Of a stretch of DNA of 38,301 nt, positions 1 to 38,301 are shown piece after piece. Within the stretch, counting starts at the first letter, position 1. The number at the start of each line of letters is the position of its first letter. The notes under the pieces were generated by a model, which did no database searches, was not told the DNA's origin, and saw only the letters and a program-made list of their open reading frames with translations. Source of the stretch: Promethearchaeia archaeon (GTDB lineage Archaea > Asgardarchaeota > Lokiarchaeia > Sigyniarchaeales > SOKP01); the NCBI GenBank assembly GCA_029856145.1, contig JAHQWK010000013.1, positions 1 through 38,301 of the forward strand, in the 5' to 3' direction. A program made the position numbers and the translations under genes.

Positions 1-2
1 AA

Positions 3-1187
3 TATAATCAATCTGGTGCACCTATGAATTGGACATTTGGAGAAGAAGGTATATCTAGCTGTGCTAATGCAGTAACATGTGATTCAAATGATAATATCTA
101 CATTCTTGGTACAATTAATAATAACAATGGTGAAAATTATGATTTATTTCTATTAAAATATGATTCTTCATTAAATAAAATTTGGTCTCGTTCTTGGGGT
201 GGTTTTAATGATGTTAGGGGCATAGATATAGCGATAGATTCCTTGGATAATCTCTATATTCTTGGTATTACAAATAATACTGGAAGTGGAGATTATGATT
301 TATTCTTATTAAATTATAGTACTACAGGTGTTCTTTTATGGAATCAAACATGGGGAGGAACCAATAATGATTATGGGGAGAAAATTCTATTAGATTCTTC
401 TGAAGAATTAAATATTTTAGGGTCAACAGAATATAATGGAAATATAAGTACTTTTTTATTAAAATATAATAACTCTGGGGTTTTATTGTGGAATAAGACT
501 TTTTTTGGAAATAGTTATGACCATTTTGCTTTAGATTCATTAGACTATTATTATTTTGCCCAGACAGGAGATTATTTTGAAGATGAGGGAACTGATATTT
601 ATGTAGCAATGTATAATAATTCGGGAAATTTCGAATCGGATTTAATATGGGGAGGAAACCTTACAGATTCATGTGGAGATATTGCAATAGACTCATTTGA
701 CAATATTTATCTAACAGGATGTACAAGACATAACATGATATTAGTTAAAAATCCGGAAGATAAAACTAGTTATTCTCCACCAGGTATTTTCTCATTGAAA
801 GTAAATACAACAGAAATCGGTATTAAAGAAAATTTTAGTTTAATTTGGACAAACTCGAGGAGCGCAGATAACTATTCAATTTATGTTTATGATGATTATT
901 TTCGAGATATTGAAAATCCAGCTATTTTATATGAGGAAGGAATTATAAACAATAATTTCACAATTTCAGAATTATATAATGGAGTTTATTTCTTTCTTGT
1001 AGCAAGCTTTAATAAAAACGGATATACTGTTTCTAATTGTGTGATTATTATTGTAAATACTAAATCAGACACTAGTCAAGGAATTCCAATCGAGTTTTAT
1101 TATTTGCTATCCATTTACATGGGAATTGGCATAGTCTATGTAATAGCGCTTACGATCATTAGTAAAAGAATCTTCAGATCTGACTAA
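3..1187 (+). CDS. Beta-propeller (SBBP-like repeat) surface protein with Fn3/Ig-like domain and C-terminal membrane anchor; 5'-truncated by window edge
   Basis: Repeats of type W-x-x-T/S-WGG...D-I-A-I-D-S-x-D-N-I-Y-I-x-G...LLKYDSS. The frame is open from base 3 (YNQSGAP before the ATG at 24), so the real start is upstream. C-terminal hydrophobic helix plus basic tail (SKRIFRSD). Confidence 0.8.
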   Translation, partial: YNQSGAPMNWTFGEEGISSCANAVTCDSNDNIYILGTINNNNGENYDLFLLKYDSSLNKIWSRSWGGFNDVRGIDIAIDSLDNLYILGITNNTGSGDYDLFLLNYSTTGVLLWNQTWGGTNNDYGEKILLDSSEELNILGSTEYNGNISTFLLKYNNSGVLLWNKTFFGNSYDHFALDSLDYYYFAQTGDYFEDEGTDIYVAMYNNSGNFESDLIWGGNLTDSCGDIAIDSFDNIYLTGCTRHNMILVKNPEDKTSYSPPGIFSLKVNTTEIGIKENFSLIWTNSRSADNYSIYVYDDYFRDIENPAILYEEGIINNNFTISELYNGVYFFLVASFNKNGYTVSNCVIIIVNTKSDTSQGIPIEFYYLLSIYMGIGIVYVIALTIISKRIFRSD

Positions 1188-1202
1188 AAAGAAAATCAGA
1201 AC

Positions 1203-1234
1203 AAGTAGGATAAATAAAGAAATTATCCTAACTT
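1203..1234 (+). terminator. Possible hairpin downstream of the propeller gene
   Basis: TAGGATAA (1206-1213) pairs with TTATCCTA (1223-1230), extended by AAG/CTT across a bulge. Confidence 0.3.
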
Positions 1235-1504
1235 ATTAATTTTAGATTCTTAAATGAGTTCAACTTTCCCTCAACTATTTCACTATTCTCTAGTACCGAA
1301 TCTATAAGATGTAATGATTTTTCACAATTAGGATATTTAAGCAATGGAATAATTTCTTCATATTTTTCATTTACGTCTGAGTTTTAGTAATAATTTTACC
1401 TTTAGACGTTTAATTCTTATTCTAATGATTATTATGTAATAACATTAATACATTTTAAAATCAAATTAAATCAATTATAAAGTATCATATTATAGAAATA
1501 AGTC

Positions 1505-3502
1505 GTGAAAATCATGAGTGATGAGCGAAAAAAGCTATGGGAACCTTCTAAAAACTGGATTAAAAACGCAGAAGCGACTCGCTTTATTGAATTTGTCAAT
1601 AAGGAATATGGACAAAAAATAAAAGGAGGTAAAGATCTGTACAGATGGTCTGTAGAGAAGATTCCAGATTTTTGGGATGCTATGTGGAAATTTTCTAGAA
1701 TAATTGCTTCAAAACCTTACGATAAAGTTGTAGAAGACTTAAATGTATTTCCTGGTACAAAATGGTTCCCTGGTGCAAAACTAAATTTTGCTGAAAATCT
1801 TCTGAAGTATAAAGACGATCAATTAGCTTTTATATTCCAAGGTGAAACAAAAGTATCAAAACAAATGACTTATACAGAATTAAACAAGACAGCAGCTCGT
1901 ATGGCAAAATCTCTTAGAGAAATAGGAATTAAGGTTGGTGATCGAGTTGTATCATATATTCCAAATCTAATTGAAACACCAATAGCAATGCTCGCGACTA
2001 CAGCTATTGGAGCGATTTGGGCTTCTTGTGGAGCTGAACTTCAACCAAGTGCAGTTATTGATAGATTCAGTCAAATTAAACCTAAAGTACTCTTTACTGT
2101 TGACGGATATTATTATAGAAACAAAGTTTTTGACATAAAAGATAATATTAAAGTGGTTGTAGATGCTATTCCTTCAATAGAAAAAATTATTGTTGTTTCT
2201 TATGTTTCTAATGGAAAAACTGATGTTAGTGGTATTCCTAAAGCAGTAAACTGGGAAGATTTTATTTCTAAAGATGAAGATCCACTATTAGAATTTGAGC
2301 AATTACCCTTTGATCACCCAATTTATGTCATGTTCTCTTCTGGTACAACAGGAAAACCAAAATGTATGATACAAAGTGGTGGTGGCGTTCTTATCAATCA
2401 TTTAAAGGAACTAATACTTTCTACAGATTGTAAACGGAGTGATGTTATTAACTATATCACAGCTCCTTCATGGATGATGTGGAACTGGCTAATTGGTGCG
2501 CTAGCTGTTGGAGCAACCATCTTTCTATATGACGGCAACCCACTTTATCCTGATCCTCTTAGGTTTTTTGAGTTAATAGAAAAGCATGAAATAACCATTT
2601 TTGGAACAAGTGCTGCCTACATTCATTATTTAATGGGTCTTGAAGTTAAACCTGCAGAGAAATATGATTTATCTTCATTAAGAGAAATATCACAAACCGC
2701 ATCAACCCTTTCTCCTGAGGGTTTTGAATATGTTTATAGAGAAATTAAGAAGGACCTCTTTTTCAATTCAATAAGTGGGGGTACTGACATTAATGGATGT
2801 TTTGCTGGAGCAATACCTATCCTTCCTGTATATTCTGGCGAACTACAAGGTCGTGCTTTAGCAATGAAAGTGGAGGCTTACACCGATAAAGGTGAACCAA
2901 TTGAGGATGAACAAGCAGAACTTATATGTGAAGCACCAGTACCTTCCATGCCTGTGTATTTTTGGGGTGATGATGATAACATGACAAAATATAAAGCTGC
3001 GTATTTCGATCACTTCAAAGATGCTGGTAAAAATGTATGGAGACATGGGGATTATATTGTCGTACATAGTGATACAGGCGGAATTACATTCTGGGGACGA
3101 TCTGATGCTGTTTTAAAACCCTCTGGTGTTAGAATTGGGACCGCAGAAATCTACAATGTTGTAGAACAATTGCCTGAAATTGCTGATTCTTTAGTTATAG
3201 GTCAAAAATGGGAAGGTGATACTCGCATTGTCATGTTTGTACTTTTGAATAAGGGATATGAATTAAACGATGAATTAAAAACAAAGATACGACAAACACT
3301 AAGAGAAAAAACTTCTCCTAGACATGTTCCAAAACTAATCTATGCAGCTCCGGAAGATGGTATTCCTTATACCTTCAGCAACAAAAAAGTCGAGATTGCA
3401 GTCACCAAAATCATCCACGGTATGCCTGTTGCGAATAGAGGGGCATTACGGAATCCAACCTCATTGGATTTCTACACTGAGATGAAGGAAAAGCTTCATT
3501 AA
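1505..3502 (+). CDS. Acetoacetate-CoA ligase (AMP-forming acyl-CoA synthetase, AACS family); likely ATG start at 1514
   Basis: P-loop FSSGTTGKPK, WFPGAKLNFAENLL, SISGGTDI, GRSDAVLKPSGVRIGTAEIY, SPRHVP and terminal KKVE are typical of the acetoacetate-CoA ligase clade. Confidence 0.9.
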   Translation: MKIMSDERKKLWEPSKNWIKNAEATRFIEFVNKEYGQKIKGGKDLYRWSVEKIPDFWDAMWKFSRIIASKPYDKVVEDLNVFPGTKWFPGAKLNFAENLLKYKDDQLAFIFQGETKVSKQMTYTELNKTAARMAKSLREIGIKVGDRVVSYIPNLIETPIAMLATTAIGAIWASCGAELQPSAVIDRFSQIKPKVLFTVDGYYYRNKVFDIKDNIKVVVDAIPSIEKIIVVSYVSNGKTDVSGIPKAVNWEDFISKDEDPLLEFEQLPFDHPIYVMFSSGTTGKPKCMIQSGGGVLINHLKELILSTDCKRSDVINYITAPSWMMWNWLIGALAVGATIFLYDGNPLYPDPLRFFELIEKHEITIFGTSAAYIHYLMGLEVKPAEKYDLSSLREISQTASTLSPEGFEYVYREIKKDLFFNSISGGTDINGCFAGAIPILPVYSGELQGRALAMKVEAYTDKGEPIEDEQAELICEAPVPSMPVYFWGDDDNMTKYKAAYFDHFKDAGKNVWRHGDYIVVHSDTGGITFWGRSDAVLKPSGVRIGTAEIYNVVEQLPEIADSLVIGQKWEGDTRIVMFVLLNKGYELNDELKTKIRQTLREKTSPRHVPKLIYAAPEDGIPYTFSNKKVEIAVTKIIHGMPVANRGALRNPTSLDFYTEMKEKLH

Positions 3503-3507
3503 TTAAA

Positions 3508-3530
3508 TTTTTTCTTTTTTCTTTTTCTTT
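3508..3530 (+). terminator. T-rich tract, archaeal intrinsic terminator candidate
   Basis: TTTTTTCTTTTTTCTTTTTCTTT just after the stop codon. Confidence 0.55.
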
Positions 3531-3615
3531 AAGAGTAAAACATAACTCTTTTATCAAAATTATCATTTATTCCAATGTGTATATCCTTATATAGTAGAAT
3601 GAGAGGTGTAAAATA

Positions 3616-4059
3616 ATGGATCAATTTGATTGGATTTTTATAATTTCGAGCTTAGTTTTCTTCTCGTCTATAATTTGTGTATTTATATTAACGGCTAATA
3701 ACAAGGAAGATAAAGTGAAAGTATTTGGAATTATTCTTTTCATCATGATTTTTCCTCTTATCTTAGTGCTGGTTAATTATATCATTGTGGGAAGAGATGT
3801 GAGATTTATAATCTTTCTAAGTTTAATCCTCATTTATCTAATGTTAGAATTTTTGCTTGACCAGGTTTTCAAGATAGATTTTCGTTCGAAAACAAGCCGA
3901 CATGTTCCTTTTATCATCATCGAGTGGGCAGCTTGCTTTTCATTCTTGTTTGGTACCCTTAGACTCGATAATACTTGGGGATGGATTGTATCTTTCTTCT
4001 TCTTTGCATTTATAGTTGTCTTGATATACAACATAGTTAAGCGAAAAAGAAAGAAATAG
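3616..4059 (+). CDS. Hypothetical integral membrane protein (~5 TM)
   Basis: Hydrophobic segments, basic C-tail and a good SD (GAGGTG) upstream of the ATG. Confidence 0.75.
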   Translation: MDQFDWIFIISSLVFFSSIICVFILTANNKEDKVKVFGIILFIMIFPLILVLVNYIIVGRDVRFIIFLSLILIYLMLEFLLDQVFKIDFRSKTSRHVPFIIIEWAACFSFLFGTLRLDNTWGWIVSFFFFAFIVVLIYNIVKRKRKK

Positions 4060-4314
4060 AATAAACAAATTCTCTTTACACTTACTTTCTAACAATATAT
4101 TTTAGAAATTATTAGTTAAAATTATAATTACTATTTAAACAGCAATCATTTCAATTCCTAACCCTTTTGCGATTCTCTCGCCATATTCTGAGTCAGCTTT
4201 ATAAAAGTAATTTTTATAAGATAAAAGCATAATCTTTTTTAAAAATACTATGACTAACTAATAATAGTTATTATTTAGGAATCTTTCTGAAAATCTGATT
4301 TAGATTTTCTTTAA

Positions 4315-6585
<2,271 letters not shown>

Positions 6586-6587
6586 AT

Positions 6588-6610
6588 TTTCTATTTTTTT
6601 TTTAATTTTT
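6588..6610 (+). terminator. T-rich tract after katG
   Basis: TTTTTCTATTTTTTTTTAATTTTT-type run directly after the TAA. Confidence 0.45.
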
Positions 6611-6688
6611 ACTAATTGAATATATTTGACTAATATTAATCATGCTAAACAAGGAATAAATATTAAAAAAAATTATTATAAAAATTAA

Positions 6689-7111
6689 ATGAAAATGATG
6701 GATGATCAAGAAATAATAGAACTTTTTAAGAAGAATCAATTCAAAGTTACCACTCAACGAATAGCAATCTATAAGTTCGTATTTTCCCGAGGAGATCATC
6801 CATCTACTGATCAGATTTACCAAGTATTAAAAAAAGATTATCCTGCATTAAGTTTAGGTACTGTTTATAAAACTCTTGATTTATTAGAAAAGCTTGGTCT
6901 ACTACAAAAATTGAGATTTAATGAAGATCGTGTTAGATACGATCCTGATATGGAGCTACACATAAATATGGTTTGTTCAATATGTGGACAAATTTATGAT
7001 TATAAAGCCGAAAACATTAAACAATTATGGAATGTTATCATTTCTGATATTGGAGTTAAGCCTATGGGACAACGTATTGATTTGTATTATGAATGTAATG
7101 ATTGTAGATAA
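6689..7111 (+). CDS. Fur-family transcriptional regulator, PerR-like
   Basis: KVTTQRIAI, DHPS, SLGTVYKTLDLL, RYD and two CxxC motifs (CSIC, CNDC). Adjacent to katG. Confidence 0.9.
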   Translation: MKMMDDQEIIELFKKNQFKVTTQRIAIYKFVFSRGDHPSTDQIYQVLKKDYPALSLGTVYKTLDLLEKLGLLQKLRFNEDRVRYDPDMELHINMVCSICGQIYDYKAENIKQLWNVIISDIGVKPMGQRIDLYYECNDCR

Positions 7112-7138
7112 AGTAATTAGCAAATTTGCAAAAACAAA

Positions 7139-7513
7139 ATGATGAAAAAGATTAAAAAACGTTTAATATTTATTGGAGGCTTTATATCACTTATTCTTGG
7201 AATAATAGGTCTTGTTATACCTATCCTTCCTACAACACCTTTTTTGCTGCTTGCTTCTGCAGCTTTTGCTAAATCATCAGAAAGATTTAACAATTGGCTT
7301 TTAAACAACAAAATACTTGGAGCATATATTAAGAATTATCGAGAAGGTAAAGGCTTACCATTGAAAATAAAAGCTATTACATTATCACTTTTATGGATAA
7401 CGATAATAATTTCGATTATTTTTTTAATGCATTTATTTTGGGTACAAGTTGTGTTAATATGCATCGCTATAGTCGTTTCTATCCATATTATTTTAATTAA
7501 ACCAAAAATATAG
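7139..7513 (+). CDS. ybaN: YbaN/DUF454-family membrane protein
   Basis: Signature LGIIGLVIPILPTTPFLLLASAAFAKSSERF..WLL...LG.YI.NY. Confidence 0.9.
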   Translation: MMKKIKKRLIFIGGFISLILGIIGLVIPILPTTPFLLLASAAFAKSSERFNNWLLNNKILGAYIKNYREGKGLPLKIKAITLSLLWITIIISIIFLMHLFWVQVVLICIAIVVSIHIILIKPKI

Positions 7514-7825
7514 AAATTACTTGACATAATTAACTTTTACCCGAAGGATGAAGTGTTCAAATACATTTCCATAATTTAGGTTTACGTGTTCGGATTTCTC
7601 ATATGCTCACACAATAGAATCTTTGATTAATTATCGGTTACAAACTTATTACTTATGGATAAATGATTTTATACATAAAAAAAAATAATAAAAAGATCCC
7701 AATGACACCATGAGAATTCCAATATCGAGAGGTAGGAATGGTATATAGCTAAAATTAATAATTTAATAAATATAATTATCCTATTATACTATTATTGAAT
7801 CATCTATTTTCTGAATAATATAAAA

Positions 7826-8824
7826 GTGTATTTTTATTGGGCGATTATTGCTCCAATTTTACCGGGTTTAGCAATATTTTTAGGTGCAGCTTTAATTAAG
7901 GAGAAGAAAAGAGTTGGACTAGTATTTTTAGGAATTTTATGTGTTTTTAACATATATATTTCTTTTAACCTTATTAATATATTTCGAAGAGATTATAATG
8001 GGGACTTTTCCATATTTCCGTTAAGTAATTATCTAGCCTACATAATAATAATAAATGTTGTATTTCTATCAGTTTCCCTATTACTCCTTATGAAGTTAGA
8101 TTCATTTAAAGAAAATCGCTTAATACTTGGTGTTCAGTCTTTTTTCTATAAAATAAAAGACAATATATTTTTGCTCGAGAAAACTACTGATAAACTTCTA
8201 GCAATTTTCTTACTTTTTTGTCTCTTTTATATAATTGGTATTTTAAATCTTTATATCCATGAATTTGGTCATGCTATGGCAGATATTATTTTTGGAACTT
8301 ATTATAATGAAATTAGAATCAATTTTTTTCTTCAAGGATGGACGTCTGGAGGAGGAATCCTTGCAACAGATGAATTTCATACTCAAAAAGTAACGGGAAT
8401 TTTACTTGGAGGATTATTTTCAGAATGTATATTTACATTATTCTCGCTAATTATTATCTTATGGAAAAAAGAAAAGAAAAATTTCACGTGGCTTTTATCG
8501 ATTGTAATTTCAATGCTATTTTTAAATCGAGTTGCACTTTATTTCACATTTCCTCAACTGCTTAATATAAGAAGTGATGTATTAGGATTAGTAAGCTTAG
8601 GATATGATCCTAGGGATCTTTTCTACATTTTCTTTCCTTTTTTGATCATAACTATTGTTATCACCTCCAAGTTAATATCAAAATTATATAAAACTAGTTT
8701 AAACAGAAATAAATTGTTCCTAGGAATATATTTCATCAGCTTAACGTTGTATATTGTTGTTTTAGTCATTTTGAGTGTAATTAATGAATTCGTAATTCCA
8801 CTAGAATCATTGAGTTTTTACTGA
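7826..8824 (+). CDS. Multi-pass membrane protein with HExxH motif (M50-like zinc metalloprotease); start uncertain
   Basis: LYIHEFGHAMA at the end of a TM helix, downstream LLGG and a later SD Asp candidate. GTG start without a clear SD. Confidence 0.6.
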   Translation: MYFYWAIIAPILPGLAIFLGAALIKEKKRVGLVFLGILCVFNIYISFNLINIFRRDYNGDFSIFPLSNYLAYIIIINVVFLSVSLLLLMKLDSFKENRLILGVQSFFYKIKDNIFLLEKTTDKLLAIFLLFCLFYIIGILNLYIHEFGHAMADIIFGTYYNEIRINFFLQGWTSGGGILATDEFHTQKVTGILLGGLFSECIFTLFSLIIILWKKEKKNFTWLLSIVISMLFLNRVALYFTFPQLLNIRSDVLGLVSLGYDPRDLFYIFFPFLIITIVITSKLISKLYKTSLNRNKLFLGIYFISLTLYIVVLVILSVINEFVIPLESLSFY

Positions 8825-8874
8825 AGAATTAATTTTTCCTATTCTTTTTATTTTCTTTTTTTCCCTTTTCTCAT

Positions 8875-10146
8875 TTAATAATAAGTATCTGGATATGAGT
8901 TTTCTTTAGGAAATAAAACATTAATTATTTCACGTGATTCACGTTTTATCATAGCATCTTTTATAATATGATTTATCTCTTCAAAACTCCTGTCCCCTAA
9001 GATTAATTTGAATAAGATTGATCCAGGTATTTGAAGATCACACGATCCTTCCTTCGGATATCCTTTTGCCATTTTAATAGTAGAGATGTGCCCATTATTA
9101 AAAGATATTATAATAGTTTTTTTGTAATTACTTATTCTTAAGTCTTGTGTTAAACCCTGAAAATTTGAATTATAAATTCTATTTTCTAATATTTGTTTTA
9201 TTTTTTCTAAATATAGTTTTAAATTTGGAATCTTTACTTGCCAACCATAAGTGTAATACGTTGTTCCTCCAAGTTCACCAATAAGTTCAGCTAAATCTGT
9301 ATCCTCCCTAACAGCTAAGTCAATTTGATCTGGATTTTCAATACTTGTGATTTCTTTAGTAAATTGAAGTATTTTTATTCCATATTCGCGATTAATATGT
9401 GAAGTTTTAAGATCATATGCTAAATTATCATAAGATTTTCCGAACGTAAAATAAGCTATAGATTTTCCACCCATCTCAATTAAATATGTTGAAGCTTTAA
9501 ATTCATTGTATTTATCATTAATGAATTTAGAGATATAGCAATCTTTATCAAATAAGTTTGAGATAAAGAAATCTTCGTAATATTGGTTATATTTGTTAGC
9601 AATTAGATCTATATCATTTAAGTGTGCTTTCCTAATGTTTAAAAATTCCAAGTCATCTGAGGGAATCTTTGATGGTGATAAAACCATTCTATGATCAAGA
9701 GGTATAGCAAATTCATAACCTAATTTTCGATAATAATAAGGGATACCTCTTATGACAGAAACAATATATCCTTTTTCTGCCATGATGTGTTCATAAAGTT
9801 CATTTAACTCAACAATTAATTCTTTCCCACGATATTTTTCTAATGTTCCAACAAATCCCATCTCGCAAACTGGAATGTTAATACTCCCAACTCTCCATTC
9901 TAAAGGAAATAAACTAATGTTTGATACAATTTCATTTGAATTAGAATCCTTAATATATAAAAATAGTAAATCTTCTTTCCTTGGATGGTTTAAAAATATT
10001 TGCTTTACATATTCTCTTACTGATTCACCATGTACTTTAACATTTAATTCCAAAATTTGTTGAAATTCTTCCTTCTTACTATTATCAGCAATATGAATCG
10101 AAAATTGTTGATTTAATTTCCTCTTATATCCTTTCGCAAGTCCCAT
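8875..10146 (-). CDS. GNAT acetyltransferase, Eis-like architecture
   Basis: MGFVGTLEKYRGKEL (acetyl-CoA motif A), GIPYYYRKLGYEFA and a C-terminal SCP2-like region (CDLQIP..ILFKLILGDRS). Confidence 0.8.
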   Translation of the reverse strand: MGLAKGYKRKLNQQFSIHIADNSKKEEFQQILELNVKVHGESVREYVKQIFLNHPRKEDLLFLYIKDSNSNEIVSNISLFPLEWRVGSINIPVCEMGFVGTLEKYRGKELIVELNELYEHIMAEKGYIVSVIRGIPYYYRKLGYEFAIPLDHRMVLSPSKIPSDDLEFLNIRKAHLNDIDLIANKYNQYYEDFFISNLFDKDCYISKFINDKYNEFKASTYLIEMGGKSIAYFTFGKSYDNLAYDLKTSHINREYGIKILQFTKEITSIENPDQIDLAVREDTDLAELIGELGGTTYYTYGWQVKIPNLKLYLEKIKQILENRIYNSNFQGLTQDLRISNYKKTIIISFNNGHISTIKMAKGYPKEGSCDLQIPGSILFKLILGDRSFEEINHIIKDAMIKRESREIINVLFPKENSYPDTYY

Positions 10147-10322
10147 TTCAGGTTTGTAAATGATATCATATTTAGAAACTTTATTGAATTATACATTGAT
10201 TAAAAATTAAAAATAAAAAAAAAGGATAAGATTCGATAACAATCGCAAAAACAGATTTTTACTAATTATTATTTATTTCTTATATTTTATTGCTTTTTGT
10301 AGATTTATAAACATTCATACCA

Positions 10323-10595
10323 TTAAAAGCGGAAATTTCCTCTTCTGCCTCTATTATATGGATTAGGAGGAGCTTTCTCGGTTACTACAACATTACTAGC
10401 TTGTGGTCCTTTTTGACCATCGACTACTTCAAATTCTACTTTATCGTTTTCATTTAATGTCTTGTATTCGTCATCTCTACCGGATAATGCAGTATAATGA
10501 ACAAACACATCGCTTCCTTCTTCAGAACTTATAAATCCGAAGCCCTTACGGCTATTAAACCATTTTACTGTTCCTTTTACCAATTTTAAAACCAA
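10323..10595 (-). CDS. Cold-shock domain protein with Arg/Gly-rich C-tail; possible start at TTG 10583
   Basis: [11 protein letters not shown]1 KGFGFI, RNP2 [22 protein letters not shown]. Confidence 0.95.
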
Positions 10596-10606
10596 TTTTT
10601 TAATTC

Positions 10607-10614
10607 TATATAAA
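10607..10614 (-). promoter_or_regulatory. TATA-box candidate for the cold-shock gene
   Basis: TTTATATA on the minus strand, ending 24 nt before TTG 10583. A second TTTATATA lies at 10725-10732. Confidence 0.4.
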
Positions 10615-10801
10615 AATTCTTTATTTCTAAAGAACTGATTTTAAAAAAGAATTCAAAGATAATAAATTTTGACTTTTTTGGGACATCTGGAGAATTATTT
10701 TCACAAAATTTGTACTTCTTTTTGTATATAAAGTTATTATAAAAGATAAGGGGTATAAACGTATCAATATTCGACGTCATGGATTTTTAGCCTATTAAAG
10801 T

Positions 10802-12772
10802 TTAAATTAATGGTAATGAGACATAAAACATAGAACCTTTATTTCTCCCATCAGATTCAACCCAAATATCTCCACCGTGTAATTCAATAATCTTTTTAGA
10901 TATGAACAATCCTAAACCCGAACCCTCGGCAATGATATCCATTCCTTGACCATACCTCTCAATTTTTCCGAACTGTTTAAATATTCTGGTTTTTTCTTCT
11001 TCTGTAAAACCAATTCCATTATCTTTTATTGAAAGAATTATGAAACCATCTTTAATATCAGATTTAATCTCTATTATACCACTTGGAGGTGTATATTTGA
11101 TTGCGTTATTTAAAAGATTACCAATTACTTGATGAATTTGCTCTTTTTCAAACTGAGTTATTAACTTCTCATGTAATTCTAAATTAATTGTATGGTTTCT
11201 CAATTTTAAGAATCCTTTAATTTCATTTACACATAGCCTAACCAAAAAAGATAGATCTTCTTCTGATTTATGCATTTGGATTGCACCAGATTCTAATTCA
11301 GCAGTTTTCAAAATGTCACCAATAAGAGTTTCAAGACGTAAGCAACCGTGTTTTATTTCATTTAGTGTGGATATTACTAAGGCGTCAAGTTTATCTCTAT
11401 GCACTTCTAATAAGAGTTCAGAAAAACCTTTAATAGAGACTAAGGGTGTTTTTAACTCATGCGATGTTCTTCTGAGTAATTCAGATTTCAACTGATTTAA
11501 TTTACTTAACTCTTGTTGCGCACTTATCCGTTCCGTAATGTCAATAAAAGCTAAAAAATCAGCGACTTTCCCTTCATACATTATAGTTTTAGTAAAATTC
11601 TCAATCCAGATAATTTCGCCTGATTTTGTTATACCTCGAAATTGGTAGTTTTCTAAATAATCTTCTGAACCAGCTTGTTTTTTCTTTACTTGGTCGAAAA
11701 CAAACTCTTTATCTTCCTGGTGAACAGTTATCATAAATTCTTTAGGTGACCAACTTAACATATCCTCTACTGTATATCCAAAAATATCTGCAAACTTTTT
11801 ATTGACATATTTTACTATATTGTCTTCTACAATTCCAATTCCTATCAATGATTGTTCGGAAATATTTCTGAATTTTTCTTCAGATTCTCTTAATTTTTGC
11901 TCTATCTTTTTTTTTTCTGTTATATCTCGCCCAATAGCAATAATATATTTGAGATTTCCATCATCATCTATGATACTTGAACCTAAATATTCAAAGGGGA
12001 TGGGTCTTCCATCTTTTGTGATCAAATTCATTTCGATAAGCGCTTCTCCTTCCTCTATTATTTTTTCTACTGCTATTACTGCCTGTTTTAAATCGTTTTC
12101 ATCATAATATGAATCTGGGGTTTTCATTGTGGAAATTTCTTCATCGCTATAACCTGAAATATCTTTAAATGCCTGATTCCATCTTATTGCTTTGCCTGTA
12201 GAAGGTTCAAAAATAAAAAAAGTGTCTCTTTGTGCGTTAATTGCATTCTCAGTGAATTTTTTTTCTTTGAGAAACATATTTTCGATTTTCTTACGGTCAG
12301 TGATATCTACAACAACTTCTACTGCTTTATCGATTGAGCCATCAGGATTAGGGAATGGTGCTGAAATCAATTCATAGTAATTTCCATCGATTCCTCTTAG
12401 CTCAGTACGCTCAACCCTATTATATTTTAAAGCTTTTTCCATAGGACAAAAGCTACATGGCTCATCCAAACCCATATATTCATTATAACAGTTTTTGTCT
12501 CTGCAATCTCCGAATCTTTCTTTTAAGACTTGATTCTGAAATAACACTCTATAATCTTTGGTAACAATATCTATACCAATTCCAACATTTGTTAAACCAT
12601 TAATTAGAGAGTAATATTTTTCTTCTAACTCGTTAATCTGTTTAGTGTTTTCATCAACTTTGTTTTCTAATAATAAGATGATCTCTTGAAAATCATCTTC
12701 TGGATTCTTTAATAACTTCTTTAATTTATCACATTCAGATAAAGAGAAAACATTTGATGCTAAATTAAACAT
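10802..12772 (-). CDS. Soluble PAS sensor histidine kinase (3 PAS + HisKA + HATPase)
   Basis: H-box RRTSHELKTPL, N-box NLLNNAIKYT, G1 DNGIG, G2 GSGLGL. No TM segment. Confidence 0.93.
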   Translation of the reverse strand: MFNLASNVFSLSECDKLKKLLKNPEDDFQEIILLLENKVDENTKQINELEEKYYSLINGLTNVGIGIDIVTKDYRVLFQNQVLKERFGDCRDKNCYNEYMGLDEPCSFCPMEKALKYNRVERTELRGIDGNYYELISAPFPNPDGSIDKAVEVVVDITDRKKIENMFLKEKKFTENAINAQRDTFFIFEPSTGKAIRWNQAFKDISGYSDEEISTMKTPDSYYDENDLKQAVIAVEKIIEEGEALIEMNLITKDGRPIPFEYLGSSIIDDDGNLKYIIAIGRDITEKKKIEQKLRESEEKFRNISEQSLIGIGIVEDNIVKYVNKKFADIFGYTVEDMLSWSPKEFMITVHQEDKEFVFDQVKKKQAGSEDYLENYQFRGITKSGEIIWIENFTKTIMYEGKVADFLAFIDITERISAQQELSKLNQLKSELLRRTSHELKTPLVSIKGFSELLLEVHRDKLDALVISTLNEIKHGCLRLETLIGDILKTAELESGAIQMHKSEEDLSFLVRLCVNEIKGFLKLRNHTINLELHEKLITQFEKEQIHQVIGNLLNNAIKYTPPSGIIEIKSDIKDGFIILSIKDNGIGFTEEEKTRIFKQFGKIERYGQGMDIIAEGSGLGLFISKKIIELHGGDIWVESDGRNKGSMFYVSLPLI

Positions 12773-12987
12773 AATATATTCACATTAAAGCAGTAAGATT
12801 TGATAAATAATGAAAAATTTATCGTATTGATAATAAATGAAATTATTTTTAAAGATTAGTAATTAAATATTAGAAAATAGAATGGAACTACTTTTAAATT
12901 TTTATGACCATATCTGAATTTAGTCAAAGTTCTAAAATAACTCCCGAGTTAAATTTATTGCTCCTATGTTTTGTTAAAGAAGAGTAT

Positions 12988-15900
12988 TTACTCTTGATCC
13001 TCAATAATTAATGGAAGAGCAAAGGAAAAAGTGGAACCTTTATTTCTGCCTCTAGATTTAACCGATATCTTTCCACCATGTAATTCTATAATTTTTTTGC
13101 TTATAAATAATCCTAATCCAGAACCATCAGATATAATATCGAGACCTTGGCCATATCGTTCAATTTTTCCAAATTGGGAAAATAATCTTTTTTTCTCTTC
13201 ATATGTTATTCCAATTCCATTATCGTGTATTGAAATTAAAATAAAATCATCCATAATAGCAGATTTAATTTCAATAATTCCATTAGGAGGTGTGTATTTT
13301 ATAGCGTTATTGAGTAAATTACTAATGACGAGATGTATTTGGTCTGGCTCAAAGCTAGTAATTAATTTATCATGGATTTCTAAGATAATCTCATGATTTC
13401 TTAACCTTATTAAGCCTTGTAATTCTTTCATGCATAATTTTATTAAAAATGATAAGTCCTCTTGTGATTTTTTTAATTCCACTGATTCGGATTCTAACTC
13501 AGAGGATTTTAAAATATCTTGAATAAGACTTTCTAATCTTTCACATCCAAGTTTTATTTCATGGATAGTAGCTAAAACATAATCATCCAATTTTTCTTTA
13601 TGTACTGTCAATAAGAGATCAGAAAAACCCTTAATTGATACAAGTGGTGTTTTCAATTCATGTGAAGTCCTTCTTAGAAGCTCTGATTTCAAGCTATTGA
13701 GTTTTATTAATTCTTGTTCGGCTTTCTTCTTTTCAGTAATATCCATGATAGTTATTAATTCTGCTGTCTTCCCTCGATAAATTATAGGTCTTGAGAATTG
13801 ATCGATCCATTTTATCTTACCATATTTAGTAAATACTCTATAAGAAGAATACGGTTTTATGTCAGATTCACCATCTCGTGATTTTTGGCGATATTCTTTT
13901 AGATACTGCAAATCTTCAGGGTGAATTAGCTTGATAAGATCATTTTTTTTCCATTTATCAATTTCTTCATGAGAATAATCAATAATCTGCAGTAAAGCTG
14001 TGTTCACATACTCTACTTTATCATCTTGAATTATTAAAGTTCCTATAAACGCTTGCTCAGCAATAGTTCTGAAATTTTCTTCGGATTCTTTAATTTTATT
14101 CTCTGCTGTTCTCTTCTCATTAATATTTCTTGAAACACATAGTATTTTATTATTGCCATAATTATCTACAAACTTCTTTCCTGTAACTTCAAACCAAAGA
14201 TAGTTTCCATTTTGATGTTTTAACCTAAACTGATAAACAAAATTTCCCTTTTTCAAGCCTTCAATTCCAAACTGATCTGCTAGTTCTCTATTATCTTTAT
14301 GTACTAATGCATCTCTAAAAGATTTATTTAAAAACTCTTCAGGAGTATAACCCAAAACTCTAGAATGTGTTTCAGCATTAAGATATTCTACAATTCCATT
14401 TTCACTATAAACTGCAATTAAATCATCTGTATTTTCTGAAATTAATCGATATTTTTCTTCAGATTCTTTTAGTTTCTGCTCTGTTATTTTTCTTTGTGTT
14501 ACATCTGCCAAAAAAGCATATGTTCCTTCATAATTGCCTTCAATATCAAAAATGGGAGTTGCTCTTATTCTTAAATAAACTTTATTACCATTTTTATGAA
14601 TAAATACAGCATCTCTTTCTTCTGAAATCCCTTTTTTTCTTTTTTCCAGGTGTAATTCAGTGATCTTTACCTGATCTTCATCCATATATGAGAACAATGA
14701 ATTACCAATCATCTCCTCTACTGAATAGCCTAATATATTTGCCATACGAGGATTAACTAAAGTTGAATTAGCATTTGAATCAATAGCCCATACCCCTTCT
14801 AATGAGTTTTCAATCAAAGATCGATATTTTTCTTCTGAAACTTTTAATTTCTGCTCATATTCTCTTCTGTCTGATATATCTCGTGAAACTATTAGTACTT
14901 TTTCTTCTCCTTTTTGATCATAAATCTTTTTTCCTCTTACATCTAACCAATGATACTCATTATTTGTATCTTTGAATCTAGCTTGTATATTTGATTCTCC
15001 TTTTTCCCAACCTTGTTCAAAAGCATTTAAACATTTATCTAAATCATCAGGATGTACCCAACGTAAAGCGTTACCACCAATTAAAGCATCTTTGGTTCTG
15101 CCCATTATATTATGGAAAGCAGCATCATTTACGTATTCATATTCAATTTTATTATTTAGAATTGCAATCATATCATTTGCATTTTCAGTAATGAGACGAT
15201 ATCTCTCTTCTGATTCTTTTAATTTCTGTTCTGCTTCTTTTTGTACAGTAATATCTCGCATAATTGTTATAATTTGGTTAACGCTTCCCTCACTTTTAAC
15301 TGGAATTTTCATAGTTTCAGTAAATATAAGCCTACCAAATAATTGTGTTATTTCAGTTGTAGTTAAAAGTTCTCCTGTTTTAAAGACTTTGAGATACTCA
15401 TTATAGACCTTATCATAATTTAAAAATGGAAATGCCTCAAATAGATTCTTATCAATAATATCAGAATTCATATTTAATTTTTCTAGCCATTGAATCATAG
15501 CTGGATTTTGAAATATGAACCTTAGATCCTTATCTACAACATGCATAGCATCACCTAAAGAATTAAGAATTGTGACGTATTGTTGTTCTGACTCACTTAG
15601 TGCATCCTCTGTTTTTTTTTGGGCGCTAATATCAGTTATGACATGAACAGCTCCCGTAATCTCTCCCTCATCATTGAAGACTGGATCTACAGAAATTTTA
15701 AACCATTTGTCATTTATCATTTGGACAGCAGCCTCTCTTTGGCCAGATTGCCTCATACATTTCACGGGACACCAATCAACTTGTCCTGAAGTACAATGCA
15801 ATAGCTCCCAACAAGAATGACCGATGATTTCTCTACAAGTAGACTTTCCCAAAATATCTAAAGTTGCTTTATTGCATTGGAGGATTTTATGATCTGAATC

Positions 15901-16005
15901 AATGAGAAAAACAGATTCACTCATTGCATCAAGAGTTATTTGCAATAGTTTGTTGCTATTTTCGAATTCAGATTCAACTTTCTTATGTTTAGTAATATTT
16001 TTCAA
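12988..16005 (-). CDS. Soluble PAS sensor histidine kinase (6 PAS + HisKA + HATPase)
   Basis: Same kinase boxes as the neighbour. Six PAS/PAC units ending in DIT/DIS/DVT/NIN plus KLKESEE-type linkers. TTG start. Confidence 0.93.
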   Translation of the reverse strand: MKNITKHKKVESEFENSNKLLQITLDAMSESVFLIDSDHKILQCNKATLDILGKSTCREIIGHSCWELLHCTSGQVDWCPVKCMRQSGQREAAVQMINDKWFKISVDPVFNDEGEITGAVHVITDISAQKKTEDALSESEQQYVTILNSLGDAMHVVDKDLRFIFQNPAMIQWLEKLNMNSDIIDKNLFEAFPFLNYDKVYNEYLKVFKTGELLTTTEITQLFGRLIFTETMKIPVKSEGSVNQIITIMRDITVQKEAEQKLKESEERYRLITENANDMIAILNNKIEYEYVNDAAFHNIMGRTKDALIGGNALRWVHPDDLDKCLNAFEQGWEKGESNIQARFKDTNNEYHWLDVRGKKIYDQKGEEKVLIVSRDISDRREYEQKLKVSEEKYRSLIENSLEGVWAIDSNANSTLVNPRMANILGYSVEEMIGNSLFSYMDEDQVKITELHLEKRKKGISEERDAVFIHKNGNKVYLRIRATPIFDIEGNYEGTYAFLADVTQRKITEQKLKESEEKYRLISENTDDLIAVYSENGIVEYLNAETHSRVLGYTPEEFLNKSFRDALVHKDNRELADQFGIEGLKKGNFVYQFRLKHQNGNYLWFEVTGKKFVDNYGNNKILCVSRNINEKRTAENKIKESEENFRTIAEQAFIGTLIIQDDKVEYVNTALLQIIDYSHEEIDKWKKNDLIKLIHPEDLQYLKEYRQKSRDGESDIKPYSSYRVFTKYGKIKWIDQFSRPIIYRGKTAELITIMDITEKKKAEQELIKLNSLKSELLRRTSHELKTPLVSIKGFSDLLLTVHKEKLDDYVLATIHEIKLGCERLESLIQDILKSSELESESVELKKSQEDLSFLIKLCMKELQGLIRLRNHEIILEIHDKLITSFEPDQIHLVISNLLNNAIKYTPPNGIIEIKSAIMDDFILISIHDNGIGITYEEKKRLFSQFGKIERYGQGLDIISDGSGLGLFISKKIIELHGGKISVKSRGRNKGSTFSFALPLIIEDQE

Positions 16006-16314
16006 GATAGATTTATCCCCAATTTCCTTCTAATAATTAATACTTTTTCAAATAAAACTCTAAGAAATGATATAAGAGGATATATTTAACAATTTGCACA
16101 ATTTTATAAAAACGAGTTATCGTAATAAAATTAAATACGATACTTATCTTCAATTATTTTAGTAGATTAATATATAATGATTCAAGGACCTAGAAATATT
16201 TTAATATAAAAACATATATACTCTTTATAATAATGATTTCAAATAAGACTGCTTTAAAGATGAATTTAAGGGAAAAAGTATCCTTAGTTGATCTACTTGC
16301 AGTTTTATTATTAT

Positions 16315-16410
16315 CTTGAGCGAAACAAATCCTTATGCTCTTTTTCTTTTATTTTTTCCACGGATTTGTTCGCTTGGTTGGTAAATTTAATTGAAAGAGA
16401 TCATAGGTGG
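16315..16410 (+). promoter_or_regulatory. Putative structured leader or inverted repeat upstream of leuS
   Basis: TTGAGCGAAACAAATCC (16316-16332) pairs with GGATTTGTTCGCTTGG (16362-16377) with one bulge and G-U pairs. A second small stem GATCA/TGATC encloses TAGGTGGT. Confidence 0.45.
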
Positions 16411-16462
16411 TTGATCACTCAAAAAAGAATTCAAATTGAAATAAAGCATAGAAAAATCAAGA

Positions 16463-19366
16463 TTGTGTTTAAACAAAATGTATAATCCACAAGAAATTGA
16501 AAAGAAATGGCAGGATAAGTGGGAAGAAGCAAAAATATTCGAAGTAAATCCAGATAAGAAAAAAGAGAAAATTTTTATTACCTCTCCTTATCCATATGCC
16601 TCGGGTCCTACTCATATAGGTCATGGGAGGAGTTTTGTTAATGGAGATGTATTTGCTAGATATTACCGGGCTAAAGACTATAATGTATTATATCCTATGG
16701 CATTTCACATTACTGGTACTCCTGTTTTAGCGATTTCCTCTTCTATAGAACGAGGCAATCAAATACAAATAACTAGGATGAAAGAATACGTATCATTACA
16801 TACTACAGATCAGAAAGTTGTGAATGAAATTGTAAATAGTTTTGTAGATCCTTGGAATATTGTGAACTACTTTTCAAACACAATCAAATTGGATTTCAAG
16901 TCAATAGGAATGAGTTTGGATTGGCAACGAGAATTCACATCTGGAGACAAAATTTATAATAGATTCATTGAATGGCAATACTTTCATTTAAAAGAAAAAG
17001 GTTATATTGAAAAAGGAGAATATCCTATTTTGTATTGTCCCAGAGATAAAAATGCTGTTGGAGAGGATGATATAGCTAGTGGAGATGAACTAGACCTTAA
17101 TATCAATGAATTTATATGTATTAAATTCCCATTTGAAGATGGATTTCTCGTGGCTTCTACTTTAAGACCAGAAACAATATACGGAGTTACAAATATATGG
17201 ATAAAACCAAATGGAGATTATATTAAAGCATCTATAAATGAGGAGATATGGTTTATCTCCGAAGAAGCAACCCAATTATTAGAAAAGCAAAACAAAAAGA
17301 TTAAAATATTAAAAAATTTTAAAGGAAATAAAATCATTGGTAAAAAGGCTATGGATGTCTATGGAATTAAAGAAATTCCGATTTTACCTGGTGATTTTGT
17401 TGATACAGCTATAGCTACCGGTGTGGTTTATTCAGTTCCAGCCCATGCTCCTTATGATTATATGGCGCTAGTTGATTTACAAAAAGATACGGAATTAATT
17501 GAAGAATTTAATTTGAATAAAAGAGAAACCGAATTAATTTATCCAATTCAAATTATTAAATTAAAAGGATTCAAAGATTTTCCCGCAAAAATATACTGTG
17601 AGAAATTTAATGTCGATTCTCAAAAAGATGAAGAGAAACTGGATATAGCAACAAGTGAGAATTATAAAAATGAATTTTATAATGGATTTCTTAATGATAA
17701 ATGTGGTAAATACCAAGGAATGAAAGTTAGTGATGCTGCCAGAAAAGTTTCAGAAGATTTAATTGAAGAAAATAAAGCTGACAAATTATATATTCCTATT
17801 ACTAAAAATCTTAGATGTAAGTGTGGAGCAGAAGTAATTATTTCTATTCTTAAGGATCAGTGGTTTCTTAATTTTAATGCGGGAGATTGGAAAAAAAATG
17901 CATTTAAATGTCTTAATTACATGAAAATTTTCCCTAAGAAGTATCGATTAAATTTTGAAAATATTTTTAATTGGCTTGAAAAAAGACCCTGCGCAAGAAA
18001 AAGAGGTCTAGGGACGAAATTGCCATTCAATAAAGAGTGGATAATAGAATCTCTAAGCGATTCGACAATATACATGGCCTTCTATACAATTTCACATAAA
18101 ATAAGAGAATATCAATTTAAACCAGAACAGTTAACTCCAGAATTCTTTGATCTAATATTCTTAGAGAAAGGAGGTATAAAGAAGCTTTCAAAACAGACGA
18201 GTATAGATGAAAATATACTTAGAGAACTCCAAGAAGAATTTCTCTATTGGTATCCAGTTGACCATCGTCATACTGCAATAATGCATATTTCTAATCATTT
18301 AAGTTTTTATATATTTCATCATGTTGCTATTTTTCCAGAGAAACATTGGCCAAAGGTTATTTCACTAATCGAACCAGTCAATGTAGAAGGGCAAAAAATG
18401 GGTAAATCAAAAGGAAATGTGATTCCTCTAGCAGATATTCAAAGAAGTTATTCTGCTGATTTATTTAGATTCTATATATCTCATGGTGCTGATTTTGGTG
18501 TTTATATGGATTTTAGAGAAAAAGAAATAGAAACAGTGAAAATTCATATAACCAAATTTTATACCTTCATATCTGATAGAATTAAGCAATCAAAAAATAT
18601 TAAAGCTAAATTTGAAGATATTAACTCTAAATATTCAAAAGTGATGCTCTCTAAAATTATTAAGAAATTTATTGAAACTCAAAAAGCATTAGAAGAATAT
18701 AATATAAGGAGATATCTTCAAACTGCATTTTACGAGATTTTAAATCTAATGCAGGAATTTTATAGAGATACTGATAATATAGATGATTTTCTAATAGTTT
18801 TTAAATTGATATATAAGGATTGGTTAAAAACGCTTTCCTTAACTATGCCACATTTGTGTGAAGAATTATGGGAAATTGCTGGAAATGAAGGATTTATATC
18901 GAAAGTAGTTTGGAGAGACTTTAATAAACAATACATTGATATTTGCCTTGAACTTGAATTTGATTATATCTCAAATGTTATTGAGGATATTTTCAATATA
19001 AAGAAAATCGTAAAATCTCAGAGATCTGAAAAAATTTATCTCTATTTAGCACCTGAGTGGAAGTACAAAGTTTCCGATTTAATTTTATCAAAAAAAGATA
19101 ATTTCAATGAGATAATATCTGAGTTGAAAAAAGAAAATGAGTTAATGACTAATAAGGAGGTTATCCCCTTTATAAAAAATCAATTGAAAGACAGGATTTG
19201 GGAAATGAAATCACCTCAAATAAATGAGATTGAATTATTAGAACAATATAAAACATATATGGAAAAACGAGTAAATTCATCAATTATAATAGATTCTGAG
19301 TTCGATCCCAAAAACAGATCTAAAAGATCTAAACCGTTCAAGCCTGCTCTTTATATAGATGTTTGA
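16463..19366 (+). CDS. leuS: Leucine-tRNA ligase, archaeal/eukaryotic type; likely start at ATG 16478
   Basis: PYPYASGPTHIGH, FHITGTP, CP1 editing motifs TLRPET and TGVVYSVPAHAPYD, WIIESLSDSTIYMAFYT, KMGKS (KMSKS variant) and terminal PFKPALY. Confidence 0.97.
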   Translation: MCLNKMYNPQEIEKKWQDKWEEAKIFEVNPDKKKEKIFITSPYPYASGPTHIGHGRSFVNGDVFARYYRAKDYNVLYPMAFHITGTPVLAISSSIERGNQIQITRMKEYVSLHTTDQKVVNEIVNSFVDPWNIVNYFSNTIKLDFKSIGMSLDWQREFTSGDKIYNRFIEWQYFHLKEKGYIEKGEYPILYCPRDKNAVGEDDIASGDELDLNINEFICIKFPFEDGFLVASTLRPETIYGVTNIWIKPNGDYIKASINEEIWFISEEATQLLEKQNKKIKILKNFKGNKIIGKKAMDVYGIKEIPILPGDFVDTAIATGVVYSVPAHAPYDYMALVDLQKDTELIEEFNLNKRETELIYPIQIIKLKGFKDFPAKIYCEKFNVDSQKDEEKLDIATSENYKNEFYNGFLNDKCGKYQGMKVSDAARKVSEDLIEENKADKLYIPITKNLRCKCGAEVIISILKDQWFLNFNAGDWKKNAFKCLNYMKIFPKKYRLNFENIFNWLEKRPCARKRGLGTKLPFNKEWIIESLSDSTIYMAFYTISHKIREYQFKPEQLTPEFFDLIFLEKGGIKKLSKQTSIDENILRELQEEFLYWYPVDHRHTAIMHISNHLSFYIFHHVAIFPEKHWPKVISLIEPVNVEGQKMGKSKGNVIPLADIQRSYSADLFRFYISHGADFGVYMDFREKEIETVKIHITKFYTFISDRIKQSKNIKAKFEDINSKYSKVMLSKIIKKFIETQKALEEYNIRRYLQTAFYEILNLMQEFYRDTDNIDDFLIVFKLIYKDWLKTLSLTMPHLCEELWEIAGNEGFISKVVWRDFNKQYIDICLELEFDYISNVIEDIFNIKKIVKSQRSEKIYLYLAPEWKYKVSDLILSKKDNFNEIISELKKENELMTNKEVIPFIKNQLKDRIWEMKSPQINEIELLEQYKTYMEKRVNSSIIIDSEFDPKNRSKRSKPFKPALYIDV

Positions 19367-19380
19367 TTTAGATCCAGAAT

Positions 19381-20574
19381 CTATAACTTATTTCTTTCTA
19401 TTGCTTTCAAAATTTCTAGATATTTAATAGTTTCTTTAGTATCGCTTTTTCCTATACAGTAATCCAATTGTTTTGCAAAATATTGATTTAATATTTTCAA
19501 TTGAGGGCTTGAAACTATAAATTTTGAACCTTCTTCAATTTGTTTGTCAAATAAAGTATCTTTTACTTCTTCGATATTTAGATTAATTATTTGGAGTGTA
19601 ATCCATTCAAAAATATCTTCAATGTTTTCACTTGTTTTTGCTGAAGCCTCCATATAATAAATTCCTAATTCTTTAGCTAATTCCATACCTTCTTCTGTAG
19701 ACACTACTCTTGAAAGATTTAAATCGACTTTATTTCCGACAAGAATCAAAACAATATTTGGTAACGCCACACGTGTAATAATATCATACCATTTCTTTAC
19801 ATGCTCAAATGATTCTTTGTCTGTTATATCAAACATTATGATTCCCACACGTGAATCTGTTAAATAATCTGGCCATAAACGTTCGAATTGGCTTTGTCCC
19901 GCTAAATTCCATATCATAAACCTTACAGATGTCCCTAATTCCTTAAATTTACATTCTTTTTTAGAAATATAGGTACCAATTGTTGCTTTATAGTCTGCTT
20001 TAAAGATATCATGAACATATCTTTGAACCATACTTGTTTTCCCGACTCCACCGTCTCCGATTAAAGACAATTTATAAACATTCTCGGGTGAATGGGGTTT
20101 ACTTTGGTAATATTCCATTTTTCGTTTTATTTTTTCAAGCTCGGTATCTCTTTTTACTTTGGGAATTACTGGGCTAACAGGTAACCCCCCATCAATGGTC
20201 CTCGCCGCTTTATCAGCTGCTAAATAAGTATATGGAAATACATCATCAACTAAAGCAGTATGATTGAGTATGGAAACTAGAACATGATCTGATCCAGATT
20301 CACAAAAAATAAATCGATATTTGTCTGTATTAAAAGTCCCGGCACCAAAAGTGCCAAGATCAAAATCTTGAGTTAATTGTTTTAGTACTAATTCTACTAA
20401 TGAACTGAAAGCACCAATAAATTTTTTCTCATCTGTTTTATCCGAATTTTTTGTTAAAATGTCAACTATTAGACCTTCTCGATCCACAACAAGTACAGAT
20501 ATTAAAATATCCCCCACTACTTGCATGTACCATTTAAATAAGGTTCTTAATTTAGTTTTATCTATATATGTCAT
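19381..20574 (-). CDS. Roadblock/LC7 domain fused to a Rab/Ras-like small GTPase (eukaryotic signature protein)
   Basis: N-terminal SVLVVDREGLIV...FIGAFSSLV roadblock pattern. G1 GDGGVGKTS, G2 ATIG, G3 WNLAGQ, G4 GNKVD, G5 EASAK. Helical C-extension and no CAAX. Confidence 0.88.
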   Translation of the reverse strand: MTYIDKTKLRTLFKWYMQVVGDILISVLVVDREGLIVDILTKNSDKTDEKKFIGAFSSLVELVLKQLTQDFDLGTFGAGTFNTDKYRFIFCESGSDHVLVSILNHTALVDDVFPYTYLAADKAARTIDGGLPVSPVIPKVKRDTELEKIKRKMEYYQSKPHSPENVYKLSLIGDGGVGKTSMVQRYVHDIFKADYKATIGTYISKKECKFKELGTSVRFMIWNLAGQSQFERLWPDYLTDSRVGIIMFDITDKESFEHVKKWYDIITRVALPNIVLILVGNKVDLNLSRVVSTEEGMELAKELGIYYMEASAKTSENIEDIFEWITLQIINLNIEEVKDTLFDKQIEEGSKFIVSSPQLKILNQYFAKQLDYCIGKSDTKETIKYLEILKAIERNKL

Positions 20575-20703
20575 TACGCACCATTTATATATGATTCCTA
20601 ATGCGATATTGCAATTTTTTAATTATAACAAAATAATAGAGTTTGAATATTTGAATTCTTTTAAATACAAAATTTATAAAAAATTAAAGAAGAAAACTAT
20701 TGT

Positions 20704-23700
20704 TTAGTCTTTCATATTCGGTAAAGAGAAGTAAAATATAGAACCCTTATCTCTCCCTTCCGATTCAACCCAAATATCCTCTTCGTGGAGTTCAATTATT
20801 TTCTTTGAAATGTAAAGTCCTAAACCAGATCCTTCTGAAACTACATTCATTCCCTTACCATATCGTTCAATTTTTCCAAACTTTTTGAAGATTTTTTTTC
20901 TTTCATAATCAGTTAAGCCGATCCCATTATCTTTTACGGATATAATATATTTTTTTTCAGTTTTTTCTGATTTAATTATAATTAGTCCATTTGGAGGGGT
21001 ATATTTTATCGCATTGCTTATTAAATTCATAAGTACTTCATATATCTTTTCTTTTTCGAACATCGTAATCATCTTATCATGAATGTCTAAAACCAATTTG
21101 TGTTTTCGCGTTTCTATTAGTCCTTTTAAGTCTCTGATACAAAATCTAATTAAAAATGCTAGGTCATCCTCTAACTTATTTAATTTAATTTCTTCAGACT
21201 CTAATTTTGATGTTTCTAGAAGATCTGTTATTAATGATTCTAGTCGATAACTTCCTTGTTTTATTTCGTGCAAAACAGAGACGGTATAGATATCAAGCTC
21301 TTCATAATGTTGAGTTAATAATAAATCAGCGTAACCCTTTATTGAAACTAATGGTGTTTTTAACTCATGAGAAGTTCGACTTAGAAGTTCTGATTTTACT
21401 CTACTAATTTCTTTTAGTGAATCTTCCACTTCTTTTTTAGTTGTAATATCTATTAATGAAAGTATTGTTCCTATTCTCCCTTGATAAATTATGGGTTTAG
21501 AAATTACCTCAACCCATTTTAAGTTTCCTGATTTTGTGTTTATTCTACATTGGTATTGGAGCATTGATAGTAAATCATCTTTTTTTCTTGTTTTTACTTT
21601 TTTACGCACATTAGGTAAATCTTCTTCATATATTACTTTAAAAGTATCTTTACCGGACCATTGATTTATTTCTTCAACTGAATATCCGAGTATATTTGAA
21701 AGAGCCTGATTAGTGAATACAACAAATCCGTTCTGAATAATTGAAAGTCCTAATAAAGACTGTTCAGCAATAGTTCTGAATTTTTCTTCTGATTCTTTTA
21801 GTTTTTCTTCAGCCTTAACCCTATCTGTAATGTCTATAACAGATCCAATTATTTCTACAGGATTTCCAGAATCGTCTCTCATCAGCATAACTTCATCACG
21901 CATCCATTGATAAGTACCATTATTTAATTTGAATCGATATTCATGTGTGATATGGCCTTTATCAAATAATTTTGAAAGTTCAGTTAAGACGTGTTCCTTA
22001 TCATCCGCATGAATATGGTTAAGCCAAAATTCTGAATCTTTCACAAAGTAATCAGGCTCATAACCCCATTTATCCTCAACATTATCACTTATAAATGTCG
22101 CGCCATAATTTCCTGACGCTTTGGATGTGTAAATTATTGCCGGATTTGAAGAAACCAGATATTTAAATCTCTCTTCAGATTCTTTTAATTTTCTCTCAAT
22201 TTCTTTCTCTTCAGTTGCATTCTTACCAATGCATAATATTCCTTCTTTAATAGGATATACATTCACTTCAAAATATCCTGCGTGCCCATTTGGGAGTTTG
22301 AAAGAATCAATTATCCGATTAGCTTTCCCTGTATTCATTACGTTTTTATATGTCTTGAAAAAGGTAGTTTGTTCAATACCCGGAAATACGTCGATAATCT
22401 TATTTCCTAATAAATTTTCGATTGGCATGTTAATAATCTTCTCAGCATTTTTGTTTACCAGGATATATTCCCAATCTCTATTTAAAGCATACACTGCATC
22501 TGTAATGGACTCTAATAACATTTCATACTGATTAGAGAGCTTCCGATACTTTCCTTCTGATTTCTTTAATTCTTGTTCTGCTACCACCCGATCGGTTATA
22601 TCTAAAAGAGAAACTATAACTTTAGACCATGTACTTTCAAAACCCGGAATAATTAACGTTCTCATATAAACATTAATAGTATCACCAAAAGAATTTGTAA
22701 TAACTAGTTCTGATTCGAATGTAGTTTCTCCATATATAAAAGATAACATTTCTCTCTTGTTGGTTATAAGAACTTCTGGAGTCATGAATTGAAACAAATT
22801 TTTTTCCATTTGAAGTTTCCTATCGATGAAATAATCCTTGTTTTTAACATTATATAGCTCCAATGTTTTCCTATTGACGTCAATTAATTTAATCATAGAA
22901 CCGAAATTTATAATCTCCTTAGGATTCTCATCTAAATATTTTTCAAAATCAATTACTCCTGAAGCTCTTAAATTGTCTATATAAATCTTTAATTCGGAAA
23001 AATCTTGTTCGAATAAACCAATCGGCGAATTTTCAAATAAATTTCTGTATCTTGCTTCTGATTCTTTTAATTTTTGTTCAGCTTTTTTTCGATCAGTAAT
23101 GTCAATTAAACTGACGAGGACCAGATCTTCTCCATCAAATTTCAATGGGACAGTAGAAAACAATAAATGAACTTTATCAATGTCGCCACCTGGCAATAGA
23201 AAAAGTGTAGCTTCTACATTGATGTGAGGGATTTTATTTTTAAATGTATCAAGAACAGTATTGCGAATAGTACATTCCTGACAGTGCTCACTAAATCCAC
23301 ATCCCTGAGGATCCTTGATTGAATATACACATCGAAGAGCTTCACCTCCGTGAATACCAAATACTTCCTCTTCCCGACGATCTGTAAATTTTAATGCAAA
23401 CTTATTAATTTTTCTAATTCGACGCTCACTATCTAATAGAAGTATAGCTATTGGAGTGTAATTATAGATAGCAGATAATTCAGTTTCGCTTTGTTGAATC
23501 TTTATTTTCGTTATCTTACGGTTTGTGATATCTTGAAATGAATTGATAAATAGTGTTTGATCTCCCTTATTATAAGCAACAGACGTAAGTGATCCCCAAA
23601 AAACAGTTCCATCTTTACGCTTAAACTTTACTTCAAAGTCTTTTACTAACCCCTTTTTATATAATTCAAGAAATTTCTCTCTATCACTTGGATCTTGGTA

Positions 23701-24747
23701 AAGATTAATAACTGGGACGCTTAAAAATTCTTCTTTTGAGCTGTAACCAAATATCTGAAATGCTTGTGAATTACATTCCAATACCTTCCCTTCATGTGTA
23801 GTAATAGAAATTCCTACTGGAATAGATTCTATTAAATCCATTAGTTTTTTCTCTGATTCTCTGATCTTTTCTTTTGCTTTTTCTCTTTCTTGATGCACTT
23901 TTTCTTCAATTTTCTTACGTTCCGTTATGTCTCTAAATAACCCTACAATATTCTTTTTATTATCCACCTCGATTAATTGACCTCTTAAAGATACTGTTAT
24001 ATAATGACCTTCTTTATGCTGAATTCTGAATTCTACTGTCCCAACTTCTCCAGTATTTATTACGTAATTTTGATTCTTTAGTACTTCTTCTTGATCATCT
24101 AGATGTATAAACCTAAAGGCATTTTGATTAATCATCTCTTCTGGTTTATAACCTAATATATCGATAGTTTGAGGGCTTAAGTAGTCGATTTTTCCATCTA
24201 AATCAATTTTAAAAATTATATCAGATATACTTTTAATCAATGTGCGATATTTTTCTTCGGATTCTTTTAATTGATTTGCCCTTTCTTCTATTATCTCTTC
24301 TAAATCCTCATTCAAATCGATCAATTTTTGCTCTCCTTTTTTTTGTTCTCCAATATCTTGAATTTGAACTAAATAATTACTAAGAGAATTATCCTTTCCA
24401 AGAAAAATAGGTGTAATTAATACTTTGAGATATGTCTTTCCTGACTTTGTAGTTTCATATAAATGTTGTTTCTTAACCAAATCAAAATCAAATGAACTTT
24501 CAAATTGTATTGTTTCTCGCTGTTTTAATTTATTTAGATGCTCCTTTGGTATGTTTGGATCATCTAATAGATCAAATCCTTTAACCTCATCCGTGCTTGA
24601 GACACCAAACAAATCCATACATGATTGGTTTAAATCAATCAATTTTCCGTATGAATCATAAATTTCAATTCCTATTGGAGAATCATTATAAATAGATTTG
24701 AACAAATCTTCCATATTAATAGCTTGATTTTCCCCCATTTCAATCAA
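20704..24747 (-). CDS. Soluble PAS sensor histidine kinase (8 PAS + HisKA + HATPase)
   Basis: SRTSHELKTPL, NLISNAIKYT, DNGIG, GSGLGL and eight PAS units. The start may be ATG 24738. Confidence 0.93.
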   Translation of the reverse strand: MIEMGENQAINMEDLFKSIYNDSPIGIEIYDSYGKLIDLNQSCMDLFGVSSTDEVKGFDLLDDPNIPKEHLNKLKQRETIQFESSFDFDLVKKQHLYETTKSGKTYLKVLITPIFLGKDNSLSNYLVQIQDIGEQKKGEQKLIDLNEDLEEIIEERANQLKESEEKYRTLIKSISDIIFKIDLDGKIDYLSPQTIDILGYKPEEMINQNAFRFIHLDDQEEVLKNQNYVINTGEVGTVEFRIQHKEGHYITVSLRGQLIEVDNKKNIVGLFRDITERKKIEEKVHQEREKAKEKIRESEKKLMDLIESIPVGISITTHEGKVLECNSQAFQIFGYSSKEEFLSVPVINLYQDPSDREKFLELYKKGLVKDFEVKFKRKDGTVFWGSLTSVAYNKGDQTLFINSFQDITNRKITKIKIQQSETELSAIYNYTPIAILLLDSERRIRKINKFALKFTDRREEEVFGIHGGEALRCVYSIKDPQGCGFSEHCQECTIRNTVLDTFKNKIPHINVEATLFLLPGGDIDKVHLLFSTVPLKFDGEDLVLVSLIDITDRKKAEQKLKESEARYRNLFENSPIGLFEQDFSELKIYIDNLRASGVIDFEKYLDENPKEIINFGSMIKLIDVNRKTLELYNVKNKDYFIDRKLQMEKNLFQFMTPEVLITNKREMLSFIYGETTFESELVITNSFGDTINVYMRTLIIPGFESTWSKVIVSLLDITDRVVAEQELKKSEGKYRKLSNQYEMLLESITDAVYALNRDWEYILVNKNAEKIINMPIENLLGNKIIDVFPGIEQTTFFKTYKNVMNTGKANRIIDSFKLPNGHAGYFEVNVYPIKEGILCIGKNATEEKEIERKLKESEERFKYLVSSNPAIIYTSKASGNYGATFISDNVEDKWGYEPDYFVKDSEFWLNHIHADDKEHVLTELSKLFDKGHITHEYRFKLNNGTYQWMRDEVMLMRDDSGNPVEIIGSVIDITDRVKAEEKLKESEEKFRTIAEQSLLGLSIIQNGFVVFTNQALSNILGYSVEEINQWSGKDTFKVIYEEDLPNVRKKVKTRKKDDLLSMLQYQCRINTKSGNLKWVEVISKPIIYQGRIGTILSLIDITTKKEVEDSLKEISRVKSELLSRTSHELKTPLVSIKGYADLLLTQHYEELDIYTVSVLHEIKQGSYRLESLITDLLETSKLESEEIKLNKLEDDLAFLIRFCIRDLKGLIETRKHKLVLDIHDKMITMFEKEKIYEVLMNLISNAIKYTPPNGLIIIKSEKTEKKYIISVKDNGIGLTDYERKKIFKKFGKIERYGKGMNVVSEGSGLGLYISKKIIELHEEDIWVESEGRDKGSIFYFSLPNMKD

Positions 24748-24919
24748 AATGAACTCACTTCCAAATAATATTTACAATTATATGATGGGAATTTTCTTAT
24801 ACCCATAAAATGTGTAAGAAATTGTATTTAACACTTTGGTTAAGAATCTATTGCGACAAAATTTAAATAAAAGTTATTTTCCAAAAATGTAAAACATTAA
24901 ATAAGAAAAATCTTTTAAT

Positions 24920-25822
24920 TTATTTCAATCCATATACTTGTTTAGGAGCAAGAAATTGTGGAAATTTTTCTATAAGACGTAATCTCGCGAGATAACATAG
25001 ATGACACTCATCAATATATTCATCTTCATGTTCAACTTGATAATATCTAATTAATTGAGCAGGTCCCCCTTGGATTAAAGGACCACAAATAGGATGAGAT
25101 TTTGCGTCATAGTTCTCAATTAACTCTGAAAGAGGAGTCTCCCAGAAATTTCCAATACTTAATCCTTGACAGATATGCACATTTCCAAATGGATCTAAGT
25201 GAACTCTTCCAAGCCCTTCTAGGTCTTCATATGGACATTTATTCAAACCCTCCCACGCTCTTTTGGGCAAACCTTCAGTTAAGGTTTCAACAGCTCTTCC
25301 TCTAAACATCGCTCCTCCCTTGATTACAGGTTCGCCCCTTTCATGTTCTTTAACAATTCCCTCTTCTACAGTAGGTTTGTTAATAGAAATTGAAGATAAA
25401 GATAGATTTAAAATATTCGCTGCTTCACGAGCATTTTTAGCCAGATTTAATTCTTCATCCCCAAAATGAAAAGTATCATCACTGATACTAAAATCGCAAA
25501 CTCCTAATTCAGAAAAAGGTTTAAGCCAAAGTATAGCATCTTCAACGCTAGTTGCCCAATATGAATTTGTTACTATTCCTATTTCGAATCCCATTTTATT
25601 TGCGAGTTTACAACCTTCAATCATTATAGGATAATAAAGAAAGGGTTCCCCTCCTTCGAAGTAGACCCATTCCACAGTGTCAATCTTCTTAACGGCTACT
25701 AAAACATCTTTAATCTGAGCTAATGTAAATGTTCCCTTTGAATTAGGGCTACAATATAAAAAACAATGATCACATGTATAATTACAGGCATAGGTTAATA
25801 GAAAATGGATTCCTTTTAGCAA
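24920..25822 (-). CDS. Radical SAM protein with Cys-rich (SPASM/twitch-like) C-terminus, function unknown
   Basis: CxxxCxxC (CNYTCDHC), GGEPFL, VTN. C-terminal CPY...ICQG...CHLC. SD GAGG upstream of the TTG. Confidence 0.88.
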   Translation of the reverse strand: MLKGIHFLLTYACNYTCDHCFLYCSPNSKGTFTLAQIKDVLVAVKKIDTVEWVYFEGGEPFLYYPIMIEGCKLANKMGFEIGIVTNSYWATSVEDAILWLKPFSELGVCDFSISDDTFHFGDEELNLAKNAREAANILNLSLSSISINKPTVEEGIVKEHERGEPVIKGGAMFRGRAVETLTEGLPKRAWEGLNKCPYEDLEGLGRVHLDPFGNVHICQGLSIGNFWETPLSELIENYDAKSHPICGPLIQGGPAQLIRYYQVEHEDEYIDECHLCYLARLRLIEKFPQFLAPKQVYGLK

Positions 25823-26023
25823 GGTATTATTCCTCTTTAATTTAATTTCTCTGTTAATTTTTAAATTATTCCATATATGTACATATTAGAATTATAAATA
25901 AAAATAATTAGTAAAATTACATATGGTTTTATAAACAAACAGTATTTGAGAATATTCATAAAAGAATCTGTGATTGAATATCTAAAATTATTATTATTCT
26001 TTTTTTATTATTGATAAAACATT

Positions 26024-27256
26024 GTGATTATAATGAAGAAAGTAGCCATTATTGGAGTGGGTCATACAAAATTTGGTAGATTAAACGATAAAGGCTTAAT
26101 GGATCTTTTGTGTGAAGCATCTTTAGAAGCTATAGAAGATTCTAATACAACTAATAAAGATTTCGATTCTGTTTACGTGGGAGCAATGAGTCCAGGAGCT
26201 TTTAATCAACTTTCGGGCGTTGCTAGTGCTCTTGTAGACAAATTAAGCTTATTACCTGCTACCGCTGATCATATTAAGAATGGTCCTGCAAGTGGTGGAT
26301 CAGCAGTTAAAGCCGGTTTTCAAGCAATTACTTCTGGAATGAGTGATTTAGTATTAGTTGTCGGAGGTGAAAAAATGACTCATATTACCACACCTGGTTA
26401 TGTTACTTCCAATGTAGCAACTTTAACGCATCCAGAAGCGGAAAGACGTCATGGTGTTTCACTACCCTCATTTGCAGGCTTGCTTACTCGTGCTTATCTT
26501 GAGAAATATGATGCGAAACTAGAATGGATTTCAGATATTGCGATTAAAAATCATATTAATGGTGTGTCAAACCCAATTGCTCATTTTCAACGAACAATCG
26601 AAGATTTCATGAAGAGTGCCATTGAGAAGGGAAAAGGAAATTGGGATAATGTGCACGATTTCCTTGAGGATGATGAAACCAATCCAATAATAGCAGACCC
26701 ATTAAGACTTTATCATATTTGTCCTATTTCAGATGGAGCTGCTGCTTTAGTTTTATGTGATGGTGATAAAGCGAAGGATTACTGTGATACGCCCATTTCA
26801 ATTTCTGGTATAGGTCAAGCCACAGATACTCATATCTTATATGAACGTGAGGATCTTACTACCCTTAAAGCTTTAAGAATTTGTTCAAACCAAGCATATA
26901 AAATGGCTAAAAAAACCCCAGAAGATATTGATGTAGCCGAATTACATGATGCTTTTGAGATTCTGGAAGCGGTACAAAGTGAGGATATTGGATTTTTTAA
27001 GAAAGGAGAAGGTGCTAAAGCTGCACATGAAGGTTTAACTGAAATAGGCGGAAAAATACCAATAAATCCTTCAGGTGGGTTAAAGGCTAGAGGACATCCT
27101 CTTGGTGCCACAGGAGTTGCTCAAGTTGTAGAATTGATTTGGCAGCTACGAGGAGAAGCGAGTAAGAGACAAGTTAATGGTGCGGAAACTGGAATAACGT
27201 GTAATTTTGGGGGATTTGGTAATAATATAATATCAATATTAGTTGAAAGAATGTAA
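26024..27256 (+). CDS. Thiolase-fold protein (SCP-x/archaeal type) lacking the nucleophilic Cys; likely ATG start at 26033
   Basis: VAIIGVGHTKFG, CPISDGAAA, DIDVAELHDAF, NPSGGLKARGHPLGATG. The CxS motif reads NGPASG. Confidence 0.88.
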   Translation: MIIMKKVAIIGVGHTKFGRLNDKGLMDLLCEASLEAIEDSNTTNKDFDSVYVGAMSPGAFNQLSGVASALVDKLSLLPATADHIKNGPASGGSAVKAGFQAITSGMSDLVLVVGGEKMTHITTPGYVTSNVATLTHPEAERRHGVSLPSFAGLLTRAYLEKYDAKLEWISDIAIKNHINGVSNPIAHFQRTIEDFMKSAIEKGKGNWDNVHDFLEDDETNPIIADPLRLYHICPISDGAAALVLCDGDKAKDYCDTPISISGIGQATDTHILYEREDLTTLKALRICSNQAYKMAKKTPEDIDVAELHDAFEILEAVQSEDIGFFKKGEGAKAAHEGLTEIGGKIPINPSGGLKARGHPLGATGVAQVVELIWQLRGEASKRQVNGAETGITCNFGGFGNNIISILVERM

Positions 27257-27283
27257 GGTTAAATCATTTCTATCTAAAAAGGT

Positions 27284-27700
27284 TTATATGATTGGCAAAT
27301 TAATAGTAAATTTCGCTCCCTTATTTCTTCCCGTGGATTCTACACTAATACTTCCGCTATGTAATTCGATAATTTCTTTTGATATGAATAATCCAAGACC
27401 AGATCCTTAAATATCAAGGTATTCTAATCCTTTCCCATATCTTTCTATTTTACCAAATTTAGTAAATAACCTATTAATTTCTTCTTCAGTTAAGCCTATT
27501 CCTGTGTCGCTTATAGATATATTAATATTCTCTTCTTCATGTCTAACATTAATTTTAATATTACCATTAGGAGGAGTATTTTTAATAGCATTTAAAAGGA
27601 TATTTATAATCACTTGTTCAAATCTTATTTTATCTACATTTAATATTACACTTGAAGGAAGTTCTAAAATTAAGTTGATTTTACTTTTTTTTAAAATAGT
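27284..27700 (-). pseudogene. Remnant of a histidine kinase HATPase domain with an in-frame TAA
   Basis: Reads ...INLILELPSSVILNVDKIRFEQVIINILLNAIKNTPP...DTGIG...FGKIERYGKGLEYLDI*GSGLGLFISKEIIELHSGSISVESTGRNKGAKFTINLPII*. TAA at 27407-27409, final stop at 27284-27286. No H-box or PAS upstream. Confidence 0.88.
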
Positions 27701-27923
27701 TTGATATTGAAGATTTTTTGACGAAATTTCGAAAAAATAACCAAAATAAATCTTCTTTAGAGCCTCTAATATAAGAGGTCTTTATTGACAAAAATATTCG
27801 ATTTTGAAGTAATAAAGTAAGTATTCAAACCTTAAAACTATTTTTTTTCATTTCTTACATTATATTTAAAATAATAATTAGCTTAATGTATTCATAAGGT
27901 TACAATCCAAATTAATTATAATT

Positions 27924-29876
27924 ATGTCTTATTCAGAGCTAAATCAATTAACAAGGGCGGAAGAGCTTTTTGATGCTGGTAAACTTGATGAAGCTCGTGA
28001 ACTATTAGACAATTTGATCCAACTTGAAGGAGTTAATCTTCAACAAAAAGGTTATTACCAGTTCCTTAAAGGCTTAACTCTACTATATCAGGGAAAATAT
28101 GAAGAAACCATTACATTCGGTGAACAAATGTTTAAAGAAAACCAAAAATTTAATCAAAATCTCCAATCGGTTGATGGATTGTATTTTGTTCTCATTGGAT
28201 TAATTGAGTTTGAAAAATTTGAAGAAGCACTCGAAGTGATTGAACAATCTGAAGATTTATTAAAATCTATCTCTCACATATCTCAAAAAGATTTATTGCC
28301 AAGAAAGGCTCGCATAAATGTAATAAAAGGATACATTAATTTTAAGAAAGGTAATTTGGAGTTAGCAGAGAATTGCTATGAGTGGACTTTAGGTTTAAAA
28401 AAAGAACTTGGTAATTCATTCGAAATTGTTTTGGCTTATCTTAATATGGCAGCTTTTTGTTATAACGTTAAAAGTGAAATAGATATTGCTATTGAATACA
28501 TCAATAAAGCAAAGTCAATAGCAAAGGAGATTAAATTTAACCTCTTCTGGCTTGCTAACTGTCATATGCTTTATGGGGTGATATATGCAAACACTGGTGA
28601 ATTTGAACTTAGTTTAGAACATTATATGAAGAATCTAGCAATATTGAAACAACTTAAAAATAAATGGTATCTTTCAGGAATACTCAATAATATAGGATAT
28701 ACCAATGGCATTATAGGTAATTATGACCTTGCTTTGAAATATTTGGAAGAAAGTTTAATACTTTGGGAGCGAAATCCGACACATTTAGTAAACATTCTGA
28801 GTAATTTAATATCTATGGCTCTGGTAAAAGGCGATATAGAACTTGCTCAACAATATTATAATCAACTAGAAAATTTGTGTAATGAAAAAAAAGACAGATA
28901 TATAGTTGCAATGTACCAATACTCTAAAGCCTTAATGCTAAAAAGGAGTTCTCGAATTCGAGATAAAGCTAAAGTTGAAGAATTATTGAAACAAGTCATC
29001 GAAACAGAAAATTTTAGTTTTGCTATTATTATAAATGCACTAGTTCATCTTTGTGACCTACTTCTCTCAGAATTTCGTCTAAATAATAATATTGAAGTAC
29101 TTGATGAAGTAAATCATTATATTGCTCAATTATTAACTATAGCTGAGAAATCGCATTCATATCTATATTTTTGTGAAACTTTCATATTACAAGCCAAATT
29201 GGCCTTAATAAATTTGGATATGAAGGCAGCTCGGCGATTTCTAACTCAAGCTCAGAAAATAGCCGAAAAGTACGGAATTAGAAGATTAGCTATAAAGATC
29301 TCAAATGAACATGATGAATTACTTAGACAATTAAAGATGTGGGAGAATTTAAAAGAATCAGAAACATCTTTTCCTGAACGCATGAAATTAGCACGATTAA
29401 ATGAGCAAATGGAGCATATGATAAGAAAACGAAGAATTGAGGTACCAGAGCTTTCAGATGAGGAGCCTGTTCTTCTTTTAATTGTTTCAGAAGGTGGTAT
29501 ACCTTTTTTCTCTCAATCATTTATTGAGGATAAATCTTTTGAAGACCACCTTTTTGGAGGATTTTTTACTGCTATCAATTCCTTTATTAATGAAAAATTC
29601 TCAGAGGGGCTTGAACGTGCTTCTTTCGGTGAACATACACTCCTTATGAACTCTATTTCACCTTTTTTAATGTGCTATGTATATAAGGGTCAATCTTATT
29701 CAGCTCAGAATCGGATAAAATCATTTATAAATGAAATACAGAGTAATAAAGAAATGTGGGACACTTTTGAAAAATTTTATCAAATGAACAAGAAAATTCA
29801 CATGAAAGATATTCCTTCTCTTGAACAATTGATAACAAAAATTTTTATTGAAAAAAGTGAGGCTATTAATGTATAG
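27924..29876 (+). CDS. TPR-repeat protein with C-terminal longin/roadblock-like domain
   Basis: TPR motifs (LNNIGYT..IIGNYDLALKYLEESL). C-terminal LLLIVSEGGIPFFSQSF...HLFGGFFTAINSF...ERASFGEHTLLM...LMCYVY fits a longin-like beta-beta-alpha-beta-beta-beta-alpha pattern. Confidence 0.75.
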   Translation: MSYSELNQLTRAEELFDAGKLDEARELLDNLIQLEGVNLQQKGYYQFLKGLTLLYQGKYEETITFGEQMFKENQKFNQNLQSVDGLYFVLIGLIEFEKFEEALEVIEQSEDLLKSISHISQKDLLPRKARINVIKGYINFKKGNLELAENCYEWTLGLKKELGNSFEIVLAYLNMAAFCYNVKSEIDIAIEYINKAKSIAKEIKFNLFWLANCHMLYGVIYANTGEFELSLEHYMKNLAILKQLKNKWYLSGILNNIGYTNGIIGNYDLALKYLEESLILWERNPTHLVNILSNLISMALVKGDIELAQQYYNQLENLCNEKKDRYIVAMYQYSKALMLKRSSRIRDKAKVEELLKQVIETENFSFAIIINALVHLCDLLLSEFRLNNNIEVLDEVNHYIAQLLTIAEKSHSYLYFCETFILQAKLALINLDMKAARRFLTQAQKIAEKYGIRRLAIKISNEHDELLRQLKMWENLKESETSFPERMKLARLNEQMEHMIRKRRIEVPELSDEEPVLLLIVSEGGIPFFSQSFIEDKSFEDHLFGGFFTAINSFINEKFSEGLERASFGEHTLLMNSISPFLMCYVYKGQSYSAQNRIKSFINEIQSNKEMWDTFEKFYQMNKKIHMKDIPSLEQLITKIFIEKSEAINV

Positions 29877-29907
29877 ATTCGAGTTTTTATTGAGGTTTTA
29901 ATTACTT

Positions 29908-31836
29908 TTAAATTGGATCCACTTCTATTGGTTTAAGTTCTGAAAGAAAAAGATTAGCAATCGAGAGCCATTTTTGTTTTGTTTCAGGATCTTTTACATT
30001 TTTCTTGGTTAGTTCTATCCCTTTCCTGAGATTTTCCATTGCTAAATCAAGATTTCCAATTGTTTTATAACAAATTCCTAATTTGATATAAGTCTGGAAA
30101 ATATACCATTCATTGGCTCCTAAAACCATTGACTTTACAAACTTCTTAGCCGCTTCTTCATACTCTTCAAAATACATTAAAATTTCACCATAAGTGTCAT
30201 GATAAATTCCCATTTCAGGTTCATTTTCTACGAGTTTTTGAATTATTTTTATTGCTTCTTCTTTTTTATCTAAAAATTGTAGCCAATAGGCTTTATAACT
30301 AAGAAGATCATTGTCTTCAGGATATTTTTTAATTAAAGACTCGATAATTTCTAATCCCGCTTTAATATTTTGCATTCTTCTAAGAACAGCTGCTTTTAAT
30401 ATTTTAATATCTTTTTCACTCTCAGGAAAAATTTCCAACATTTCCTCTAAAAATTGTATTGTTTCTTTGTATTGGTTAAAATAAACCAAAATTTTTATCT
30501 TCAAATAATATAAATCAAGATTTTCTTGGTTTAATTCAATTTGATTATCAATCTCTTTTATTTGTTCTTCATATTGATTCTCTAAATTTTCATAGATTTG
30601 TGATTGAAAAATATCTGTTATGTTCTGCCAAATAATTCCTTCTAATTTATCATAAGTTCCTTTTAATTCCTTTTTAGTCTCAATTTTATAAGCTAGATAT
30701 TTAATATATTCTGGTAAAAACTCTCTTAATGGTGTGTTCAAATCTTTATTAAATAAGAATTCGCAACTTTTGTTTGCGATATCATTTATAATTGATTTCA
30801 TATCTATTGTGGGCATAACTGACGTTGGTTTCGAAAAAAGCTTATTCAAATATGAAACCTTATTGATTTTATTCTCAGTAATTACTCGAAGCATTTTTTC
30901 TAGTGCTCCATCTGATTGAAAGTAATATTGTTCACCTGATGGTTGCCTTAACTTATAAAATCTTAATGGATATATTTTCCCTTCTGAAATTTCATCAATA
31001 TAATAATCAAGCGTAGTTTTCTTAATTATATAGAGTCTTGAGAAATCTTCAGAAGATATAAAGTTTGGATATTGACTTGGATGATTAATTGAAAGAAAAA
31101 GTAAGATTTTTTGAAATATCTCCTCATCTTTTAATAATGGTTTTACCTTTTCATAATGTAATGTTAATATATTGTTAAGAAACCTAAATTGTATATCTTC
31201 ATCTTTAATATTGTAATTCTCAAAAAATTGAATTGTTTTCTTAGTAATCTCTTCAATTCGTTTACCCTCTTCCTCTAAAATAGTTTGTCTATCCAAATTA
31301 TAATTTTGAAGCATCCTTGAATACTCTGATTTGCCTGCTCGAGTAATTATATATTTTCCTTCCTCTTTTACTATAAAATCCTTTTCGATTAATAAACTCA
31401 AATTCTTTGACAATGAAGATTGATTTATGGACAATGGATCTTCAAGGAAATCAGACCTTTTGCAATAATTATTATTATACATCATCCAAAGAATCCAGTC
31501 AGAATAGTTTCTTCCACTTTTCAAGATTATCTTAGGAGGATAATTTAGTTTATGTGCTTTTTTCTTCGCACTTGATAAGTCATGAAATTTCTTTCTTCCC
31601 TCTGAAGTAATTCTGTAATGCCCTCTAGTAAAATTTTCTACAAAGCCCTTACGTTTTAACGTATCTAGATGTCTAGATAATGTACCTGTAGGAATTTCAA
31701 TTGGCTCTTGATGAAAATCCGCCCATTTACATATATCATTATTACTTAACATCCAGAGAATAATATGGTCATAATTCTGCTTTTTCAACTTGGAAGGACT
31801 ATAGATTTTTTCTGGCGGATAATTTATGCTTCCCAT
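29908..31836 (-). CDS. Tandem winged-helix + C-terminal TPR protein, putative transcriptional regulator
   Basis: Two internal repeats beginning NYPP...NY..ILWM..NN..C..DF..P..I...TLS..L..L..K.F.....Y.IT..G (MarR/ArsR-like wHTH). C-terminal TPRs (YHDTYGEIL..., YIKLGICY...). Confidence 0.78.
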   Translation of the reverse strand: MGSINYPPEKIYSPSKLKKQNYDHIILWMLSNNDICKWADFHQEPIEIPTGTLSRHLDTLKRKGFVENFTRGHYRITSEGRKKFHDLSSAKKKAHKLNYPPKIILKSGRNYSDWILWMMYNNNYCKRSDFLEDPLSINQSSLSKNLSLLIEKDFIVKEEGKYIITRAGKSEYSRMLQNYNLDRQTILEEEGKRIEEITKKTIQFFENYNIKDEDIQFRFLNNILTLHYEKVKPLLKDEEIFQKILLFLSINHPSQYPNFISSEDFSRLYIIKKTTLDYYIDEISEGKIYPLRFYKLRQPSGEQYYFQSDGALEKMLRVITENKINKVSYLNKLFSKPTSVMPTIDMKSIINDIANKSCEFLFNKDLNTPLREFLPEYIKYLAYKIETKKELKGTYDKLEGIIWQNITDIFQSQIYENLENQYEEQIKEIDNQIELNQENLDLYYLKIKILVYFNQYKETIQFLEEMLEIFPESEKDIKILKAAVLRRMQNIKAGLEIIESLIKKYPEDNDLLSYKAYWLQFLDKKEEAIKIIQKLVENEPEMGIYHDTYGEILMYFEEYEEAAKKFVKSMVLGANEWYIFQTYIKLGICYKTIGNLDLAMENLRKGIELTKKNVKDPETKQKWLSIANLFLSELKPIEVDPI

Positions 31837-31884
31837 AATTTAAGAAAATCTATATTTTATTTTCTAAATTAAGATCATTTTTTT

Positions 31885-31990
31885 TCTATTTATATCTATT
31901 TCATAGAACTTCCATAAAAAATCGAAACTATCATGGAACTATCGGAAGCTCAATTATAAAGGAAACTGTGGCTCAAAATTTAATTAACTA
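31885..31990 (+). repeat. Intergenic element copy 1 (divergent promoter/operator candidate)
   Basis: Core GAAACTATCATGGAACTATCGGAAGCTCAATTATAAA at 31924-31960. Confidence 0.9.
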
Positions 31991-32048
31991 TTATTTTGCG
32001 TTTTATTGACTAAAATGCAATATAATTTCTATCTACAAAAAAGAGGAA

Positions 32049-33914
32049 ATGAAAATGAAAAAATTAGTGTTAATTTTTATACTTAGTTTAAACTTAGGCT
32101 TTAGTGTCTTATTATATGGAACAAACATTAATGTTAATGTAAATGATGAGATTAATAATTGGAAAATTGAAATTAAGTCCTCGGCAACAGTATCACATGA
32201 ATATGAGTGGTATCGCACATGGGGTGGTGGTTTAAGTGATATTGGTGGCAACGTAGCAGTTGATTCATCTGATAATGTATTTATCGGAGGAGCAACAGAA
32301 AGTTTCGGTGCAGGTGGAGCGGATATAGTTTTGTTGAAATATGATAACTCAGGAATATTTCAATGGCAACGTATTTGGGGTGGGAATCATTACGATTCTG
32401 GTAATGATATAGCAGTTGATTCATTAGATAACATTTATCTAGTAGGAACGACCAATAGCTATACTGCAGGAGGATCTGATGTTATTCTAATCAAGTATGA
32501 TAATTCCGGAGTTTTACAATGGAACGTAACATGGGGTGGGAGTGAAGATGATGAAGGTCTTGGAATAACTATTGATTCATTGAATAATGTGTATATTACG
32601 GGAGATACAGATACTTATAGTAATAAATTACTAGCAAAGTATGATAGTTCTGGAGTGCTACAGTGGAGCAAAACTAATAGTGAGCTGGCAGGTATTGGTA
32701 AAGAATTGGCTCTAGATTCATTGGGTAATATTTATCTTGTAGGAGAAACGTATTATGGTGAAGGATTAACAGATGTCCTTTTAGAGAAGTACAACTCTGC
32801 AGGAGTGATACAATGGAATAAAACATGGGGAGGAAGTAATTGGGACTATGGATGGGATGTAGATGTAGATTCAGCAAATAATGTGTATGTTTCTGGAAGA
32901 ACTAGAAGTTTTGGGGTTGGAGATAGTGATATGCTTTTGATTAAGTACGATAGTACTGGAACACAACTGTGGAATCGTACATGGGGTGGGGTTAGTACTG
33001 ATCTTGGTGTAAGGATAACAATTGATTCCTTAGATAATGTGTATTTTGCTGGAACGACAGTAGGGTTTGGAGCCGGTCTTTTTGATATGACATTAGTAAA
33101 ATACAATGCTTTTGGTGAACAGCTATGGTACCGAACATGGGGGGGTAGTTCAAGTGATTATGGTGTCGGAGTAATTTTAGATTCATCAGAGAATATATTT
33201 ATCGGAGGAGCAACAGGAAGTTTTGGAGCAGGGATGGAAGATTTTGCATTGGTCAAATATAGTAAGATTCCAGAAATAACAATTAATTCTCCAAACCAGA
33301 ACGATTTATATGGACATTCAGCACCAACATTTAGTATTTATATTCTAGAACCGAATTTACACTCGACATGGTATACTTTAGATGATGGAGTTAATATACC
33401 GTTTAGTGGATTGACTGGGATAATAAATCAAATAGAATGGGATAAAGAAACAAGTGGGGGGGTTACTATTCAATTCTATGCAAATAATACTTTAGGTAAA
33501 GAAGGATCTGCCGAAGTTACAGTCCTTAAAGATATAGAAAATCCTGAAATTTTGATATACAGTCCTAATGTCGATGAAGAATTTGGAAGTATAGCACCTT
33601 CGTATGATCTTGTTATTAATGAGCCAAACCTAGATTCGATTTGGTACACAATTGATGGTGGTGTAAATAATTATACAATCACTCTATTATCAGGCGATAT
33701 TAATCAATCGGCATGGGATGCTGCTGTTTATGGTGCCATAAATATAAGATTTTATGCTGAAGATCTTGTTGGAAATATTGATTATAATGAGGTTAATATC
33801 AAGAAAATAAAGGAAACTCCAGCAATTCCAGGATATGAATTATTCGTACTAATCAGTCTAATTGGCATAATAACCATAATATACCTACGAAAAAATGCTA
33901 AAATAATTAAATAA
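32049..33914 (+). CDS. Secreted SBBP-like beta-propeller protein with two Ig-like domains and Loki-CTERM-like anchor
   Basis: Signal peptide (MKMKKLVLIFILSL), about 7 WGG/D.AVDS..N.Y/KYD.SG blades, two PEI.I.SP...EPNL.S.WYT.D.G repeats and C-terminal PAIPGY + TM + RKNAK. Confidence 0.88.
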   Translation: MKMKKLVLIFILSLNLGFSVLLYGTNINVNVNDEINNWKIEIKSSATVSHEYEWYRTWGGGLSDIGGNVAVDSSDNVFIGGATESFGAGGADIVLLKYDNSGIFQWQRIWGGNHYDSGNDIAVDSLDNIYLVGTTNSYTAGGSDVILIKYDNSGVLQWNVTWGGSEDDEGLGITIDSLNNVYITGDTDTYSNKLLAKYDSSGVLQWSKTNSELAGIGKELALDSLGNIYLVGETYYGEGLTDVLLEKYNSAGVIQWNKTWGGSNWDYGWDVDVDSANNVYVSGRTRSFGVGDSDMLLIKYDSTGTQLWNRTWGGVSTDLGVRITIDSLDNVYFAGTTVGFGAGLFDMTLVKYNAFGEQLWYRTWGGSSSDYGVGVILDSSENIFIGGATGSFGAGMEDFALVKYSKIPEITINSPNQNDLYGHSAPTFSIYILEPNLHSTWYTLDDGVNIPFSGLTGIINQIEWDKETSGGVTIQFYANNTLGKEGSAEVTVLKDIENPEILIYSPNVDEEFGSIAPSYDLVINEPNLDSIWYTIDGGVNNYTITLLSGDINQSAWDAAVYGAINIRFYAEDLVGNIDYNEVNIKKIKETPAIPGYELFVLISLIGIITIIYLRKNAKIIK

Positions 33915-33922
33915 TAAATATC

Positions 33923-33970
33923 TTTTTTTTAAATTTTTTTTGTTAACAAATTTTCAATTTTCTTTTTTAT
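33923..33970 (+). terminator. T-rich terminator candidate
   Basis: Several T6-T8 runs after the stop codon. Confidence 0.5.
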
Positions 33971-34004
33971 TCGTGAATACAATAAAAGTTAGTTCCTCCC
34001 TACC

Positions 34005-34112
34005 TCTATTAAAATATCTAATTCATCTTGAAATTCCATAAAATAACGGAACTATCATAGAACTATCGGAAGCTCAATTATAAAAGTAAGCTCCAACAAA
34101 ATTAAATTAAAT
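34005..34112 (+). repeat. Intergenic element copy 2
   Basis: Core GGAACTATCATAGAACTATCGGAAGCTCAATTATAAA at 34048-34084. Flanks align with copies 1 and 3. Confidence 0.9.
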
Positions 34113-34135
34113 AATTTAAACTTTTAAAAAGCAAT

Positions 34136-34627
34136 GTGATTCTTATGGGAAAAAAGCTTAGAAAAGAAGCAAAGAATTTAGGATTTCTGAATTATCCAAA
34201 AACAGTTCTATATGGAGGTGCAGGAGAATTAACAATTGGTTCTGCATGGGGATATACAACTTCCATTCCTATTTGGGCTCCTTTTCTTGAAGGATTTCTG
34301 AAAAATCTTGATCCTGATACTAAAATAGGTATTTCAAAACCGGATCGTAATAAATTAATCTTTTTTCTAGCACCAAATCTTCATGTATATATAGAAATAG
34401 ATGCTAAGACTGCGGGATTTTTGGACATTAAGAAAAATCATGTGCAACAAATAAATATTTTCAGCAGAGATAATAATTATGTGAATGAGATTGCTCATGT
34501 TATTAATAATTGTCATAAAAGTGGAATCCTAGATGAAATTATTTGGGAGAAGGTTGGAAAAAAATTTAATATTAATCAGGAACAAGAGATTCAAATGTGG
34601 AAAGATATATTAGAACAACCAGTTTAA
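34136..34627 (+). CDS. Hypothetical soluble protein; likely start at ATG 34145
   Basis: 163-codon ORF with globular-looking composition in AT-rich DNA, directly downstream of repeat copy 2. No family recognised. Confidence 0.7.
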   Translation: MILMGKKLRKEAKNLGFLNYPKTVLYGGAGELTIGSAWGYTTSIPIWAPFLEGFLKNLDPDTKIGISKPDRNKLIFFLAPNLHVYIEIDAKTAGFLDIKKNHVQQINIFSRDNNYVNEIAHVINNCHKSGILDEIIWEKVGKKFNINQEQEIQMWKDILEQPV

Positions 34628-34673
34628 TATTTTTCTGTTAATTTAAGGAAAAGAAGCATAAAGATGTAAAAGG

Positions 34674-35594
34674 GTGATGAAGATGAACAAAAATAATGAA
34701 CCATGGTCAAAAAGAGTGTGGTATGTAGAAGGCCTAATTTTTTTTTTTTTTTTATGGATCACAAATTCTAATGTGATAGCGATGATATCACTTATGGCCA
34801 TCTCAGTAATCGTAATTGGAATTACTTCTATATACTTAAAAAATTTGAAAAATATCAGAGAAATGAAAAAAAGCAAAATTCTATCATTAGCTATTCTTAG
34901 TATTCTCGTTTTATTATCATTAGTTTACTTCTTACCAGTTGTAAGAGGTTATGACTATATTTTTTCCGATAAGGAAGATGATGTTATTCGTGATTGTGAT
35001 TCTGAAGTAGATATTGGTGATTTTCATGATGAAATTGACATTGTAAAAATTACTATTGCTGGAAAAAATATTAATTTAACTGTAGCAGGTAATTTTGGTT
35101 ATTGGAATAATAGCCACTTTGCTGCAATACATTTTTCTAATAGATTCATGGCCCAAGAAAATTCTACTGAATTTACATGGACACCTCCTTGTTATGTTAT
35201 AACATGTAAAAAAGATAACGGTGGTTTTAAAGTAACTTTGGAAAGAGCATATAGTTTGGGTTTTGGGGATTTTGTTTATGAAGCATGGAATGGCACCGGT
35301 TGGGAAGATAGAGGTACAGCAACCGCAGCAAATATCTTTACTAGTACTACTGAACATTCAATAATCATAGATATTCCTACTGCAGTCGAGCCAATACCTG
35401 CTGATATGAAAGTCTTGGTCTGGACTCGTTACCTAGTTTCAGTTAATTGTAAATATCATGATTTTGCACCTCAATTGTCTAGTTTTCAAGAAGAAGATAC
35501 AATTTCTAGCTACTATATATTTATATTAATTTGTACGATGATTGGGATTTCTTTAATCATGATAAAAAATACAAGAAACAGAAAACTAAATTAA
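34674..35594 (+). CDS. Secreted/surface protein with C-terminal TM anchor; probable true start ATG 34863, fused in frame to an upstream hydrophobic segment through a T16 tract
   Basis: MKKSKILSLAIL... signal peptide at 34863, acidic DKEDDV...DEIDI motif and a TISSY + TM + KNTRNRK tail resembling Loki-CTERM. Confidence 0.7.
   Translation: MMKMNKNNEPWSKRVWYVEGLIFFFFLWITNSNVIAMISLMAISVIVIGITSIYLKNLKNIREMKKSKILSLAILSILVLLSLVYFLPVVRGYDYIFSDKEDDVIRDCDSEVDIGDFHDEIDIVKITIAGKNINLTVAGNFGYWNNSHFAAIHFSNRFMAQENSTEFTWTPPCYVITCKKDNGGFKVTLERAYSLGFGDFVYEAWNGTGWEDRGTATAANIFTSTTEHSIIIDIPTAVEPIPADMKVLVWTRYLVSVNCKYHDFAPQLSSFQEEDTISSYYIFILICTMIGISLIMIKNTRNRKLN
34738..34753 (+). repeat. T16 homopolymer
   Basis: Sixteen consecutive Ts, the longest homopolymer I noticed in the window. 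Confidence 0.9.
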
Positions 35595-35620
35595 AAATAA
35601 AACTTAAATAAACGATTAGA

Positions 35621-35950
35621 ATGGCAGAGATCGATAACTTGAGAGGAAAATGGGTAATATACCAAGGAAAAGTGTATGAAAAGACTGGTTCTGGTGAAAT
35701 GGATTTGAGTGATAGAACAATATCTAACGTGAGTGAAATTATCGGTCTAAAGGAACTCAAAAAACTTACTAAGTTGAATCTCTCAAATAATAACATTTCT
35801 GAGATCAAAGGTCTTAAAAAGTTAACCGAATTGACAGAATTCAATATTGCCTATAAAAGAAAATTTGAAGCTTTAAAAAAAAGTAGTATTCTAAAAAATA
35901 ATATAATATTTTTTAATGTGAAATCCAAAAATAATAAAAAGAGGTATTAG
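35621..35950 (+). pseudogene. 3'-truncated leucine-rich repeat (SDS22-like) gene
   Basis: LKKLTKLNLSNNNISEIKGLKKLTEL consensus. The pattern breaks after about 2.5 repeats near 35853 and runs into Lys/Asn-rich, non-coding-like sequence. Confidence 0.65.
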
Positions 35951-35952
35951 AT

Positions 35953-36474
35953 ATGGCTCAAATCAAGAAGAAAGATAGGACACAATATATTTGGAAATTA
36001 ATAATGGCAGGTGGTGTTTTAACACTATTAAGTCTGGTTCTTCCGTCAGCCTTTTTCATAGAATCTGGAGTGTGGGGTTTGTTATGGTATATTGGTATTT
36101 TATGGGGAGGAGATATTTATGGAGGAGAAGTTCTAGGTTTTATTGATGATGGTAGATACATACCAATTGGAGTTATTACAACGGTTTTATTAATTATAGC
36201 ATTGATATTAATGGCTATTTCAGCTAGAAATACAAAAAAAGAGAGAAATTTCAAACTAAACGCAGGAATAAGTTTTCTTGGTAGTATATTAGCCATTATT
36301 GGTCCAATTGTATATTATTTCTATTTGGATGCAGAAATCCCTGTCCTCTTTTGGGATCATTTTCTTCCATTTGTGGGAGTATTTCTTCCACTCATAGCTA
36401 GCATCTTAGGAATTATCAGTGCTATCATGCTTGTGTCTGCTACTAAATTAGGATCAAAATCAGGAGAAAGGTAG
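35953..36474 (+). CDS. Four-TM membrane protein
   Basis: Four hydrophobic helices, a Trp/Gly-rich first loop and SD GAGGT. Confidence 0.75.
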   Translation: MAQIKKKDRTQYIWKLIMAGGVLTLLSLVLPSAFFIESGVWGLLWYIGILWGGDIYGGEVLGFIDDGRYIPIGVITTVLLIIALILMAISARNTKKERNFKLNAGISFLGSILAIIGPIVYYFYLDAEIPVLFWDHFLPFVGVFLPLIASILGIISAIMLVSATKLGSKSGER

Positions 36475-36499
36475 AACAAAGAGGAAGGCATAAATTTAT

Positions 36500-36752
36500 T
36501 TCTATAACAAATCTCCGTAGTACTTGGATCAGTTTTAGATAGAGTGACTTTCCACTCATCTAAGTCTGCAAATAAATCTAAAGCAGATTCAATTTCAATT
36601 TCCCATGCATACAAAAATACAGTATACCCGCTATTAGCTCTTAAGCTAGTAGGTAGCGTAATCTCGTCGCTGGTTGCAGCGTTAGGACCAGACTGAACAA
36701 CTTGTTTACGGATAAACTCAATTGGTAAACTTGCTATTGGTATAATAACCAC
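36500..36752 (-). pseudogene. 5' fragment of an unidentified gene, possibly a small-virus capsid-like protein
   Basis: SD-like AGGTGG followed by ATA (possibly a decayed ATG) and then PIASLPIEFIRKQVVQSGPNAATSDEITLP.... The frame runs without its own stop into the antisense strand of the neighbouring gene (stop at 36357). Confidence 0.4.
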
Positions 36753-36848
36753 CTTATATCTATATTATTTTTTAAGGATAAGAAGATGCTTTTTATATTC
36801 ACACCAAGGGTTAAAGATCCTATGTGGTAAACGTAGAACATCTTCAAA

Positions 36849-37223
36849 TTACAAACTACTAAATATTATTTTAGGAGGATAATTAAGTTTAGATGTTTTT
36901 TTCTTAGAACTTGATAGTTCTTGAAATTTCTTTTTTCCCTCTGAGGTAATTCTGTAATGACCTCGTGTAAAATTTTCTACAAAACCTTTACGTTTTAACT
37001 TATCTAAATGTCTCGATAAAGTACCTGTAGGGATTGAGATAGGTTCTTGGCAAAAGTCCACCCATTCACATATATCGTTATTGTATAACATCCAGAGAAG
37101 AATGTGGTCATAATTCGGTCTTTTCAATTTGGAAGGGCTATAGATCTTTTCTGGAGGATAATTTATGCTTCCTATATTCTGATTGAAATAATTTATTTTT
37201 TCTAAAATATAGATCGGTTTCAT
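36849..37223 (-). pseudogene. Truncated paralog of the 29908-31836 regulator (first wHTH only)
   Basis: About 15 differences over ~103 aligned residues. The ancestral ATG is now ATA (37173-37175), there is an in-frame ATG at 37223, and homology stops near 36862. Confidence 0.88.
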
Positions 37224-37224
37224 T

Positions 37225-37330
37225 TCTATTTATATCTATTTCATAGAACTTCCACAAAGAAGTGGAACTATTATGGAACTATCGGAAGCTCAATTATAAA
37301 TGCAACTATATCTCAAAATTATATTAATCA
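37225..37330 (+). repeat. Intergenic element copy 3
   Basis: Core GGAACTATTATGGAACTATCGGAAGCTCAATTATAAA at 37264-37300. Confidence 0.9.
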
Positions 37331-37375
37331 TCAAATAGATGATAAACTAAATTTTAAAAAAAAGGGTGTAAAAAT

Positions 37376-38301
37376 ATGAAAAAAAAGTTTGTAGTAATTT
37401 TGACATGGGTTATAATCCTTATTTTTCCATATTTTGGTAGTTTTCCGATGTCTGAAACGAAAGAAGAGGATAAGTATGGTAATACTAGTAAACCTATTTT
37501 GTCAGATGTTATTGTAGAAAACTATACTGTTCCAGGGGTTTCAGCTGCCATTCCATCAAGTCAGTTAGTCAAAATTGGAGTTCTTGGTGATATGGACGAT
37601 ATCACAGGTAATCATTCATGGAAGGGAGCTATGGTAGCCGCGAGAGAAATAAATGAAGCAGGGGGTCTTTTGCTTAATGGTTCAACGTATTATATTGGAA
37701 TCATAGCAGAGAATACGGATGAAGCAAATCCAATGCTTAATCCTGCCACTGGAGTAAGTGCAGCGCTTAAAATGGTTAATGATCATAAACCACACTTTGT
37801 TCTTGGGGGATTTCGTTATGAATCTTTAGTAGCTTATCAAGAAGTTATAATGGATGCGAAAATACCCTTTATTTGCACTGGTTGTTCAGTAGAAGCTCTA
37901 TGTCTAAATGTAAAAAATTTTTACCCACGTTATAAATATTTCTTTAGAATTATGCCAATTAATACAACGGCATTGGCATTTGAACTTGCATCATATATCT
38001 CAGAACTAACAGATTACTTATCTACTCATTATGAAGGAAATGTAACAAAAGTAGTTATTGTGCGAGAAGACTTAACTTGGGCGCCCCCTTCTTTCTGGTA
38101 TATTTTAAATGCTTCTCTTTCTACCGATATAATTCTATCCGAGAGTATTTTACCTATAGATCTTAACCCTTTAGCCATAGAAGGGCTTTTAAGTAATTAT
38201 GACTCAATGGGGGCTCAAATCTTAGTTCCACTTATCTCTGGGCATTTAGGAACATATCTAGGTCAATATTATGGAGAAGTAAAACCAAGATTCTTATTAG
38301 C
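37376..38301 (+). CDS. Periplasmic-binding-protein type 1 (LivJ/LivK-like ABC substrate-binding protein); runs off the window end and is absent from the ORF track
   Basis: Manual translation: MKKKFVVILTWVIILIF... (signal/anchor), VKIGVLGDM...WKGAMVAAREINEAGGLLLNG..., VLGGFRYE, KIPFICTG, YKYFFRIMP. SD GGGTG. Confidence 0.88.
   Translation, partial: MKKKFVVILTWVIILIFPYFGSFPMSETKEEDKYGNTSKPILSDVIVENYTVPGVSAAIPSSQLVKIGVLGDMDDITGNHSWKGAMVAAREINEAGGLLLNGSTYYIGIIAENTDEANPMLNPATGVSAALKMVNDHKPHFVLGGFRYESLVAYQEVIMDAKIPFICTGCSVEALCLNVKNFYPRYKYFFRIMPINTTALAFELASYISELTDYLSTHYEGNVTKVVIVREDLTWAPPSFWYILNASLSTDIILSESILPIDLNPLAIEGLLSNYDSMGAQILVPLISGHLGTYLGQYYGEVKPRFLL

Follow-up and report, generated by a model that had tools for sequence, protein, structure and literature searches.

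The window, by which we mean the whole stretch of DNA analyzed here, comprises 38,301 nt of contig JAHQWK010000013.1 (GCA_029856145.1, positions 1 to 38,301, forward strand) from a Promethearchaeia archaeon (Asgardarchaeota; Lokiarchaeia; Sigyniarchaeales; SOKP01). The part described below starts with a plus-strand gene (27924..29876) encoding an all-TPR protein of 650 residues (Pfam TPR_12 and TPR_MalT), which has a weak match to Rgg_C and no DNA-binding domain. It is followed on the minus strand by the gene of the regulator R1 (29908..31836, 642 residues) and, divergent from the latter, by the first of three copies of an intergenic element. This copy is located in front of a plus-strand gene (cargo 1, 32049..33914) for an SBBP β-propeller surface protein of 621 residues (Pfam SBBP, 1.7e-25), with a signal-like N-terminal segment and a Loki-CTERM sequence at residues 593–616 (NCBIfam 23.3 bits, cut-off 19.9). 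The second copy precedes a plus-strand gene (cargo 2, 34145..34627, with the start codon ATG 34145 chosen via homologues) for a protein of ~160 residues that has no Pfam or NCBIfam match and an N terminus that is not hydrophobic; after it comes the gene of a 306-residue membrane protein of the 'NEPWSKRVWY' family (34674–35594). The third copy lies between a truncated R1 paralogue on the minus strand (36849..37223) and a plus-strand gene (cargo 3, 37376..38299) for a LivK-like periplasmic binding protein (Pfam Peripla_BP_6, 2.1e-08) with a signal-like N terminus (hydrophobicity 2.62), which is cut by the end of the contig.

The wHTH–wHTH–TPR architecture of R1 is assigned from Pfam, AF2 models, and orthologues, the latter being 55–84% identical. 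Domain wHTH1 (approximately residues 22–88) carries the predicted recognition helix IPTGTLSRHL and wHTH2 (approximately 111–176) the helix INQSSLSKNL; these are followed by a predicted third winged-helix-like domain (~213–307) and by the C-terminal TPR domain (~419–634). Pfam matches include HTH_45 (36.1 bits, cut-off 25.5) and HTH_34 (33.7 bits, cut-off 27), as well as TPR families. The AF2 models have pLDDT values of 77 and 84, and the H-H-H-E-E topology occurs twice, with pLDDT of ~90 in both domains. In Foldseek searches, the two-domain N-terminal model shows a weak likeness to SarS, MarR, AspA-DNA, and RosR-DNA (E ~1e-3 to 1e-2), and a fold search with the whole protein was uninformative as to known regulators, matching only generic TPR repeats. 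The family comprises at least 1192 sequence clusters, annotated solely as hypothetical or TPR proteins, and our literature search found nothing specific on an Asgard wHTH–TPR regulator, nor a study of Lokiarchaeal promoters or transcription start sites (TSS). The truncated paralogue consists of 124 codons, includes wHTH1 only (HTH_34 27.1 bits, cut-off 27), and shares 83% amino acid identity with residues 1–107 of R1. Its former start codon has changed from ATG to ATA, and the ATG that replaces it (37221–37223) is found 3–4 nt from a predicted TATA box; this stump was probably brought along in a duplication of the promoter and is now decaying.

The original prediction, which rested on a 25-mer identical in three intergenic copies, is borne out in the window. 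The sequence GAACTATCGGAAGCTCAATTATAAA is present exactly at 31936–31960, 34060–34084, and 37276–37300, always on the plus strand, with no further match in the window at up to three mismatches and none in 100 shuffles of the window (chance expectation 0). The same places were found independently as a repeat family of ~110 nt (31878–31987, 34002–34111, and 37218–37327), in which the other two members are 65% and 86% identical to copy 1. In the three-copy alignment the core is invariant and the flanks have diverged. Copies 1 and 3 are part of a longer duplication of ~480 nt, in which 31516–31815 and 36855–37154 are 84% identical, and both are divergent from paralogous wHTH genes with the identical helix IPTGTLSRHL, as had been described.

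Copy 1, the home site (31905..31960, plus strand; PWM 78 bits; covariance model (CM) match 31905–32037, 98.8 bits), reads as an inverted GGAA site GAACTTCCA (31906–31914), the direct repeats GAAACTATC (31924–31932) and GGAACTATC (31935–31943), GGAAGCTC (31944–31951) at the BRE position, and the TATA box TTATAAA (31954–31960). Copy 2 (34029..34084, plus strand; PWM 73 bits) is a satellite with no adjoining regulator gene and contains TTCCA (34034–34038), GGAACTATC (34048–34056), AGAACTATC (34059–34067), GGAAGCTC (34068–34075), and TTATAAA (34078–34084). The corresponding elements of copy 3 (37245..37300, plus strand; PWM 71 bits; CM match 37245–37375, 120.7 bits) are TTCCA (37250–37254), GGAACTATT (37264–37272), GGAACTATC (37275–37283), GGAAGCTC (37284–37291), and TTATAAA (37294–37300). 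The 11-bp spacing claimed for the direct repeats is thus present in each copy (31924/31935, 34048/34059, and 37264/37275), and TTATAAA indeed precedes three unrelated genes, its end being separated from the start codon by 88, 60 (ATG 34145), and 75 nt in copies 1, 2, and 3, respectively. A second predicted TATA box, TATAAATAG (31886–31895, minus strand), is located ~50 nt before the ATG of the regulator at 31836, so that the home copy is flanked by two outward-facing TATA boxes, one on the R1 side and the other on the side of the changeable target. The regulator-side TATA block is conserved in orthologous intergenic regions, and an outward-facing counterpart is also present beside copy 3 (37226–37235).

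Read in this way, the repeated element (~130 nt) is a complete archaeal promoter module. Its operator array consists of four GGAA-type sites, namely the inverted GAACTTCC, two direct G(G/A)AACTATC repeats 11 bp apart, and GGAAGCTC, which abuts the TATA box and occupies the position of the BRE; these sites, which precede TTATAAA by 3–55 nt, are conserved in an alignment of 49 copies. TTATAAA is followed by a conserved initiation region and, in most copies, by a 5' leader with a hairpin and a Shine–Dalgarno (SD) site. In copy 3 this leader (37301..37375, plus strand), delineated from copy alignments and pair counts, includes ATCTCAA (37310–37316) directly before the expected TSS, the hairpin ATCATC-AAATA-GATGAT (37327–37343), an A-rich tract, and the SD sequence GGGTG (37364–37368). 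The repeat of ~105 bp that had been proposed is therefore real, although its extent was understated, since the conserved leader, hairpin, and SD site extend the element downstream.

The 6-bp ATCATC/GATGAT hairpin of most copies is 85.6% paired, its G-U wobbles fit the plus strand only, and the length of its loop varies from about 3 to 8 nt; because of these features it is likely to form in the RNA made from the promoter. The variable loop and the strand-specific wobbles also led us to reject its interpretation as an operator in the DNA, in which a palindrome would be bound by a dimer. Another rejected candidate was an upstream TTTATAT as the plus-strand promoter, which would place the repeats inside the leader RNA; the satellites lack TTTATAT and keep TTATAAA. 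Searches of Rfam gave no relevant match, only two at chance level (E 0.36 and 0.76), one inside the regulator coding sequence and the other on the opposite strand across the boundary between the copy 3 leader and the binding-protein gene. A scan for sigma-70 promoters and intrinsic terminators stayed at background level, the models used in it being not applicable to archaea.

In the genome as a whole there are seven strong copies and two diverged ones. A PWM scan of 7.1 million positions yielded seven sites at 70–78 bits, the next at 30 bits, and nothing else above 5 bits, and a control search with the reversed pattern gave no matches. Neither the four additional strong copies and the two diverged ones nor the second outward-facing TATA box were part of the original prediction. 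The CM detects the element in 64 of the 131 genomes of the source family, distributed over five genera with 1–9 copies per genome, and in none of the 19 genomes of other families of the same order; within the genus, 36 of the 53 other genomes are positive. A pattern search with the 25-mer at up to three mismatches, which underestimates the spread relative to the CM, finds it in 13 of 36 genomes. The total is ~170 CM matches in 65 genomes (the genus and order searches overlap), in addition to ~50 copies that were aligned, and several copies lie near contig ends. The expectation of a genome-wide motif family is thus supported by comparison, in the form of a discrete set of sites conserved across genera. 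The operator block is 75–94% identical between species, compared to 58–81% at the four-fold synonymous sites of the adjacent regulator gene, and the flanks of satellite copies are not alignable.

The position of the element relative to genes is highly regular. Among the 49 sites examined, none is inside a gene or opposite in orientation to the neighboring gene, and in 47 of them an open reading frame starts 35–122 nt past the TATA box. The products of these frames range from 131 to 1185 residues, and approximately 40 of the 47 have a hydrophobic N terminus, as in membrane or secreted proteins, in agreement with the prediction of variable, mostly cell-surface cargo. The seven sites in this genome with no more than one mismatch in the 25-mer all precede genes of varied families, which include SBBP, LVIVD/Big_13, Peripla_BP_6, an LRR-membrane protein, the hyp163 family, and a 219-residue secreted protein. 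Homologues of cargo 2 are also found behind the motif on contig C26 and in genome G035, and tblastn gives 31–32% identity to loci L007 and L020. The subtypes of the operator and of the hairpin are shuffled relative to each other and to the cargo families. No short open reading frame with its own SD site was seen by eye in the leaders examined. In relatives, and likewise on contig C23, small genes driven by the motif are followed by paralogues of the 650-residue TPR protein; tblastn comparison with motif-adjacent loci of other genomes gives 47–61% identity. A Rab-like GTPase, as well as all-TPR proteins of this size, flank motif clusters.

The linkage of the motif to the wHTH–TPR family, also anticipated, is pronounced. 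In 14 of 18 R1 orthologues the element lies 72–78 nt (~74) upstream of the regulator ATG in divergent orientation, and every congener with an R1 orthologue of at least 70% identity (21/21) has a CM match. In the 36-genome set, the 25-mer at up to three mismatches is present in 10 of the 13 genomes with an R1 orthologue and in 3 of the 23 without one. In homologues whose wHTH1 helix reads LSTLSKYL rather than TGTLSRHL, the motif is replaced by a GAACTTC-N4-5-GAAGTTC palindrome. Each of at least seven paralogues in this genome is accompanied by an operator variant of its own, with a TATA box after it, whereas the wHTH2 helix INQSSLSKN does not vary among them. The wHTH1 helix and the operator therefore appear to change together, a co-variation that, in common with the linkage, is shared by descent and reflects few independent events. 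The proposed joint movement of regulator and operator is not supported, however, since of the seven strong sites in this genome only two are next to a regulator gene, and in one case this gene is the start-less stump (36849–37223). Judged from the copies, the spreading unit is the promoter with its leader, mostly without the regulator.

Taken together, these features suggest that the element is probably, in our moderately confident reading, the autoregulated operator–promoter of an R1 regulon. R1 would bind the array through its tandem winged helices, which would allow a single polypeptide to read direct repeats one helical turn apart, and would control its own gene as well as all genes to which the module has been copied, mostly those encoding membrane, secreted, or Loki-CTERM surface proteins. 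The signal, in the form of either a ligand or a protein partner, may be received by the TPR half. Activation is more likely than repression through the site overlapping the BRE, because most of the array precedes the TATA box and the BRE seems to be weak.

Several known systems resemble parts of this arrangement. In the RRNPP one-component regulators of Bacillota (Rgg/SHP, PlcR/PapR, NprR, and PrgX), a DNA-binding domain is likewise fused to a TPR sensor, the regulator is often back-to-back with its target over an operator common to both, and genomes encode several paralogues that each have an operator of their own. R1, however, has tandem wHTH domains with no HTH_3/XRE match in Pfam; its TPR region, compared by a profile search against PDB sequences and by Foldseek against the PDB, matches generic repeats only (PA4667, APC subunits, Tom70, MamA, and CTPR), and the weak Rgg_C match belongs to the neighboring 650-residue protein. 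The divergent genes here encode membrane or surface proteins rather than small exported pro-peptides, and the promoters are archaeal. Tandem wHTH proteins of the SarS type can act as monomers in the manner of a dimer on repeated sites. SarS of the SarA family of Staphylococcus aureus (PDB 1p4x), which like R1 has two homologous wHTH domains in one polypeptide, is the best match among DNA-binding proteins (rank 4 overall) for the N-terminal model, but the match is weak (E 1.1e-3, TM 0.25–0.30, 12% identity), and SarS is bacterial and has no TPR domain. Among archaea, EarA at the fla promoter of Methanococcus maripaludis (PMC5512572) and TrmBL1 (PMC4706686) are activators bound upstream of BRE/TATA, and by analogy of position the expected effect of R1 would be activation through the recruitment of TBP/TFB. 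The fla promoter also has four short repeated sites directly upstream of BRE/TATA and drives cell-surface genes. R1 is unrelated to EarA and TrmB, being a protein of 642 residues with two or three winged helices and TPRs, and, unlike the fla promoter, the Asgard module is copied before many unrelated genes and the divergent regulator gene shares its operator.

The best surviving alternative, possible but in our opinion unlikely, is that a promoter and leader are reused outside the control of R1, with a strong or specialized core promoter, read for instance by a TFB/TBP paralogue or another factor, having been copied before envelope genes, and the adjacency to R1 reflecting only descent from an ancestral locus. 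Such an explanation would fit genomes G011 (99% complete) and G035 (95% complete), where the exact 25-mer precedes an SBBP gene and a hyp163-family gene and the assemblies include neither an R1 orthologue nor a paralogue with an SRH-type recognition helix; therefore either the gene was not assembled there, or the site is read by a different paralogue, or the core is independent of R1. It would also agree with the most invariant stretch, GGAAGCTCAATTATAAA, which spans the BRE and TATA positions, and with the documented reuse of promoters before non-homologous genes in prokaryotes. In the putative mobile promoters described by Nijveen, Matus-Garcia and van Passel in 2012 (PMC3575422), near-identical upstream regions carrying regulatory motifs are likewise found before non-homologous genes, both within a genome and across relatives, although the Asgard unit differs from them in being tied to an identifiable candidate cognate regulator gene, in its conservation across five genera, in having defined sub-elements, and in its association with no IS or other mobile element. 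A bare core promoter, however, needs no conserved GGAA repeats as far as ~50 nt before the TATA box, and the fixed distance to the R1 start codon, the CM matches in all 21 orthologue genomes, and the matching, distinct operator variants of the paralogous regulators all speak against this alternative.

That the invariant core could be a site-specific recombination site, or a homology patch for the swapping of cassettes, had been raised as an alternative and is now highly improbable. The direct orientation of the copies around interchangeable genes, the shuffling of operator, hairpin, and cargo types, and the proximity of several copies to contig ends would be in keeping with it. No integrase or recombinase, however, is encoded by the scanned window ORFs of at least 100 residues or by the checked neighbors of other copies, in contrast to integron- or shufflon-like cassettes, and the end points of similarity differ among copies and lie outside the conserved core. 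The copies keep the promoter geometry to the start codon, with 47 of the 49 sites before a gene, and many species retain the core at a home site that is its only copy, with no partner for recombination. A miniature mobile element or small-RNA gene landing in intergenic DNA, suggested by the short (~130 nt), multi-copy nature of the element, its internal inverted repeat (GAACTTCC ... GGAAGCTC), and its hairpin, is hardly credible given ends without target-site duplications or terminal repeats, an orientation matching the downstream gene, termination in an SD site and start codon, the Rfam result, and the low copy number.

Returning to the R1 regulon, we can speculate, although this extension is quite doubtful, that R1 together with its paralogues forms the DNA-binding output of a signaling circuit specific to Asgard archaea, in which each paralogue would have its own operator dialect and a common, invariant second winged helix, with the all-TPR 650-residue proteins and the Rab-like GTPase as gates, and with the display of surface, adhesion, or uptake proteins rewired by copying of the ~130-nt module before new genes. 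If this extension is true, it would represent a regulon that evolves by promoter capture and not by gene movement. To our knowledge, almost nothing is known from experiment about gene regulation in Asgard archaea. The analysis provides a base-by-base promoter architecture, comprising operator sites, TATA box, initiation region, leader hairpin, and SD site, together with a candidate cognate regulator and natural helix/operator variants, which make this candidate Asgard control circuit directly testable and may offer a regulated promoter for future Asgard genetics. A genome may have as many as nine genes, most of them for the cell surface, behind the same ~130-nt promoter, in what appears to be a clear example of the growth of a regulon via reuse of a promoter before genes of the cell surface.

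The original prediction held that the 25-nt core GAACTATCGGAAGCTCAATTATAAA is identical in three copies of an intergenic element (copies 1, 2, and 3, at 31885-31990, 34005-34112, and 37225-37330). Three exact matches are indeed present in the window (31936-31960, 34060-34084, and 37276-37300), all on the plus strand, with no further match at up to three mismatches and none in shuffled sequences. A ~110-nt family comprising all three copies was independently returned by a repeat finder, and their three-way alignment confirms an invariant core with diverged flanks. Copies 1 and 3 are part of a longer, ~480-nt duplication (84% nucleotide identity) that also takes in ~107 codons at the 5' end of the winged-helix gene oriented divergently; the similarity of copy 2 to the others is confined to the ~110-nt element.

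The window is the entire contig C12 of a 3.55-Mb, 32-contig assembly, in which the 25-mer occurs seven times at no more than one mismatch, with four copies outside the window (two on C15, as well as one each on C23 and C26). A position weight matrix (PWM), built on a 51-nt block and scanned over the 7.1 million positions of this genome, yields seven sites scoring 70-78 bits and an eighth, on C10, scoring 30 bits, with every other position at or below 5 bits. The covariance model (CM), built from 49 aligned copies, has nine matches in this genome, the highest count of its genus, and one to seven in each of 36 of the 53 congeners. At the level of the order, 64 of the 131 genomes of the family are positive and none of the 19 sampled from three other families; sought in other Lokiarchaeia as had been proposed, the element recurs in five genera of one family. 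It is a real, selected, family-specific promoter-operator-leader module, reused before mostly envelope genes.

As read from alignments of 32 and 49 copies and from the raw sequence, the element starts with site 1, GAACTTCCA, whose GGAA core is on the opposite strand, separated by a ~9-nt spacer from sites 2 and 3, G(G/A)AACTATC and, 2 nt further, GGAACTATC, whose starts are 11 bp apart. Site 4, GGAAGCTC, begins 9 bp after the start of GGAACTATC and occupies the BRE position. On its 3' side follow AA and the TATA box TTATAAA, then ~10 nt and ATCTCAA. Next come TTTAATTA, a hairpin (ATCATC-N5-GATGAT), an A-rich tract, and a Shine-Dalgarno sequence (GAGTTGAT or GGTGATC) placed ~8 nt before the start codon. 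In a second operator subtype, the distal direct repeat gives way to the palindrome TTCCATGGAA; every copy in this genome is of the first subtype. At copy 1, the home site, a second TATA-like box on the minus strand, TATAAATAG (31886-31895), faces the regulator gene ~50 nt before its ATG, so that the site array lies between two outward-facing core promoters.

Within the window, the canonical hairpin (37327-37343) and Shine-Dalgarno sequence (37364-37368) are found in copy 3 only. The leader of copy 1 is different, and the same leader precedes genes of the hyp163 family (proteins without a family match, as downstream of copy 2) on C26 and in the related genome G035; the leader can thus travel with the promoter to unrelated genes. 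Standard pairs fill 85.6% of the pair cells of the hairpin, compared to 78% in shuffled controls and 14-59% with slid partner columns. Eighteen changes are double-sided (for example, ATCACC/GGTGAT and AGCATC/GATGCT), 13 cells are G-U or U-G, pairing only on the plus strand, and the loop varies from ~3 to 8 nt across copies. The hairpin as a dimeric protein site was rejected, since such a site would tolerate neither the G-U cells nor the varying loop. The strand-specific pairs and the variable loop indicate that the hairpin is most likely RNA, formed in the transcript, which supports a transcription start between TTATAAA and the hairpin.

The genes downstream of the element (the cargo) proved variable and mostly cell-surface, as anticipated. 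An ORF begins 35-122 nt past the TATA box at 47 of the 49 distinct sites, ~40 of these ORFs have a hydrophobic N-terminal segment, and the gene facing the regulator depends on the species (family A, family B, SBBP, large secreted, or occasionally cytosolic). The recurrent families are a ~131-aa multi-pass membrane protein (MTEIKKLTKI...), signal-peptide proteins of ~220 and ~224 aa, and another small secreted family. Beyond these, cargo in this genome includes an SBBP propeller carrying a Loki-CTERM domain, a 1185-aa LVIVD/Big_13/CBM protein, a LivK-like binding protein, an LRR membrane protein, and members of the hyp163 family; on C26, a NosD-like beta-helix protein is encoded after the hyp163-family gene. 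Operator subtypes, hairpin variants, and cargo families are found in mixed combinations across copies.

The regulator R1 (642 aa, encoded at 29908-31836 on the minus strand) consists of two Pfam-supported winged helices (wHTH) and C-terminal TPRs. Its AF2 model adds a predicted third winged-helix-like domain (residues ~213-307, with helices in 213-285 and strands in 293-307), not detected by Pfam and flanked on one side by the two tandem wHTHs and on the other by a long helical linker. Related genes are carried by Promethearchaeota (Lokiarchaeia) MAGs, Loki_b32 among them. Of 18 orthologues taken from other species (62-84% identity), 14 have their best PWM match (25-77 bits) in divergent orientation 72-78 nt from the start codon, and the element is present in all 21 congeners having an R1 orthologue of at least 70% identity. 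Weaker CM matches in other genomes mostly adjoin, as judged by coordinates, the C10-type paralogue (58-62% identity). Conservation of the operator block exceeds that of the four-fold synonymous sites in the adjacent gene (for example, 0.94 vs 0.68 at locus L046 and 0.77 vs 0.58 at L037). Orthologues and paralogues with LSTLSKYL in place of TGTLSRHL as their first recognition helix have GAACTTC-N4-5-GAAGTTC instead of the motif. This genome carries at least seven full-length regulator paralogues (C10:36636-38519; C32:37156-39048; C23:98848-100767 and 103006-104898; C3:~140000-150500), each facing its own GAA-rich operator variant, with a TATA box behind it at a similar spacing, ~65-115 nt from its ATG; their first recognition helix varies, and the second, INQSSLSKN, is invariant. 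Such helix and operator patterns would be expected of an autoregulated family of transcription factors with cognate operators; like the linkage, they have been passed on by descent and represent few independent events. On these comparisons, control of the module by the adjacent wHTH-TPR regulator appears most likely, and we hold this with moderate confidence.

The exact 25-mer is also found before SBBP or hyp163-family genes in the related genomes G011 (C89:48534-48558, locus L008) and G035 (C171:3415-3439, L020), but their assemblies yielded neither an R1 orthologue nor a paralogue bearing an SRH-type recognition helix. At L008, the operator is conserved solely in its TATA-proximal half. R1 may be missing there through an assembly artefact, since such loci often break assemblies; otherwise, another paralogue or factor would read the site in these two genomes.

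The proposal that regulator and operator move as a unit was not supported: the regulator does not generally accompany the operator, and at five of the seven strong sites no regulator gene adjoins. The neighbor of copy 3 (36849-37223, minus strand) is a 124-codon stump of an R1 paralogue, with wHTH1 intact (83% amino-acid identity to R1) and the original ATG now ATA. The only upstream in-frame replacement ATG (37221-37223) is 3-4 nt from the predicted TATA box and upstream of any transcript from the predicted TATA promoter. Unless translated from a non-canonical start, the stump is probably a non-functional remnant of promoter duplication. The alternative first raised, that the core is a recombination site, found no recombinase in its support among the scanned window ORFs of 100 aa or more or the checked neighbors of other copies, and leaves unexplained both the fixed promoter geometry and the varied points where similarity ends.

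Paralogues of a 650-aa all-TPR protein come after many motif-driven small genes. The two alternate at L057 (G000:C23:104000-111998, this genome) and L053 (G005:C1:3200000-3216000), and a 185-aa Ras/Rab-like GTPase adjoining another regulator paralogue closes each cluster. In relatives (L033, L054), the regulator gene directly adjoins a thiolase gene at its 3' end, and the 650-aa TPR gene lies past the cargo gene; in the window, the TPR gene is located between the thiolase (26024-27256) and the regulator, with the SBBP gene in the cargo position, and the home locus has thus been rearranged. Upstream of the regulator locus, the signalling-rich region 10802-24747 encodes three large PAS-rich histidine kinases (656, 1005, and 1347 aa) and a 397-aa protein with a Ras-family GTPase domain preceded by a ~165-aa N-terminal extension. 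At 34674-35594 (plus strand) lies the gene of a 306-aa membrane protein ('NEPWSKRVWY' family), and a distinct 109-aa LRR protein is encoded after it (35621-35950, plus strand); since a 366-aa paralogue on C23 joins a membrane segment and LRRs in a single protein, the two window genes may represent a split or broken form of it.

In function, the array would resemble archaeal upstream activating sites, such as those of EarA in the fla promoter, which number four and adjoin the BRE (PMC5512572), as well as activating TrmBL1 sites (PMC4706686). RRNPP regulators are alike in gene layout and in combining DNA binding with TPRs, but R1 showed none of the three hallmarks for which it was tested (an XRE-type HTH, a TPR specifically of the receptor kind, and a pro-peptide gene, for which the downstream genes and, by eye, the leaders were inspected). 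In having spread to positions before unrelated genes, the element matches 'promoter reuse' (PMC3575422), with an identifiable regulator in addition. R1 homologues fall into at least 1192 sequence clusters, each either unnamed or annotated as 'TPR repeat protein', and literature searches found no description of this regulator family. The element and R1 constitute a candidate module-regulator system that is directly testable.
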